Positions 1-64,000 of a stretch of DNA of 64,000 nucleotides are shown one piece after another (the first letter of the stretch is position 1; every line of letters begins with the position of its first letter). This stretch comes from a virus (lineage: Duplodnaviria; Caudoviricetes). The position numbers and the translations under genes are program-made. The notes beneath the pieces were generated by a model that was given only the letters and a program-made list of their open reading frames with translations, was not told the origin of the DNA and searched no databases. The stretch lies in IMG/VR virus record IMGVR_UViG_2830247124_000001, positions 44,995 to 108,994 of that record. One strand, written 5' to 3'.

Positions 1-1
1 A

Positions 2-139
2 GAACCCCAAGATCCAGTCAGTTGGGCCCGGATAGAAAAACCAAATTACCACACGAAGATCACCCTGATTAAAGAGATCCGGGCAGAGTTCGACATGAAG
101 ATCAAAGAGGCCAAGTCTGTGGCCGACAAAGTTTGGTAG
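2..139 (+). CDS. Partial CDS (C-terminus) with a ribosomal protein bL12 (L7/L12) C-terminal-domain-like motif
   Basis: Frame 2 reads ...NYHTKITLIKEIRAEFDMKIKEAKSVADKVW* (TAG 137-139), resembling the bL12 CTD pattern KIxxIKxxRxxxxxxLKEAKxxVE. Truncated by the window edge. Confidence 0.45.
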   Translation, partial: EPQDPVSWARIEKPNYHTKITLIKEIRAEFDMKIKEAKSVADKVW

Positions 140-143
140 AGAT

Positions 144-476
144 ATGGCACGTACGTGGCGCGATATTCCGAATAGTCCGTACCGGCAGCACAAATTTTTG
201 GGGCGGGCTGCGCTTCAAGAAAAAAAGCAGGCGGACTACACAAAAAAAGTGCGGGACAAGGATAACAAAGGAATGCACCGGTCCCCGCCCAAAGGGTGGC
301 GAAATGACCACCAGCGCCGGTTCCGGTCCAACGCAAACGACCAGCTTCGGAAAATCGAGCAGGCGTACTGGAAAAACCCGACCAAGTACATCGGGAAATC
401 TGCTTTCTCAATTATGGGGATGGAGGTAGACGTCGTTCTTCCCCTTCCGAAGGAATACAAACCCTACTACTGGTAA
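144..476 (+). CDS. Hypothetical protein (basic)
   Basis: ATG lies 4 nt after the upstream stop; fits the co-directional gene tiling. Confidence 0.6.
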   Translation: MARTWRDIPNSPYRQHKFLGRAALQEKKQADYTKKVRDKDNKGMHRSPPKGWRNDHQRRFRSNANDQLRKIEQAYWKNPTKYIGKSAFSIMGMEVDVVLPLPKEYKPYYW

Positions 477-480
477 ACCC

Positions 481-660
481 ATGCAGAGAGACGTCACGCA
501 CAAAGGCACGTTTACGGTCGAGTCCACCAAAAAAGAGGGTGGGCACGAAGAGACCTACATCTACCACCGTGGCCGCCTGATACACAAGCGGTGGCGTCCG
601 GAGAGCGGAAAGAGCTACAGCCGCACGTTCCCGAAGTACGGCTCCGGGTTCAATAGCTAA
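481..660 (+). CDS. Small hypothetical protein (59 aa, not in the ORF track)
   Basis: ATG 481 to TAA 658-660 gives MQRDVTHKGTFTVESTKKEGGHEETYIYHRGRLIHKRWRPESGKSYSRTFPKYGSGFNS; fills the gap between neighbours. Confidence 0.6.
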   Translation: MQRDVTHKGTFTVESTKKEGGHEETYIYHRGRLIHKRWRPESGKSYSRTFPKYGSGFNS

Positions 661-710
661 CACGAAAGCTGGTTTGTGCTACACATCCAGCAAAATCTGT
701 TACACAAGCA

Positions 711-1511
711 ATGAGCCTACCCAACGTCACTTCCCTTGCCAAGCGTCTCGGATTCGCGGCGGCCCTGATTCTTCTGGGGGCCCTCGCGTTTGCACTCGTC
801 CCGATTACGTGGTCTACGTTCGCCGGTGCCTTGTTTAAGGTATCGATTTGCGTGGCCCTGTGGATCGGGTTTGACGAGGTCTTCCTGGACGAGTTCAACA
901 CCGCTGAGGAACTCAAGGGGAGTCCTCTTGCGATTTCGATTACCCTCCTGGCCCTGTCAATCCTTCTGGCCCCGGCCATTGCCTCGGCCCAAAAAACGTG
1001 CCCCTCCCCGGATGGCACCCGGACAGAGCTACCCCAGACAGAGCTACACGAGGTGGCCGCCGAGCACGTCGGTGTTACAGAGACGCCCCCTGGTTCGAAT
1101 AAGGGCCGGGAGGTTGAGATGTACATGGAGACTGTTGGGCTCGGCCAAGGGGGATACCCCTGGTGTGCCGGGTTCGTTCACTACGTCATGTTGGAGGCAG
1201 GCGTCGATCCGCCGGTCCGCAGCGCAGGGGCGACAGACTACATTACCGAAGAGTCTATTTCTGCAAAGAAGGTCATCAGAGGAGAAGCCGAGGTACCAAC
1301 CAATTCGCTTGCCGTGTACCGCCGGGGCAACTCCTGGAAAGGTCACATCGGCATTGTACGGGAGTGGGACGGGCACTGTGGGCGCACGGTCTCGGGAAAC
1401 ACCTCCTCTGGAAGCGGCAGCCAAAGAGAAGGAGACGGGGTTTACGAGAAAGCCCGGTGCGTCAACTATGGCAACTACTTCCGGATCGTGGAATTCACCC
1501 CCACCGAATAG
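711..1511 (+). CDS. Membrane-anchored CHAP-like peptidoglycan hydrolase (endolysin candidate)
   Basis: About three N-terminal hydrophobic segments, then GVTETPPGSNKG, YPWCAGFV (Cys), GHIGIV (His) and VSGNT motifs. Confidence 0.75.
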   Translation: MSLPNVTSLAKRLGFAAALILLGALAFALVPITWSTFAGALFKVSICVALWIGFDEVFLDEFNTAEELKGSPLAISITLLALSILLAPAIASAQKTCPSPDGTRTELPQTELHEVAAEHVGVTETPPGSNKGREVEMYMETVGLGQGGYPWCAGFVHYVMLEAGVDPPVRSAGATDYITEESISAKKVIRGEAEVPTNSLAVYRRGNSWKGHIGIVREWDGHCGRTVSGNTSSGSGSQREGDGVYEKARCVNYGNYFRIVEFTPTE

Positions 1512-1525
1512 CTATGCTATCTCTC

Positions 1526-1541
1526 TCACATAATTATTTGA
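1526..1541. promoter_or_regulatory. 16-bp palindromic motif, copy 1 (TCACATAATTATTTGA)
   Basis: One mismatch to TCAAATAATTATTTGA; intergenic. Confidence 0.7.
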
Positions 1542-1574
1542 ATCCGCCCTACGGGGCACACATGATACTTTCGC

Positions 1575-2186
1575 ATGAGAAACTTCAAAAACATCGAAAA
1601 CGAAAAGCGCCGCCGGTACACCTACGACGTCGATGAGGTGTCCAAGCGTGTAGTGGTCATTCAGAACCCGACTGCGCTTCACGTCAAGGACTCGGGGGCC
1701 CACGTCATTTTAGCTCAAGGGCCGTTTGGCAACTTTACCGAGAAGATAATTGAGCCGGGGTGGGAAAACCAGGACATCGTGTTCAAGGAGGACACCATTC
1801 AGGCGAAGGCCAAATACCCGTTTGAAGAGACCCGCAGCGTTGAAAAGGTTGACAGACTTGACAGAGTTGACGCGAGTGGCGGGGTTGGGCTTGGCGTTGT
1901 TGGTTCGGGTGCCGGGATTGGAAGCGTTGCTTCGGCTGCCGCAGACAAAACTGCGAGGGACGTGATGGACCAAGGGATGGACGAGGACACCTCCATCACC
2001 GAGCTTCCCTGCCTTGAGCACGAAGCGGATGAGGTACCCCCGGAAGACGTGTGCGGCTTCTACCCCTCTTGCGGGTGCAGCACCACCATCAAGAGTTGCT
2101 GCCAAGACCACCCCGTGGAAAACGGCGGTGACGGCGGCGAAGGAGAGCCCCCGAATCCAGACTTTTCAGAGACCCCTCAGTTTTGA
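1575..2186 (+). CDS. Hypothetical protein with acidic, Cys-containing C-terminus
   Basis: 203-aa ORF in the gene tiling; stop abuts the next start. Confidence 0.7.
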   Translation: MRNFKNIENEKRRRYTYDVDEVSKRVVVIQNPTALHVKDSGAHVILAQGPFGNFTEKIIEPGWENQDIVFKEDTIQAKAKYPFEETRSVEKVDRLDRVDASGGVGLGVVGSGAGIGSVASAAADKTARDVMDQGMDEDTSITELPCLEHEADEVPPEDVCGFYPSCGCSTTIKSCCQDHPVENGGDGGEGEPPNPDFSETPQF

Positions 2187-2623
2187 TGCAACGCTCCCTC
2201 CTCCCATTTACCGGCACGACGGAGTACACCATTGTGGTGGCCGGGTCTCGGACAATTGAGGACCCGGAGGTTACGTACGCGGCCATCGAGCGGTCTGGGT
2301 ATCCTATCTCTGAGGTCGTTTCTGGAACCGCACATGGACCAGACACACACGGAGAAAACTGGGCGATAATGAACGACATCCCGGTAAAGAGAATGAGCGC
2401 TGACTGGGAGTCGAAAGGAAAGAAGGCCGGTATGCTTCGCAACAAGAAAATGGCCGCGTACGCAGACGGAGTTGTTGCGGTGTGGGACGGGGAAAGCGCA
2501 GGCACGAAACAGATGATCGATCACGCTCACGACCAGAAGATGCCGGTTTTCGTTTCTATCCTGGGCGGGGGTGACTACCAAAACCGGTACTACGATCTGT
2601 CACTGAACAAAATTCCCACCTAA
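2183..2623 (+). CDS. SLOG-superfamily protein (DUF2493/YspA-like)
   Basis: Motifs IVVAGSR, VVSGTAHGPD, ADWESKGKKAGMLRNKKM and VAVWDGESAGTKQMI. Confidence 0.8.
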   Translation: MMQRSLLPFTGTTEYTIVVAGSRTIEDPEVTYAAIERSGYPISEVVSGTAHGPDTHGENWAIMNDIPVKRMSADWESKGKKAGMLRNKKMAAYADGVVAVWDGESAGTKQMIDHAHDQKMPVFVSILGGGDYQNRYYDLSLNKIPT

Positions 2624-2639
2624 CCCTGACTGTGCAATA

Positions 2640-3044
2640 ATGGAATTCCCACCCCCAAAAGTTGACGTGTACCGCAACCTCAAGACCGGCGGGTTTTCAA
2701 TCCGGTCCCGAGACCCGGACCACTTCGATGGGGCCTATGGCCGTGTCGTCGCCCACTGCAAGCAAGCACTGGTCGGGGATGTAGAGTTTGTGGTACAGCA
2801 AGGGGCGAGGGAGCGTGCAGTTGAAGAGGGCCAGAGGAGCGTACATGCGTTCGTTCGCGGCGTCCTGATTGGCAGCGGAGAACTCCCCTCCCTGTCTGAA
2901 AAGCAGGTGCGCCACTGGAATGAGGTTACGTACAATCCGTTCGAGCAATCTGACTTTGTGATGGTGGGGTCCGAAGAGCCTGTCTTTACTGCTCCCCTGG
3001 CGCTTCTGGGGCAGGAGACGGCCTGGATTCCCGACAGTGTTTGA
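2640..3044 (+). CDS. Conserved phage hypothetical protein
   Basis: VYRNL, GRVVAH, VHAFVRG and VTYNPF pattern, which I recognise from phage hypothetical proteins. Confidence 0.7.
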   Translation: MEFPPPKVDVYRNLKTGGFSIRSRDPDHFDGAYGRVVAHCKQALVGDVEFVVQQGARERAVEEGQRSVHAFVRGVLIGSGELPSLSEKQVRHWNEVTYNPFEQSDFVMVGSEEPVFTAPLALLGQETAWIPDSV

Positions 3045-3130
3045 ATTCAGGAAACATATTATACATACGCCAGTAAGAGTCTGTGTATCAAACCCCGATA
3101 TTTTTCGGGGTGTTGATCTATATACCCCTA

Positions 3131-3973
3131 ATGTCTCAAAAACGGAAAAGCACCGTCCGGTCGAAGTTCAAGAAGTGGCTGGCTATTCCGAAGGGCAAGA
3201 GGGAGGGGAAGACCGGCATTTCTACCCAAACGGAGTTTGCCGAGAAGATGGGGGTAGCGAAAGCGACCCTGTCCCGGTGGAAGAAGGAACCGGGGTTCAT
3301 GAACGGGGTCGAGCATACTCGCCGTCTGCACCTGGACGAGGCCCTGTCCGACGTTTACGAGTCGATGATCCAACGGGCCAAGGAAGGAGACCCCCAGGCC
3401 ATGAAGATGGTCATGGAGCAGGCCGGTCGTTGGAAAGAAGACATCCAAGAGGATACCGACGTGTCGGAGGATGACCTGGAGGGGTCCTCCAACGAGAAGC
3501 TGGCCGGGATGATGGCGTCTATGCTGTCCGGGGCGGCTGGAGAAGGAGAGTCTGTGTTGCAGGCCCGCATTCTGAAGTCCCTTGGAGACGACGTCCCCAA
3601 CGACTTGAAAAGGCAGATCAGAGAAGAAAGCCAGAGCGGGGAGCCGGTTTCCAGCAGTGGGCAAACCGAAGGGGAGGACGACGAAGATGAGGCCGACGAC
3701 GAGGTGGAAACCGAGGAGGCTGGCCCCGAATCTGAGGAGGACGGACCTAAAAACGGCCAGTCTGACCAGGATGAGGAAGTTGCAGATCAGAACGAGGAAG
3801 TTGAAGAAGAGGGCGAAGAGTTCGAGCTAGAGAACCACCTGATGGAGGGCATGGACGAGGGTGGTAGCGACACGTTTGACCCCACCGAGGAAGTTGGAGG
3901 TCAGGAGAAAGAAGAGGATGACCTCGAAGACCTGGACACGACCGAAGACTTTGAAATCCCACTCGACTGGTAA
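3131..3973 (+). CDS. Terminase small subunit (HTH) with long acidic tail
   Basis: HTH TQTEFAEKMGVAKATLSRWKK and AKEGDPQAMK; directly upstream of the large terminase. ATG 3131 preferred over the GTG at 3083. Confidence 0.75.
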   Translation: MSQKRKSTVRSKFKKWLAIPKGKREGKTGISTQTEFAEKMGVAKATLSRWKKEPGFMNGVEHTRRLHLDEALSDVYESMIQRAKEGDPQAMKMVMEQAGRWKEDIQEDTDVSEDDLEGSSNEKLAGMMASMLSGAAGEGESVLQARILKSLGDDVPNDLKRQIREESQSGEPVSSSGQTEGEDDEDEADDEVETEEAGPESEEDGPKNGQSDQDEEVADQNEEVEEEGEEFELENHLMEGMDEGGSDTFDPTEEVGGQEKEEDDLEDLDTTEDFEIPLDW

Positions 3974-4025
3974 CCACCCACCGACCCAATCACCGGCACT
4001 TGCCGGGGCTCCCGAGCCATGGTAA

Positions 4026-6908
4026 ATGTCAAAGCTCACCGGCTCTAAGTACCAACCCGACACCAAGAAGCTGAAGAAGCTCCAGCGGGAGCTTGCTCGG
4101 CGGAAGAAGATGGTGTACTACCGGAAAAACCCCGGTCGGTGGCTCATCGACAAGCTGGGGTTCAGTCCCGAGTCCCTGAAGTGGAGCCTCTACGACGAGT
4201 ACGAGGGCCACAACTGGGACGACAAGGACCCAAATCTGATAACCCCCAACCCCCTCCTTCGTGCGCTCAACGCTCTTGCGAAGGGTAAGGACGTGGGGAT
4301 CGAAGCAGCTACTGGAACTGGAAAAGCTCAAAGCATGGACACACCAATACTGACACCATCCGGTTGGACTAAAATGAGAGAGATCGAGGTGGGAGATCCT
4401 GTGGTCGGATCCGACGGAACGGCGACAGAGGTCACCGGGGTGTATCCACAAGGCGTAAGAGACCAGTATCGTGTCGAGTTTGATGACGGTTCGTCCACAA
4501 CCTGTGACCCGGAGCATCTGTGGACGGTTCAGTCAGTGGACGACAGAACCCGTGGAAAGCACAGGGTGAAGACAGCCGCACAACTGAAGCATGAACTGGA
4601 GACTGGTAAAGATGGCCGGGGGTGGTGGATACCCATGGTCGATCCGGTTGAGCATCCTGAGAAAGACTTGCCCCTAGATCCATACGTGTTGGGAGTTCTT
4701 CTCGGAGATGGAGGACTAACTTCGGGATCGCCTATTCTAAGCACAGATGACCAATATATCGTAGATGAAGTGAACTCAAGAATACCGTCAGAGATCACAG
4801 TCAAACACAGATCCAATTACGATTATGGAATAGTTAGGAAGGGGGGTCGTGATAATGGTGGTATCACAAACCCGGTCACGAAAGCCTTAAGAGAACTTTC
4901 GTTGATGGGACTAAAGAGTGGCGAGAAGTTTATTCCAGAGACCTACCTAACTGCTTCTATAAGTCAGAGGGTTGCTTTACTAAACGGGTTGATGGACACA
5001 GACGCTTGGTGTCAGCAAGACGGAACTTCCTTCATCTACAGTACAGTCTCCGAAGATTTGGTTGATGGCGTTCGCAAATTGACGCAATCCCTGGGCGGTA
5101 CGGTAGGTGTTTCAAATAGAGAAGGTGGTGAGAACGCTCAGAAGTCTTATCGTGTGAGCGTTAGATTGCCAAACCATATCAATCCCTTCCTTCTGCCTCG
5201 GAAGGCGGACATGGTCAAAGACCGGAGCTATGGCAAGCCGAAAAGAAAAATAGTTTCAATCGAGCATGTGGGTCGAGCAGAAGCCCAGTGCATTAGAGTC
5301 TCTGCTGAAGACTCGTTGTACGTGACAGAAGACTACATTGTGACTCACAATACGTTCATGAGCGCGGCCATCGCCTTGTGGTTCGTGGACTGCTGGCCTA
5401 AGATAACAGACGGGGACAGCGGAGAGGTATTGGACCCAGGGGGGTTGGTTACCACGGTGGCTACGAAGCAGGACCAACTCAGGGAGGTCCTCTGGAAGGA
5501 GATCGGAAACTTCCGCCCGCAGTTCGACCAGATCCACCCCCAGGCCGAATGGCTGGACCTGAAGATACGGATGTCCCCAGACGCGGAGGCAGGGTCGAAA
5601 GAGGGGTGGGGCATTTCGGGGCTCACCGCATCGGTGGGTTCCAACGAGAAGGTCTCGACCAAATTCAGTGGGATACACGGGCCCCACATGCTGTTCATCA
5701 TGGACGAGGCTACCGGCATCTCCCCCGCGATTCTGGAGGCGATTGAAAACACCTGCACCGGTAACCACAACCTCCGGTTGGCCCTGGGTAACCCCCGGTC
5801 TCAAAACGACCCCCTCCACCAGTTTTGCTTGCAGGACGACGTGGAGCACATCCGGGTCTCTGCGCTGGACCACCCCAACGTCGTGCTCGGGGAAGAGGTC
5901 ATCCCAGGAGCCGTCACGCGGCGCTCTATCCGGCGCAGGATGAAGAAGTACAAGGACCCGAACCACCGCATTATCCTCTCCAGGGTCCACGGAGTAAGCC
6001 CCAGCACGTCGGGAATGACCCTGTTCCCGGACGACGCGATTCACAACACAAAACCCCACGCCCACAAGGGCCCAATCAAGCACCTCCGGGTGCGGCCACC
6101 TGGGGAGGGAGACCTCCGGATCTACCGCAAACCCAAGCACGACAAGCTCGACAGGTACGTCATCTTTGCGGACGTCGCCGGTGACCGGTCGAAGACGGGG
6201 GACTACCACGCCGCTGTTGTTCTGGACCGGGAGACCAGAGAGATCGCGGCGGTCCTGCACATGCGCGGGCCCCGCACAAATTACATTGGAGAGCTTATGA
6301 AGCTGGCAGACGTCTACACGATCAAGTACGGCAAAACCGGAAACCGGGTGTACGACGAGGAGAGCAACCGTTTCGTCCCGGAGAAGAAAGACTTCATGCC
6401 CCTTCTAGCGTATGAGCGCAGCGGGGTCGGGGGGCTTCACATGGACACCCGCATCGAAGAGTACGAGAACGTCTACCACCAGAGAAAGACTGACACGCAG
6501 GAGGATGCCAACGAGCGAAGCACGATTGGGTGGGACACCAACCGGCAGACGCGCCCGGACATGATCGACGCGCTGGAGGAGTGGGGTCTTGAGCTTATCG
6601 ACAACCCCGACCGGCTCACCGACAAGACCCTCTGGAATGAGGCCCGGACTTTCACCTTCGACGAGAACGACGGGAAGAAAGGAAAATGGAAAGCCGAGCA
6701 GGGGTGTCACGATGACGTCATCATGGCCACAGCCGGTGCCCTGGTGGTGGACAGCATCACCAGAGGACACATGGCCGACACCTCAACCTTCGAAGACACC
6801 ACCAGCGAAGAGAAGAGCCCAGTTGCCCAGCGTTTCGAGCGGCAGGCCGAGCAGAACGACGGGGGTTGGAACACCGACCTTCCCTCCATTGGCGGGGACC
6901 TTCCATAA
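4026..6908 (+). CDS. terL: Terminase large subunit, intein-containing
   Basis: Walker A AATGTGK/T split by an intein, Walker B FIMDEA, coupling motif LGNP, nuclease motifs FADVAG and HDDVIMA. Confidence 0.93.
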   Translation: MSKLTGSKYQPDTKKLKKLQRELARRKKMVYYRKNPGRWLIDKLGFSPESLKWSLYDEYEGHNWDDKDPNLITPNPLLRALNALAKGKDVGIEAATGTGKAQSMDTPILTPSGWTKMREIEVGDPVVGSDGTATEVTGVYPQGVRDQYRVEFDDGSSTTCDPEHLWTVQSVDDRTRGKHRVKTAAQLKHELETGKDGRGWWIPMVDPVEHPEKDLPLDPYVLGVLLGDGGLTSGSPILSTDDQYIVDEVNSRIPSEITVKHRSNYDYGIVRKGGRDNGGITNPVTKALRELSLMGLKSGEKFIPETYLTASISQRVALLNGLMDTDAWCQQDGTSFIYSTVSEDLVDGVRKLTQSLGGTVGVSNREGGENAQKSYRVSVRLPNHINPFLLPRKADMVKDRSYGKPKRKIVSIEHVGRAEAQCIRVSAEDSLYVTEDYIVTHNTFMSAAIALWFVDCWPKITDGDSGEVLDPGGLVTTVATKQDQLREVLWKEIGNFRPQFDQIHPQAEWLDLKIRMSPDAEAGSKEGWGISGLTASVGSNEKVSTKFSGIHGPHMLFIMDEATGISPAILEAIENTCTGNHNLRLALGNPRSQNDPLHQFCLQDDVEHIRVSALDHPNVVLGEEVIPGAVTRRSIRRRMKKYKDPNHRIILSRVHGVSPSTSGMTLFPDDAIHNTKPHAHKGPIKHLRVRPPGEGDLRIYRKPKHDKLDRYVIFADVAGDRSKTGDYHAAVVLDRETREIAAVLHMRGPRTNYIGELMKLADVYTIKYGKTGNRVYDEESNRFVPEKKDFMPLLAYERSGVGGLHMDTRIEEYENVYHQRKTDTQEDANERSTIGWDTNRQTRPDMIDALEEWGLELIDNPDRLTDKTLWNEARTFTFDENDGKKGKWKAEQGCHDDVIMATAGALVVDSITRGHMADTSTFEDTTSEEKSPVAQRFERQAEQNDGGWNTDLPSIGGDLP
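4326..5351 (+). mobile_element. Class 3 intein with LAGLIDADG homing endonuclease (342 aa)
   Basis: Starts AQSMDTPILTPSGW (Ala1); block B CDPEHLW; endonuclease motifs LGVLLGDG and LNGLMDTDA; block F AQCIRV; ends VTHN before Thr+1; visibly more AT-rich than the exteins. Confidence 0.92.
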
Positions 6909-6922
6909 CGCTCTTGCTGAAC

Positions 6923-6938
6923 TCAAATAATTATTTGA
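6923..6938. promoter_or_regulatory. 16-bp palindromic motif, copy 2 (perfect)
   Basis: TCAAATAATTATTTGA between terL and portal. Confidence 0.75.
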
Positions 6939-6974
6939 TTCTGCCTCGCTTGCGGGGCTTATTTCACGTTCTAT

Positions 6975-9158
6975 ATGCCTTACGACGCACAAGATTATGC
7001 CCTTCTGGACACGTTTCCGAGCCAGATCGAATCGGATGCGGATCTGGTCCAGAACCGCATGAAGGCTCTAACACAAGACCTTCAGTGGAGAGAAGAGCAC
7101 ACCGACATGGACCGGTGTGCGGAGCTATACCACGGAAACGATGATGGTGAAGAGCAGGACGGCATTCCCCGCGTGAACAAGATCCAATCAGCGGTTGATG
7201 AGCACGTCAGCGTGGCCCTCCAGAACGTGCCGAAGGTCGAGATGAAGGCCGTAAGGGAGACGGCGCGGTTCGAGAACCCCCTGAAGCAAGCGGTCATCAA
7301 GCGGGCGGTTGAGGATTCGGAGCAGACGATCAACGCGATGATGCGGGAAATCTTTCGCAGCAACGGGTTCCGCGACGAATACGAGAAGGCCCTGCGGCAG
7401 GCAGGAATCTACGGGGTGGGGTACCTAGTCACCGACCTCGACCAGACAATGGACGTCCGCGAGGACTCTCGTCTCCGGAAGCTGATGAAAAAGCCGATGG
7501 ACCAGTGGACAAAGCGGGACGCGGAGCTTTACCGGGTACTGTCCCAGCGGGTGAGCATCTACCAAGCAGACGCCCGTGACGTCGTGTTTGAGCACGGCCA
7601 CCGGTCCTACGGCGATGGGGACATCCTGCGGGCCTCTGTCATAGAGCGTGCCTCTACCCATGCCCTACGCACGAAGTACCAGAACCAAGACATCAAACCC
7701 GGCACCTTTCCCTACTACGTCGAAGAGGACCCGAGTGCAGATGGTGACATTACCGCCATTGTCACTACCTGGGAACTGGAGCCTGTCTTTGTCGAGAAGA
7801 CCATCGAGCGCGGCGGGGAGGAGATCACCACGGAGTTTACGACCTGGAAGATGGTCAAGACGCGGATCGCCGGTGGACAGCTTGTAGAGAAGGACGTGTC
7901 GGATCCGTTCGAGTCGCGGGCCCGCCTTCCGGTCGTGCCGGTCTACCTGCGCGAAAGCGAGGACCATCCCTACGGCGACGCGCTCCCGCTTCGAAAAGAG
8001 CAGAGCGAGCGGTTCATTAACCTCATGAGAGTCATCATGTACAAGAGCGCCAAGAACAGCGTCTCCAACCAGGGGGCCCTGGTGGACACCACCAAGCTCT
8101 CCCCCGACGACCGGCAGCGGGTGGAGCGCGTGTTCGATCAAGGCGGGGCGGCGGCCCTGGATAACATCCCCCAGAACTCCAGTCTGGAGGACATTGTCAT
8201 GCCGCTGAAGATGAACTCCAGCCTGTCGAGCGCACCGGTCGAGGCGATGCAGAACGAGGAGCGCAGCTTTCAGGAAGACACCAATACTCTGGACATGCAG
8301 GCCCTCAACCGGTCGGAGTCCGGTGCAGCGAAGCGGGCCCAGGTCCAGGCGTCGGACCGCACCAAGAGCGTAGCGAACCACAACATCAAGGTCTCCAAGA
8401 AGCGGGTCTACGACAACGTCTACGAGCTTGTCCAACTGACCTATGGAGACGAGGAGCTTCCGGCCATGGTCCGGTCCCCGGACGGCGGGCGCAACCAGAC
8501 CAGTCTCAACCAAGAGGCAGAGGCCGAGGTCCCGAAGGTGTCCTCCGACGGAAAAACCCTTGCCTCCCCCGAGCGGATGAGCAAAAAGAACCCCCTGGGT
8601 ATCATCAAGGAGAGCTTCAAGTTCAAGATCAACGACGCAACCCTTCCGATGGCCGCTGAGACGAAGGCCGGTGGTGACCTCCCCGGCGACCCGGTCAACC
8701 GGTTCAACCTGCTTCTGATGTACCTCCAGAGTGGGCTCATCACCAAGGAGTACATGCGGGAGCTTCAGTTATCGGACGAACTGAAGATTGGGGACGATGC
8801 CTACCGTACCCAGGCGAAGCAGCGCCAGAAGGCCCTACAGCGAAAAAAGAAGCAGCAGATGGCCGCCCAGCAAGCCGCCGCCTCTGGCAACCAGGAGGCC
8901 GCCGGTCGGATTGCCAGCCAGCAGATACCGGGAGAAGGGCAGCCCGGAGACCCGGCCACAGAAGGCCGTCAGCAAGGCCCTACTCCCCAACCGCAAGGAC
9001 AGAACGTACCGGGGTCCGTAGGTGGTGAAGGGGACGGCGACGGCGGTGACCGGGCAGGAGAAGGTCTTCTTGCCCTGCAAAGCATGGAGGGAGCAAACGG
9101 ACCGGGCGCTGAATCTGGCGGACCGACTCCGCAAGAACAGGCCCGCGACCAGCGATAA
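6975..9158 (+). CDS. Portal protein (podovirus/P22-like, by size and position)
   Basis: 727 aa directly after terL; GIYGVGY, LPVVPVY...PYG and SESGAA motifs; Q-rich C-terminus. Confidence 0.8.
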   Translation: MPYDAQDYALLDTFPSQIESDADLVQNRMKALTQDLQWREEHTDMDRCAELYHGNDDGEEQDGIPRVNKIQSAVDEHVSVALQNVPKVEMKAVRETARFENPLKQAVIKRAVEDSEQTINAMMREIFRSNGFRDEYEKALRQAGIYGVGYLVTDLDQTMDVREDSRLRKLMKKPMDQWTKRDAELYRVLSQRVSIYQADARDVVFEHGHRSYGDGDILRASVIERASTHALRTKYQNQDIKPGTFPYYVEEDPSADGDITAIVTTWELEPVFVEKTIERGGEEITTEFTTWKMVKTRIAGGQLVEKDVSDPFESRARLPVVPVYLRESEDHPYGDALPLRKEQSERFINLMRVIMYKSAKNSVSNQGALVDTTKLSPDDRQRVERVFDQGGAAALDNIPQNSSLEDIVMPLKMNSSLSSAPVEAMQNEERSFQEDTNTLDMQALNRSESGAAKRAQVQASDRTKSVANHNIKVSKKRVYDNVYELVQLTYGDEELPAMVRSPDGGRNQTSLNQEAEAEVPKVSSDGKTLASPERMSKKNPLGIIKESFKFKINDATLPMAAETKAGGDLPGDPVNRFNLLLMYLQSGLITKEYMRELQLSDELKIGDDAYRTQAKQRQKALQRKKKQQMAAQQAAASGNQEAAGRIASQQIPGEGQPGDPATEGRQQGPTPQPQGQNVPGSVGGEGDGDGGDRAGEGLLALQSMEGANGPGAESGGPTPQEQARDQR

Positions 9159-9243
9159 TTGAATTCTCGAAACACTTTATGTAGTCATTGGTTTAACGTA
9201 TTGTATGACCCGTCAATAAGACGGGTTCAATTTCACATACACG

Positions 9244-10476
9244 ATGCCTAACACTACCAACCCCGAGACCCAGCAGCAGACTGAACCCTCCCCTTCCGAA
9301 CCTACCAGCGGCTCCACCAGTGGCGGGGCTTCCCAGCTTTTCGACGAGCCGGAAGAGATTGGAGAGGAGCAGTCCGATTCTGCAATTACGGATCCGGAAG
9401 CGGATTCGGCTGAAACGACCAGTTCAGAGAACGAAGACCCGCAGTTCACCGAAGACGGTTCCACAGAGCCTGACGGTGAGCCTCGATCTGAGGAGAGCGA
9501 TTCCTCCCCAGATCCAGGTGCTGACGCTGAGGATGCCACCACAAGTGAGCAGTCCGACGCCGAGGCCGGAGAAGACGCGGAGGAGTCTGCCGAGTCAGAG
9601 GAAGAAGAGACGACTGACTCTCCCTATTACGAGGGTGAGGAGTCTACCTATCTGACGGAGGACGACGCCCGCGAAGGAATCGAAGAGAAGGACCGCTACA
9701 TCACCGACCTCGAAGACCGTCTGGACGAAACCGAGTCCCAGGCAGAGGAAAAGGTGCAGAACCTCCAGAGCGAACTGGAAAGCACCCAACAGGAGTTGGA
9801 GCGGATTCGCAGCGCGGTCGATGAAGAGACCCGCGAAAACTTCGCCATTCAAGACTACCTTCCAGAGCGCTTCCAGGGCAAAACGGAAGCGGACTTTGCC
9901 GACAATAGCGAGTTGGCCGAGTTCAAGGAAGCGAAGCTCGACGCAAAGGCTGAGATGAAGCACGAGCGGAAGCAAGAGGAGCGCCGCAAAGAGCAGATGC
10001 AGGAAGACATTGCAGAGGCTCACCGCGAGGCTCAAGAGTTTGTCGAGGAGCAGGTTGACGCTGAATCCTTCGGTGCCACAAGCCCGGAGAGGCAGGCCAA
10101 GCTGCGCAGCTTCCTGGAAGACACTCCCGAAAACGCGGAGTACAGCAACGTCGAGAAGGCCCAGTTTATCGTGGCTGCCTTCGGCGAAGAGGATGGCGAA
10201 CGATTTCTTTCTGGCCTACAGGCCGAGTTCGGCGGATCGTCTGCACGGAGCACTTCCACGACCAACGGTGCCAGCCAAGACTCCTCCACCCAGAACCCGG
10301 AGGATGAGAAGGCAACCGAGGACGAGGAGGTCGCCGAGCAGATTAAGAAGTCCCAGACGTCTCCTGGTGCCCCGGAAACCAAGCCGCGCACCGATTCAAA
10401 CGAGATGTCCCGCCGAGAGGAGATGGACCACGCCTTCCGCAAGAGCGCCAAAGAACAGGGGCTCTTCCAGCGGTAA
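9244..10476 (+). CDS. Capsid scaffolding protein
   Basis: Very acidic, coiled-coil-like protein between portal and capsid genes. Confidence 0.7.
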   Translation: MPNTTNPETQQQTEPSPSEPTSGSTSGGASQLFDEPEEIGEEQSDSAITDPEADSAETTSSENEDPQFTEDGSTEPDGEPRSEESDSSPDPGADAEDATTSEQSDAEAGEDAEESAESEEEETTDSPYYEGEESTYLTEDDAREGIEEKDRYITDLEDRLDETESQAEEKVQNLQSELESTQQELERIRSAVDEETRENFAIQDYLPERFQGKTEADFADNSELAEFKEAKLDAKAEMKHERKQEERRKEQMQEDIAEAHREAQEFVEEQVDAESFGATSPERQAKLRSFLEDTPENAEYSNVEKAQFIVAAFGEEDGERFLSGLQAEFGGSSARSTSTTNGASQDSSTQNPEDEKATEDEEVAEQIKKSQTSPGAPETKPRTDSNEMSRREEMDHAFRKSAKEQGLFQR

Positions 10477-10482
10477 GGCACC

Positions 10483-10646
10483 CCAACAACGCGCCCCGAC
10501 CAGCCACCGAGGCTGGCGGGACACTTTCATTCTTTTAGGGCCTGAAAAGCTCTACTGCGCGGCGTTGGACAATTGCTCTGGAGGCTATGCCTCCACTACT
10601 TGCAGCCTTCTGACGGCTGTCAGGTAGGCATTCTACTTAGTCAGCT
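10483..10646 (+). promoter_or_regulatory. Structured 5' leader of the major capsid gene
   Basis: Stems CCAGCC/GGCTGG, TAGGGC/GCTCTA, TGGAGGC/GCCTCCA and GCAGCC/GGCTGT; loop CTGAC is complementary to GTCAG just before the ATG. Confidence 0.55.
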
Positions 10647-11843
10647 ATGGCACAGCTTAGTGCAGGAACGCTTGAAGAGCAGGCCGACCTGCTTACGAAC
10701 CCGTCACTTCAGCGGTCGATGATCCGGACGATCAAGGATCGTGGAGCGCGTGAACTGATGGCGCAACTTCCATTTAAGTCGTTCGTCGGTAAGTCGTACG
10801 ACTTCACTATTGAAGACGAGATTGGCACGGGCAACAGTGCTCAGGATCCTTATGGTGACACGATTCCGAGCGGTGGTGGGAAGAACCAGCGCGTGTCGGT
10901 CGGCGTCACGATGATGATCCGCAACGCGGTCACCCCCAAGATCGACGTGGTCGGGAAGAGTGACTTCTTCCAGCAGCGTGAGGACGACTTCGAGAAGGAA
11001 GCTAAGAAGCTCGGGCGCGACTTCTTCCAGCAGTTCCTCAATGGGCTCCAGGACGACACTGGCACCCACGAGTCGTACAACCTCAAGGGTCTGGAGTATT
11101 GGTTCAAGAAGCACGACGTGAACTCCCAGACGTTCTACGCGACCGATGACGCTACGCTCACCGGCAACGCGGAGAACCTGTCCTACACCCACATCGACGA
11201 GCTTCTCAGCCGTCAGAAGGGTGAGCCCTTCCAGGTCATGTACATGAACCGTGAGACCAGCATTGCCTTCCGTGGTCTCCTCAACAACATGCCGGGAAAT
11301 GTCGCGGGCATGATGATGGAGGATACCTTCGGTCGCCAGATGTTGCATTACGACGGGACGCCCATCGTCGTCAATGATTCGGTTGCCATGGACAAGCCCT
11401 TCGCTGAGGCTACGGTCAGCGGGACCACGGTTACGGTCACGGACCCCGGCTTCCTTGGGTTCAGTGAGCTTGTTGTCGGCGAAAGCATCACGGTCGGCGG
11501 AAGCTCCACGACCGTCGCTTCGGTGACGGACACCCACACGGTGGAAGTCAGCGACGGTACTGCTCTTTCTGACGGTTCCGGCCAGTCCGGTGTCGTCGAG
11601 CAGCAGAACGTCATCTATGCGGGACGCATGGACCCGACCGATGGAATCGCTGCGGTGTACCACGAGAACCGTGGGGTTCCGGCAGATGCGGGCGAGCACT
11701 ACGGCGCAATCGCCGGTTTCGATGCTCAGGACCAGGGCCTTCTGGAGTCGGCTCCGCGCTACCAGTCGCGGCTTGACTTCTACGGCCAGACGGTCGTCCA
11801 CGACCCGGAGGCGCAGGCTCGCGTTCTCGGCTTCTCCATTTAA
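10647..11843 (+). CDS. Major capsid protein
   Basis: 398 aa after the scaffold; LPFKSFVGKSYDF, FLNG...LKGL, VMYMN and YDGTPIVVND fit HK97-fold capsids; strongly biased codons. Confidence 0.85.
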   Translation: MAQLSAGTLEEQADLLTNPSLQRSMIRTIKDRGARELMAQLPFKSFVGKSYDFTIEDEIGTGNSAQDPYGDTIPSGGGKNQRVSVGVTMMIRNAVTPKIDVVGKSDFFQQREDDFEKEAKKLGRDFFQQFLNGLQDDTGTHESYNLKGLEYWFKKHDVNSQTFYATDDATLTGNAENLSYTHIDELLSRQKGEPFQVMYMNRETSIAFRGLLNNMPGNVAGMMMEDTFGRQMLHYDGTPIVVNDSVAMDKPFAEATVSGTTVTVTDPGFLGFSELVVGESITVGGSSTTVASVTDTHTVEVSDGTALSDGSGQSGVVEQQNVIYAGRMDPTDGIAAVYHENRGVPADAGEHYGAIAGFDAQDQGLLESAPRYQSRLDFYGQTVVHDPEAQARVLGFSI

Positions 11844-11909
11844 TTCTAGCATCGCGTTCTTTGAAGACTGAGCCGAAGAGCGCGGTGGTAGGGAAATCTT
11901 GGCCACTGT

Positions 11910-11961
11910 GGCCCCACCTACAGTTGAAACCTGGGGTGGGGCCATTAGGGCCATTTTTTTC
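11910..11961 (+). terminator. Hairpin/terminator after the capsid gene
   Basis: GGCCCCACC...GGTGGGGCC stem with a T-run a few nt downstream. Confidence 0.45.
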
Positions 11962-12009
11962 ACCGGCGCATTTTTGCGCCATAGACACCCCTAACCAGGG
12001 AATCACACA

Positions 12010-12690
12010 ATGGCTCAACGACAAGTAAGCATTCCCGGCGAATCGACGTCGAATATGTACTTCGTGTACACCCGTCGGCGCGACTCCGAGGGACGACTGA
12101 TTGAAGGCCAGTGGATGGGAATCCGTGGCTGGCGACAGGGCCTCAAGGGGCCCCTTACAAAAAGCGAAGCACAGAACATCCAGGCGCAGATCGGCGCGGA
12201 GATTATCCCAGTCGAGGTTGAAGACTTTGATGGGCTAATCCTGAAGGCATTTGAGAAGGTCGGAATCGACCCGCCCGAAGACCTGATCGAGGAGTTTGCC
12301 TCGGAGGAATCCGGCAGTGAGGCGGCTGACACTGTAAGCGAAGAGACCCGCCAGAAGGAAGAGGAGATCCGAGAGCTTCTGGATGAGCACGATGAAGAGG
12401 AGGCGACCCAGGCTCTTGAACATGCGATAGAGCTTCTTTCTGAGGAGCCCACGGAGGCGTCTAAGGTCGGCTCTCCCGAGCAGGAGGAATCCCTCGAAGA
12501 CACGATCCAACCGGAGAAGGCCGCCGCTGAAGACAGAGAGGAGGACGGTCCTGGACCGGAGTGGCCCGGTTACAACGAGGCCATCGAGATCATGAATGAC
12601 CACGGCTTCGACTGGATGGAAGCTGGTGGCGGGCGAAAGACCGCCAACGTCAAGGACGCCTGGGAAGAGTTTGGTTCTCAGTTCAAGTAA
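12010..12690 (+). CDS. Acidic hypothetical protein (virion module)
   Basis: 226-aa ORF after the capsid gene; followed by hairpin CCCGCC-ATTT-GGCGGG. Confidence 0.75.
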   Translation: MAQRQVSIPGESTSNMYFVYTRRRDSEGRLIEGQWMGIRGWRQGLKGPLTKSEAQNIQAQIGAEIIPVEVEDFDGLILKAFEKVGIDPPEDLIEEFASEESGSEAADTVSEETRQKEEEIRELLDEHDEEEATQALEHAIELLSEEPTEASKVGSPEQEESLEDTIQPEKAAAEDREEDGPGPEWPGYNEAIEIMNDHGFDWMEAGGGRKTANVKDAWEEFGSQFK

Positions 12691-12731
12691 CCCTCCTCCC
12701 CGCCATTTGGCGGGCTCAATAGCCAATACAG

Positions 12732-13421
12732 ATGCAAGCCTCAGTTAGCGATCTCGTCGAACAGGTGCGGCACGAGCTTGACGAGGTGACCCTTTCTGGA
12801 GAGATGGTCCTGACGGACTCTTCTCTTGAGGACCGGGCATCGTCGAACTTCAGCAACGCCTCGATCAAGGACCGTCTGATGGATGCCACCCGGCACATCG
12901 CCGCTCGCGTCCGGGCGACGTACCTGAAGCCTTTCGTAATCACGGTTACCCCCGCCGACTTCGACCCTCCGTACGACACGACCACGCCGAAAATTTTGCG
13001 ACTGGTCGGGACCCAGGTTACCGCCGAGGATTCCGGAGCCAGCAAGATTGATGCAACCCGTCGCACAATGGCCGCCCATCTCAAGCTCGAAAACGGGCGT
13101 GGACTAAACGCGAGGGAAGACTACCCGGTCTTTGTTTTCGAGGACTTCGAGCTTCTCGTTCAAAACGGGATTGACTCGGTGAAAGAAGCGAAGGCCGTGC
13201 GCGTACCGGGACAGGAACCGGCGCAGAAGTACAGCGACGTTGTCGCCCTTCCGGACGCCTTCGAGGGAGCGGTCGTGGCCCACGCGGTGTCCAGTTGCTT
13301 CGAGACGCTTCGGATGGCAGAAAACGCGACTCAGTCCAAGAAGCGCCTCGCCGAAGAGCTTCGTGAATACCGGCTTCCCTTCCGCTCCGCAAACGAACAG
13401 CGAGAGCAAAGCGAAGAGTGA
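12732..13421 (+). CDS. Head-tail adaptor/ring-like protein, paralog A
   Basis: Position in the module; shares SNFSN, DR...ATR, YPVFVFED and CFETLR motifs with the next gene. Confidence 0.65.
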   Translation: MQASVSDLVEQVRHELDEVTLSGEMVLTDSSLEDRASSNFSNASIKDRLMDATRHIAARVRATYLKPFVITVTPADFDPPYDTTTPKILRLVGTQVTAEDSGASKIDATRRTMAAHLKLENGRGLNAREDYPVFVFEDFELLVQNGIDSVKEAKAVRVPGQEPAQKYSDVVALPDAFEGAVVAHAVSSCFETLRMAENATQSKKRLAEELREYRLPFRSANEQREQSEE

Positions 13422-13477
13422 ACCTGCTCTCGGCACTATTCTCTCGGCACTAGGCCGAGTTCTACCTTCAATACCTC

Positions 13478-14149
13478 ATGACCGCTGATACGGTAATTAC
13501 ACGAATCAGGCGACGCCTCGACCAAGTCCCCCTCAACGTAGAGTCTGTAGACAAAGACTCCGACGTGCTCGGGTCCGTTTCGACAAACTTCTCGAACGAG
13601 GATCTTCTCGACCGCATCAACAAAGCGACCCGTGCGATCATCTCGAAGGTCAAGGCCCAGCACGTCCCGATGGCCATCGAGAAGAAGACGTCGGTCAATG
13701 GGATTGAGCAGTCCGCAGTCCGCCTCCTGCCCCGCCGAGTGTTCGGCAGTGACGATGGAGGCACGACCTACGTGCGAGCTTTCGAGAGGAGCGTCGATAC
13801 GCAGCGCCGACTCGAATCCAGGATTTCGAACCCTGGCCGAGAGGCAACGGCACAGTATCCGGTTTTCGTCTACGAGGATGGCCGCTTTCAGATTTTTCCG
13901 GAGACGCTCGGGGTGAAGGCGTTTGTCGTGGAGGCCCCTTCCGGGGCGACCTCTACAAGCGACACGCTGGTTCTGGACGAACGCTTTGAGCGTGCGATCA
14001 CGGACTACGTCTCGGCCAATTGCTACCAGACAATGCGCCGCACGAACCTCGCGGAGTTCTTCATGAACCTCTACAACCGGGATCTTCAGCCCTATTCGCT
14101 GGACCTTCGTTACGGGTCTCTCGACGACCAGGAAATCGACGTGGAGTAA
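13478..14149 (+). CDS. Head-tail adaptor/ring-like protein, paralog B
   Basis: TNFSN, DR...ATR, YPVFVYED and CYQTMR align with paralog A. Confidence 0.65.
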   Translation: MTADTVITRIRRRLDQVPLNVESVDKDSDVLGSVSTNFSNEDLLDRINKATRAIISKVKAQHVPMAIEKKTSVNGIEQSAVRLLPRRVFGSDDGGTTYVRAFERSVDTQRRLESRISNPGREATAQYPVFVYEDGRFQIFPETLGVKAFVVEAPSGATSTSDTLVLDERFERAITDYVSANCYQTMRRTNLAEFFMNLYNRDLQPYSLDLRYGSLDDQEIDVE

Positions 14150-14190
14150 TCCTGGCAAGAATCGCAGCGTACCCCCAATAAAAATTCCCT

Positions 14191-14775
14191 ATGGCCAATA
14201 CCAACGGACTATATAATGTAGATCAGCTTCGGAGCGAGATCGGTAGCCCGACTGCCGACCCCCGAGAACCAGGGGCCGTGCTTGACAGCGAGCTTCAGGG
14301 GATCATCGACCGGGAGGAGAGCACCCTCGACAGCATGATCCTCTCCCGTCTGGAGAAGCGCTCTCTTGAGTCGGTACCGACGACCGACCAAAAGGCACAC
14401 GAAGAGACGACCGTCTCCCTCGTAAATGAGACGAGTCATGCGGAGGGTACTGTAGACGACAAGTTCTACGCGATCACGTTCTTCGAGGGGGAGGGCCCGA
14501 ACGACAACTTCTTCGAGTACGACCCGAACCTGCAAGTCGAGTCGGTCGGTTTTTTCGAGCGCCGCCGGTTCACGTTCGTCTCGAACAAAGCGTTGGTCAT
14601 TCCGGCAGACACCTCGACCATCGACCTGTACCTTCCGGTAAAGACGAAGGTGAGAAGCCGCATGGGCGGCCTCATTGCGAAGGCGAACAGCAAGATCCTC
14701 GAACTGGCCCAGTCGATGGCCCAAAGCAAGGCCCAGCAGGGCGAGCGCCTCGAACGGTCGGACCTGGACCAGTAA
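14191..14775 (+). CDS. Hypothetical virion protein
   Basis: 194-aa ORF in the structural module. Confidence 0.7.
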   Translation: MANTNGLYNVDQLRSEIGSPTADPREPGAVLDSELQGIIDREESTLDSMILSRLEKRSLESVPTTDQKAHEETTVSLVNETSHAEGTVDDKFYAITFFEGEGPNDNFFEYDPNLQVESVGFFERRRFTFVSNKALVIPADTSTIDLYLPVKTKVRSRMGGLIAKANSKILELAQSMAQSKAQQGERLERSDLDQ

Positions 14776-14799
14776 ACGTGCATCTTTGAGAACCGACTC

Positions 14800-14815
14800 T
14801 CAAATAATTATTTGA
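14800..14815. promoter_or_regulatory. 16-bp palindromic motif, copy 3 (perfect)
   Basis: TCAAATAATTATTTGA, intergenic. Confidence 0.75.
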
Positions 14816-14853
14816 CTTCGGTGGCCTTCCAGCCACACAACCTCTGACTCACC

Positions 14854-15237
14854 ATGGCCTCCTTTCCAAAATCAGAAGTCGCGGGAATTGCGATGCAACA
14901 GATCCTTAGCCAGTCCAATGAGGAGGGGGAGTCGATGTCGGTTCGGTCCGACCGCAAGAGCGAAGCAGAGTATTACGTCGGTCTCGCGCTGGAGGAGATG
15001 AAAGACGAGTACGGCTACGACCCCGCAGAGAAGAAGACGACCCGCGCCAAGCCTGCGGTCATCCGGTACGTGAAGGTGTCTCTGATCGGTCGGGCCGCCT
15101 CTGTAGACCAGCAGTTCACCATGCTGGCGGACAAATGGGCACAAGCGGTCAACCGCAAGGCCAACCAGGAAGACCGAAACTCCAAAGACGACGAGTACGA
15201 CTCGCGCCGCATCGACCTGTACGATACCCAGGAATAA
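14854..15237 (+). CDS. Hypothetical virion protein
   Basis: 127-aa ORF in the structural module. Confidence 0.7.
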   Translation: MASFPKSEVAGIAMQQILSQSNEEGESMSVRSDRKSEAEYYVGLALEEMKDEYGYDPAEKKTTRAKPAVIRYVKVSLIGRAASVDQQFTMLADKWAQAVNRKANQEDRNSKDDEYDSRRIDLYDTQE

Positions 15238-15269
15238 CTAGAGCAAACGCCCGAACCTCCTCGGGTCAC

Positions 15270-15291
15270 GGGAGTCTTGACTCCCTTTTCT
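15270..15291 (+). terminator. Intrinsic terminator-like hairpin
   Basis: GGGAGT-CTTG-ACTCCC followed by TTTTCT. Confidence 0.55.
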
Positions 15292-15304
15292 ACCAACCCC
15301 TTAC

Positions 15305-18300
15305 ATGCCACTCGGACCTTCTCGCCCCAGCAGCAACGAGGGCTCTTTCGAAAACAACACGAGAGGCGACGCCCGCAAAGCGGGGTACGCCCCAGAGGAA
15401 GGGCCCACTGACTTTGAAGACACCACCAGAAACGCCTACGTCAGCGAGTACCCGTTTCAGATCGGCACAGAGGCGATCCTTTCCCTGTCGGCCTACCTTG
15501 AAAAAGAGGGAGACGTGTCCATCTCAGTCTTCTTTGCTGACGCGAGTGCCCGTCTGGCCCGCTACTCAGCAAGCACAAGCGAGTGGTCCTACGTGCCCTC
15601 TCCTGGGTCGGACCAGTACATTCAAATCAGCGAGGACGGCGGCCTTACCTGGAACCGTTACCCGATAACAACCCCCACCTCTTCTGACAACGCCAAGTCC
15701 ATTCGTTTTCAGCGGTCTGCGGACCAGCCTGAAGTAGATGCCACGTCTGTCACAGGGGGTACTGGGTGGAACGACACCCCCTCCTACCCCTCCCCGCAGG
15801 TTCAGCGCCGAAACACGCTTTGGGCGACTGTCGGGAGAGTAGACACCAACAACGGGAATGTCGTTGAGGAGTGGTCTACCCCCTTCCCGGTGATTGGCGT
15901 TCACTCTTCCCACGGGGTTGTAGCGCAGTATTCCGGCGGGTCTGGAAACTGGTCCGACGACTACGACTCGCTAAACCACAGCCAGATTCGCTTTAGCGCA
16001 GACCACGGGGGGAGTTGGACATCGGCGTTTACCTTCTCAAATGGAAGCGTAAAGTTTCAAAGTGGCTACCGCCCACCGGGATACGACAAGAACAAAACCG
16101 ACCCCGGAATAGCCTGGACAAACAGCCCGACGACTGACACTCTTGAAGAGAACGGAACGCTATGGGCCCTTCGGAAGAACCCCAGCACCGACGGACCTAC
16201 GTGGCTTGAGCCGGTCCAGGTTGTTACCGGCTCCACGCCGTGGCAGGATAGAATCGTCAGCAAGCAAAACGATTCCGGCAAGAAGAAGACGTTTGAGACC
16301 CGGTCGGACTTTCTCTCGCTTCCGCTATCGAATCAGGAGCTTACCTACTACTGGCGCTTGACGGGCGGTTTGCTTGAAAGCCCAATTGTCGGGTACCACA
16401 CGTTCGACCGAAACCGGGAGCCGGAATTCGACGGAAACCTCACCGTCGAGGGACAAGACCTTATCTTGCGTCTGACCGGAGATGAGGACGTGCGGTCCTA
16501 CGACATAGCAGTCAACATCGGAGGGTCGGAGATCCCAGAGCCTTCAAGCGGAGAGCACTTCGAGAGACAAAACTTCGAATACGGCCTCAATCTCGGCCCG
16601 ATTGAAGACGGCCAGACCGCTCTTGTAAGCGTAGCTGCATACATTTCTCTTGGGGGAGTGGGAGGGCTTGAACGATACACAGACGGCGACACTGGCACGC
16701 GCAAGACCTTTGTCCTCGAAAACGATGGGGATGGGTACGTCATGCAGGGGAGGTTCTCCAGCGCGAAGGACGGGCCGATTTCCTCACAGGCATCCGGTGG
16801 GGATAGCTTCGTCCAGATAAGCAACAACGGCGGGGTCCGGTGGAGCAAGAGTCTCGACACGGCGGGGTTTGCCAACACCGGCATACAGGAAAACATCTAC
16901 TTTCAGAGGGGGCTGGGAGCACCAGAGATCGACACGTACGGCACAGGAGGGCCAGGGCCGGATTGGAGCAACACGCCGCCAAGTGGCAGCCTCACCCTTT
17001 GGATGACCCGTGGCCCAGTGGACGAGAACGGAGACCTTCAGCCGTGGGGCCGGTGGACGACGCCAGTTGTTTTTCTTTCGGAGGTGGCCGGAAGAACGAT
17101 GCCACCGGACAAGGCAATCGCGCAGTTCTCCGACCAGCCCGATGGCCCGTGGTACGATAAGTATTCGAACACCACCGTCGGTGACAACGCCGGGTACGTC
17201 CGGGTAAGCTGGGATGACGGCGCAACATGGCAGGTGTCTGACATGGACACGCCCGATGATAACCCGATCAACCCGGTTGTCAAGCAAAACGTCGTCAACC
17301 GGTTTCAGCGGTCCTCTTCAGAGCCGAGCGTAAACAACGGCAGCTACTCTAAACCGGGGACCGGTTGGACAGACTTTCCAAGCACATCTAGCAGCGAGGA
17401 CCTTTGGATGATCTCGGGGCTGGCGGACCTGGACAAAAACGAGCTAATAGACCCGTGGAGCGATCCAATACGTCTCGTTGAACCGGCCACGAGGCCCTCG
17501 TTTATCGAGTTTGGTGAGACGGCAAGCGGCCCGTGGAATTCGATTTACGAATCTGCGGGGGAGACGGCCAATACGTTTGATCCGGCAGACGGGTATTTCC
17601 ACATCTCACGCGACAACACTGCAACCTGGACCCAGTCTCGACCGCTGAGTGAGGCATACTTCAAAAAGCAAACTGCCGAGCCCTCCTCGACTACCGACCC
17701 GTCTGCGGACGGGTGGGACGAGACGCCCCCAGAGGGTTACCCCAATACAGAGGTAAATCTCTGGATCACTATGAAAGACGGGGTTTCTTGGACCGACCCT
17801 GAAAAGGTAAAGCAAGACGTAAGCCCGAAGGGACCGCAAGAAACGGAGGTCTACATCCAGTATTCCAACGACAAAACCTCCTGGCACGACGACATCCGAG
17901 AGTCAGACAAGTGGATGCGCCAGCGGATCGGAAATGGCCTATGGCGAGGTCCTTTCCGGATAAAGGGAGAATCCGGAGACGATGGCCGGTACCGAAACTT
18001 CCTCTTCAAGGCCAGCCGGTTCCCCAACGACGGGCCCGCCATCGACTCCACAATTCCGGATTGGGACAGCAGCGTAAGCTACGCTGAAGGGGACCGGGTG
18101 TTTTACGATGGAGACGGCACCTACGAGTATTGGGTGGCCCAGTCTGCACACAGTGGAACGGCCCCCTCTACATCTGCAAGCCAGTGGGGCAACGTCTCGG
18201 AGAACACCTTCGACGCGGACTCCGGGTGGGTAGACGGCCCGTTCGGGGCCCTGCAAAATGGAGACAGCGAGGAGATTTACGTCTGGTCGATCAACGCGGA

Positions 18301-21300
18301 TTTCGAGCCGGACCCGTCCTCCACCACCGACACCCGCCTGGAGAAGTGGGACGGGCCTGGGCGGTTCAACGGGATCGACGCGCAGGACTACTACATCAAG
18401 CCGGAAAACGGGCGGTCGATCAAAAACAGCAACCCCGACGCCAGCCTTCCCTTCCAGGTAGTCGAGATTCAGGGAGGAGAGCAGGATGTGATCGCGGATT
18501 CCGGCACTGGCCCTGAGCTTTACTGGAAGGACCCGTCGGTAGACTACTCTTCGGTCAGCCGCGACTACGACCTGATCGACACGATCACCGGCATCTCCAG
18601 CACGCGGGAACCGGCCTTTGGGGCGTCGGAGATTGAGGGGAACCTGACCCTTTTCCTGCGGGCAGGCAGCGCGGAGTCGGACGCGAGCTACGACACGATC
18701 AACATGTTTGACGTAACCGATGGGCTCTCGGGTATTTACATCGAGACCCCGAGCGGCGTGCTCATGACGCATTATGCGGCCCGAGAAATCGATGCGGTCT
18801 CCCCCTCCTCCCTATCCTTTACTGCACGGTTTACCGACACACAGGGCACACAGCACTCCAAGGACGTCGCGTTTACCGGATCGGAGGACTCCAATGGCGA
18901 CTTCATCGTTGACGTCTCGATTGGGTCCGTCCTAAACGACGCTGCCATCAGCGAGGTGCGGGTGAAAGAAAATGGGACCGTCGCCTCTGCGTCGTCTGGC
19001 AACACGGCCACCGGATCGGTTACCAACCCTGGCGAAATCATCGTCGAGGTAGAGGGCAAGGACCCGAACACCGGCGACGTGGTCACCTCATCTGAGCAGC
19101 TTCAGACGAGCGTCGATGAGGGGCAGTACAGCATACGGGTCCTGGACGGGAAATCTATCGAGCAGAGCAGCGACGGGGTCATGGACTTTGAGGCGTGGCG
19201 CTCCGACGGAGACGGGACCCGGCAGGTGTCTCTCTCCAATACCGAATTTCAGATGGTCCTGCGACCGAATGAGGCGAATTCGGTCTCGCTGACGGACCCG
19301 GTTGAGGTGAGCCAGTCAGACCTGGACAGCACCACCAACACCCTACAGCTTCAAGACGGAAGCGGCACGGCCCTCGACTCGGTGAGCCTGACGAAGGTCA
19401 ACCAGATCACCCCGAGCCTCCAGTACGAAATTGACCAGAAGTCCAACCTGAAGGGCAATGGCAAGGAGTGGGGGCACCTGAAATTCTTCATAGAAGGAGA
19501 CCCTGCCCAGACGGTCGATACGGTGGGCGTGAGGAAGGCCGTTGCCCAGAACCTCGAAGAGGAAGACCGGAACAAGCCAGAAACGCAGTTCGATGACATA
19601 AGCGGAAACTCCTCCCCGTACACCCAAAAGGTTGAGCTAAAGAAGAAGCACAACTCCTTCATCGAGATCAAGATCACGTTCACCAGTGACCGCGATCCGA
19701 TCCGGAAAGCCTTTACGTTCGACCACGACCTGCGCCCAGAAGCCAACTACGAGGTGCCGAAGGCTAGGTCACAAACTTATGGAGGGAGTATATCAATTGG
19801 TTTCCGGACGTTGGCGAGCAAAGAGCTTATCTACGAAGTCTCGGCACGGGGGGACGCAGATGTCGGCGGGTACAAAATTGTGTTCATCCACGACAAAGGG
19901 GGCACGAATCAGAGAAAGTTCGAGACCCACGTAGAGGGAAGTCAACTAGACACGCTTGTTCCACACGACCAGTGGAGCGACAATAACTCTGTTGGTGATG
20001 GTGTAGAGGACAGCGGGTTCTATATAGACCAACAGAGAATCCTGCAAACCATTCAAAACGAGGCGTATCTCGATACCTACGAAGCAGACATCGAGGTAAC
20101 GGCGTACTCCGGGTGGGACCCGAATGGCGGCCCCACGGGAAATGGCGGCGTTACAGGCCGGAAGGACGAAAACGCATTCAGCAAGAAGGTTGGCGTGCAA
20201 CAGGGAGCAGTCGGTCGTTTCCGGCCAGAGCTTACCACTGTGAACCTGAGTCCGGTGACCAAGGGAACGAACAACGACGAGGTTTCGATCTACGTCGATG
20301 TAAACTCGGATGCGGATGGCTACACCCTCAAGTGGGAGGTGTACGACGATACCGATACTCTAATCAACGAAAAGTATCTTGACGGGTCCAGCGAGTTTGA
20401 CGGCATCCCGATAGAGGGCTCAACAATCGCTCCTGGGGAAAAGCAGTTTTACATCGACAAGGTCCCTGAAGAGTCTGATAGCAACGGCCCTGGGCGGGGA
20501 CTCGTGAAGGTCGTTCCGATTGGATACCAGGGGCAAGTTGCTGAAGCTGGCGAAGAGACAGTCATCTCTCTTGCCCCAAAGACGCAGCCGGGGACGCGGT
20601 TCTCCATTGTTGGAGGCTCTGGAAGCGAGACGACCGTAAGTAGCGACACCACCTCAGCCGGGACCCTGAACGTATCTTCCGACTCCGACGGGGCCGGTGG
20701 CCAGACGTACAACGTCAACGCCCCTCAGAGCATCGGCCCAAACGCAAGTCCGGACTTCTCTGGGCTTTCGCTCAACAGCGGCTCTACCACCGCAAACGAA
20801 ATCACCGACGACACGTCCCTGACCGATGGGAGCGCCACGTCCCTGCCCACGGAGAATGCCGTGAAGTCCTACGTGGATAACAATACTAGCCAGTACACTG
20901 ACAGCGATGCCGTAGACGCTATCGAGTCCACTCGCATTAACAGCCTGCGGCTCGAAAACCAGGAGTTTGATTCTACAAGCGCAGACGAGAGCCAGGGCGT
21001 ATTTGTGTTCGACAAGAGCGCGGGCCTTGCGTACTTCAACGACGCCACCAATGCCCCTGGCGGGGACCTGAGCGGCACCGACGCGACGAAGTGGCACCGG
21101 GTTCTGGATACTAACGTACTGGACACAGGGAGCGAGCTTACCCTGAGCCGCAACGGCACCGAAGGTCAAGTGGGACTCTCTATCGACCAGGGGGACGGGA
21201 GCGAACTCAATGCCGACAAGCTCGACGGCTACGAAGGCAGTGACCTTGCGGCGCGTGGGGAAAACGAGATCATTACTGGTAGATGGAAGTTTCGGGATAA

Positions 21301-24300
21301 TGTTGAGACAGGAGCGGCTGCTGGTGCTTTTATTGAATTTGAGGACGCCACACCTACTCGCACGGGCTTTGTAGGGGACGGCTCAAGCAAGGATTCTGAT
21401 ATATACGTCGGCTCCGATAGCGGAGGCGTGCGGCTTTGGGCGCAGGGAGCTACCCAATTGTACGCAGACCCCGATGGGGTGGGGGTAAACACAACAGAAC
21501 CACAGTCAGCATTTGAGACAGAGGGGCGCATATTGCAATCTGACGGGTCGGTCCCAACTGTTGATGGGGGCGGGATTCAGTCCGTAGAAAGTTTTCCCCG
21601 CCTCGTGCTCGATGACCCCACCGAAGCTACAGACAGCAAGGTGTGGGAGCTTGTCGGAGGGCTTGACGGGAACAGAGGAAACCTTGCGATCCGGGCAGTG
21701 GACGACACGTTCTCCAATGCAACCCGCGCCATTGAGTTTATCCGTAACGGGTACTCAATGAAACAGGTCAACATTCCGTCCGCTCGCGTCGGCATCGGGA
21801 CAAACACCCCCGAATCAGGCAACCTTTTGGATGCCCACTCAAGCGGGTTTTCTCAAGTAACCCTTAGCTCTGATCGTGGGTCGTCAGAGGGTACTAACAT
21901 CGGGGCCTACGCATGGCACGACTCGAATGGGGATCGGAGGGGAGTCATTCACGGGCGGACGAGCGGGATGGTGCGAATTGGAAATCAGGTCGATGGCAGC
22001 ATTTTGAATGTCACCGCTGATCGGCGGGTGGGCGTGCTAACAGAAAGCCCGAACGTGCAATTCGAGGCGACCAAAGGCATCGCAACGGCAGGAGGGAAAG
22101 GCATTGCGCTACAAGGAACCAATGATGTTGACGTTCAAGACTATGGGGTTGTGCTCAATGCGATGGGAACCAGTGGGGCCATTTATATTGACGAGTCAAA
22201 ACTGGACGCGTTCGACATTACCCGATTCCACAATAGCGGGAGCAATTACCGCTCTGTGTTGAAGGCTGATCCGGGGGCCGATGCGATTACTGGTGATTCT
22301 TTTACGGCCAAGACATTTGGATGGCAGATCACCAAGGAGGGAGAGGCAGACTTCCGGCGGATCTATACCGATGAGCTTGTGGCGAAGTCGTTCGTGACGG
22401 ACGTAACGCAGGCCCTTGCCGGAAGCGACTTTCTCACCAAGTCCGTTGCCACGTTGGCCCTCGACTACACCATTCCGTCACCGGGTAATACCTCGGCAAT
22501 GCGGGTCAACGACCTGCCGGGGCAGAAGGGCGTGAAGGTGTTCGAATCGGGGGATTGGGTGCGGTTTCGGGTCGTAGACAAAAGCAGTGGGGGGCTTTCT
22601 GTCTTGGACGTGTGGGGGACCGTCGCATACCTCAACGACGTGGGAGACGGAACGCAGCGGTGGGACTTTACCCGCCAGGATAGCAACACTGCCGCCAATG
22701 GAAAGACGGTCGGAAAAGACGCCGCCGTGCTCGACTACGGGGGCGGCGGGACAGATGACACAGGCAGCATCAGGCGCACCGTAGAGGGCAACAATGCGCC
22801 CCTTGGCGCTATCGAGACGTGGAGCGGCGACCCGATGAGCGGCTCAAATTATACGACGCACCTAGCGTACGGAAACCTCTCGGGCGTGAGCAGCAGCAAC
22901 CCCAACATCAACCCGAGCGGGTGGGGACTCTACACGGAGAACGGATATTTTGAGGGGGAGATTGCCGCGACGACAGGCGAGATCACCGACCACATCACGA
23001 TTAACAACAATACCCGCATCGGAACAGATGCGTTCGGTAGTCAGGCATTCCCGGGCAGTGGAACGACCTCTTGGGTGGGTACAGACAGTGGGGGCAACCA
23101 GGCAACCATCGGCGTAAGCACGCCGAACCACGCTGCTTATTTTTGGGGAGATGCGCCTAACTATGCTTACATGAGGGCGCGAAGTAATTCAAGTAAAAAC
23201 GAGTTTATGGCGGGTCTTTATGGTGGCTTTTGGGAGACACGTCTTATAGTCGGTGGCGATGATATACTACACGCAAACCGGGACGGAAATGGCAAAGTAG
23301 AGCTTTCTTCGTTTACAGTCGGCCCTGAAAGAATCACGAATGGAAACGTCCACATCGGCAACAGTGTCGGAAATCCGTGGATCAACGATAATGCAGTCGT
23401 CATGGGGTACTACAACGACGGATCAATGCCATTCATGGGCATCCGACGAGATTCCAACAACTTTATTGGACTGAACGCGGATTCTGGTAATTATGATATG
23501 CTGGTTCGATCAAATGGGGACGATGTGTTTAGAGTCGAGGGCGGAACCACGACAATCGCCGGATGGACCGTTTCTGGAAACGAGCTTACCACGTACTACG
23601 GAAGTGGAGATATACAACTCGGCGGTGAAGCGAATGGAATCTGGGACAGCAACTCAAATGAGGGAATGTATATCACAGGGTGGTCAGGCGGGAACGCCTC
23701 TCAAATTGGGATCGTCGGGCCGAACGGCGGATGGACCGGATTCTGGAATGATGCCCCGGGCAACCAGTACATGAAGACGGAAAGCCCCGATGGGAATACG
23801 TATTTTCAGGCTGGGGAGGCGGGCGGAAAATGGGTAGTTAATGCGGAAATAGATAACGGCAATGGGGTTAGAACTGAAATGGGGGAGACGTATGCCTCGG
23901 GCGCGATTGGATTTCGGGTCGTGGACATAAGTAACACGTCAAAGCAGATTCGGATGATCGACCGCTCTGGAAACTTGGAGTTTCTTGCTTATGAAAGCAG
24001 CGATGATTTCGTCTCAATAGGAGAGGGGTATCCCCGGCGAAGCGGCGATCCATACGGAGGAAGCGTGTCGGGTATGGGGATTACAGTTGTAGCAAATGGG
24101 AACGTGGTGTTCGAGACGGATACTAGCGGCGCATATGTAGACAACCTCGAAGTGCGATCTAACGCTACCGTAAGAGGGGACGCTATTGTTGAAGACGAAC
24201 TATTCGCACAAGACATTGAATTCACTGGCCAGATACGAACATCGAATTATGAGATCACGCTAAATGCGGGATATGGGTTGTCTATGTTGGCGAGTCAATC

Positions 24301-24937
24301 TGTTGGAGAGAAAAACGCTCTCTCTTGGTTTCAAGACGATGGAAGTGGCTCTCCTGTCACGCAGTCTTACATACAAGGATCTGGCAAGGGATTAGATCTT
24401 AAATCTGAAGGGGAAGTCAAAATGATGGGCGAAGACTTTATATTCACCCCAGATCCGAACTTAGACACTAGCTCTGGCGCTCCCAGATTCAAGGTTTCGG
24501 GAATGAAAATGATTCTTGAAGGTCTGAAAAAACAAGTCTACGCAAATAATGATTGGGAGATTTATCGAACTGACAATGGCTATTTGAAAATCAATGTTCC
24601 ACAGACTAGTTCTGGCCCCACCGCTGATCTTAGAACAGGTCAGATTGGTGGTCTGGAGGTAACGCTAGATGCCGGAGGTTCCTATGGTGGCTCATCAGGC
24701 ATAGAGTATAAGTTTGATTATACAGACAACGGAAGCTACGATACCTCTTGGAGCACCAATCCAGAATCAACTACGACATATAATAGTTATCAGAGCTACA
24801 CTGCTAGAGTAAAAGTAAAAGACAGTGACGGAAAAACTGATACTGATACGGTGAGCTTCACGCTCAGTGACTCAAGTGATGGTGGTAGTGGTGGTAGTGG
24901 TGGTTCTTCTGGTGGTGATAGTACAATTGCATTTTAG
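15305..24937 (+). CDS. Giant tail fibre/adhesin (3210 aa)
   Basis: Asp-box-like repeats (SEDGGLTW, SADHGGSW, SWDDGATW); CBM5/12-like module IPDWDSSVSYAEGDRVFY; fibre motifs LPTENAVKSYVD, LNADKLDG and RVGIGTNTP; C-terminal PKD-like domain. Confidence 0.85.
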   Translation: MPLGPSRPSSNEGSFENNTRGDARKAGYAPEEGPTDFEDTTRNAYVSEYPFQIGTEAILSLSAYLEKEGDVSISVFFADASARLARYSASTSEWSYVPSPGSDQYIQISEDGGLTWNRYPITTPTSSDNAKSIRFQRSADQPEVDATSVTGGTGWNDTPSYPSPQVQRRNTLWATVGRVDTNNGNVVEEWSTPFPVIGVHSSHGVVAQYSGGSGNWSDDYDSLNHSQIRFSADHGGSWTSAFTFSNGSVKFQSGYRPPGYDKNKTDPGIAWTNSPTTDTLEENGTLWALRKNPSTDGPTWLEPVQVVTGSTPWQDRIVSKQNDSGKKKTFETRSDFLSLPLSNQELTYYWRLTGGLLESPIVGYHTFDRNREPEFDGNLTVEGQDLILRLTGDEDVRSYDIAVNIGGSEIPEPSSGEHFERQNFEYGLNLGPIEDGQTALVSVAAYISLGGVGGLERYTDGDTGTRKTFVLENDGDGYVMQGRFSSAKDGPISSQASGGDSFVQISNNGGVRWSKSLDTAGFANTGIQENIYFQRGLGAPEIDTYGTGGPGPDWSNTPPSGSLTLWMTRGPVDENGDLQPWGRWTTPVVFLSEVAGRTMPPDKAIAQFSDQPDGPWYDKYSNTTVGDNAGYVRVSWDDGATWQVSDMDTPDDNPINPVVKQNVVNRFQRSSSEPSVNNGSYSKPGTGWTDFPSTSSSEDLWMISGLADLDKNELIDPWSDPIRLVEPATRPSFIEFGETASGPWNSIYESAGETANTFDPADGYFHISRDNTATWTQSRPLSEAYFKKQTAEPSSTTDPSADGWDETPPEGYPNTEVNLWITMKDGVSWTDPEKVKQDVSPKGPQETEVYIQYSNDKTSWHDDIRESDKWMRQRIGNGLWRGPFRIKGESGDDGRYRNFLFKASRFPNDGPAIDSTIPDWDSSVSYAEGDRVFYDGDGTYEYWVAQSAHSGTAPSTSASQWGNVSENTFDADSGWVDGPFGALQNGDSEEIYVWSINADFEPDPSSTTDTRLEKWDGPGRFNGIDAQDYYIKPENGRSIKNSNPDASLPFQVVEIQGGEQDVIADSGTGPELYWKDPSVDYSSVSRDYDLIDTITGISSTREPAFGASEIEGNLTLFLRAGSAESDASYDTINMFDVTDGLSGIYIETPSGVLMTHYAAREIDAVSPSSLSFTARFTDTQGTQHSKDVAFTGSEDSNGDFIVDVSIGSVLNDAAISEVRVKENGTVASASSGNTATGSVTNPGEIIVEVEGKDPNTGDVVTSSEQLQTSVDEGQYSIRVLDGKSIEQSSDGVMDFEAWRSDGDGTRQVSLSNTEFQMVLRPNEANSVSLTDPVEVSQSDLDSTTNTLQLQDGSGTALDSVSLTKVNQITPSLQYEIDQKSNLKGNGKEWGHLKFFIEGDPAQTVDTVGVRKAVAQNLEEEDRNKPETQFDDISGNSSPYTQKVELKKKHNSFIEIKITFTSDRDPIRKAFTFDHDLRPEANYEVPKARSQTYGGSISIGFRTLASKELIYEVSARGDADVGGYKIVFIHDKGGTNQRKFETHVEGSQLDTLVPHDQWSDNNSVGDGVEDSGFYIDQQRILQTIQNEAYLDTYEADIEVTAYSGWDPNGGPTGNGGVTGRKDENAFSKKVGVQQGAVGRFRPELTTVNLSPVTKGTNNDEVSIYVDVNSDADGYTLKWEVYDDTDTLINEKYLDGSSEFDGIPIEGSTIAPGEKQFYIDKVPEESDSNGPGRGLVKVVPIGYQGQVAEAGEETVISLAPKTQPGTRFSIVGGSGSETTVSSDTTSAGTLNVSSDSDGAGGQTYNVNAPQSIGPNASPDFSGLSLNSGSTTANEITDDTSLTDGSATSLPTENAVKSYVDNNTSQYTDSDAVDAIESTRINSLRLENQEFDSTSADESQGVFVFDKSAGLAYFNDATNAPGGDLSGTDATKWHRVLDTNVLDTGSELTLSRNGTEGQVGLSIDQGDGSELNADKLDGYEGSDLAARGENEIITGRWKFRDNVETGAAAGAFIEFEDATPTRTGFVGDGSSKDSDIYVGSDSGGVRLWAQGATQLYADPDGVGVNTTEPQSAFETEGRILQSDGSVPTVDGGGIQSVESFPRLVLDDPTEATDSKVWELVGGLDGNRGNLAIRAVDDTFSNATRAIEFIRNGYSMKQVNIPSARVGIGTNTPESGNLLDAHSSGFSQVTLSSDRGSSEGTNIGAYAWHDSNGDRRGVIHGRTSGMVRIGNQVDGSILNVTADRRVGVLTESPNVQFEATKGIATAGGKGIALQGTNDVDVQDYGVVLNAMGTSGAIYIDESKLDAFDITRFHNSGSNYRSVLKADPGADAITGDSFTAKTFGWQITKEGEADFRRIYTDELVAKSFVTDVTQALAGSDFLTKSVATLALDYTIPSPGNTSAMRVNDLPGQKGVKVFESGDWVRFRVVDKSSGGLSVLDVWGTVAYLNDVGDGTQRWDFTRQDSNTAANGKTVGKDAAVLDYGGGGTDDTGSIRRTVEGNNAPLGAIETWSGDPMSGSNYTTHLAYGNLSGVSSSNPNINPSGWGLYTENGYFEGEIAATTGEITDHITINNNTRIGTDAFGSQAFPGSGTTSWVGTDSGGNQATIGVSTPNHAAYFWGDAPNYAYMRARSNSSKNEFMAGLYGGFWETRLIVGGDDILHANRDGNGKVELSSFTVGPERITNGNVHIGNSVGNPWINDNAVVMGYYNDGSMPFMGIRRDSNNFIGLNADSGNYDMLVRSNGDDVFRVEGGTTTIAGWTVSGNELTTYYGSGDIQLGGEANGIWDSNSNEGMYITGWSGGNASQIGIVGPNGGWTGFWNDAPGNQYMKTESPDGNTYFQAGEAGGKWVVNAEIDNGNGVRTEMGETYASGAIGFRVVDISNTSKQIRMIDRSGNLEFLAYESSDDFVSIGEGYPRRSGDPYGGSVSGMGITVVANGNVVFETDTSGAYVDNLEVRSNATVRGDAIVEDELFAQDIEFTGQIRTSNYEITLNAGYGLSMLASQSVGEKNALSWFQDDGSGSPVTQSYIQGSGKGLDLKSEGEVKMMGEDFIFTPDPNLDTSSGAPRFKVSGMKMILEGLKKQVYANNDWEIYRTDNGYLKINVPQTSSGPTADLRTGQIGGLEVTLDAGGSYGGSSGIEYKFDYTDNGSYDTSWSTNPESTTTYNSYQSYTARVKVKDSDGKTDTDTVSFTLSDSSDGGSGGSGGSSGGDSTIAF

Positions 24938-24957
24938 ATCTAACTTTAATATATAAT

Positions 24958-25425
24958 ATGAACAGCCGACCAGCCCCTTATAAATCTCCAGTAAGTGGAA
25001 GAGAATGGGATTGCTTTATTCCGTCTGCGGCGTCTCTTCCCACAGGAATTGGAAAGAACGAATTGATTATAGATATTTCCGATGTGAGAGAACATATGGG
25101 GTTTCCAAAGCGATACCGTACGGGTATTGCTACTCTTACAAGAGGGATGAAACGGTTTGTCGTTGGGCCGCCACCTGATCACGTACCTTCGTGTATGTCG
25201 GACCTCTATTGGTACATGAGCCTTGCAGGAGATCGCCTTGTAAAAGGATGGTATGCTACTTGTTTTCTTTTGACCGTGCATCCCTGGGAAGGCGGCAATG
25301 GCCGGACAGCGAGAGAATTTTACCGAAGATATACTGCTTCCAACGAAGACAGAAACTCACTTCGTGGTCGCCTGAGAGGAGCACTTCCCAAATTCCAACC
25401 GCCTAGAAATCTTTATCCGGCTTAA
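24958..25425 (+). CDS. Fic-domain protein
   Basis: HPWEGGNGRTAR (25279-25314) matches the Fic motif HPFx(D/E)GNGRxxR approximately; AT-richer and more basic than its neighbours. Confidence 0.7.
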   Translation: MNSRPAPYKSPVSGREWDCFIPSAASLPTGIGKNELIIDISDVREHMGFPKRYRTGIATLTRGMKRFVVGPPPDHVPSCMSDLYWYMSLAGDRLVKGWYATCFLLTVHPWEGGNGRTAREFYRRYTASNEDRNSLRGRLRGALPKFQPPRNLYPA

Positions 25426-25562
25426 AGCTGTCCCAGGTGGGAGAAGCAAAGGCGGCGATGGCGACTTCTTAAAATCTCGGATCAATCTGAATTCCAACAA
25501 GTAAGACTAACAACACATCATTCAAGACAAAGCAGGACTCCCCTGCACAAGCCAACCCCTCA

Positions 25563-26264
25563 ATGATGCCTACCCTTACAAACGAAGAGATCCTATTCGC
25601 CTTTCAGCGCCTCCAGATGATCGGGCAGCAGGGACTTCCGATCAAGGTGTCCTACGCTGCGACCCAGACGAAGAAGAACCTGGAGCCTTACGCGGAGACC
25701 TTTCAGGAGAAGACCGAGGACGTAGAAGAAGGCACCGACGAGTTTGAAGAGCACCTTTCTCAAGAGTTCGACGTGGAGGTACACGAGGTGGCTCCTGTTC
25801 ATCTGGACGGGAGCGGACTTGCGCCAGAGCTTTTTGTCGGTATCGGCTTTCTCTTCCGCGAAGACGAGGAACGGCAGGAAGAGACGTTCGAGATCACCAA
25901 CGGTGAGCTTCTTCAGGCCACCAACACGCTCTACCGGTGGGCACGCCTTGAATTTGACAGCGGCGGGGCAATCGTCTCTCTCGCCGGTGCAATCGACAGC
26001 CTCCGAGGCAGCGACGCTGGGAAGATGCAAGAGCGCTTGGGAGAGTTCAACCAGCGCATCGAGTCGGCACAGGAGCAGCAAGAGGGCTCAGATCAGGAAG
26101 GCCCAGAGCAAGAGGTCTCCAAGATCGAAGAGGAGCGAGAGAAGTACCTGGAGGAGACTACGGAGGTCACCGTTTCCTTGATTGACCTTGAGGCGATTGC
26201 CTCGAACGAAGACGTTGAGGTCGCCCCGCTGGAAATCGAGATACTGTCCCCTCTTCTCAAATAG
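25563..26264 (+). CDS. Tail-associated hypothetical protein with two internal repeats (DUF1617-like)
   Basis: LPIKVSYA motif; the halves starting LTNEEIL and ITNGELL are similar. Confidence 0.65.
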   Translation: MMPTLTNEEILFAFQRLQMIGQQGLPIKVSYAATQTKKNLEPYAETFQEKTEDVEEGTDEFEEHLSQEFDVEVHEVAPVHLDGSGLAPELFVGIGFLFREDEERQEETFEITNGELLQATNTLYRWARLEFDSGGAIVSLAGAIDSLRGSDAGKMQERLGEFNQRIESAQEQQEGSDQEGPEQEVSKIEEEREKYLEETTEVTVSLIDLEAIASNEDVEVAPLEIEILSPLLK

Positions 26265-26272
26265 AGCAGGTC

Positions 26273-26288
26273 TCAAATAATTCTGTGA
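26273..26288. promoter_or_regulatory. 16-bp palindromic motif, copy 4 (TCAAATAATTCTGTGA)
   Basis: Two mismatches to consensus; intergenic. Confidence 0.65.
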
Positions 26289-26333
26289 GACCGCTTTCCC
26301 TGCGCTTTGCAGGGAACCCACTCTCAAAACTAA

Positions 26334-29090
26334 ATGGCAGAGAACGTCACGATCCAATTCCAGGCCGGAATGAACCGGCGTGCCGACGCCCCGGCCCAGG
26401 CCCCGTACGAGCTTCACAACGCAAAGCTCGGCGTCCACGGAGGCGTCCGGGCCTACCGGGCCCCGGAAGTGATGGAGGACCCGGCGGTCACCCAGGAGCC
26501 GAACACTCCCGACGAGCCCGGTGGCGAAAAGCCTTGGATCCGTTGGAACGACCAATGGTTCTCCCGCTTCTCCGATTCGTTTAACGACGCGAACGGGGAG
26601 CCGGTGGAGGTACTTCAAAACCACGACAAGCATAATGGCAACCTGTACGTCACGGGAACGAAGTCCCGGCAGTTGAGCGGAGACAATCAAAAGTCTCCCC
26701 ATACGTGGCGGGTGGATAAAAACGCCAATGGATTCGACCCTTTTGTGTTAAGCGAACCACCGGCGATAACTTCAATTGCTGTGAGCGGCTCATTTGAAGC
26801 TGGTGAAGCTCGTAGTGGAGACGTCTTAGACACGTCTGATAAGAAGGGTGGCATAAAAGGAAAGAGGGCGGTCTCCTATTTGGCAATTCCTGTCAACGAA
26901 AGGGGCGCTGCTGGGCCCTGGGTTTACTTCAGTCACTACCCCAAAAACGACGACGTGGACCAATACCGGGCCGTAACCTACGGCATCAACACCAACGGAG
27001 AAGCGAAATACGTTGAAGTTTACCGCACCAGGGAATGGAAAGAGGTGTACGAACTGACGAGTCAGGGCATGATTCCGCCGCCAGACCTGAGCTACTACTA
27101 CTTAGACCGGGTTAGTTTGAACCCAGACGGGATTGGGGATAATGCAAGCACGAGCGGCACACTTGTAGACGCGAATCACTGGGCCCACGAATACGACAGC
27201 GAAGAGAAGGCCGCCAACGTACTACCGACTGACACCAACGACCGGAAGATTAACGCCTGGACCTATGAAAGCATAGACTACAACAAGTATCAGAACTATG
27301 TCGATTCCCTGGAGGTCGGGTACTCGTTCGTTGTTGACTTAGGCCCTCCGGTTCATGTCGGGGCAGAGGCGATGCGAATGGTTGGCCGGGACCGGATGAT
27401 GTACGGAGCCCCCCAGTGGCCTTTGAAGCCTGTGCAGTTTGCGATGGCGACGCATGACACCACAACGAGCAGGAACTCAGATTGGGGAAATAGCACTGGC
27501 AGCAGGCTCTACGCTTACGAGTACAGCGTAGCTTCTGAAGATAGCGTCGTGTACGGCCCGCCAACTACCATAGACGGAGATGCGCACCCTATTTGGCAGG
27601 GAGAGCAAGCAGTCAACATGTGGACTGGTGGGGGGTCGGAATACTCAGACCGAAATACCGCAAAATCGAACGGGGTCTACACGACGGATTCTCGAAGCCT
27701 CTACAATATAGACGTGGATATTTTCGACCCATTCGAAGACACAACTGCAACGCGGTATCCCGAAGACGTGAACAACAAAAAGTGGGTGGAAGAGCCCAAC
27801 GTAGTTCTTCTATCTGAGCGTTTTCGGCCCCTGGAAGTCACGTTTGAGGACCAGTACCAAGTTCCGGAGGGGGAAAGCATCCGGGCTTTCTCACCAGCAC
27901 GGCTTTCGGAGGACGACTCGATTGCGAACTACAGCTTTTACATATACACCGACGAGGGGGTACACAGCGGAGAGCTTACCCAAGACAACGCGCAGACGTA
28001 CCGGGTAAGTACCGTGGGCGTAAAAAACTACACCGTCAGTCCAGACAACACCCCGGTTTATCAGAAGTCCCTCTATCAGGTCACGAAGTACGGCAGCGTG
28101 TACATAGGGACAGACAACAGGGTCTACAGCCTGCGGGGACGTAAATTCAATGCCCTCGACTCGGCGGTCCCGAACATCTGGTACTCTGACCTTAGTGAAC
28201 CGCAGTTCTCCGACGTCGAATACCAAGCAATCTACAACAACTACTCCGACGTTTGGAGCCAAGTCGGCGGGTTCGACGGGGACAAAACCCTAACCCCTTA
28301 CGACATTGCGTACGACCAGCACCGAGACCAGATCATGGTTGCTACGCTGAACAACGTCTGGATATTCGACATCGACCAGGAGGGGTGGGTTGGAAACTAC
28401 AACGTATCCGGAGTCGAGAACCTCCAGTACATAGGAAGCCTCGAAAGCTCCAATACGGCTACTCACAAGGCCGTGATGGCCCACAAAAACCCAGGGTCGA
28501 GCGCAGAGTACGTGCTTCTCAACGAAGACGGAGAGCCGCTTACCGACAATGCGGTGGTCACAAACCCCATCTTGCGCAGCCCCAACGAGTCGAAGATCCG
28601 GGAGGTGACTGCTGACTACGACCCCCTTTCCAGAGACGCGGACGTGAGCTTAAACAGCGGGTCTACGACAGTGAACGTAGAGTCTGGTGACACTTTCGAC
28701 ACGGCCTCTCCGTCGCTGGACAAGATGGCAACGGTGTTTATTCCGCAAGGCGAGGACGGGGGTTCGAAGAACCTCACCGGCCTTATTGGCTCTGTCACCG
28801 ACGCGACCACAGCAGAGCTTACCGAACCGGCAGGGGTAGACGCCGCCACTACCTCCCCCATTCCACTGCGGTGGTTCCCCCCGGCGATCATCCGCCAAGA
28901 GCCGACCGGCGACCACTACTCGGTAAACGACGTGAACGGAGACCCTGTGCGGCGCACCGAACTTGCCTACAAGATACACCCGAGGCGTCGGCGATACCCG
29001 CGCATGAACGGGACCGGCCACGTCATGCGGGTCGAGAAATTTCGCAACTTCAAGAGCTTGCAACTGAAGGTCGAGCAATCAGACCTGTAA
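26334..29090 (+). CDS. Tail nozzle/stabilisation protein (beta-propeller-like)
   Basis: 918 aa; N-terminal FQAGMN; beta-rich YGSVYIGTDNRVY and IAYDQHRDQIMV; precedes the ejection-protein-like genes. Confidence 0.65.
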   Translation: MAENVTIQFQAGMNRRADAPAQAPYELHNAKLGVHGGVRAYRAPEVMEDPAVTQEPNTPDEPGGEKPWIRWNDQWFSRFSDSFNDANGEPVEVLQNHDKHNGNLYVTGTKSRQLSGDNQKSPHTWRVDKNANGFDPFVLSEPPAITSIAVSGSFEAGEARSGDVLDTSDKKGGIKGKRAVSYLAIPVNERGAAGPWVYFSHYPKNDDVDQYRAVTYGINTNGEAKYVEVYRTREWKEVYELTSQGMIPPPDLSYYYLDRVSLNPDGIGDNASTSGTLVDANHWAHEYDSEEKAANVLPTDTNDRKINAWTYESIDYNKYQNYVDSLEVGYSFVVDLGPPVHVGAEAMRMVGRDRMMYGAPQWPLKPVQFAMATHDTTTSRNSDWGNSTGSRLYAYEYSVASEDSVVYGPPTTIDGDAHPIWQGEQAVNMWTGGGSEYSDRNTAKSNGVYTTDSRSLYNIDVDIFDPFEDTTATRYPEDVNNKKWVEEPNVVLLSERFRPLEVTFEDQYQVPEGESIRAFSPARLSEDDSIANYSFYIYTDEGVHSGELTQDNAQTYRVSTVGVKNYTVSPDNTPVYQKSLYQVTKYGSVYIGTDNRVYSLRGRKFNALDSAVPNIWYSDLSEPQFSDVEYQAIYNNYSDVWSQVGGFDGDKTLTPYDIAYDQHRDQIMVATLNNVWIFDIDQEGWVGNYNVSGVENLQYIGSLESSNTATHKAVMAHKNPGSSAEYVLLNEDGEPLTDNAVVTNPILRSPNESKIREVTADYDPLSRDADVSLNSGSTTVNVESGDTFDTASPSLDKMATVFIPQGEDGGSKNLTGLIGSVTDATTAELTEPAGVDAATTSPIPLRWFPPAIIRQEPTGDHYSVNDVNGDPVRRTELAYKIHPRRRRYPRMNGTGHVMRVEKFRNFKSLQLKVEQSDL

Positions 29091-29152
29091 AAGAAATACT
29101 TCCAATACTCTAATACGGCCTGATTCAAGGCCGCCTTACCTACTTCATTCAA

Positions 29153-29935
29153 ATGGCTATCGGAACGCTCACGGCAATGGGCATCTCGGCAGGAGCCTCC
29201 CTCCTGGGCAAAGGTGCCAACGCTATCTTCAACGACCGCCCGGACATTCCGGATTTCACCAGCGAGGTCGCAGGAGAGTTTGACGAGGCCCAACGCTCCC
29301 TCTCTCGGAAGCAGGACCGGCAGACCGACCAAGTACAGGCGGACGCTACGGCTGCGGGGGTCAACCCGGTTTCCGCCATGGCCGACGTGATCGAGTCGAA
29401 CAATCAGGCCCAGGCGGACCTCCAGGCGAAGGAGGCCGACGCAATGGCCGCCGCCGAAAACAAGGAGAAGCAGATGAAATACGGGCGTGCCCGCCAGAAG
29501 TATCAGTCCAGGGCCCAGGGCATTGGATCTCTGGTCAACGCCGTATCGACGGGCGTCTCCAACAAGGCCGCTCTCAACGCCATCGAGGGAATGGAAGAAG
29601 ATAAAAAAGGTGGTGGCGAGGGCGAGGGTGAGGGGGGCAGCGGCCAGGGGTCTTCCGGTGGCGGAATGGCAAGTGCAGCCTCAGCGGGCAACAACGTCGG
29701 ATCCCAATCTGGAGTCGGTGGCGGGCCGACCACAGCCAATGGTCGTTTTACGGACCCGAGCCTCTACGGAAGCGGCAATGAAGGCACTGGCGAGGGAATT
29801 GGAGGCGAGACTCTAAGCATACTTTCCGAAATGATGGGCGGTCAGATGGGGCCTCTTTTTGAGCAGCTTGCTGCCGACCAGATGGACGGTTCTGGGATGC
29901 CTGAAGAAATGAGCTTTGGAATCGGCTCCTACTAA
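29153..29935 (+). CDS. Putative ejection (internal virion) protein, small
   Basis: Gly/Ala-rich N-terminus MAIGTLTAMGISAGASLLG and helical Q/A-rich body, typical of podovirus ejection proteins. Confidence 0.6.
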   Translation: MAIGTLTAMGISAGASLLGKGANAIFNDRPDIPDFTSEVAGEFDEAQRSLSRKQDRQTDQVQADATAAGVNPVSAMADVIESNNQAQADLQAKEADAMAAAENKEKQMKYGRARQKYQSRAQGIGSLVNAVSTGVSNKAALNAIEGMEEDKKGGGEGEGEGGSGQGSSGGGMASAASAGNNVGSQSGVGGGPTTANGRFTDPSLYGSGNEGTGEGIGGETLSILSEMMGGQMGPLFEQLAADQMDGSGMPEEMSFGIGSY

Positions 29936-29937
29936 AC

Positions 29938-29953
29938 CCAAAGAATTATTTGA
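29938..29953. promoter_or_regulatory. 16-bp palindromic motif, copy 5 (CCAAAGAATTATTTGA)
   Basis: Two mismatches to consensus; intergenic. Confidence 0.6.
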
Positions 29954-29993
29954 TTTCTGCGAGGCCGGTATGGTCTCTGACTAATTTTTTTAC

Positions 29994-31817
29994 ATGCCCC
30001 CCGATCCCGAACCAACAACGCTCGACCTCATCAGAGGACTCGACGTGGGACAGTACCAGAACAACCCCCTCAACCCCGTCGCGTCACCCGATAGTCAGCC
30101 GGTGTACCCAAACGCAATAGAGAGGGGCAAACAGGCTGTACAGGAATCGGATAGTCCCCAGGTTCTGAAGCGGGCCCGCGAGTATATCACTGGACTCATC
30201 CAGCAAAACAGGGCGCGTGGTAATCAAGCAGAGCAGGGCAACTCCAAAATCCGGAACGACCCGAGAAGCCCTGGGACGGACATGGTCGAAGGAGAGCAGG
30301 TTACTGGCACGCAGGGGTTTGAGCCTCGCTTCGACCAGTCGGGCCCGGAGAATTTTGTGCCCCCCAACCAGAGGCCGCCGCAGCAACAAGACGAACCCCC
30401 CACCCCTGGCGGCGTCCCCCAGGACATAGCAAACCCAACACAGAACCAAGGTGGCCGAGCCCCCCAACAGCGGCCATACGCAGAGAGCATGTACAACATG
30501 CTTCAAAATGCCCAGCAGGGCCAGCGCCAGCAGGGCCAAATGCCCCCGTCCCAAGAGGCGCTGAACAACATGAGCGACGCGGCCCGAAGGCAGCTTGAGG
30601 CCGAGCGTGCATCTCAGCAACCCGGCCAGTCCAGCGGCACCTACCCCGGCGCGATGTCCGACTACATCCAGGACGCCTCCGGGGACGTCGTGAAGCTACC
30701 CCCTGGCGCGAGCGACGAGCAGATACAGGCCGTTTTGGACTCGGGCAAGAGACCGGTTATCAGCCAGGACCTCTCTGGCGTGGAGAAGTTCGAGGAGATC
30801 GACGTGGACTTTTCCCGCTCGAAGGAAGCGGTCCGGGACTTTGCAGACGCGAAAGTGAAGGCCGCCAAGAAGGGAGCCCTTGCCAGCCGGGTCGGCGCAG
30901 AAAACGCCAACACGCGGCTCATGGCCAACGCACTGGGGCCCGGACTATTTCAGGCTCTCACAGGCACACAGCAGCCCACAAATCGGGGCCGCAACCTATC
31001 GGCAGCGGCGGACCGGAGCGTGCGGAAGGCCCGTCAGGCGCAGTCTCAGGCGCAGCAGACAGCGGAGTTGGCACCGGCAGAGGCCGAGCGAAGAGTTGCA
31101 CAAATCGACCGACAGGAGCGACAGAAGCAGCGGCAGAGCGACCGGCAAACCCAGCAGCTTAACAACCAGCAAGAGCGCGAGCTTCAGAAGGCGCAGACCG
31201 ACGCGCAGATGCGGTACGTCAACAGCGTTTACGGCATGGCCCAGGAGGAGCGCCAGAGAGAACGGAAGCGCCTGCTCCGAGAGCAAAAGCGTCGCTTGGA
31301 GAACGCCCCCAACATCAACCGCAACCAGATACAGACGGTTCAAGACTTGACCCGGAACATGAACAGCCTTGCCGACGACATGAGAAGGCTCGGAAATGCG
31401 GCGAGCGTCTTGAGAAACCCAGACGAATACACCGAACAGGAAGTAGAAAGCACCAAGCAGACGCTCGCAAACGACTTCACTATCGTGGACGGGAACCCCC
31501 TCTCGATGGGCAATCAAAAGCTGGCCGACTCGGTAGCGAAGATGCACGAGGACCTGCGGGCAGACTACCAGAGCATCTTTAAGAAGAGAGCCACGATAAC
31601 CAACGCTGCGGACAACAATGCCTTTGGTGGTGGTGGATACAGGTCTTTGGGCAACCCCGGAAGCCCCACTGGCCAAAACGCAGGCCAAAGCTCGGAGCCG
31701 ACCGGCACGATTCCCACCCCGTCGGAGGCTGGCGGCAACAGCGGCGGCGGCAATGGCGGCGACAACCGGACCGAAGAGAGCACCGGTAGCAGCAGCGACT
31801 TGTGGGGCAACATTTAA
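29994..31817 (+). CDS. Putative ejection protein, medium (Q-rich coiled coil)
   Basis: 607 aa; position and low-complexity helical composition. Confidence 0.6.
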   Translation: MPPDPEPTTLDLIRGLDVGQYQNNPLNPVASPDSQPVYPNAIERGKQAVQESDSPQVLKRAREYITGLIQQNRARGNQAEQGNSKIRNDPRSPGTDMVEGEQVTGTQGFEPRFDQSGPENFVPPNQRPPQQQDEPPTPGGVPQDIANPTQNQGGRAPQQRPYAESMYNMLQNAQQGQRQQGQMPPSQEALNNMSDAARRQLEAERASQQPGQSSGTYPGAMSDYIQDASGDVVKLPPGASDEQIQAVLDSGKRPVISQDLSGVEKFEEIDVDFSRSKEAVRDFADAKVKAAKKGALASRVGAENANTRLMANALGPGLFQALTGTQQPTNRGRNLSAAADRSVRKARQAQSQAQQTAELAPAEAERRVAQIDRQERQKQRQSDRQTQQLNNQQERELQKAQTDAQMRYVNSVYGMAQEERQRERKRLLREQKRRLENAPNINRNQIQTVQDLTRNMNSLADDMRRLGNAASVLRNPDEYTEQEVESTKQTLANDFTIVDGNPLSMGNQKLADSVAKMHEDLRADYQSIFKKRATITNAADNNAFGGGGYRSLGNPGSPTGQNAGQSSEPTGTIPTPSEAGGNSGGGNGGDNRTEESTGSSSDLWGNI

Positions 31818-31877
31818 CCTGAAGCATTTTAAGCTGAAGCAAGTGCGCCCACTCGGGCGTCATACCAATGATTTTAT

Positions 31878-34800
31878 ATGCCAACCCCAAATAATCAGAA
31901 CTCCTCTTCAAACCAGAACTCCTCTACGGCCCAGACCGACGAGGAGCCCAGTCCGGATGGCGGAAACTACTACGGCCCGTCGGAGGACCCCCTCGACGAG
32001 CTTCGTGGACAAAACGGAGAGCCGACCCCCAGCAACTCGACCGGCTCTTCCGACGGGACGAAGATAGACCCGGCAAACTCCCCGGCCCTGTACGAGTCTC
32101 TCGGGGTGGACCCGCTTGACTTCGGGCAGGAGATCCAGGAAACCGATGGCGGCACCGAACGGGTGGAGACCAAACCCCAGACGGTGGACACGAGCACAGA
32201 CCCCATCGACCGCAACACCGAGCAAATCTTAAACGCTGCGGCCAACGGCAACATGCCAGAGGCCCCCGAGGTTGACGTCGAGCCCCTTGAGCGGCCCGAC
32301 GACTCTGGGCCCCTTCACTTCACGCGCAAGTGGTTTGGCGAGGAGCTACAGGAGACGATGGATCCGAGCAATCTTGCCGGGTTCAACGACATGAGCGACA
32401 AGGAGGTCATCAACTACGTCGCCGAGCAGCGCCCGGACTTCGTCGAGCGAGGCGTGATCGACCCGGAGAACCCGAAGGAGAGCCTCCAAAACGTAGACCA
32501 ATACTTCCGGAAGCGCGTCCAGCAGCGCCAGCGCAAGACGGCCCACGGGACCTACTTCCCGGAGCTTCGCAACCACCTCGTCGCTACCACCGGAAAGGAA
32601 GCGACAGAGGCCAGCGACGAGAAGCTGGTCAAGATGTACGCCGATAAGCACTACGAGAACCAGGGGCCGACGGACGTGGCCGACGTGATCGACGACATGA
32701 TCGCAGACGGCAAGAAGCGCCAGGAGGACATGATGGAGAATTCCGATAACGTCCAGCGGGCCTCCAGCCCGAAGGAGTTCATCGACCTCACCAACAAGCT
32801 GGAGCAGCACCACGAGAACGCCGAGAAGGAAGGCTTCAAGCCGGATATGGTCGTGACGTACACCGACCCGGACACCGGCGCGGACCTGATGTTCGCTTCG
32901 CCTGAGCGGGCGGACCGCTACCAGAAGAAGATGCGCAACCGCTCTCTGGACCGAGTAGACCGTGGACCCATCGAGGAGTTTTTGGTCGGGGCAACCGCAC
33001 GGGCCGGGATTGACATGGCGGACCTCTTTACCGAGATCGGCCAGTACGGAGTCCGGGTTGCAAATCAGGCCGGTGCCGAGACCGAAGATACGGTCAACGC
33101 GATGGAGGATTTCCAGAAGAACATGCAGTCGATCCGGCAGTCCGGGTCGGTTCGGCAGTCCGACGACATCGGTGACCTGGAAGTGTACGAGGAGGATGAC
33201 TCCTGGTACATGCCGTCCGGGGGTGCGCTTACCGACGCCAACTGGTGGGCCTCCACCGTCGGTGAGGTCACCGGCCTGTCGGTGCCGGGGATCGGCGCTG
33301 CCGGTGCCGGGATGAAGCTCGGCTCGAAGCTGTTTAAGGGGATGAAGTTCTTTGGGCGTGCCAGCCGACTGGAAAAGATCCAAGACGCCGGGAAGCTGGT
33401 GAACAAAGCAGAGGTTACCGACGGCATGATCCGGAAGGCAAAGGGCCTGGAGATGGCCGCGAAGACCGGGACCGCCGCCGCGATGTACGAGATGCCGCTC
33501 GAAACGGGGGAGGCTCTGAAGACCCTGTACCGGGAAAACGACAACCCGTCCGCTGGGGAACAGGCTATTGCTATCGGGTCGGGGCTGGTGTCCGGATGGA
33601 TCGGGACGATTGGTGACGCCGCGTTTGCCGACGCGCTGAAGAAGAGCCTTGGCCGAGAATTTGGAGAAGAGATTCCAGACGCCGCGAAGAAAAGCGCAAC
33701 GCGGGCCGTGATGAGCCGCCTCGGAACTGAGGTGAAGAAGTTCGGCGGGACCCTCCCGGTCGAGACGAGCACCGAGATTACGCAGGAGGTTACCAAGGAC
33801 GTCGCCAAGCAGTTCAGCACCGAAGGGTACGACTCCTTCGAAGCCTTCTGGGAGGACAACCGCGAGAAGTACGCGGAGGTCACCGCCGGGTCCATTGGCC
33901 TGACCGCATTTATGGGCGGGATCGGTGCGGGGCCCTCCTCGGTCCGTGCCGGAATGAAGGGAATGAAGGAGCACAGCATCGGCGTCTTGGAACAGATGCA
34001 CGACGATGAAGCCCTAGCGGAATACGGCGGGTTTGGGTTTTACGAGCGGCGAAGGGGCAAGGGGCTCGAAGTGCGGGTGGAGGCAAGCAGACTGCAAGAC
34101 AAGGAGACGATTGAAAACGTCCGCCAGCGGTTTGAGGAGGAAAATGTCGATGGGGACGTGGACATCGAGGTGTTCAACGGCACGAGGCGGGTCGAGAAGG
34201 TCTCCGGGTTCGGCGAACTGCTGAAGAAGACGCCCGAAATCATGCGCAAGGTGAAGCGGGGCGACGCGGTGAAGGTAGACGGGATGAACCTCAGCCCCAG
34301 CCGCATCGACGCGGTTGAGGACCCAGGCACTGAGCCGCAGACGTCCGCCACGGAGGGTCGGCGCAACCAGTACGAGACCCCCCTGGGCAGAACCTACGAA
34401 GGAGAGAACGCCAAGGAGCGGGCCAACGAAGCCGCCAAGCACGAGAAGTACGAGGGCTCGGTTATCGAAGACGGGGGCACGAAGTACCTCATCTCACGGG
34501 TGCGGACTGGCGAAGACGGCGGGGACCCCCAGTTCACCGGCAAGGCCCTCGACGGCAGTGGGGACACGATCAGCCCCAGCGAAATCAGCGACGATCAGGT
34601 CGTTTCTTGGAGGAGCCAGACCCAGGACATCGATTCAGAGCTTACCCAGGAGCTTGACGACGTCAGCGGAATCGACCTCGTCAACCCGGACGAGCAGACC
34701 CAGAAGGACGTCATTTCTCTGGTCGATGGCGCACTGGACCGTGGAGACATCAGCGAAGAGAAGGCCGAGGAGCTAAAGGGCAAGATGCGTCAGTACCGCG

Positions 34801-37800
34801 CCGTGCAGTCAACGCTTGGCGAGGACAATCAGGTGCCTGCCGTGCAGGAGACTGCACGAGAGACCCGTGACCAACTCAAGACGGAACTCGATGAGGAGTT
34901 CAAAAACCTCGTCGAGATGCGGGACTCCGACAGCAGCGACGCGGCCACAGGCGAGGACGTGACCACAGAAGACGCTACCACCGGCGAGGATGTCACTACC
35001 GGCGAAGACGTTACCACCGGCGAGGACGTGACCGGTGAAGACGTGACCGCAACTGATACGGATGTAGGCGAGGCGGATGTCGAAGCCCAACAAGATGTTG
35101 AGGATCCACTAAACGGCATCGAGCCAATGGGTGACCAAGAAGCCGGGGGTATTGACTATGGAAAAGGCAAGCTGGATGAATGGACGCAGGAAAATCCTGA
35201 CATCGAATCGGACACGGCAGAGAAACTTGAAAACGCGAGCAACGAAGAACTGGAAACGCTCGTGCGCAGCACGGCGGCCTTTATCCAGAACCGGCGCGTC
35301 ACGGGAAGTCAGCGCGACGTAGACAACGTCATCGAGACGCTGAAGGACAAAAAAGACGGTGATTCAGCAGAGGGGGACTTCCTAGTTACACAACTACCGG
35401 ATGCGATGGCGGCCCTTCGTGAACTGCGGCGACGGGCGCAAAAAGAAGCAGAGAAACAGGGGGACTCTACCTCGGCAGACTCAAATAATTCTACGAGTTC
35501 TGCCGAAGACACGGGAGGGACCGCAGAAAACCCCGGCGCGGAGACGGCCAACCAGCCGATCAGCAAGCAGATCGACCAGACCGAGTCTAGCCAGCGCGGC
35601 AACGACATAGACCCGGACCCCTCAAAGCAGACCTGGAGCCCAGCCGACCGTGGGGAAAGCGGCGACGTGATCTACGGCCCCCAAGACGAGCGGGCAAAGA
35701 TCGAAAGCATGAACCCCCCGTCCGGAGGCAATGGGGTTAGCTACGACGTCACTCCCGAAAGCGACGCCAACACCACCAAGACCGTCCAGAAGAGCGACGG
35801 ATGGACCAAGGTACACCCCGATGACAGGGGCGAGACGAAGACAAACCCCACACCTTCTGGGAATACCGGGAGTCCTTCGGTCAAGCAGCAGGTTGCCGAT
35901 GCGCTTGCCAACTTCATGGACAACACCCCGGAGGCCGTGCAGGACCGACGGCAGGAATTCAGCGACTCCCTCCCCAGTGAGTGGAGCGTCAACCGCGTCG
36001 TCCGTGACGCCAACGCCGCAGGCACAGTCTTCGAGCGGCAGATGGACGAAGGCGAGACAGCAGATTCACCGGTCGATTACTGGGAGGTGGAGACCCCGGA
36101 CGGGTCCTTCCTTCTCCCCCAGCCGCAGCAGGGTGGGTTCAATGAGTTCGGCAACGTGGACGACAATGCAGGCACCAACAACGACATCAACTTCGGCGTC
36201 GAGGAGGATCAGGCCGTTTCAGACCCCTCGTCTATCGAGCCGGTACCCACCGAAGACATAGTTGGGACGCAGACGGAAAACACCTCAGACACGCAGAACA
36301 CCGATGAGGCAGATACTGGAGACGCCGAACCCCAGGGCAGCCAGAGCGCGGTAGACAACGTGAAAGAGACGTTCATGAACTTCCTCTCTTCTGAGGACAC
36401 GCGCACCAAGAGCTTTGAGGAGTTCAAAACCTTCGTTGAGGAGAACCTCAGTGGCGCTACCGCCAAGCAGGTAGAGTACGCCAGAGATAAGGCAAACATG
36501 CAGGTAGTGGAGGACGCCGACAATGGCGTTCCATACTATCAGGTCGATTACAACGGAGAGTCCTACGTCTTCCCGAAGCCTCTCAACGACAATGAGCTTG
36601 ACCGGGTGGGCACTATATTTGATGGAGACGCCCGTTCAATTGACGAGATCACTGACGTTACCCCCGCGACGTTAGAGGGTGGTGGGCCACTGGTTTCGGA
36701 GACCGGTTCTGTGAGCACGGCCTCCTCTGAAGCAAGCTCGGACTCTGGAGAGACGAGCACGGAAGATAACCAGACTGAAGATAGCGGCACCGAGGATACC
36801 GGTGACACTAGCCAGGACACCGACCAAGACACTGACCAGGACACAGAGACTGACGATACGGAGACTGACACCGAGGGCGACACGTTTGAAGAGAGGGAGT
36901 CGTTCACAGACTTCGCTGAAGAACTCGGCCTCGGGGACAGATACGGATTCCTGCACAAAATTGCGGATAACCTGAATCCTCTGACAGTCCGGTTGGCAGA
37001 TGAGAGCGAGTTTAGTGCCGACACGACAAACGCGGTCTACGATCCGGAGAGCCGCACCATTTACGTTAAGAGAGGCCGTTCGGCGGAAGAGGTCAACGAG
37101 ACGCTGGCCCACGAGATCGTCCACGCGATTGCCGTGGCTGAAGGCGCGTACAACACCAGCAAGGTAAAGAAGGAGGCCAAGACAATTGCCAGCGATGTGG
37201 TGGCGAAGCTCGAAGAGCGGGCCAAAGAAGTTGCCGAGAGAGACAACATCGAGTCCCTCGATGAAGGCCAGACTCTTCTGGGCAAGGCCGAGCGCCACCT
37301 CAACGGCATTGCGCGGAAGGTGGCAAGTGGGGAGATGGACTTCAGCGAGATGTTCACCTACGCGCTGACGGACCCGGACATTGCTGCGGTCCTGGACAGC
37401 CTGCCCGCAGAGCGGGACGTCTCCACAAGCGACACGATGTGGACGAAGATGAAGAACATCATCAAGGACGCTATCGCGTCGGTCGCCTCCAAGTCTCGAT
37501 TCGTGGGCGAGGACGTCGGCCCCAGCGAGCTTGACCGGGTCGAGTCGCTTCTGAACATCAACGAACTAGCCCCTGATGGCGCACTGGAAAACGAGAGCTT
37601 CAAGCAGGAGCTTGACCGGAAGCAGCGGAAGCGCAAGCGACGTGTGGAGGATGGCCGGGTCTCTCAGTCCGCCGCCGACCAGACATGGAGCACCTCCGAC
37701 GAGGACATCCTGTTCGGCCCGGACGGCCAGCGAGGGACCGTGCAGAAGAGCGCGTTCGGCACGTTCGACGTGCTGACCGAAAGCAACGGACTGGTAAAGG

Positions 37801-40800
37801 TCGAGAAGGACAGCGGGTGGACAAAGATCCCGCAGGACTCGACTCAGGAGGCCGCCGAAGACAACCAGTACATGCAGAACGAGGGGGACCATGTGGCCAC
37901 CCCGATGAAGACCGCAGAGTCGGCAGATCCCGGCAACGCAGATGAAGCCATTACAGACGACCCGGTCGTGTACCGCTCGGCCTTGAAGGCGGCTGAGGAG
38001 AATGGCACCCCGGTGCGCGTGATAGAAAATGGGTCGGGCTCCACGACCGAAGAGGAGGTACTTGTCCTGGACGAGTCCGGACGAGAGGTTGACTCCATCA
38101 CCCGCACGGAGCTTAAAAACAACTACGGAATCACGGAAGGCACCCAGGTTGAATCCCCGTCTGACAGGAACCTCACCTCAGAGGAGATCAGCCAGATTAG
38201 CGCGGAGTTCAGCGCATTTCTCGACGAGACCGACGCCGACCTGAGCGACCCCTCCGAGGTCCAGGAGGCGTACGACGAGTACCGCAGTGGAGACGGAGAC
38301 GTCGAGGTCCAGACCCGAACCGTTTACGCGGAGACGGTCGGCGGCAAGACGGTGATCCGCCAGAACTCCTCCGACGCCGTTAGCGACGCCCGCACAAATT
38401 CGGTCACAAAGTACCGCGTGTTCAACGTCGGTGGGGCCGAGTTTATCACCCCGACGAAGCGCGGCAACAGCTACGCCGGGACGGCCCTCCTCTCCGAGTT
38501 TGGCAATGCGGACTACAGCAACCAGACGTTCGACCCGGCAGTCACAACCCCGGTCGAGCCCTACACCACCCTGATCGACGCTACTGGCCAGAGGGTAGCG
38601 ATGGGGTACGGCACCAGCATTCAGCACCTTCTCGACCAGGAGAACGGGGCGAAGCAGGCGAAGACAGTAGGCGAGTTGACGCTGACCAATGACCCGGAAA
38701 CGCGGCCTTCGGTCAAGGAACTGAAGGACGAGTACCAGCGGCAAGACAGCACAGTCTCGGAGGCTAAGGAAAAGATCGCCGAGATTGAGTCGCAGGCCAA
38801 CAACCCAGAGGAAAATAGCTCTTACCAGGAGGCGCAGGGCAGGCGGCAGGAGGCCATGGAAAACAAGAAAGCTCTGGTCGAGCACCTGGAAAACCGCATC
38901 TACGACGGAAACCGCAAGTACGAGGGACGTGGAGAGGACGTGCTCAGTGGCAGAGAAGGGCCGTCCAACACCACACGCCGGGTATCCAGTGGCCGACAGG
39001 TACTGGAAAGCCAGGAGGCTTCAGAGACCGCAGAGCGCTCCGACGCACGAGAAGAGGTGCGCCAGTTGCTTGGTGAGGAGAGTCTCGGGATGCGCCCGGA
39101 GGCTGTCCGGAAGGTCACCGAGCAGCTTCGCTCGATGTGGGCCAACATGCCGAAGGTACAGGTTCTGGGCTTCGCCTCGGAGCTACCAACGCACGTCAAG
39201 AAGAAGGCGGGCGCGAGGCTCGGCGCAGTGGAGGGACACTACGACCCGGTTTCCGGAAAGGTGTTCTTGGTTAGCAACAACCTTGCTACCGCCCAGCACG
39301 CGGCGAAGGTTGCCCTGCACGAGATCGCCGGTCACCATGGGCTCCGCAATGTCATTTCTGCGGAGCAGTTCAACCCGGTCATGAAGGAGGCATTCCGCGC
39401 ACTGGAGGGACAGGTCCTTGAGTCGGACGGCACGCTACGCCGAGCAGAATCCGGCGAGCGGGAAAGCACGCTTCTCCGGGTCGTCTCCAGGGGACGCGAC
39501 ATAGACCTCTCCACAGACGAAGGCAAGGCCGCCGCCGCAGAGGAAGCGATGGCCCGCCTTGCAGAGACCGCCCCGCAGACTACGGTTCTGGCCGACGTCT
39601 GGAACAAGATTTACCGCATGGTGCGGCGGGCAATCAGGCCGGTGGCCAACGCCGCCGGGTTCGACGAGATGACCATGTCGGACGGAGAGATCCGCTCGAT
39701 CCTGGCCAATGCGCGAGGGTCTCTCGGGACAAAGGGCACGACCTTCACCATCGGGTCGGACACGACCGCCGAGCACCCCTGGCACGAGATGGGCTTCAAA
39801 ATGTCGGGCCCGACCTACTACAGCCGCATGGCTGACGTTATCTTGAACCCGGACGACAAGGTGAACCAGAAATTCCGGAACGGCAACGAGGTCTCCCCCT
39901 CCACCATGAAGAGCCTTCTGGAGTCGGTCCAGAACGGGCGCTTCAAGAAGGCAGAGCTTGAGGCCATCGGCATCATGGACTGGCTCGATAGCCTGGAGGA
40001 AGACGTCGGTCTGGAGGATGTCCAGGAGTTTATCGAAGAGCACCAGATCCACATCGAGGAAGAGGTTGTCCTGTCGAAGGAAGAGAACCGGCTCAACCGA
40101 GCAGACCGGGCGCTGGAGGAGGCCAGACAGCAGGTCACCGACGCGGAAAACGAAGCCGAGCAGGCACAGGAAACGCTCGACAGTGAGTCCTACGAGATCA
40201 CGCAGGAGCTTATCTCAACCCTCGAAGAGGAGTTCAACACAGACCGCGCCGAGAGCGTCGGCGCAAGCCTGCAAGGGGTCGTTGACCAAGCCGTCAGCCA
40301 GAACGACCCGTCGATGATCGTTGACCTCCTGGACGACCTTGGTGACGTGAGCGATGAGGTCACCGGCCACATGATGGACATGTTCAGTCTGGTGGAAACG
40401 TACCTCGGGGCCCAGGAGAGGCTTTCTGAGGCGCGGGAGCAGATGAGCGAGGCAGAAACCGAACAGCGGCGAGCCCAGGCAAATTACGACGAAGCCGTTG
40501 AGAGGGACCGGTGGATGAACATTCAGTATTCGACCTACGGCCTCGACGGTGGAGAAAGCCCGATGAACATCGTGCTTCGCCTTCCGGATACCGTTGCCAC
40601 CCGGCGCATTGAGCGGAAGATCGCGGACATCGACGGGCGTCTCGAAGACATCGTGGACACCGACCGTGCGGACGTGACCGCCGAGGAGCAGGAAGCTCTT
40701 CAAGAGCGCTACGACCAGTTGCGCCAGGAGAAGAGAGACCTGACTCAGCAGTTGGAGAACGAGCAGTATAGCACAAGCCACTTTGAGGACAACAACGTCC

Positions 40801-43800
40801 TGGCCCACATCCGCACCAACGTCCGGGAAGTGAACGGCTTCAAAACCCTATTCGTCGAGGAGATTCAAAGCGACTGGGTACAGGACGGGAGAGACAAGGG
40901 CTTCCGGAAGACACAGATGGAGGCCGAAGAGAAGGTCAGTGAACTGATGGAAGAGCTTGACGCTTTGGAGGAAGAGCGGCGAGAGATCGTTGACAACAGC
41001 ACCTTCGAGCGCACCGACGAGCAGCAGGCCCGCCTGGACGAGAACCGCAGAAAAGAAGAGGATCTCATAAACGAGGTCCAGGAACTCAGGGACGTCGCGG
41101 AAGGAACCAGCGACAGCGTCCCGGACCTTCCGGACGTGCTGAAGCAAAACTGGTACAACTTGACCGCCAAGCGCGTGATGCTACACGCCGCGAAAAATGG
41201 GTTCGATACCGTTGCCTGGACCACCGGCGACCAGCAAGCTGACCGGTACCACCTTGGCGACCAGTTTACAGAGTTGCGTTACGAAGAGGGTCGCCTGACG
41301 GGCGTGAAGGAGTACAACGGTAATGAAATCAGATTCAACCTTGAAGAGACCGCATCAGGCATTGGGGAGCAGACCGCACTGGAAGACATCGTGGGCGAGA
41401 CCCTGGCCCAGGATCTACGACAGGAATACCAGCGCACCGGCGAGGAGGTAACGCGGTCCGGGCGCGAGGAGATCGACAACGTAGACCGGCGCAATGGGAT
41501 GCAGGAGTTCTACGACAACAAGCTCTGGAACGTCTTCTCCGACTTCACCGAGAAGTACGGCGGGCAGGCCGCACCGGCAGAGTCTGGTGAGTTTGCAGTT
41601 GGCCCGAATGGAGAAAACAACGTCCACGCCGCCACGGTCCCGGAGGAGATGAAGAACCAGCTTCCGGAGTCCGGGGTCCCGCTCTTCAGCCTCTCAAGCA
41701 GCCAAGTCACGAGCGAGAACTTCAAGGAGTGGTTCGGAGACTGGCAAAACATCGGGGAGCGCTCCAGCAGGGCCGTCGATCAGACGACCGGCGAACCGCA
41801 GGTCTATTACCACGGGACGTCACAAGACTTTGTGGAGTTTGAGAGCGAAACGGGATTGCGGTGGGCCACGCCTAGCTCCAAAAACGCACAGACCTACAGC
41901 GAACGCAGCGCAGAGAAAACAGACGGCACGGGCCAAAACATTATGCCTGTCTTCGTCAACACGAAGAACCCGCTTATGCTGATGGAGCTTGGCCACCGCG
42001 CTTCGCTTCCGGAGATCGTCGCAGAAATCAACCGGCAAACGCCCCAGGACAATAACATCATTGCGGAAACCCAGCAGAGCTACCAGGACATCCAACTTGC
42101 GATGCTGGACAACGGGATTCCCAGAGACGTTCTCTCCCAAGAGCAAATCCCCGTGTTCGCCGTGGTCGAGTCGGGGGGCATTGCCGGAACACTAAAAGTG
42201 TCGGGCTTCGACGGCATTCAGCTTACCGATATGGACAGCGACGGGATGGTCCACGAGGCAATGGCGACCTTCGAGAAGAGCCAGTTCAAGTCCGCCACCG
42301 CCAACAACGGCAACTTCTCGGACGGAGAGGGCAACATACTCAAGTCCGAAAACGCCGAAGAGGTCTCCGAGTCCACCGGCGCTTCGGATAACTTGGGCCG
42401 GGACCGCGAGGGCCCTGGCGCAGAGTCCCCGCTCAACCCCGAGACAATTGTCGGAGAGATCCGCAATATGCTCTCCCAAATGAAGGTCGTCGGCAGCGAG
42501 GCCCACGACCGGGTGAAAGACTTCTTGATCGAGCGCGGAGAGCAGGCGATGGTGGACCCCAATGGCCGGATCGTGATCGAGAGCTTCCAGGACGTCCGGA
42601 CGATCTCCGAGATGGTCGGGGAGTACCTCTACTACGAGTGGCGGGATGCCATCCAGGGGGACTTGATGGCCGCCAGTCCCGAGCAGATTAGCGCCGCCTT
42701 CGAGGAGCTTGAAAATATCGCCCGCAACATCGACCGCGTGAACGATGAGATGGACGCGGAGGCTGCCCGCACGCTTGCGTTCTCGAAGCTCTTGGGCGAC
42801 CACCTTCTTCGGGGGCGCGACACGAGCGGCGTGGCACCTGAACTCACAAAATTATTTGAGAGCTTCGCCGATAAGTACAACCTGGAGCAGAACTTCTACC
42901 ACGTCCAGGACATGTTCCTGTCGCTCGACGACCAGGGGAAGCTCGACCGGTTTGACGCGAAGGTTGCGATGACCGAAGAGAATGGTTCGATAGGCAAGGA
43001 GGTCTTCAAGGACCCGGTTGGCGCTGCGAAGGAGTGGATGCAGGAGGCCAGCAAGTGGGCCCTGAAGAAGCAGGAGCAGTGGTACGAGATGATGTACGAC
43101 CAATACTACCCGATCTACGTCATGATGAGGGACATGAACGGCGGCGCGATGCCCGACACCGTGGAAGAAAACTTCTACCTCCACGCCCGAATGCAGCACG
43201 GGGCCGAGGCTCTGGCAAAGGTATTCTTGGAGAACGGAGTCCGTACCCTCGATGGCCGGTCGCTAGGCAACAGCATGACCGACGCGCTTGCCCCCGTTTC
43301 CGAGACGCAGCGCATGTACCGAGACTTCGCCCGGTACGCCGTTGCTCGGCGAGCGAAGGAGCTTCACGAGCAGAAGCGCCGCGACGAAGACGCCGAAGGG
43401 CCGAGCCGACCCGACGACTTCGAGGTCAAGATCCCGGAGGACGAGGCCGACGCGAAGATAGAGCAGCTTTTCGCTGACGAGTCAGAGACCTTCCAGCAGG
43501 GCACCGAAAACGAGCGAAGTGGCCTTAACTACAACAAGAGCGACTTCGAGCAGGCATTCAAAGACCTCCAGGAGTACAACAGCGCCCTCCTGGACTACGC
43601 CGTAGACGAGGGCTACCTCAACGAAAACGAAGCGGACGCCATGAAGGAAATGAACAAGGCGTACGTCCCGTGGCAGCGTGTCATGGACACCGACGAGGCG
43701 AAGAAAAATGTAGACGCTGGGTCCGACGATGGGCTCGACGTCTTCGAAGGTGGGTCCAAGGACCTCGTAATTGACAACCCGCTGAAGAGCATCGTCGCCA

Positions 43801-46325
43801 ACACCCACAGCCTGCTGCGGGAGATCCACCGCAACCGGATTTACGAGGGTCTCTACAGGAACATCCCGACAAGCACAGGCGACAACGGCAGGAACAACCT
43901 CACCGGGTCTTACGCCCGAGAGGTCGCCCCGCCGGAAGAGCGCATCAACTACACGGTTGAGAGCGTCGTGCAGAAGCTCACCAACGAAGGGGTTGATGAG
44001 GAACAAGCCAAATCGGTCCGGGAGACCATTACCGACGAGAACGGAGAGCTTCTCTCGTTCTTCGTCCCGAAGAAGTTCAAGGGGTCCAATGGGTCACCAG
44101 ACGACATCGTCCGGGTCATGGTCGATGGAAAAGAGCGCTGGATGCAGGTTGAGGCCGAGTTCGAAAACGCGCTCGGGAACGGAGACACCAACGCTTCGAA
44201 GATCGCCCAGGGGCTGAATGGAGCCCCTGTTGCGGAGACGTTCAGGTCGATGGCAAACGCCTTCCGTGGGCTTGTCACATCGGAGAACCCGATCTTCGGC
44301 GCACTCAACCTATTCAGAGACCTTCCGACCAGAGCCATTCAGACATTGTCTCAAGGACCAGCCGAGGCGATGGTCGGCATGTTCGGAGCCCTGGAGATCG
44401 GTAGGAACTTGGTAAAAAAGGATAATGGTAACTACGACCAGCTTATGGAGGACTTCCTGACCAGCGGTGCAGGAATGGCCACCTTGTCGATGGTCGAGCG
44501 CCAAACCGCCCAGGACGCAGACAGCGTGCGCCGAGCCGCCGCTGGCGGAAAGAGCCAGGGAGCAGGCATACAGGACATGTTGTCCGCGTTCGAGACCTAC
44601 GCCCAGGAGAAGAAGGAGGGCGGAAACCCCTCCCTTATGAACGCGCTGAAGCAGGGCCTGGGCCGCCTCAGTCCGCGACGGGCCAGCCAAAACTTCAACA
44701 ACGCCCTAGAAAATGCCAACCGGGTCAAGGAATTCAAGGAGGTCCGGAGCAACGTGATGAAGGAGAAGGCCGCCAAGTACGCCGAGGAGAACAACGGCGC
44801 AGAGCTTGCCAACGACCAGGAGGCGTTGAGGAAGGCCAAGCGTGAGGCGGCCCTCAAGGCCGGTCTCCGGGCCCGAGAGGTCGTGATCGACTTCTCCCGT
44901 ACCGGAAGCTGGGGCCGGATTGCCAACCGCTACGTTCCCTTCTTCAACGCGGCCCTCCAGGGGTACGACGTCGTGAAGCGAACCATCCGACAAAACCCCG
45001 GTCGGGCCGCGAAGATGATCGGACTGACGCAGGTCGTCCCCTCGATATTCGTTGCCGCACTGAACGCAGGCAACAAGTATTACGAGGAAGAAGACGACTT
45101 TACGAAGGACCGGTTCTGGCTTCTGCCCAACCCTGCCGGGGACCACGACTCGGAGGGCACGGCCATGGACTTCATCCGGATTCCGAAGCCCCACATCTAC
45201 GGGGCGTTCGGCTCGGCAGTTGAGCGGTTCGTCAACTACGGAATGAAGGAAGGGCACATTAGCGAGGGAGACCTCCTCGGCCTGCTGGAAGGATTCGGCG
45301 ACCGCGTTCGGCGCGGGCAGGAGTCCGGATTCGTCCAGTCGGTTGGCGCTCAGTTGCCGTTCAACGTAGCCCGACCAATCGAAGAAGGGCCGGTCCGTGG
45401 GACGGCACTCTCCGCGATTGACTTCTTCGGTGTCCACCCACTTCTAACAGTTGGAGAGCACGCGGTCAACTACTCCGTCTTCCAGGGCCGAGAGATCGTT
45501 CCAGAGGGAGACAAGAGCCGGTTGGAGCCCTACCTCACCTATTCGGAGACTTCCTCTAAGACCGCACGAGAGGTGGCCGACGCGGCAAATCAGATGGGCG
45601 TTCAGATGTCTCCCCGAGTGGTGGACCATTACATCGACGGCCTGTTTGGCACCGGTGGACGGATTGCGGTTAGCTCCATCTCGGACAACGCACTCAACGC
45701 CACGACCGGCGCAGACTCCGACAACATCAAGACGATCAAGAACAAGGCTGTCCAGGAGCTTCAGTCCGGAGAGGCAGACCCGTCGGAGCTAAAGATGAGC
45801 TACGAAGGATACAAGCCCGACGGCAGGCGGGAGACCTCCACCCTATCGTTCCCGGACCTTGGGTTTATGATCGACCCGCTGACCAAGAGCTTCGTTGCCG
45901 GGGACCAGTTCCGTGGCAGCAAGTCGGTGTCTCGGGCCTACCGGCACGTCAACCGCGCTAAGAAGAAAGCCAGCAGCCTCGAAGACATGGTCAAGAAGGG
46001 CCGCCCGAAGAGCGAAATCCGAGAGTACATCGAGGACAACCTCCTGGCCATCCAGCTAGGTGGGGCCGGGTCTGAGGGCGGCGGCCTCGCCAGCGACGTG
46101 AGGCAGGAGCTTATGGACCTTCAGAACCAGAAGAAGAAGCTGCTCGGTGCTGGGTTCGACGAGAAGAGCGCGACTGAGAAGCTGGGAATGCTGCAAGGCA
46201 TCTGGCTCAAGCAGGTCGAGATGACCAGAGACTTCAACGAGAAGGTCAACGGCGAGATGGACAAAATCCACGAGGGCAAGATCGATACCGGCGAGATTGC
46301 CGACGACGTGGTCAGCGACCTGTAA
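31878..46325 (+). CDS. Giant polyvalent/ejection protein (4815 aa) with two zincin-like motifs, an ADP-ribosyltransferase-like domain and an LPD38-like C-terminus
   Basis: HEIVH (37110-37124); HEIAGH (39318-39335); FVEEIQSDW (~40851); FKEWFGDW...YYHGT...IMPVFVNTKNP (~41720-41970); IDFSRTG...YVPFFNAALQG...FIRIPKP (~44885-45190). Confidence 0.85.
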   Translation: MPTPNNQNSSSNQNSSTAQTDEEPSPDGGNYYGPSEDPLDELRGQNGEPTPSNSTGSSDGTKIDPANSPALYESLGVDPLDFGQEIQETDGGTERVETKPQTVDTSTDPIDRNTEQILNAAANGNMPEAPEVDVEPLERPDDSGPLHFTRKWFGEELQETMDPSNLAGFNDMSDKEVINYVAEQRPDFVERGVIDPENPKESLQNVDQYFRKRVQQRQRKTAHGTYFPELRNHLVATTGKEATEASDEKLVKMYADKHYENQGPTDVADVIDDMIADGKKRQEDMMENSDNVQRASSPKEFIDLTNKLEQHHENAEKEGFKPDMVVTYTDPDTGADLMFASPERADRYQKKMRNRSLDRVDRGPIEEFLVGATARAGIDMADLFTEIGQYGVRVANQAGAETEDTVNAMEDFQKNMQSIRQSGSVRQSDDIGDLEVYEEDDSWYMPSGGALTDANWWASTVGEVTGLSVPGIGAAGAGMKLGSKLFKGMKFFGRASRLEKIQDAGKLVNKAEVTDGMIRKAKGLEMAAKTGTAAAMYEMPLETGEALKTLYRENDNPSAGEQAIAIGSGLVSGWIGTIGDAAFADALKKSLGREFGEEIPDAAKKSATRAVMSRLGTEVKKFGGTLPVETSTEITQEVTKDVAKQFSTEGYDSFEAFWEDNREKYAEVTAGSIGLTAFMGGIGAGPSSVRAGMKGMKEHSIGVLEQMHDDEALAEYGGFGFYERRRGKGLEVRVEASRLQDKETIENVRQRFEEENVDGDVDIEVFNGTRRVEKVSGFGELLKKTPEIMRKVKRGDAVKVDGMNLSPSRIDAVEDPGTEPQTSATEGRRNQYETPLGRTYEGENAKERANEAAKHEKYEGSVIEDGGTKYLISRVRTGEDGGDPQFTGKALDGSGDTISPSEISDDQVVSWRSQTQDIDSELTQELDDVSGIDLVNPDEQTQKDVISLVDGALDRGDISEEKAEELKGKMRQYRAVQSTLGEDNQVPAVQETARETRDQLKTELDEEFKNLVEMRDSDSSDAATGEDVTTEDATTGEDVTTGEDVTTGEDVTGEDVTATDTDVGEADVEAQQDVEDPLNGIEPMGDQEAGGIDYGKGKLDEWTQENPDIESDTAEKLENASNEELETLVRSTAAFIQNRRVTGSQRDVDNVIETLKDKKDGDSAEGDFLVTQLPDAMAALRELRRRAQKEAEKQGDSTSADSNNSTSSAEDTGGTAENPGAETANQPISKQIDQTESSQRGNDIDPDPSKQTWSPADRGESGDVIYGPQDERAKIESMNPPSGGNGVSYDVTPESDANTTKTVQKSDGWTKVHPDDRGETKTNPTPSGNTGSPSVKQQVADALANFMDNTPEAVQDRRQEFSDSLPSEWSVNRVVRDANAAGTVFERQMDEGETADSPVDYWEVETPDGSFLLPQPQQGGFNEFGNVDDNAGTNNDINFGVEEDQAVSDPSSIEPVPTEDIVGTQTENTSDTQNTDEADTGDAEPQGSQSAVDNVKETFMNFLSSEDTRTKSFEEFKTFVEENLSGATAKQVEYARDKANMQVVEDADNGVPYYQVDYNGESYVFPKPLNDNELDRVGTIFDGDARSIDEITDVTPATLEGGGPLVSETGSVSTASSEASSDSGETSTEDNQTEDSGTEDTGDTSQDTDQDTDQDTETDDTETDTEGDTFEERESFTDFAEELGLGDRYGFLHKIADNLNPLTVRLADESEFSADTTNAVYDPESRTIYVKRGRSAEEVNETLAHEIVHAIAVAEGAYNTSKVKKEAKTIASDVVAKLEERAKEVAERDNIESLDEGQTLLGKAERHLNGIARKVASGEMDFSEMFTYALTDPDIAAVLDSLPAERDVSTSDTMWTKMKNIIKDAIASVASKSRFVGEDVGPSELDRVESLLNINELAPDGALENESFKQELDRKQRKRKRRVEDGRVSQSAADQTWSTSDEDILFGPDGQRGTVQKSAFGTFDVLTESNGLVKVEKDSGWTKIPQDSTQEAAEDNQYMQNEGDHVATPMKTAESADPGNADEAITDDPVVYRSALKAAEENGTPVRVIENGSGSTTEEEVLVLDESGREVDSITRTELKNNYGITEGTQVESPSDRNLTSEEISQISAEFSAFLDETDADLSDPSEVQEAYDEYRSGDGDVEVQTRTVYAETVGGKTVIRQNSSDAVSDARTNSVTKYRVFNVGGAEFITPTKRGNSYAGTALLSEFGNADYSNQTFDPAVTTPVEPYTTLIDATGQRVAMGYGTSIQHLLDQENGAKQAKTVGELTLTNDPETRPSVKELKDEYQRQDSTVSEAKEKIAEIESQANNPEENSSYQEAQGRRQEAMENKKALVEHLENRIYDGNRKYEGRGEDVLSGREGPSNTTRRVSSGRQVLESQEASETAERSDAREEVRQLLGEESLGMRPEAVRKVTEQLRSMWANMPKVQVLGFASELPTHVKKKAGARLGAVEGHYDPVSGKVFLVSNNLATAQHAAKVALHEIAGHHGLRNVISAEQFNPVMKEAFRALEGQVLESDGTLRRAESGERESTLLRVVSRGRDIDLSTDEGKAAAAEEAMARLAETAPQTTVLADVWNKIYRMVRRAIRPVANAAGFDEMTMSDGEIRSILANARGSLGTKGTTFTIGSDTTAEHPWHEMGFKMSGPTYYSRMADVILNPDDKVNQKFRNGNEVSPSTMKSLLESVQNGRFKKAELEAIGIMDWLDSLEEDVGLEDVQEFIEEHQIHIEEEVVLSKEENRLNRADRALEEARQQVTDAENEAEQAQETLDSESYEITQELISTLEEEFNTDRAESVGASLQGVVDQAVSQNDPSMIVDLLDDLGDVSDEVTGHMMDMFSLVETYLGAQERLSEAREQMSEAETEQRRAQANYDEAVERDRWMNIQYSTYGLDGGESPMNIVLRLPDTVATRRIERKIADIDGRLEDIVDTDRADVTAEEQEALQERYDQLRQEKRDLTQQLENEQYSTSHFEDNNVLAHIRTNVREVNGFKTLFVEEIQSDWVQDGRDKGFRKTQMEAEEKVSELMEELDALEEERREIVDNSTFERTDEQQARLDENRRKEEDLINEVQELRDVAEGTSDSVPDLPDVLKQNWYNLTAKRVMLHAAKNGFDTVAWTTGDQQADRYHLGDQFTELRYEEGRLTGVKEYNGNEIRFNLEETASGIGEQTALEDIVGETLAQDLRQEYQRTGEEVTRSGREEIDNVDRRNGMQEFYDNKLWNVFSDFTEKYGGQAAPAESGEFAVGPNGENNVHAATVPEEMKNQLPESGVPLFSLSSSQVTSENFKEWFGDWQNIGERSSRAVDQTTGEPQVYYHGTSQDFVEFESETGLRWATPSSKNAQTYSERSAEKTDGTGQNIMPVFVNTKNPLMLMELGHRASLPEIVAEINRQTPQDNNIIAETQQSYQDIQLAMLDNGIPRDVLSQEQIPVFAVVESGGIAGTLKVSGFDGIQLTDMDSDGMVHEAMATFEKSQFKSATANNGNFSDGEGNILKSENAEEVSESTGASDNLGRDREGPGAESPLNPETIVGEIRNMLSQMKVVGSEAHDRVKDFLIERGEQAMVDPNGRIVIESFQDVRTISEMVGEYLYYEWRDAIQGDLMAASPEQISAAFEELENIARNIDRVNDEMDAEAARTLAFSKLLGDHLLRGRDTSGVAPELTKLFESFADKYNLEQNFYHVQDMFLSLDDQGKLDRFDAKVAMTEENGSIGKEVFKDPVGAAKEWMQEASKWALKKQEQWYEMMYDQYYPIYVMMRDMNGGAMPDTVEENFYLHARMQHGAEALAKVFLENGVRTLDGRSLGNSMTDALAPVSETQRMYRDFARYAVARRAKELHEQKRRDEDAEGPSRPDDFEVKIPEDEADAKIEQLFADESETFQQGTENERSGLNYNKSDFEQAFKDLQEYNSALLDYAVDEGYLNENEADAMKEMNKAYVPWQRVMDTDEAKKNVDAGSDDGLDVFEGGSKDLVIDNPLKSIVANTHSLLREIHRNRIYEGLYRNIPTSTGDNGRNNLTGSYAREVAPPEERINYTVESVVQKLTNEGVDEEQAKSVRETITDENGELLSFFVPKKFKGSNGSPDDIVRVMVDGKERWMQVEAEFENALGNGDTNASKIAQGLNGAPVAETFRSMANAFRGLVTSENPIFGALNLFRDLPTRAIQTLSQGPAEAMVGMFGALEIGRNLVKKDNGNYDQLMEDFLTSGAGMATLSMVERQTAQDADSVRRAAAGGKSQGAGIQDMLSAFETYAQEKKEGGNPSLMNALKQGLGRLSPRRASQNFNNALENANRVKEFKEVRSNVMKEKAAKYAEENNGAELANDQEALRKAKREAALKAGLRAREVVIDFSRTGSWGRIANRYVPFFNAALQGYDVVKRTIRQNPGRAAKMIGLTQVVPSIFVAALNAGNKYYEEEDDFTKDRFWLLPNPAGDHDSEGTAMDFIRIPKPHIYGAFGSAVERFVNYGMKEGHISEGDLLGLLEGFGDRVRRGQESGFVQSVGAQLPFNVARPIEEGPVRGTALSAIDFFGVHPLLTVGEHAVNYSVFQGREIVPEGDKSRLEPYLTYSETSSKTAREVADAANQMGVQMSPRVVDHYIDGLFGTGGRIAVSSISDNALNATTGADSDNIKTIKNKAVQELQSGEADPSELKMSYEGYKPDGRRETSTLSFPDLGFMIDPLTKSFVAGDQFRGSKSVSRAYRHVNRAKKKASSLEDMVKKGRPKSEIREYIEDNLLAIQLGGAGSEGGGLASDVRQELMDLQNQKKKLLGAGFDEKSATEKLGMLQGIWLKQVEMTRDFNEKVNGEMDKIHEGKIDTGEIADDVVSDL
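34942..35050 (+). repeat. In-frame tandem repeats encoding (T)TGEDV
   Basis: ATGEDVTTEDATTGEDVTTGEDVTTGEDVTGEDVT; 15-18-nt degenerate units. Confidence 0.85.
42844..42859. promoter_or_regulatory. 16-bp palindromic motif, copy 6, intragenic (TCACAAAATTATTTGA)
   Basis: Embedded in the giant CDS using AT-rich codons ACA AAA TTA TTT. Confidence 0.6.
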
Positions 46326-46352
46326 ATCAGCGACCGGCAAAGACGTTACATA

Positions 46353-46457
46353 CGAAATTTCCCACCCACGCCTTGGTAGCCGCAGAATGATGTCAAGGGG
46401 TTGGCACTGCGGCTACCTGGGACCGGTGGGATTCGGATCACTCAGGCCCCGAGCCTG
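46353..46457 (+). other. Long rod-like hairpin in intergenic region
   Basis: Perfect 11-bp GGTAGCCGCAG/CTGCGGCTACC, inner TGTCAA/TTGGCA, outer TCCCAC/GTGGGA, then CAGGC/GCCTG. Confidence 0.55.
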
Positions 46458-46528
46458 TACAATTTAACAAGATGGAATTCTAACAACGACCTCCAGTTAC
46501 GGGATGTTATGTTCAGTCGTACTCACTC

Positions 46529-47116
46529 ATGATCGGATCTTGGGAAACTTTAACGCTTGTTGTCGGCGCTCTTGTGGGCGTCGGTAAATTGCTTTGGGAC
46601 GTTTTGAAGAGGTTTATCAACTGGAGAGGACACACCCTCTCAGAAAAAAACTCCCGGCGAGTAGAAGAGCAGCGGATACAATCAGAAGAAGACCGGCTGA
46701 TATACAAGGACCTCCGAGACCGCGTCAACCGCCAAGACAAAGAGATCCGGAAGATCCGTGATGACCTCCACGAGTGGAAGGACCAGTATTACGAACTGCA
46801 CACCACAAGCCAAGAAATGAAAGTGCAGAATAAGATTCTCAGCAAGTCGAATAGGAAGCTCCAGAGAGCGCTCAACGTGCTCCGGAACTACCTGCAAAAG
46901 ATCACGACACGCCTTTCAGATTACGAGGACATCCCTGCCCCGCCCCAGGTTGCGCAGGATACGTTCGCCATGGGGATCGACGAGGAGATTTTAGACGACA
47001 TTGCGAACCCAAATATCGACACGTCAAGTGTTCTCGGAGAAGAGGACATCCCCAACGAGGATGACTTTGGGTACAACGAACCACCCTCCACGAGCGAGAA
47101 CGGAACCTCAGAATAA
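46529..47116 (+). CDS. Single-TM coiled-coil membrane protein (holin/spanin-like candidate)
   Basis: N-terminal TM LTLVVGALVGVGKLLW followed by a coiled coil. Confidence 0.55.
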   Translation: MIGSWETLTLVVGALVGVGKLLWDVLKRFINWRGHTLSEKNSRRVEEQRIQSEEDRLIYKDLRDRVNRQDKEIRKIRDDLHEWKDQYYELHTTSQEMKVQNKILSKSNRKLQRALNVLRNYLQKITTRLSDYEDIPAPPQVAQDTFAMGIDEEILDDIANPNIDTSSVLGEEDIPNEDDFGYNEPPSTSENGTSE

Positions 47117-47125
47117 CCCCCTCCA

Positions 47126-47833
47126 ATGACCAAGATCATCAAGGCGCTCAACATTCTTCGCGGATCGCTGAGGTGGGTAGTCCTCGGTAGCGTCCTGGCC
47201 CTCCTGGCTTACGGCGCGTTCACGTTTCTTCCGGAAACCGGATCCGCCCCTACGAAAGTCTCCAGCAGCGGGGATTCGATGTACGTGGCCCCCTCTCCCC
47301 TCTCATTTCTTGAAAACGGGCAGGTCCTCACCACCGACAAAGACGGAAACACCCAGTCCCACGGGGACACCCCGGAGGACAAAGAGCCCGGAGGCACCCT
47401 GCGCATCGGGCCCGAGAGCGACAGCACCGGCCCCGCAGTACACGCGAACAAGCAGTTCGTTGAGCTTGCAATCGAGAGGGACCGCAACTCCTGGTTCCCT
47501 GACTTGAAGAGCAGTTCTCGCCCGGTGCGAACGCTCAACCAATCGAACCAGAAGGTAGTCTACACCCCGCCATCGAAAGGATTCATTGAATGGGACTTGA
47601 GACCGTCACTCGGATTTGGAGTTGTGTCGATGCACCCGTCCGTCGTCGCCGGGGCCTCCCCGCTGCGCGTCGGGCCTGTTAGACTGGGCCCATACGTGTC
47701 CGTCCCCACGAGAAAGGACGGCAAGGCTGCCGTCATGCTGGACCTCAGCACTCGTTTTTTTGACCACTTAGAGACCGGCATCGGCGTGACACACCGACAA
47801 AATCTTGCGTTCAGCGTAAGGTACCGGTTCTAA
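47126..47833 (+). CDS. Membrane protein with N-terminal TM and C-terminal amphipathic beta strands (spanin-like candidate)
   Basis: TM WVVLGSVLALLAYGAFTFL; ends LAFSVRYRF. Confidence 0.55.
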   Translation: MTKIIKALNILRGSLRWVVLGSVLALLAYGAFTFLPETGSAPTKVSSSGDSMYVAPSPLSFLENGQVLTTDKDGNTQSHGDTPEDKEPGGTLRIGPESDSTGPAVHANKQFVELAIERDRNSWFPDLKSSSRPVRTLNQSNQKVVYTPPSKGFIEWDLRPSLGFGVVSMHPSVVAGASPLRVGPVRLGPYVSVPTRKDGKAAVMLDLSTRFFDHLETGIGVTHRQNLAFSVRYRF

Positions 47834-47846
47834 CAACACATTCTAT

Positions 47847-49295
47847 ATGAAGGTTGACTCCCCTACATTTCGTAAAATCAAAGACCTGTATGGGTACCCA
47901 ATCTACAAAGGACACGTAGGTCGCCGGGTGCTGATGCGGGAGTTCGACCTCTCTCGAACAGAAGCCGAAGAGGTGCTGGAGGCCATCCGCGAGCCGTCCG
48001 TGGACCCGGAGGCCGTCGTGGTCATCGACTCCATCGACGAGGTCGAGTATGACGCGGAGAAGGGGCGCTACGTTTTCCACGGAGAGGACCCGTTCGGAGA
48101 ACCCACCTCCGTCACGAAACCGGAGGAGGACGTCCAGTCGATGAAGAAGGACTACACGATGAGGGGCTATACTCAGAAGGAGACGGCCATCAACAACGGG
48201 CTGGATCCAGTCATCTTCACCGAGATCCGGAAGGCCATGGACTGGACGCACGACTCGGTCCCGGCCACCGAGGAGGAGCTTAAAGACCAGAGCGCAGAGG
48301 AGGCCGCCGAGCGTTTGGCCCTGGAGCAGAAGAAGTCCGAGACGCGCAAAGAGATTGAGAAGGTCAAGAACCGGGAGATCCGGAAAGACGCTGAGAACTG
48401 GAGGAAGTTCGATCAGGTCGTTCTCAAAAAATTATGTGAGAAGATCCCCTCCGACGCTGTTGCCCCCCAGGCAAAGCGGATTTACAGCCCCGACCAGGAC
48501 AAGGACCTGAAGGCGGCGGTTGTCCCGAGCTTCGACATTCACTACGGGAAGCAGGGGATCCTGAACATACACGACGACCTGGACCCCTTCGGGCGCAAAG
48601 ATGCCGAGCAGCGCTTGATTGAAAGCACCGAGCGCCTGATCGAGGACCTGACCCGGTTCAACACAGAGAAGATATATCTGGCCTTCGGGTCGGACTTTTT
48701 CCACGTAGACAATCACGGCGGCACCACCACGGGCCGTTCGGTCAACGAGGGCACGGTGCAGGACATGGACGGCACGCCCGAGCAGATATTCACCGACGGC
48801 TGTGATCTGATGAGGGTACACGTCGATATGCTGCGCCAGATCGCTCCCATCGACGGGTTCGTGGTTCCCGGAAATCACGACAGGATGCTCTCGATTGCCT
48901 TGATGAAGTACATGGAGGGGGTCTTCGAAAACGCCACTGACATTCAAATCGACGGAGACGTCCGGAGCCGGAAGTACCGATCCTACGGGGAAACCCTGAT
49001 GGGCTTCGATCACGGCGACGGTCTCCGAAGCGGAGACATCAAGTCCGTGCTCCTAGACGAGGCCAGAGACATGATGGCGGGCACCAGCGAGACGGTGTTC
49101 TTCACCGGCCACAAGCACCACGAAGTGAAGGAGGACCTGGGAGGGGTCACGACTTATCAGGTCGGTAGCCCCTCGGGGGACGACCGGTACCACGACATCA
49201 ACGCATACGTCGCAGCACGCGAGCAGTCAACCGCTTTCCTCTTAGACAAGGAGCGAGGAATGCACGCTCACCTCAATTACCCGTCGGCCATTTGA
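47847..49295 (+). CDS. Calcineurin-like metallophosphoesterase
   Basis: DIHYG, GSDFFH, GNHD, HGD and GHKHH motifs in the canonical order. Confidence 0.85.
   Translation: MKVDSPTFRKIKDLYGYPIYKGHVGRRVLMREFDLSRTEAEEVLEAIREPSVDPEAVVVIDSIDEVEYDAEKGRYVFHGEDPFGEPTSVTKPEEDVQSMKKDYTMRGYTQKETAINNGLDPVIFTEIRKAMDWTHDSVPATEEELKDQSAEEAAERLALEQKKSETRKEIEKVKNREIRKDAENWRKFDQVVLKKLCEKIPSDAVAPQAKRIYSPDQDKDLKAAVVPSFDIHYGKQGILNIHDDLDPFGRKDAEQRLIESTERLIEDLTRFNTEKIYLAFGSDFFHVDNHGGTTTGRSVNEGTVQDMDGTPEQIFTDGCDLMRVHVDMLRQIAPIDGFVVPGNHDRMLSIALMKYMEGVFENATDIQIDGDVRSRKYRSYGETLMGFDHGDGLRSGDIKSVLLDEARDMMAGTSETVFFTGHKHHEVKEDLGGVTTYQVGSPSGDDRYHDINAYVAAREQSTAFLLDKERGMHAHLNYPSAI
48424..48439. promoter_or_regulatory. 16-bp palindromic motif, copy 7, intragenic (TCAAAAAATTATGTGA)
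   Basis: Embedded in the CDS with codons AAA AAA TTA TGT. Confidence 0.6.
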
Positions 49296-49318
49296 GTCGG
49301 CACCAACCCACACCAACA

Positions 49319-49945
49319 ATGAAAGCACAGAATCCACTCATGCGGCTTTCCCAGGACTCCGGGGAAGTGCGCGATACCGCGTCCCCAGAGCAGGTCGATA
49401 AGATGGCAGACGAGAATCAGGCCCGGAAGTCCCCGGAGCGCCAGCCTGCCCCACGCCAGCAGCAGCCCAAACGGTCCGGGCCCTCTTCCGAGTCAGGCGA
49501 CGCGATGCCGAGCAAGGGAGAGATGAAGCGCCTGATGCAGGAGTTTCCCACGCCACAGACGGCTCTTCTTGCGGCCAGTTGGGGAGAGAACGCGACCAAG
49601 AACTGGATGGAAAGCGGCGCGGACCCCAGTAAGATTCCGGAGAAGGACAAGCAGTTCGTTTCCGAGATGCTTCCGAAGATGAAGCGGGGATCAGACGCGC
49701 CCGTCGAAAGCAGGCGCGTTGTCCAGGGAGCCGATGGTGGCCCCTCCGCTCAGGAGGCTAAGATGGCCCGCATAAAGGCGCGGGAGGAGATGATGGCCGG
49801 TGCCGTGTCTCAAGGGGCGAAGGACCGCTCCGCTGCGCGTGAAGCTGCACGCGGGCAGTTGCGACAAATGCGCGGAGAGCAGGCCCGCCAGCAGACCCAG
49901 ACGCCTGAAGTGAGGCGCAGTGCCCCAGATCAGGGCCGCGCTTAA
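49319..49945 (+). CDS. Hypothetical protein (Q/R/A-rich)
   Basis: In-frame ATG at 49319 preferred over the TTG at 49292. Confidence 0.65.
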   Translation: MKAQNPLMRLSQDSGEVRDTASPEQVDKMADENQARKSPERQPAPRQQQPKRSGPSSESGDAMPSKGEMKRLMQEFPTPQTALLAASWGENATKNWMESGADPSKIPEKDKQFVSEMLPKMKRGSDAPVESRRVVQGADGGPSAQEAKMARIKAREEMMAGAVSQGAKDRSAAREAARGQLRQMRGEQARQQTQTPEVRRSAPDQGRA

Positions 49946-49994
49946 AGCCCTTCTCGTTTCGATACTGCTCACTACCTCTATAACCCAGACCCCC

Positions 49995-50747
49995 ATGCCA
50001 AAACCTAACGTCGGAAAGTTTCTTATGAGCGACAACCCGCTCATGGCCCTCACTGCAAACGACTCTTCCGCCCCCAGCGACAGCACCGAAAGCGGTGGTG
50101 GAGGGTCTTCTCGCCCCGCCGCGTCGCGCAGGAGCGACACCTCACCTCCCGCCCAGAGATACACTGGCAGTTCCAACAGCCGTGGTGCCGGGAGTCGCAG
50201 TGCTGAAAGCGACACCGCTCCCGTGGGGCCGCGCAAAGAGACGCCGGTGAGCGTGGGGGAGTTCATGATGTCGGACAATCCCCTGAAGACGATCAAGAGA
50301 AACGCCAGAAAGGCCGGAACAGACGTGCCGGATAGCCTCGTCGATGCTCTGATCCAGCAGGAGTCTGGTGGGGACCCGGACGCTGTGTCTTCGGCAGGGG
50401 CCGTTGGGCTTGCCCAGTCGATGCCGAAAACAGCCAAAGACCCCGGATACGGAGTTGAGCCTCTCGATGACCCACGCGACCCGGAGCAGGCCCGCCGGTT
50501 TGCGGAGGACTACCTCGGAGCAATGCTCGACGAGTTCGAGGACCCAGGCCACGCGCTCATGGCGTACAACTGGGGGCCCGGAAACGTAAAGCGCTGGAAG
50601 TCCAATGGCGGGGACCCCAGCAAAGTCCCGGACGAGACCAGAGACTACGTCAAGTCCTTGGGGCCTGCCGCCGCACGGTCCACCGGCCAGGAGATCAACA
50701 CGCCGTTTTACTCTTCTGGTGGAGGCACGGTCGCAACTGCACGCTAA
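49995..50747 (+). CDS. Lytic transglycosylase (SLT domain)
   Basis: IQQESGG, AGAVGLAQSMP, ALMAYNWGPGNV and ETRDYV motifs; ATG at 49995 likely. Confidence 0.9.
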   Translation: MPKPNVGKFLMSDNPLMALTANDSSAPSDSTESGGGGSSRPAASRRSDTSPPAQRYTGSSNSRGAGSRSAESDTAPVGPRKETPVSVGEFMMSDNPLKTIKRNARKAGTDVPDSLVDALIQQESGGDPDAVSSAGAVGLAQSMPKTAKDPGYGVEPLDDPRDPEQARRFAEDYLGAMLDEFEDPGHALMAYNWGPGNVKRWKSNGGDPSKVPDETRDYVKSLGPAAARSTGQEINTPFYSSGGGTVATAR

Positions 50748-50758
50748 ACGGCCACAGG

Positions 50759-51043
50759 CTAAACGACCGTTGTCGGCTCGGAGGGGTTGGGAAGACTACT
50801 GCCTGGAACCTCCGGGCCTTCAATCGAGGAGTATTCTTTGTCGGAGCAGTCGATGAACCACTCGGCCACCCAGACGTCTACCCGCCCGTCGCAAACGATC
50901 TCTACGTGGACGGCCTTCTGGGGAAACCAGACCTTCCCGTCATCTCCAGGAAACGATATGCCCTTCTCTGTCTGGTACCCCACCTCTGAGGTGTGGAAGT
51001 ACAGGCCGCCGTTCAGCGCGTCTTTGTTGAGCAAGTGAGTCAT
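50759..51043 (-). CDS. Hypothetical protein
   Basis: Overlaps the stop of the upstream minus-strand gene by 4 nt; last gene of the minus arm. Confidence 0.65.
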   Translation of the reverse strand: MTHLLNKDALNGGLYFHTSEVGYQTEKGISFPGDDGKVWFPQKAVHVEIVCDGRVDVWVAEWFIDCSDKEYSSIEGPEVPGSSLPNPSEPTTVV

Positions 51044-51327
51044 TCGGAGCGTTGGTTTTTTTGGCGGTCAGCGCAAGACATGACAACCTGTCTGTAGATC
51101 CGTCGGGCGGCCTTTGGGTTGACCCCCCTCTCTTCAGCCACCGACGCGACGTGGTCGAGGACGTCGTCTTCCCGTTCAAAGTCACGGACGTCCTCTCCCT
51201 CGTATTCTTTCATCAGGTTGATCGAGTCGGCCAGTTTGTATCGCTCGGCAATCAAGGCCATGATGACCTGATCGATCTTGTCTATGGTGTCTCTGCTCTC
51301 TTGGATCTCTTCTTGGATGTCATTCAT
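51040..51327 (-). CDS. Chorismate mutase, AroQ class
   Basis: R..IDKID..I..LIAER...A......K......RDFERE..VL matches the AroQ (CM_2) signature. Confidence 0.85.
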   Translation of the reverse strand: MNDIQEEIQESRDTIDKIDQVIMALIAERYKLADSINLMKEYEGEDVRDFEREDDVLDHVASVAEERGVNPKAARRIYRQVVMSCADRQKNQRSE

Positions 51328-51715
51328 CGGGGTCGGGGTCTATGAGGTGAGATAAATCTTCCTTCTGGTACGCCTCTGGCTTTCCGACGTAGTAGGTCTC
51401 TCCTTCAATAGTGACGTAGCAGTACAGGCCGGAAGCTAGGCGGGACATCGATATTTCCTCTTCGCCGGTGTAGCTCTCGATTTTCTCGACGCCCTCTTTC
51501 TTCGTTTCCGTTCCGTGGAGGGGACCGTCTTCAGAGGCGACCACCCAGTTCATGTCCAGCCAGTCGTTGTTCTCTATGCCAATTGAGTCGGCCACCTCTT
51601 GCTCGGACTTATCGAACCACTCTTTCTGATCGACGTCGCACCCGAGGCAAAATCCTTTGATGTGAAGGTAGTACGACCCGCACTCCGGGCACCACTTCGT
51701 TTCGGATTGGTCCAT
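51320..51715 (-). CDS. Hypothetical protein with Zn-ribbon-like motif
   Basis: CPECG and CLGC motifs. Confidence 0.65.
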   Translation of the reverse strand: MDQSETKWCPECGSYYLHIKGFCLGCDVDQKEWFDKSEQEVADSIGIENNDWLDMNWVVASEDGPLHGTETKKEGVEKIESYTGEEEISMSRLASGLYCYVTIEGETYYVGKPEAYQKEDLSHLIDPDPDE

Positions 51716-51739
51716 GGAAGTACCTGTCTGTGAGAAGAC

Positions 51740-52006
51740 TTACCGCTCGGGCCAGTCGTCAATAGGGGTTAGGCTCCCGCCACGGTGAACCGTCTTTACG
51801 CCACTCAATCCCCAAGAGCCGTCGGAGTATTCGTAGTTGCTGATCTTGTAGGCGGGCTTTTCGGTGGTCCCCTCCATATCCATTCCTTCTCCGTCGTGGC
51901 CGCTGGAAGAGACAGTTCCGCTGGTCTGTACCTTCGAGATGCGCCCGTAGGTGTCTCCGGACCACCGGACCTTTGTGCCTTTGTTGAGATCGCTTTTGGA
52001 AGCCAT
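51740..52006 (-). CDS. DUF2945/HVA1 Tudor-like protein
   Basis: KGTKVRW, GRI, PAYKI and VHRGGSL pattern. Confidence 0.65.
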   Translation of the reverse strand: MASKSDLNKGTKVRWSGDTYGRISKVQTSGTVSSSGHDGEGMDMEGTTEKPAYKISNYEYSDGSWGLSGVKTVHRGGSLTPIDDWPER

Positions 52007-52046
52007 AGTTAGAATTTGGTTTTGTAGTGAGAGAAGATTTTCAAGT

Positions 52047-53024
52047 CTACGCTTTCTCCTCGATCAGAGAGACGATCTCCTTCCGCTCTTCGGGGTTCTC
52101 TCGGAGCCACTCCTTCGTGTTGCCTGCCCCCTGGGCAATGGTGTCTCCGTCTCGCTTGTACCAGGACCCGGCCTTGTCGATGATACCGTGCTCCGTGGCA
52201 AGATCGATGATCTCGCTGAGGCGGGATATTCCCTCCCCGTAGATCAGTTCAAACTCGGCCTTCTTAAACGGGGCGGCCACCTTGTTTTTCTTGACGCGCA
52301 CACGGGTCTCGTTTCCGATGATGTCCCCGTCGCTGTCCTTGACCGCACCGATCCGCCGGATGTCCAGTCGCACCGAGGCGTAGAACCGCAGGGCCTTTCC
52401 CCCAGAGGTGGTCTCCGGATTGCCAAACATCTGGCCGACCTTCATCCGGATCTGGTTGATGAAGATGAACGCAGTCTTCGTGCGGTTCATCGTGCCGGTG
52501 AGCTTCCGCAGCGCTTGGCTCATGAGGCGGGCCTGGAGCCCGATGTGCGAATCACCCATGTCACCCTCAAGCTCTGCCTGCGGCACGAGAGAGGACACAG
52601 AATCGACAACGATAACGTCGAACGCGCCGCCCCGGACCAAGGCGTCGGCAATTCCGAGGGCCCGCTCTCCGTTCTGTGGTTGGGAGATGTAGCAGTTCTC
52701 CACGTCCACCCCAATGGACTTGGCGTACTCGGTGTCGAAGGCGTGCTCTGCGTCGATGAACGCGCAGGTGCCTCCTTCCTTCTGGGCCTCTGCAATGACG
52801 TGGGTGGCCAGGGTCGTCTTGCCCGAGGACTCCGGGCCGAAGATTTCGGTGATGCGCCCACGGGGAAGTCCGCCCACGCCGAGGGCCTCGTCCAGCTTCA
52901 AGGATCCGGTGGAGATCGTGTCAGGGTCGTCCCCCTCGTCGTCCAGTCGCATCAGGGACTCTTCCCCAAACTCGCGTTCGACGGCGTCGAGGGTCTCTTG
53001 TAGGGCTTCTTCAGTATCGGACAT
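52047..53024 (-). CDS. recA: Recombinase RecA
   Basis: [45 protein letters not shown] and [10 protein letters not shown] motifs. Confidence 0.98.
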
Positions 53025-53044
53025 ATAGTATTTCTGGTTGGGGG

Positions 53045-53254
53045 TTAGGAGTGTGCATCGAGCGAAATAAGGTCACCGGCCTCGAACTGAAAGTGTTGGA
53101 CTTGGCCAAGTTGCTTCTCGTCGAGCTTCACCTCGAAGGGCCTGTCCATGTCGTCATCAAAGACCTTGGTGATTGTCCCCTTCAGGCCGTGCCATTGAGA
53201 AGTAGTTGTTTTTCGGGGCTTGATTTCCACGCGCTCTCCGACCGACAGAGCCAT
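53045..53254 (-). CDS. Small SH3/KOW-like hypothetical protein
   Basis: VGERVEI...HGLKGTI...FEVKLD pattern. Confidence 0.6.
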
Positions 53255-53285
53255 ATTCAGAAGGGTGTATTATGAAGGGAAATGA

Positions 53286-53513
53286 TTACAGAGACGGAGG
53301 ACTCGGATCGACAGACTGCCAATCCTTGTCTGGGCTGTAGGCGTGGTAGCCCTTGAACATCAGGCCACCGTTGTGCATCTCGATGTCGGTGACCACACCG
53401 AGTTTGTGGTGGTTGCACATCGCCCGCTGTCCGGGGAGGGGCGTGTACCGCCCCTCGTTTACCCGGCCAAATAGACGCTGCTTGAAGCTATCTTCGGAAC
53501 TGGTGGACGCCAT
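53286..53513 (-). CDS. Hypothetical protein
   Basis: 75-aa ORF in the gene tiling. Confidence 0.6.
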   Translation of the reverse strand: MASTSSEDSFKQRLFGRVNEGRYTPLPGQRAMCNHHKLGVVTDIEMHNGGLMFKGYHAYSPDKDWQSVDPSPPSL

Positions 53514-53516
53514 GTC

Positions 53517-53532
53517 TCAAAGAATTATTTGA
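53517..53532. promoter_or_regulatory. 16-bp palindromic motif, copy 8 (TCAAAGAATTATTTGA)
   Basis: One mismatch; 3 nt upstream of a minus-strand ATG. Confidence 0.7.
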
Positions 53533-53561
53533 AAGAGAGCGTCTACGTAGAGTCGTTGGCC

Positions 53562-54011
53562 TTACACGTCCGTCGCGTCGGAGAACTGATCGACGGACTT
53601 CCTGATGTACTCGTAGACCAGTTCACGGCTGAGTCGCAGGTCCGAGTCAACTGACCAGGAAGAGTTTTCCCCAGGGGCAGGATCTCCAGCCGGGACGTTC
53701 TCTTCTGCCTTCCACACGCGCTTTCCGTAGCGGACGAGCACACCTGTCGCATACTCCGTGGAGTTGTCCCATTCCGGAATCTGGGTCAAGTCCGGTACGT
53801 CGAAGAACCGCTCGAAAAGCTCCCCCCGAATGGTGAACCGTTTCTGATCCATCACCCCTCTTTGCGGGTTGTCTTCGCGGGCCTGCTTGTCCTTGTATCC
53901 CTTGAGGTGGACCTGGGCACGCCCGTTTTCCCAGTCGATGTCCACTTCTACGAGACGCCAGTACGTCGCGTCGTATCCGGAGGATTGCGTGATTGCTTTT
54001 GAAAGAGCCAT
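53562..54011 (-). CDS. Hypothetical protein with inserted CBM5/12-like module
   Basis: IPEWDNSTEYATGVLVRYGKRVWKA...PGENSSW. Confidence 0.7.
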   Translation of the reverse strand: MALSKAITQSSGYDATYWRLVEVDIDWENGRAQVHLKGYKDKQAREDNPQRGVMDQKRFTIRGELFERFFDVPDLTQIPEWDNSTEYATGVLVRYGKRVWKAEENVPAGDPAPGENSSWSVDSDLRLSRELVYEYIRKSVDQFSDATDV

Positions 54012-54059
54012 TTTGTTGGGGTAAAATTGAGGTTAGAAAATAATATCGAACTATGTCAG

Positions 54060-54596
54060 TGGAGATGGCGGGAGTTGAACCCGCGTCCACCTTGCATTGC
54101 ATCATCCGTGATACGACCATTCCACCACTCTCAATTTCGCCCGTCTGCGGCAGATGGCAGCCGCTATCGTAGGGACGTAGGCTACGTTCCTCTTCCGTTT
54201 CACGTCGAGGCTCGATGACATAGCCGCCATAGGGTTTGCCGATTGAGTGTCACCACGGCACCCATCTCATTGTCACTTTCTCCCATCCCGGCGTGAGCCT
54301 ACTTAGGAGCGAGAGTGAAATGGTTATCTATCGGCGTCGAGGCCGTGATGGCTGTGCTTACGCACTAACGAGGGTGTCCTCCTCCTCGACCCGACCGACG
54401 TCCGCGTGAATGCGGTCCATCGCGTCGGAGAGAAGGTCACCGCCGAGCCCAGTCTGTCGGGCGTCTTCAGCAGTACCTTGGTTGTTGGCACCTAAAATTC
54501 CTCGATTGTTTTGTAGCTAAAGCTACCGGCCACTTCGAGGGAAAGGCCAGGTCGTGGGAATCAGCGCCGACAAAGCGTCGAAGCCGTGTCATCCCC
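54060..54596 (-). ncRNA. ssrA: tmRNA (one-piece, 537 nt, CCA not encoded)
   Basis: 5' GGGGATGACACGGCTTCGAC and 3' GGACGCGGGTTCAACTCCCGCCATCTCCA; acceptor stem GGGGATG/CATCTCC with G3-U and discriminator A; P2 pairing ACGACC/GGTCGT; tag frame present. Confidence 0.93.
54358..54489 (-). other. tmRNA tag reading frame (43 codons)
   Basis: Resume context TTTTAGGT-GCC-AAC-AAC; encodes ANNQGTAEDARQTGLGGDLLSDAMDRIHADVGRVEEEDTLVSA*. Confidence 0.75.
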
Positions 54597-54712
54597 ATGT
54601 TCATTTTCTGTCGGAGACCTAACTTTCGGTTTTCCTTCGTGAGGTTTGCCTCCGTGTCTTCGTGTGTATTGGTACCCGTTTATTTGGAACTTGTTTCAAG
54701 AATTCAATTCTG

Positions 54713-55273
54713 TCATATCAGAAATAGTGAAAGCAGTGTTAAGCCAACCGGAACATGCCAAAGCAAGCCGTGGCGAGTCCCGTGCTCGTACCGGTCCTCG
54801 TTCCATGGGAAGCTGAACTGCCCCCAGAGCCCAAAGCTCATGAGCGCAACCGGCACGTAAGCCGACAGACCAGACGTGTATGAGACGACAACCAGAATGG
54901 CCACGCCCCACCCAGCAAGGTGCTTGAAGCTGTCTGTCTGGTGGAGGTAGTTGTAGTAGAAGAGCCAGACGTTTGCGGCCACCAGAGGGAGAGAGATGTA
55001 AGCCGTAGCCGAAACGCCAACCGCGCTGTAAAGCAGAACGAGGAAAATCCCCGACACGACCATCATCATCCCAAGCTCGTCGAACCGCCGCCCAAGCACG
55101 TCTTCACGCTGGTGCCACGCCCAGGATCCTCCACAAAGAACAAGCGCCGGTCCAACGAGAAGAAGCCTCTCGCCGGTGCCCAGAGTCGGGGCAAAAAGAA
55201 AGAGAAGGAAAGCGAGGTTTGTCCACTCATCTGCGGTGGGCAAGCTGTAGTTTACGTCACCAAGTGTAGGCAT
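54713..55273 (-). CDS. Polytopic membrane protein, CREST/alkaline-ceramidase-like
   Basis: Multiple TM segments; SWAWH (SxxxH), FDELGM and HGLLWH motifs. Confidence 0.65.
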   Translation of the reverse strand: MPTLGDVNYSLPTADEWTNLAFLLFLFAPTLGTGERLLLVGPALVLCGGSWAWHQREDVLGRRFDELGMMMVVSGIFLVLLYSAVGVSATAYISLPLVAANVWLFYYNYLHQTDSFKHLAGWGVAILVVVSYTSGLSAYVPVALMSFGLWGQFSFPWNEDRYEHGTRHGLLWHVPVGLTLLSLFLI

Positions 55274-55299
55274 ATTTCAGTCGGGGTCTAAAAGTGAGA

Positions 55300-55337
55300 A
55301 TGCTTCTGAGTGAATGCTTCTGATTGGATGCTTCTGA
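55300..55337. repeat. Three direct repeats of ATGCTTCTGA with 14-bp period
   Basis: Copies at 55300, 55314 and 55328; intergenic. Confidence 0.85.
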
Positions 55338-55340
55338 GGA

Positions 55341-55712
55341 CTACGTTCCACCGATCCACGGGGCCCACCCTACGAGTCTCACAAACCCCCAGGCAGCCGT
55401 CTTGAGCCAGTAGGGGTCGGTGTCGTCGGCCAGCATTGCCGCGTCTGCAACGACTCTAGGGACGGCGTTTTTTGGGTCTTCTTCCATCTCGTCGTAGAGG
55501 TAGTCGTGCAGGGCCGACGCCTGCCACAAGGCGAGCGGATGGAAAATCATCGCCAGAAAGAGCGCAACAAGAAGCCACGCCCCCGGACGAAATTCGTATC
55601 CTTCCCGGAGAGTGCGGCGGTACGTGATCCCTTGGTAGGTCCACTCGACGTCGGTGTCTTCAAGGACCACGAGGCTTTTCTTTGTCGGCGATATAGCACA
55701 CGGCACTTTCAT
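55341..55712 (-). CDS. DUF1353-like protein
   Basis: ASALHDYLY and R..AD motifs, C-terminal VRL.G. Confidence 0.7.
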   Translation of the reverse strand: MKVPCAISPTKKSLVVLEDTDVEWTYQGITYRRTLREGYEFRPGAWLLVALFLAMIFHPLALWQASALHDYLYDEMEEDPKNAVPRVVADAAMLADDTDPYWLKTAAWGFVRLVGWAPWIGGT

Positions 55713-55722
55713 AAATTAGCTT

Positions 55723-55753
55723 GCAAAAGTAAAAGGGGCCCGAGCGGGCCCCT
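55723..55753 (-). terminator. Intrinsic terminator
   Basis: AGGGGCCC/GGGCCCCT stem followed by a U-rich tract on the minus strand. Confidence 0.7.
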
Positions 55754-55769
55754 GTGTATTGAGAATGGT

Positions 55770-56426
55770 TTAATGGCTATGCTCCAGGGGCGAGTAGTAC
55801 CAGTCCCGGATGTTTTCCGCCCGGACCTCTCCAATCTTGTCGAGATCCTCCAACGTGTTGGGGCTGTATTTCCGCTCCACATCGTCATCGATGATGGCGA
55901 TCTCCCCCATCTTCGTCACATCGTTTTCGATTAGGATCTCACGGTGTGGAGTGTCCGGGGGAAGGTTCTGCATGTCTTCACGCTGAAACGATCCTTCTGC
56001 AACTTCAGCCTCGCCGGTAACATCCATGTCTGTGTCAAGATCAACATCAAGCTGTTCCGAAGATGTATCGCCGTTTACATCCAGGGTGTGATCCGGAGAC
56101 GTATCGCCGACATGGCTGATCCCATCATTGTGGGTAGTTCCCTCACTGAATTCTTCTCTCTCCTCTGGGGTGTAGCCCCGTGGTCCAGTGAAACTACCAG
56201 AACCATTAGATGAGGTGTCCGGAACCGAATCTTGAACCATCTTCTCCATCGTCACATCGAGAACGAGCATCAGCACAAGTATGCTTGCCAGCACGGCTCC
56301 TCCCAGTGGAGGGATGAGGCCGACCGCCGTAATGAGGAGCGCGACGATAGCGCTGCTGGAGAGCACGGTTCTGTATGTCGAGTTGCCATTGAGGTACTCG
56401 TAAAGCGTGGCGTAAAGTGTAGACAT
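55770..56426 (-). CDS. Membrane protein with C-terminal helix-hairpin-helix-like motif
   Basis: Two N-terminal TM segments, acidic linker, LEDLDKIGEVRAENI. Confidence 0.65.
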   Translation of the reverse strand: MSTLYATLYEYLNGNSTYRTVLSSSAIVALLITAVGLIPPLGGAVLASILVLMLVLDVTMEKMVQDSVPDTSSNGSGSFTGPRGYTPEEREEFSEGTTHNDGISHVGDTSPDHTLDVNGDTSSEQLDVDLDTDMDVTGEAEVAEGSFQREDMQNLPPDTPHREILIENDVTKMGEIAIIDDDVERKYSPNTLEDLDKIGEVRAENIRDWYYSPLEHSH

Positions 56427-56451
56427 ATCTGAATTTTATTGGGTTGGAAGT

Positions 56452-56467
56452 TCAAATAATTATGTGA
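56452..56467. promoter_or_regulatory. 16-bp palindromic motif, copy 9 (TCAAATAATTATGTGA)
   Basis: One mismatch; intergenic. Confidence 0.7.
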
Positions 56468-56473
56468 GACTCT

Positions 56474-57124
56474 CTAGTTGGTGGCCATTTCTCCCTTGAG
56501 ATGGCGGATCGCGGAGACCAACCTGTACACCTCATCCCAAAGCTGTTCGAGACCACCGTTGTTGTCGATCATAAAATCGTGCTCGGTCCGGTTGTAAAAC
56601 GTCTTTGTGTGGTGGGCGTCTTCGGTGGCCTCGGCTTTTTCCTCCGCGTGGTCACGGGCGACATAAACCACCATGCCACCGTGCTCGCGGATGAACTCTG
56701 CCTGCGGCTCGGTGCGCAGATCAGGAAACAGGACCACCTCCGGGTCAAGGCCAGGGCTGTTATCGGTGAGGCGCAGCTTCTCCTCCTTCTCCAGCCTGCT
56801 CTCTGCTGCTCTCAAGAGCACGAGCGGGTCAAGCTCTTGGAGCTTATCTCCGACCTGCTCTAGCACCTGCCGGTTTGTCATCGCGGACCCGTCCTCGAAG
56901 GTCATGTAGCTGTGCTCTTCGGACTTCCCTTCTTGGCTGTAGCAGTCCACTTCGCTCATCCCGTAGTAGCGCTGGGCAATTCCCTTGATTGGCTTCGCAA
57001 GGTAGGGGCTGGTCGTCACGTAAAACTCTCCGAGACGGTCGGCCACGGTGCTCTTTCCTGCCTGGGCCGCCCCTACAAGTCCAATCCAAAGGGGGTCTGG
57101 TGAAATCTCGCGTTCAATATCCAT
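56474..57124 (-). CDS. Deoxynucleoside monophosphate kinase
   Basis: IGLVGAAQAGKST P-loop, LAKPIK, RQVLEQVG, PDLR and IDNNG motifs. Confidence 0.85.
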   Translation of the reverse strand: MDIEREISPDPLWIGLVGAAQAGKSTVADRLGEFYVTTSPYLAKPIKGIAQRYYGMSEVDCYSQEGKSEEHSYMTFEDGSAMTNRQVLEQVGDKLQELDPLVLLRAAESRLEKEEKLRLTDNSPGLDPEVVLFPDLRTEPQAEFIREHGGMVVYVARDHAEEKAEATEDAHHTKTFYNRTEHDFMIDNNGGLEQLWDEVYRLVSAIRHLKGEMATN

Positions 57125-57141
57125 AGAATCTGTTGTTGGAT

Positions 57142-58155
57142 TTATACAGCCACCTCGTATTTGACCGGTGGGTGCGGGTTGTAGTTGTTCAGCGAATAGT
57201 CATCGACGTACTGCCCCCAGTTGCCAAGGTCCATGTCCATGAGGGTCTCTTCTGGAAGGCCGAGAAAATCCAGACCAATGCCCGGACCACCCCTCGATGT
57301 TCTTTGCAACTGGTGAGCGAGGTCTTCCGCGTGGTTCAGGTAGACGTGGGCGTTGGTGATGTTGTGCTTCATGAGCCCAGTCTTGAGCCCACACTCGTCC
57401 GCCACTATGTGCAGAAGAAGCGCGTAGCTGGCCATGTTGAAGGGCACTCCAAGTGCAATGTCCCCTGATCTCTGATGCACCTCCAGACAGAGCTTCCCAG
57501 CGGTCGTGACGTGGAAGACAAACGCAAAGTGACAGGGAGGGAGCCTCGATGACCATGCGTTGTCCGGGTGCCACGCGACGACCACGTTGCGGCGCGAGTG
57601 GGGGTTGTCCTTGATGTTTTGGACCACCTCCGCAATCTGGTCCACCCCCTTTTCGTGACGCCTGTAATGGCTGTGTGGCGTCTCGTGCTTCGCCTCCGAC
57701 ATCCGAAGATCCCCTGGGCCAATCTGGGGGTAGTCCCTCCAGTACCTCCCGTAAGCGGTCTCAAGGTCTCCGTTGTCGTCGGCCCACTCGTTCCATATTC
57801 CAGTGTGCTCTTGTAGCTCCGAGATGTTGGAGGAGCCAGACAAGAACCAGAGAAGCTCGGCGACGACCGAACTGAAGAACACCTTCTTGGTGGTGATGAC
57901 CGGAAACCTGTGTGGGGATACGTCAACTACGTAGCTCAGGCCAAACTTCTGGAGCGTCCCTGTTCCGGTTCTTTCGTACTCTGGCCAGAGAATCTCGCCG
58001 TTTTGGATTACCTCTCTGGCAAGAGACTCGTACGCTTCGTCCGCCGGTTGGGCCTGCTGGTTTCCCCACGAGCGCTCCTGCTCGCTTCCGGAGAGAACCG
58101 TTCGTGCTCTCCGGACCGTCTGTTCAGAACTTGTCTTTTGGCTAGGTGGTGCCAT
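57142..58155 (-). CDS. thyA: Thymidylate synthase
   Basis: RTGTGT, TTKK, ELLWFLSG, SRR, LPPCH, QRSGDIALGVPFN and HVYLNH motifs. Confidence 0.96.
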   Translation of the reverse strand: MAPPSQKTSSEQTVRRARTVLSGSEQERSWGNQQAQPADEAYESLAREVIQNGEILWPEYERTGTGTLQKFGLSYVVDVSPHRFPVITTKKVFFSSVVAELLWFLSGSSNISELQEHTGIWNEWADDNGDLETAYGRYWRDYPQIGPGDLRMSEAKHETPHSHYRRHEKGVDQIAEVVQNIKDNPHSRRNVVVAWHPDNAWSSRLPPCHFAFVFHVTTAGKLCLEVHQRSGDIALGVPFNMASYALLLHIVADECGLKTGLMKHNITNAHVYLNHAEDLAHQLQRTSRGGPGIGLDFLGLPEETLMDMDLGNWGQYVDDYSLNNYNPHPPVKYEVAV

Positions 58156-58167
58156 AGGTGTTGGTTG

Positions 58168-58812
58168 TTATTTGTTGATGTAGTGGCGTGCAGCCTTCGG
58201 GACCTCCGCGAGGTAGTCCACCCGAGGAAGGTCGCTGTTCTTTTCGTTTGAGAATCTGGAGTTGGCCGGTGTCGTGATGAGCAGAGGGAAAGGAACGTCT
58301 TGGCCATGCGCCCAAGCGGTGTGGACCTCTCGCACCGTCGCGGCCTTGTCGTCTACGAACACGTCGAGCGACTCATTCGGAGAGTCGTTGATCCACATCA
58401 GACGGTTGAGCTTGTTGAGGGCCTCCCCAACCCGAAACACTGGGGCGGGTGGAAACTCGTTTTTCTTGATCCAGTGCTCCCCAGCGCCCTCCGGAGCGGA
58501 GGATCTGCTCGTGACGTAAGCGGTCACCTCGTAAGGGACGTAGGCTTTTTCCAGCGGATCGAGCCGAGTCCAGAACTCCCAGTTGTCCTCCAGGACGTCC
58601 CACATCTTGAAGAAATTCTTCTCCAACCGGTCGGGGGCGGCCCACTGGTTCCACACCGAGTAGTGGTCGTAGTATTGGACGCCTTCTTCCTTTGCCTTCT
58701 GGACGAATCCACGGGCAAAGGCCACCAGCGTGCCGTCCAGGTCCAGACCAATGCTAAGGTCTGTCTCTTGTAGGGTCTCGGGCCGGTTGTCGTAGCCGAA
58801 AGGGTCTGGCAT
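58168..58812 (-). CDS. HAD-family 5'(3')-deoxyribonucleotidase-like protein
   Basis: LDLDGTL, YVTSR and VFVDD motifs. Confidence 0.8.
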   Translation of the reverse strand: MPDPFGYDNRPETLQETDLSIGLDLDGTLVAFARGFVQKAKEEGVQYYDHYSVWNQWAAPDRLEKNFFKMWDVLEDNWEFWTRLDPLEKAYVPYEVTAYVTSRSSAPEGAGEHWIKKNEFPPAPVFRVGEALNKLNRLMWINDSPNESLDVFVDDKAATVREVHTAWAHGQDVPFPLLITTPANSRFSNEKNSDLPRVDYLAEVPKAARHYINK

Positions 58813-58834
58813 GTAAAGGGTGGAATCTTTGTGG

Positions 58835-59227
58835 TTAGCTGTCTACGCGAACGATGCCTTGCTTCTCTTTCAGAGACCGGTGCCGCTGAAGGACCTCCCG
58901 TATCTTGGTCTCCATAAAGATTAGGTCCTCCTCCCACTCCTCCATCAGGTCCTTGTCGATGGGCGGGTTCTGCATCTTTTCGAGGTAGGCTTCCACCTTC
59001 AAAGAAAGGTCCCGCATGAGGTAGAACTCCTCTTCCATCGCGCTGGTGGTGTCGTCCTCCAGAAGACGCTCGGCCTCTTTGACCGGAATCTCTTCGCCGG
59101 TGTCCCACTCGGGACTGTCCATGAAAGCCATGTCCTTGTACCGCTGGAGCAGTGTGCCCAGGGTATCTCGGAGGTCAACTACCTTTCCATCTGGCTTGTC
59201 GTGTCCATTCTGATTTGGCTCTGACAT
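58835..59227 (-). CDS. Hypothetical protein
   Basis: 130-aa acidic helical ORF in the gene tiling. Confidence 0.7.
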   Translation of the reverse strand: MSEPNQNGHDKPDGKVVDLRDTLGTLLQRYKDMAFMDSPEWDTGEEIPVKEAERLLEDDTTSAMEEEFYLMRDLSLKVEAYLEKMQNPPIDKDLMEEWEEDLIFMETKIREVLQRHRSLKEKQGIVRVDS

Positions 59228-59231
59228 GAAT

Positions 59232-59939
59232 CTAACTCTGATTGCGGGCTACTGCCCGGTGATTTCGTCTATCGAGGGTATTCTGATACTTCTTGTTGTA
59301 GATTTTTGCCATCGTCTCCGACTCCACAATTCGGCGGATCTTGTGCTGTATTGGCTTCGTGACTTCCTTTGCGGAGATGAGTCCCCGCTGGGCAAGGAGA
59401 AATTTGAACGCCCCCGCGTCGTAGCCAGAAGATCCTGCCTTTATGTGTAGCTCTTGCGCCTCTTCACTGCTGATCGCGGCTCCTGCGGTGTAGTTGAGGT
59501 TGTTCAGGGAAAGGCCCCAGCATGAGGCCCGAGCTTCTCGAATGAGTTGAGGGAGCAGGTCCTTCTTCTTGAACTGAAGGTTACCGGGGTTGGCCTCCTC
59601 CCACTTGATGTCCACGGAGGGATGTCCTCGGTTTTCGAGGGTCTCCACAACCTCCTGCTCATCAACTTCTCGCTCGGTGTGGTCTCCTGCCGGGAGAAAT
59701 ATCAGCAGTTCGTACCGGGCGTTCACGCGCCCAACCGTCCGGATGAGCGGGACGGTCGGCCCGTCTTCGTGACGCCCGCTGGCGGACACGCTGTCGTAGG
59801 CCCTGTCGAAAGGGCTCGGTGGGCCCTCTTTTTCCGACTCTTCGCCGCCTTTTGTGCCCATCAGCAGGAGGCGAGAGGACCACCCACTGAAACTGTTTTC
59901 TCGGAAGGAGGCGAAGTAAGCGTTGACGGAATCGGCCAT
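59232..59939 (-). CDS. Hypothetical protein
   Basis: 235-aa ORF in the gene tiling. Confidence 0.7.
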   Translation of the reverse strand: MADSVNAYFASFRENSFSGWSSRLLLMGTKGGEESEKEGPPSPFDRAYDSVSASGRHEDGPTVPLIRTVGRVNARYELLIFLPAGDHTEREVDEQEVVETLENRGHPSVDIKWEEANPGNLQFKKKDLLPQLIREARASCWGLSLNNLNYTAGAAISSEEAQELHIKAGSSGYDAGAFKFLLAQRGLISAKEVTKPIQHKIRRIVESETMAKIYNKKYQNTLDRRNHRAVARNQS

Positions 59940-59951
59940 TGAAAACAGGTG

Positions 59952-59967
59952 TCAAATAATTATTTGA
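59952..59967. promoter_or_regulatory. 16-bp palindromic motif, copy 10 (perfect)
   Basis: TCAAATAATTATTTGA, intergenic. Confidence 0.75.
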
Positions 59968-59990
59968 AAGCGTGTCGGCGAAGGGGCCTA

Positions 59991-60275
59991 CTACACGTTT
60001 CGGATCGGGTCTTCCTTCGACTCCTCTCGCTGCCGCTTCCGAATCTTCTTGTGGAAGGTGTCGATGCCTACGTTCAGTGCCTTGATCTGGCGGTCGAAAG
60101 GGGGCTTGTCGCTGCCCTCCTCGATCTGAACGTCTACGTTGTGGCTCATCGTCTCGCCACTCTCAAGCTCGTAGGACAGGACGGTCCGGTAGACCCGGCC
60201 ACTGTCTTGGCTGACAACTTCGGCGTCGGTAAACTCGATCACAGGGTGTGATTCTTTTTTGGGAATAGGGTCCAT
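59991..60275 (-). CDS. Hypothetical protein
   Basis: 94-aa ORF in the gene tiling. Confidence 0.65.
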   Translation of the reverse strand: MDPIPKKESHPVIEFTDAEVVSQDSGRVYRTVLSYELESGETMSHNVDVQIEEGSDKPPFDRQIKALNVGIDTFHKKIRKRQREESKEDPIRNV

Positions 60276-60316
60276 GAAGCTATTTGTGAGGGGGCCCGAA
60301 GGGGGCCCGTAAGAAT

Positions 60317-60808
60317 CTAGTCCTGGCCTGTATGGCCAAAACCGCCCTCACCGCGCTCGGTGTCGCTGAGGGAATTTTCGTATCTGAAGTGGGTCTTCAC
60401 GACCGGCGCAATGACAAGCTGTGCAATGCGCTCGGCCACGTTCACCGGGTATGCGTCTCCCGAGTGGTTGATGAGAATGACCCCGATGTCGCCTCTGTAG
60501 TCGGAGTCGATGGTCCCAGGACTGTTGAGCACGGTGATGCCGCTCTTGTAGGCCAGTCCTGACCGGGGGCGCACCTGCGCTTCCAAGTGAGAGGGAAGCT
60601 CCAGGTGGAGGCCCGTCGGGATCAGCGTCGATTCTCCGGGGTCGATCACTGTCGGGCGCTCGATGTCGGCACGGAGGTCCACGCCGCTGCTGTCCTCGGT
60701 TGCTCGCTCCGGGCGGTAATGATCTGGAAGATGGTCTGGCTCGAAGCGGGCGTCTATTCCTGACTTGACGTCTGCCGTTACCTTGTACTTTGCAAGGGTG
60801 TCGCTCAT
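60317..60808 (-). CDS. dut: dUTPase (trimeric)
   Basis: SGVDL, RPRSGLA, GTIDSDYRG, RIAQL and RGEGGFGHTG motifs. Confidence 0.96.
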   Translation of the reverse strand: MSDTLAKYKVTADVKSGIDARFEPDHLPDHYRPERATEDSSGVDLRADIERPTVIDPGESTLIPTGLHLELPSHLEAQVRPRSGLAYKSGITVLNSPGTIDSDYRGDIGVILINHSGDAYPVNVAERIAQLVIAPVVKTHFRYENSLSDTERGEGGFGHTGQD

Positions 60809-60874
60809 CGTTTCGTATATGCTTGTTGTGAGGTAGAAAATTGAGATTGTAAGGCGGGGACTAGGAGATTCAGT

Positions 60875-61756
60875 TTAGGAGTCCCAGTTGTGGACCTGGA
60901 GAAGCGAGAGGAAAGTCTTGGCGTGTTCGACGATCTCCTCCCTGTCCTCAACGAGGCCCACCTCAAACTCCTGGTCTTCGCGCTTCGGGACCCGCAGGAT
61001 CAGCATCTGGTCGTACTGGATGCGGCGGTCCTTCTCGCCGGTGGCCTGTGCAGTGTGGTGAGTCTCCTCTTCCCTGGCGTAGACGTACGCCCCGAGTTGC
61101 AGCCAATAATCGTCGTAGATGCGCTTCGAGGTCTTGAAGTCGATCAGGACCCGCTCCCCATCAATGATCGCATCGGCGTCGTAGGTGCCTGCGTACTGGT
61201 GGTTCTTGGAGAAGGACCGCTGCTCCGACGCAATCCACTCGGGCTGGGCCTCTTTCTCCCAGGCGAGAAACTGCTCGCACGCGCCCCGCGCCGCCTCGTT
61301 GTATGGAAAGGAGATGTCCCGGACCTTGTCGGTATCGACCTCTTTCTGGTCCGGGTCTATCGCCTGGACGGCCTTGCCTTCGATCTTGGCGACGACGTAC
61401 TCCTCGATCCAGTCGTGGACGAGGGTGCCTATCTTCATCGCCTTCCCCGAGGTTTTGTATCGGGCAGACTTCGCGTCGGAGAGCATCTCCTCGATCTCGA
61501 CCTCGTCGTAGGCGCGTCCTGCCTCCCAGTTGTCCTCCAGGTACTCAATCGTCTGGTTGACCGCCCAGTACAAAAGGGCAGGCTTGGCCAGACTCTTCTT
61601 GATCTGAGTCGAGGAGTCGATGTGGCCGTAGTCGGTCTCCTCTGAGCGGGCGAAGTATTTGTGGTCTCCGTCGTCGAAGGAGAGGATCACGTCACCGCCG
61701 TAGATTTCGAAATGCTCGGAACTGGCGGGCGCTTCTTCGCTGGGCTGAACTGCCAT
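60875..61756 (-). CDS. PD-(D/E)XK exonuclease-like protein
   Basis: GTLVH, E...YAGTYD, LIDFKTS and QLGAY motifs; ATG at 61756 preferred. Confidence 0.85.
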   Translation of the reverse strand: MAVQPSEEAPASSEHFEIYGGDVILSFDDGDHKYFARSEETDYGHIDSSTQIKKSLAKPALLYWAVNQTIEYLEDNWEAGRAYDEVEIEEMLSDAKSARYKTSGKAMKIGTLVHDWIEEYVVAKIEGKAVQAIDPDQKEVDTDKVRDISFPYNEAARGACEQFLAWEKEAQPEWIASEQRSFSKNHQYAGTYDADAIIDGERVLIDFKTSKRIYDDYWLQLGAYVYAREEETHHTAQATGEKDRRIQYDQMLILRVPKREDQEFEVGLVEDREEIVEHAKTFLSLLQVHNWDS

Positions 61757-61790
61757 TTTGGGTCTGGTATTTATTGATGGTGATGATTCT

Positions 61791-62096
61791 CGGTAGTGGG
61801 TCTTCTTTGGGCAAGGGTCCCACGCGGTGGGCCAGTGCGTGGGTTGACTGGGCGTGTGTCGCATTCACCTACGACCTACCTTCCCGGCAGTACCGGACGG
61901 CGTCCCGACCGCTGCTCACTCTGGCACCGTGAGATGTGCCAACAGGCAGAAAGCGCTCCTGTCTGGATACCCGCCTCCAGGGGGCGTCCCAGGCGTTGTA
62001 TATAGGCCCCTGGGTTGCCTCAGTCTGGCAAGTGTCCCCACTTTCGCAACCGAGGTGGGGGTCGGCCTCGTCACGGCTTTCCGGCCCGCGCTACCG
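61791..62096. ncRNA. Candidate ~306-nt structured non-coding element
   Basis: Terminal CGGTAG/CTACCG closing stem, about 8 internal stems and at least 2 pseudoknot pairings; no credible ORF. Confidence 0.6.
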
Positions 62097-62132
62097 ATCT
62101 AATTCTTGAGCCTGTTGCTTGAATTCGACCCG

Positions 62133-62561
62133 CTAAAATGGAAGGTCATCATCCTCCTCACCTGGGTCGAAGTGGTCTCCTCCCGCATTTCCGCCGCCGC
62201 CGTTTCCAGAGGACTGGCCAGAGGAGCCGCTTCCAGAGGACTGGTCGAACCCGCCGCTGTTTTCGTCCGGGCTATCGACAAAGCGAATGCTGTCGATGTC
62301 GATGGCGCTGTAGGTCTCCCCCTCGTACTCCCAGTAGTTCCGGGTTCCGCTGACGCTGACGCGCCGTCCCGGCTGGGCGTTGCGCTCGACAAACTCCGCT
62401 GTCGATCCGTAGCAGACGGCGTTGTGCCAGCCAGTGACCTCGTTTCCGTCACGGTCGGTCTGGTTGTCCGCCAGGGAAAGCTCGGCCTTGACCGTACCTC
62501 CGTTGGTCTCGGTCATGTCGAGGTTGCCGATATTCACGTCGCTGAGGGCTACTGTTTCCAT
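62133..62561 (-). CDS. ssb: Single-stranded DNA-binding protein
   Basis: TGWHNAVCYG..AE, G..VSVSG, Gly-rich linker, C-terminal DDDLPF. Confidence 0.88.
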   Translation of the reverse strand: METVALSDVNIGNLDMTETNGGTVKAELSLADNQTDRDGNEVTGWHNAVCYGSTAEFVERNAQPGRRVSVSGTRNYWEYEGETYSAIDIDSIRFVDSPDENSGGFDQSSGSGSSGQSSGNGGGGNAGGDHFDPGEEDDDLPF

Positions 62562-62677
62562 AGAATAAATTTTTTGGTTTGGGGTGGATGCTTCCGTTTC
62601 TGGTGTGGGGTCTAACAGTGGAAGACGATGTTAGATTCCTGGAACGAGGCTGGAACGATGAAGCAAGTATGAATTGG

Positions 62678-63214
62678 TCAGTCGAAGCGCATCGGGAGTT
62701 CCTTCCGGATGCGGTCGATAATGAACTGTGCAAATAAGGCCGCGTCTCTTTCGTGGTTGTTGCTCCGGGACCCGTGCTTCTCTTGGTAGTATTTCAGCGA
62801 ATCGAAGTTCGGAAACTCATCCAGAAAGATCATCTTCTTCTGTTTGTCGTCCCGTTGCTGGTTCCACTGGTCGGCAGGGACCGCAATGACCTTCTCCACC
62901 TGTCCTGAAAGAAACCGCATCAGGTGGTGTCCCTGCCAGAAGGCTTTCAAAAGCGAACTGCTGTTGCCCCGCCCAAAGTACCGATGGCTCGGAAGCTCGA
63001 CGGCGAAGGTCACGTCACCGATGCCCGCGCCCCGGTCGATGCACATCTGGCCGAGAGCCTTCGCTGTGGGCCGCACGTCGCCTCTCTTGAACGCTTCCTT
63101 GTGCTGGTAGTGCATCCCCTCAAGCTCCACGCCCATTCCGTCCTCGTGGCTGAGAAGCGCTCCTGCGAGATGCTTTCCAGTGTCTACTCCAAGTACATAA
63201 TCTTTGTCACTCAT
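62678..63214 (-). CDS. RuvC-like Holliday junction resolvase
   Basis: VLGVDTG, AVELP and HERDA match the RNase H-fold acidic motif order. Confidence 0.7.
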   Translation of the reverse strand: MSDKDYVLGVDTGKHLAGALLSHEDGMGVELEGMHYQHKEAFKRGDVRPTAKALGQMCIDRGAGIGDVTFAVELPSHRYFGRGNSSSLLKAFWQGHHLMRFLSGQVEKVIAVPADQWNQQRDDKQKKMIFLDEFPNFDSLKYYQEKHGSRSNNHERDAALFAQFIIDRIRKELPMRFD

Positions 63215-63749
63215 CTGTATCTATCTGGTCGAGGCCCCGCTCGATGGCGCGGCGTGATTCTTCTTTTTCCTCCTCTGTCATGAAGGGATCTTCGTCCTCG
63301 CCTTTCTGGGCGTCTTTCGTGTAGAACTCGTGCGTGAAGTCCCAAAGATCACCTGCTTCAATTTCTTGAGTGTGGATTTTATACGTCTCGGACGTGTCGG
63401 TCGTCTCGGAAATGGCCTCCCTCATTTGCTCTGTCATCATATCGGACTCGCCCAGGCCCCGGCGAAAACCGTCCATGATGTCTTCGACGGTCATGTCATT
63501 TTCGGCGAGCGTCTCTGCTGAAAAGCATATCTCAGCCACTTCAGGGCCGCTTTCGAACTGGACGTACAACGTGTCGTTGTGGTGAGAATAGTTCGGGTGC
63601 GTGGAGTACCTGCACGTCAGATGCGGGTGATCTCCAATCGACTTCTTCAGACTTTTTATTTTCTCTCTCTTGTGCATCTTGTCTATTTTCGCCTCCATGC
63701 GATTCATTATTTGCTTAGAAAGCTCGGACATGTCTGGGGAGAGAGACAT
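63207..63749 (-). CDS. Hypothetical protein
   Basis: 180-aa ORF overlapping the next gene by 8 nt. Confidence 0.7.
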   Translation of the reverse strand: MSLSPDMSELSKQIMNRMEAKIDKMHKREKIKSLKKSIGDHPHLTCRYSTHPNYSHHNDTLYVQFESGPEVAEICFSAETLAENDMTVEDIMDGFRRGLGESDMMTEQMREAISETTDTSETYKIHTQEIEAGDLWDFTHEFYTKDAQKGEDEDPFMTEEEKEESRRAIERGLDQIDTDE

Positions 63750-63806
63750 AATTGTGAGTCACTTTTTTTGAGGGGCCAATTTTTTGAAAGATCAACTTTG
63801 GGTTTT

Positions 63807-64000
63807 CTATTTAGGGCATGTTACACCGATGGTCCTCCAGGTACTTTTTATTGTCTTGCAGTACCGCCGCATTAGACGGTCGGTATTTTTATTTTCAGAG
63901 GACTGATACTCAATCGACTCTGGAAGTCCCATTTGCTCAGGACTGAGCCCAAAAGCGATGTTCATAAGCACCATACCAATGATCTCCGCTTCTATCTCGT
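63807..64000 (-). CDS. Partial CDS (C-terminus)
   Basis: Open frame EIEAEIIGMVLMNIAFG...WRTIGVTCPK* running in from the window edge. Confidence 0.45.
   Translation of the reverse strand, partial: EIEAEIIGMVLMNIAFGLSPEQMGLPESIEYQSSENKNTDRLMRRYCKTIKSTWRTIGVTCPK

What the first reader, a model, noticed from the sequence alone, without database searches (positions are those of the whole stretch)
54060..54596. Oversized phage tmRNA with a 43-residue tag
Seen: a complete tRNA(Ala)-like domain enclosing 537 nt. After a plausible resume context (UUUUAGGU-GCC-AAC-AAC) the frame runs 43 codons: ANNQGTAEDARQTGLGGDLLSDAMDRIHADVGRVEEEDTLVSA*. Known: tmRNAs are usually ~350-400 nt with tags near 10 residues ending in an Ala-rich degron. 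Inference: the canonical AN- start and hydrophobic/Ala end are kept, but ~30 acidic, helix-prone residues lie between them. The phage may therefore rewire trans-translation to append a mini-domain that changes protease routing, solubility in high salt or partner binding. No smpB is in the window, so host SmpB is presumably used.
Basis: partly seen in the sequence, partly recalled or inferred. Interest (0 to 1): 0.85.

Follow-up and report, generated by a model that had tools for sequence, protein, structure and literature searches.

The report
Oversized phage tmRNA, long acidic tag
A 109-kb phage from hypersaline waters carries its own ribosome-rescue RNA (tmRNA) that is about half again as long as usual and encodes a 43-residue acidic tag instead of the usual ten or so; related phage tmRNAs keep similarly long tags, so the long tag is probably translated and useful to the phage.

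Summary
Rfam finds a complete tmRNA (59.2 bits, cut-off 47) on the minus strand at 54057-54596. After pseudoknot 1 a frame of 43 codons runs from GCC (54489-54487) to UAA (54360-54358). The record is a complete 108,994-bp phage with terminal repeats, no SmpB and no tRNA.

Seven further genes from phage and metagenome contigs share its scaffold. In the 8-gene alignment, 30 of 45 core pairs show compensatory changes. Seven of the eight have clear tags of 28-43 residues. In the closest pairs the tag is the best-kept part, and 3 of 3 changes are synonymous only in the proposed frame.

The likely hosts are Rhodothermales or Salinibacteraceae. Their tmRNAs measure 316-406 nt and carry 9-10-residue tags.

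ARAGORN misses 7 of the 8 family genes. That may be why the group has gone unnoticed.

The idea has a precedent: mycobacteriophage Bxz1 has a 25-residue acidic tag, and other phage tmRNAs have tags of 24-34 residues.

What the long tag does is untested. The options include another protease, an adaptor, solubility, or something else. I rate it a new variant of a known kind, of moderate to high interest.

The parts
54057..54596 (-). Whole tmRNA gene (540 nt as matched by Rfam; 537 nt from G1 to the discriminator at 54060). CCA is not encoded.
   Evidence: RF00023, 59.2 bits, full model; length; 3' end read from the sequence.
54590..54596 (-). Acceptor stem, 5' strand. The third base forms the G-U pair that marks alanine identity.
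   Evidence: 7 of 7 pairs formed in 8 of 8 sequences, G-U at pair 3 in 8 of 8, and 3 pairs with compensatory changes.
54061..54067 (-). Acceptor stem, 3' strand. The discriminator A is at 54060.
54570..54577 (-). Helix P2a, 5' strand. It pairs with 54088-54095.
   Evidence: 7 of 8 pairs have changes on both sides.
54088..54095 (-). Helix P2a, 3' strand.
54550..54556 (-). Helix P2b, 5' strand. It pairs with 54112-54118.
   Evidence: 5 of 7 pairs have changes on both sides.
54112..54118 (-). Helix P2b, 3' strand.
54500..54549 (-). Pseudoknot 1. Stem 1 is 54545-54549 with 54527-54531. Stem 2 is 54535-54540 with 54500-54505. A roughly 12-nt insertion at about 54511-54526 is found only in this gene.
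   Evidence: stem 1: 4 of 5 pairs covary. (stem 2: 5-6 bp in 7 of 7 genes, with different sequences). (insertion absent from the other 7 rows).
54487..54489 (-). Resume codon GCC (Ala), 10 nt after stem 2 of pseudoknot 1.
   Evidence: aligned to the consensus resume codon. (the spacing is 8-11 nt in 7 of 7 family genes).
54358..54489 (-). Tag reading frame of 43 sense codons plus the UAA stop (54358-54360). No in-frame start codon lies upstream. The peptide has 10 Asp+Glu, 3 Lys+Arg and pI 4.07.
   Evidence: (AlphaFold on the single sequence: helices 4-13 and 15-42, mean pLDDT 77).
54354..54365 (-). Small hairpin of 4 bp with the stop codon in its loop. This is my reading of the sequence, and it is not supported by covariation.
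   Evidence: Read; inference.
54251..54350 (-). Pseudoknot 2 region. The outer stem is 54342-54350 with 54251-54259. The 5' side carries the motif that defines the family.
   Evidence: 9 pairs, 100% paired, 3 covary. (motif used to find relatives).
54268..54322 (-). Strain-variable insertion inside pseudoknot 2. A nearly identical strain has 24 other letters here, and the G006 gene lacks the segment altogether.
   Evidence: joint 54267 to 54323 with 24 letters between, in run X3. (gap in G006 and L126).
54068..54084 (-). T arm: stem 54080-54084 with 54068-54072, and a 7-nt loop.
   Evidence: 5 pairs, 100% paired, 4 covary.
54616..54653 (-). Conserved sequence block 20-57 nt upstream of the mature 5' end. 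It is shared with the genes of G007, L087, L122 and L133. It may be a promoter or a leader element; its function is unknown.
   Evidence: upstream regions printed side by side; compared by eye, no statistics.

Best explanation
This is a working, phage-encoded tmRNA that relies on host factors.

Inferred from the standard tmRNA pathway:
- The transcript is trimmed and receives CCA from the host enzyme.
- Host alanyl-tRNA synthetase charges it with alanine through the G3-U70 pair.
- Host SmpB and EF-Tu bring it to ribosomes stalled on broken mRNAs. The phage has no smpB.

Shown by the sequence and by comparison:
- Translation would resume at the GCC codon, 10 nt after pseudoknot 1.
- It would add 43 residues and end at UAA, which frees the ribosome.
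- The tag is four times the usual length, acidic and helix-prone, and ends in an alanine codon.
- Its peptide sequence, not only the RNA, is under selection in the family.

Inferred function: the phage keeps ribosomes available during infection and marks the rescued products with its own tag. My best guess (about 0.3) is that the tag is a degradation or handling signal read by a different host protease or adaptor than the host's 10-residue tag, as with the long Lon-specific tag of Mycoplasma.
For: 1. Full-length Rfam match above the cut-off.

2. Seven further genes share the scaffold. Over 45 core pairs in 8 sequences, 98.1% of cells pair and 30 pairs change on both sides. None of 500 shuffles reaches this, and slid controls pair at 35.6-42.5%. 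The G3-U70 pair is present in 8 of 8.

3. Pseudoknot 1 stem 2 forms in 7 of 7 genes with different sequences, and the resume codon lies 8-11 nt after it in all 7.

4. Seven of the eight genes have clear long frames at the same place: 43, 36, 36, 35, 28, 28 and 28 codons. All end in an alanine codon followed by a stop. The eighth, L120, is an outlier; ARAGORN gives it a 24-residue tag.

5. Between L087 and L133 the tag has 2 mismatches in 87 nt, against 71 in 425 aligned nt elsewhere in the gene (Fisher p = 1.4e-4).

6. All 3 substitutions seen in close pairs (L087/L133 two, G006/L126 one) are synonymous third-position changes in the proposed frame. They change the amino acid in the other open frame.

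7. The tag peptides of the window and G006 align better than 1999 of 2000 shuffles. For G007 and L087, none of 2000 shuffles reaches the real score.

8. Near-identical and about 5-10% diverged copies in hypersaline metagenome runs keep the frame. The only listed indel inside the tag is a 3-base deletion, while the 5 listed single-base indels in the gene lie outside the tag.

9. No SmpB is found in this phage or in 3 other phages with long tags. SmpB is present in 3 of 3 candidate host genomes.

10. Precedent for a long tag read by another protease: passages of PMC8403727 (27-residue tag, mainly Lon).
Against: - No expression, charging or tagging data exist. No RNA run was listed that holds the stretch.
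- The Rfam score is low (59 bits, against 94-193 bits for Rhodothermales genes). The model alignment marks many non-standard pairs in pseudoknots 3 and 4, so the 3' half is only partly validated.
- ARAGORN does not call the gene.
- For the window's own tag, peptide-level evidence rests on one distant homolog (G006) plus a few metagenome variants. Of the variants, 1 is synonymous and 2 change the residue, and that table was cut (174 differences and 7 indels not shown).
- The strongest selection signal comes from the other subfamily (L087/L133).
- Tag similarity between the two subfamilies is not significant: 62-201 of 2000 shuffles reach the real score.
- Tag length varies from 28 to 43, so part of the tag may be a tolerant spacer.
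- A second frame is also open across the region in the window and in G006.
- The host is inferred, not shown.
- The phages encode no ClpP, Lon or RF-1-type protein that could point to a partner.
- The proposed role of the tag has no direct support.
Confidence: 0.7

Rival explanations
1. The real resume codon lies further 3' in the same frame or in another frame. The tag would then be of ordinary length, and the 5' part of the frame would be untranslated spacer.
For: Several in-frame alanine codons lie inside the frame. Tag length varies from 28 to 43 in the family. ARAGORN does not confirm the resume site.
Against: The Rfam alignment puts the consensus resume codon on GCC 54489-54487. The spacing of 8-11 nt after pseudoknot 1 is kept in 7 of 7 genes. 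The N-terminal halves of the tags are conserved as peptides with synonymous differences in G007 and L087. The window and G006 tags also align over their first halves.
Confidence: 0.07
2. The gene is a decoy. Its tRNA-like domain soaks up host SmpB or blocks host trans-translation, as reported for the tRNA-like-domain-only gene of mycobacteriophage DS6A. The reading frame would not matter.
For: The phage has no smpB and must compete for the host's. Passages of PMC4131195 and PMC11915505 report that a DS6A-like molecule inhibits tmRNA. The body of the RNA is divergent and carries insertions.
Against: A decoy needs neither pseudoknot 1, nor a resume context, nor an open frame. Here all are kept with covariation. 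The frame is the most conserved part of the gene in one subfamily, with only synonymous changes.
Confidence: 0.08
3. It is a decaying passenger copy of a host tmRNA picked up by the phage. Random insertions lengthened it and it no longer works.
For: The first 21 bases are identical to those of many Rhodothermales tmRNAs. The Rfam score is low. A strain-variable insertion sits in pseudoknot 2.
Against: Related genes occur in phages that share few or no proteins: 11 of the window phage's ORFs match G006 and 5 match G007. These genes show compensatory changes in all 7 core helices and intact long frames. None of the 46 bacterial tmRNAs with the same 5' end has the family's pseudoknot-2 motif. Decay would break pairs and frames rather than keep them.
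Confidence: 0.05
4. The tmRNA works, but the long tag is not a degradation signal. Possibilities:
- It keeps truncated proteins soluble in a high-salt cytoplasm.
- It occupies or inhibits host proteases.
- It recruits a phage factor.
- It gives rescued products a new activity.
For: The tags are acidic (Asp+Glu 10 of 43, 10 of 36 and 8 of 35) and helix-prone. The penultimate residue is not alanine in any of the 4 distinct tags, unlike the host tags. Long acidic tags recur in unrelated phage tmRNAs: Bxz1, and L230 and L285. Recurrence across lineages suggests a phage-specific use.
Against: The tags keep a C-terminal alanine and a nearby non-polar residue, as degradation tags do. Long acidic tags also occur in phages whose proteomes are not markedly acidic (G001, G006), which argues against pure salt adaptation. 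No partner was found.
Confidence: 0.25

Closest known systems
tmRNA of mycobacteriophage Bxz1 and its relatives (listed among phages with ssrA in PMC4131195)
   Same: It is phage-encoded and full length, with no phage SmpB reported. Its tag is long, acidic and helix-prone: ARAGORN finds a 435-nt gene with a 25-residue tag, 7 Asp+Glu and no Lys+Arg.
   Different: It is a separate RNA lineage and lacks the pseudoknot-2 motif of the present family. It is shorter in both gene (435 against 540 nt) and tag (25 against 43 residues). ARAGORN detects it, and the host phylum differs. Bxz1 also has many tRNAs and an RF-1-domain protein, whereas the window's phage has neither.
Standard bacterial tmRNA (Rfam RF00023) of Rhodothermales and Salinibacteraceae, the likely host clade
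   Same: The architecture is the same: tRNA-like domain, P2, pseudoknot 1, resume codon, tag frame, later pseudoknots. The first 21 bases are identical in 51 genome loci, 32 of them named Rhodothermia-lineage taxa. The last 29 bases are identical to one Rhodothermia genome.
   Different: Host genes listed over the cut-off measure 316-406 nt and score 58-193 bits, against 540 nt and 59 bits here. Host tags have 9-10 residues in 46 of 46, against 43 here. The pseudoknot sequences are unrelated, and the family motif is found in 0 of 46.
Long ssrA tag of Mycoplasma (27 residues, read mainly by Lon; passages of PMC8403727)
   Same: The tag is much longer than the common 10 residues, and its length goes with a change in the protease that reads it.
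   Different: It is bacterial rather than phage-encoded, and its sequence is unrelated. The protease that reads the present tag, if any, is unknown.
tRNA-like-domain-only tmRNA of mycobacteriophage DS6A (passages of PMC4131195 and PMC11915505)
   Same: It is a phage gene derived from tmRNA that must act through host SmpB.
   Different: DS6A lacks the mRNA-like part, while the present gene has an enlarged one.

Membership tests
tmRNA (Rfam RF00023, standard one-piece form) | Score at or above the family's gathering threshold over the whole model | tested here: met
   59.2 bits against 47, model positions 1-374.
tmRNA (Rfam RF00023, standard one-piece form) | tRNA-like domain: a 7-bp acceptor stem joining the 5' and 3' ends, a G3-U70 pair and a T arm | tested here: met
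   All 7 acceptor pairs and 5 T-arm pairs form. G-U is at pair 3 in 8 of 8 family genes, with compensatory changes in both helices.
tmRNA (Rfam RF00023, standard one-piece form) | Long helix P2 linking the tRNA-like domain to the body | tested here: met
   P2a and P2b together have 15 pairs, and 12 of them change on both sides.
tmRNA (Rfam RF00023, standard one-piece form) | Pseudoknot 1 directly upstream of the resume codon | tested here: met
   Stem 1 covaries. Stem 2 has 5-6 bp in 7 of 7 genes, and the resume codon lies 8-11 nt after it.
tmRNA (Rfam RF00023, standard one-piece form) | Internal frame without a start codon that begins at an Ala or Gly codon and ends at a stop, encoding a tag with a non-polar, alanine-rich end | tested here: met
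   The frame runs from GCC to UAA over 43 codons. The last codon is alanine in all 4 distinct tags. The length is atypical, and the penultimate residue is not alanine.
tmRNA (Rfam RF00023, standard one-piece form) | Pseudoknots 2-4 downstream of the tag | tested here: inconclusive
   The outer and inner stems of pseudoknot 2 are supported (13 pairs, 7 covary). Pseudoknots 3 and 4 are aligned by Rfam with many non-standard pairs, and I did not model them.
tmRNA (Rfam RF00023, standard one-piece form) | Partner protein SmpB is available | tested here: met
   SmpB is absent from the phage and present in 3 of 3 candidate host genomes. That the host's SmpB is the one used is inferred.
tmRNA (Rfam RF00023, standard one-piece form) | Charged with alanine and adds the tag to stalled nascent chains | not testable with these tools
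   This needs biochemistry or proteomics.
Phage tmRNAs with long tags (informal group: this family, Bxz1, and others) | Encoded on a phage genome that lacks smpB | tested here: met
   The record is a complete virus with terminal repeats and has no SmpB.
Phage tmRNAs with long tags (informal group: this family, Bxz1, and others) | Tag of more than about 20 residues with a net negative charge | tested here: met
   43 residues, 10 acidic against 3 basic, pI 4.07.

The most novel reading that the evidence does not exclude
Phage tmRNAs with long acidic helical tags form a recurrent, overlooked class. In this class the tag is not a copy of the host's degradation signal but a phage effector peptide. 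By out-competing host tmRNA for SmpB, the phage would put its own roughly 30-45-residue helix on every rescued nascent chain. That helix might dock to, or jam, a host protease or adaptor, or recruit a phage factor. Ribosome rescue would then double as a host-takeover or anti-defence device, for example against defence nucleases that cut mRNA and stall ribosomes.
Probability: 0.2. Interest if true: 0.85.

Novelty: new variant of a known kind. Interest (0 to 1): 0.62.

Why it matters
Phage-encoded tmRNAs are known, but they are usually mentioned only as extra ribosome-rescue capacity.

This work adds three points:
- A structurally validated family has tags three to four times the normal length.
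- The peptide itself, not only the RNA, appears to be under selection.
- Similar long acidic tags recur in unrelated phage tmRNAs, Bxz1 among them.

Together these suggest that phages tailor what happens to rescued proteins, which can be tested with reporter fusions. The 43-residue tag is longer than the 27-residue Mycoplasma tag that PMC8403727 calls unusually long.

There is also a practical consequence. ARAGORN, the tmRNA finder used in the huge-phage survey (PMC7162821, methods passage), misses 7 of the 8 genes of this family. Phage tmRNAs are therefore probably under-counted, and those with long tags most of all.

Tried and rejected
Steps that led nowhere or were set aside:
- ARAGORN on the window and at relaxed thresholds gave no valid call.
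- Exact search in viral contigs for the resume region: 0 hits.
- RecA-based relatives: 9 loci, none with a tmRNA within the flanks. One of them, G001, has an unrelated low-GC tmRNA elsewhere, for which ARAGORN gives a 23-residue tag. G001 shares only 2 ORFs with the window's phage in my tblastn.
- The pseudoknot-1 pattern found one chance hit in a coding region, L081.
- The family motif matched 61 metagenome loci. 56 were chance matches without tmRNA ends. 5 were real: L087, L120, L122, L126 and L133.
- L120 is an outlier. ARAGORN reads a 24-residue basic tag, and its resume site is ambiguous to me.
- The tag peptide searched against cultured phages by tblastn gave no match.
- The ESM Atlas look-up of the tag gave a best score of 0.83, below the level that means anything.
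- ClpP, Lon_C and RF-1 domains were found in 0 of 4 phages.
- No RNA holder was listed for the stretch, so nothing can be said about expression.
- Parts of the stretch without contig cover in single runs are not interpreted.
- Proteins shared between the long-tag phages are nucleotide-metabolism enzymes (dUTPase, ThyA, RecA and others). None suggests a tag partner.
- I did not use complex prediction, because I make no binding claim.
- Literature searches found no paper on long tags in phage tmRNAs. Subscription journals and supplements were not visible, and the tmRNA database tables of PMC11915505 may already list such tags.
- One search used coordinates that I had guessed, which cut four genes wrongly. 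I discarded it and repeated the alignment with computed coordinates.
Full report
**Observation.** Rfam's tmRNA model (RF00023) matches window 54057-54596 on the minus strand over the whole model. The score is 59.2 bits against a gathering score of 47, E 1.3e-20, and it is the only Rfam hit in the 64 kb. Read on the minus strand, a frame starts at GCC 54489-54487 and runs 43 sense codons to UAA at 54360-54358. ARAGORN finds nothing at default or relaxed settings and makes only a spurious 208-nt call at its lowest threshold.

**Anatomy.**
- The 5' and 3' ends form a 7-bp acceptor stem (54596-54590 with 54067-54061). Its third pair is the G-U pair that marks alanine identity.
- A T arm follows at 54084-54068.
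- The discriminator is A. CCA is not encoded. The same holds for 29 of 46 bacterial tmRNA genes with the same 5' end, so this is not unusual.
- Helix P2 has two parts: 54577-54570 with 54095-54088, and 54556-54550 with 54118-54112.
- Pseudoknot 1 has stem 1 at 54549-54545 with 54531-54527, and stem 2 at 54540-54535 with 54505-54500. It ends 10 nt before the resume codon.
- After the stop comes the outer stem of pseudoknot 2, 54350-54342 with 54259-54251.

The extra length over a standard tmRNA has three sources. The tag frame accounts for about 100 nt. An insertion of about 12 nt sits in pseudoknot 1. A larger insertion sits in pseudoknot 2.

**Genome context.** The window is the last 64 kb of a 108,994-bp virus record with direct terminal repeats, rated complete.
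- Phage genes in the window include the small and large terminase subunits, an endolysin, a bacterial-type RecA, dNMP kinase, thymidylate synthase, dUTPase, SSB and exonucleases.
- The tmRNA lies in the minus-strand block of replication and nucleotide-metabolism genes.
- The whole phage has no SmpB.
- ARAGORN finds no tRNA in it.
- It has no ClpP, Lon or RF-1-domain protein.

**Relatives.**
- The first 21 bases occur in one other viral contig, G007, which is 263 kb.
- A neighbouring protein led to G006, a 198-kb phage with terminal repeats that carries a 486-nt tmRNA with the same pseudoknot 1.
- A degenerate pattern from the shared pseudoknot-2 region matched only G006 and G007 in viral contigs.
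- The same pattern matched 61 metagenome loci. 5 are tmRNA genes and 56 are chance matches.
- The family therefore has 8 genes of 430-540 nt.

Over 45 pairs in 7 core helices, 98.1% of cells pair and 30 pairs show changes on both sides. None of 500 shuffles reaches these values, and sliding the partners by 1-3 columns drops pairing to 35.6-42.5%. The structure came from RNAalifold on the same alignment, which favours it somewhat.

The phages that carry these genes share little. 11 ORFs of the window's phage match G006 and 5 match G007, mostly nucleotide-metabolism enzymes. ARAGORN misses 7 of the 8 family genes and finds no tmRNA in the whole records of G000, G006 and G007.

**The tag frame.** In 7 of 7 genes with a clear tag, the resume codon (GCC or GGC) lies 8-11 nt after stem 2 of pseudoknot 1. 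The frames have 43, 36, 36, 35, 28, 28 and 28 codons, giving four distinct peptides. Their pI is 4.05-4.87, and every frame ends in an alanine codon followed by a stop.

The eighth gene, L120, is an outlier. ARAGORN reads a 24-residue basic tag.

Evidence that the peptide is under selection:
- Between L087 and L133 the tag region has 2 mismatches in 87 nt. The rest of the gene has 71 in 425 aligned nt (Fisher p = 1.4e-4).
- Both of those changes, and the single change between G006 and L126, are synonymous third-position changes in the proposed frame.
- In the other frame that is open there, the same changes alter the residue.
- The peptides of the window and G006 align better than all but 1 of 2000 shuffles. 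For G007 and L087, none of 2000 shuffles reaches the real score.
- Between the two subfamilies the similarity is not significant.

AlphaFold on the single peptide gives helices at residues 4-13 and 15-42 with mean pLDDT 77. This is weak evidence, because isolated peptides are often drawn as helices.

**Natural variants.** Runs labelled hypersaline lake, brine and saltern metagenomes hold the stretch or close relatives of it. I laid contigs of four runs from four studies on 53600-55300.
- One contig of run X3 covers 54323-54765 with 5 differences and no gap, so the whole frame is intact in a near-identical strain.
- Inside the tag, the listed changes are one synonymous substitution (54367), two that change the residue (54372 Leu to Val; 54374 Thr to Asn) and one deletion of exactly 3 bases (54373).
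- The five listed single-base indels within the gene (54293, 54313, 54316, 54502, 54540) all lie outside the tag.
- The tables were cut: 174 differences and 7 indels are not shown. These counts are therefore partial.
- The segment 54268-54322 is replaced by 24 other letters in a near-identical strain. Part of the gene's length is thus strain-variable.

**Host and host tag.** The 21-base 5' end occurs in 51 genome loci:
- 32 are named Rhodothermia-lineage taxa (Salinibacter, Salinivenus, Longimonas, Longibacter, Rhodothermales and related names).
- 9 are labelled only Bacteroidetes or Bacteroidota.
- 8 are Gammaproteobacteria.
- 2 are other taxa.

I could cut out 46 of these genes. They are 343-403 nt long, and ARAGORN gives tags of 9-10 residues for 46 of 46. 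None has the family's pseudoknot-2 motif.

In 151 genomes of the order that holds Salinibacter, 136 have a tmRNA over the cut-off. The matches listed over the cut-off measure 316-406 nt and score 58-193 bits. SmpB is present in 3 of 3 candidate host genomes.

The host assignment is an inference. It rests on the shared tRNA-like domain, the hypersaline habitat, and an acidic proteome (Asp+Glu 16.4% against Lys+Arg 10.8%).

**Wider pattern.** The 119 new loci break down as follows:
- 38 had a 3' end by my rule.
- 14 were cut short by the contig end.
- 67 had no end that I could recognise.

Four of the 38 were false ends. Of the remaining 34 genes, 6 have tags of 24 residues or more, two of them doubtful. 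Many of the short-tag genes may be host genes at provirus borders; I did not separate them.

Mycobacteriophage Bxz1 is long listed as a phage with ssrA (PMC4131195, passages). It has a 435-nt gene with a 25-residue tag holding 7 acidic and no basic residues. It does not share the present family's scaffold. Long acidic tags therefore recur in separate phage tmRNA lineages.

**How it most likely works.** The standard steps are inferred from the established tmRNA pathway: processing, CCA addition, alanylation through G3-U70, delivery by host SmpB and EF-Tu, resumption at the codon after pseudoknot 1, and release at the stop. The comparison above supports the parts of the RNA that these steps need.

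Why the tag is long is open. I favour a fate signal read by a different host protease or adaptor than the host's own tag. The analogy is Mycoplasma, whose 27-residue tag is called unusually long and is read mainly by Lon (PMC8403727, passages). I put this at about 0.3. A role other than degradation is about as likely. Decoy, pseudogene and short-tag readings are each unlikely, for the reasons given under the rivals.

**Novelty and literature.**
- In PMC11915505 I read passages only. They give 10 residues as the most frequent tag length and mention tags as short as 2 residues. They say nothing about long phage tags.
- PMC7162821 (passages) reports tmRNAs in huge phages, found with ARAGORN.
- My searches found no paper on long tags in phage tmRNAs.
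- Supplements and subscription journals were not visible, so the database tables may already hold similar entries.

I therefore rate this a new variant of a known kind. It is a new RNA family of phage tmRNAs with the longest tag I could document here, but the idea has a precedent in Bxz1.

**Limits.**
- There is no expression or biochemical evidence.
- The family is small.
- Pseudoknots 3 and 4 were not modelled.
- The host is inferred.

Noticed in passing
window 31878-46325 (+) and 15305-24937 (+): Two giant ORFs of 4815 and 3210 residues lie in the structural-gene block. The larger carries ART-PolyVal (ADP-ribosyltransferase of polyvalent proteins) and LPD38 domains, so it is a polyvalent protein of the kind thought to be delivered with phage DNA. 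The other has only a weak PKD match.
   Followed up: partly
window 4026-6908 (+): The large terminase ORF has 960 residues. Its N-terminal third also matches primase and helicase-loader families. In cultured phages the best matches to that part are annotated variously as helicase, terminase or DarB-like. 184 Salinibacter ruber M8 phage records match at under 60% identity.
   Followed up: no
window 52047-53024 (-): A bacterial-type RecA (Pfam RecA 420 bits) lies 1 kb from the tmRNA. A longer ORF on the opposite strand (51951-53003) overlaps it and is probably spurious.
   Followed up: partly
window 54616-54653 (-), and upstream of the tmRNA genes in L011, L087, L122 and L133: A sequence block 20-60 nt upstream of the mature 5' end is shared by tmRNA genes of otherwise unrelated phages. 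It may be a promoter or a leader that travels with the gene (compared by eye only).
   Followed up: no
whole record G000: The phage has a tmRNA but no tRNA gene by ARAGORN. By contrast G007 has 47 tRNAs and G001 has 16.
   Followed up: no
G007:C1:151425-151500 (-): ARAGORN reports a tRNA with anticodon CTA in the 263-kb phage G007, which would read the amber stop codon. This could mean stop-codon suppression or recoding in that phage.
   Followed up: no
L012 1501-1902 (+) = G001:C1:98210-98611: An unrelated low-GC (38%) phage has a 402-nt tmRNA scoring 57.8 bits. ARAGORN reads a 23-residue acidic tag. The Rfam alignment would allow a start about 9 codons earlier.
   Followed up: partly
L292 5060-5494 (+) = NC_004687 100059-100493: The RefSeq record of mycobacteriophage Bxz1 shows no tmRNA feature in this stretch, although ARAGORN finds the gene between two tRNA genes.
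   Followed up: partly
L230, L231, L273 and L285 (viral contigs): Four more phage-contig tmRNAs of ordinary length (361-412 nt) have tags of 24-34 residues. ARAGORN missed two of them, and I read those by script.
   Followed up: partly
G149:C69:14608-14923: One Rhodothermales genome has a second, shorter tmRNA-like match (316 nt, 58.1 bits) beside its normal gene. It could be a prophage or island copy.
   Followed up: no
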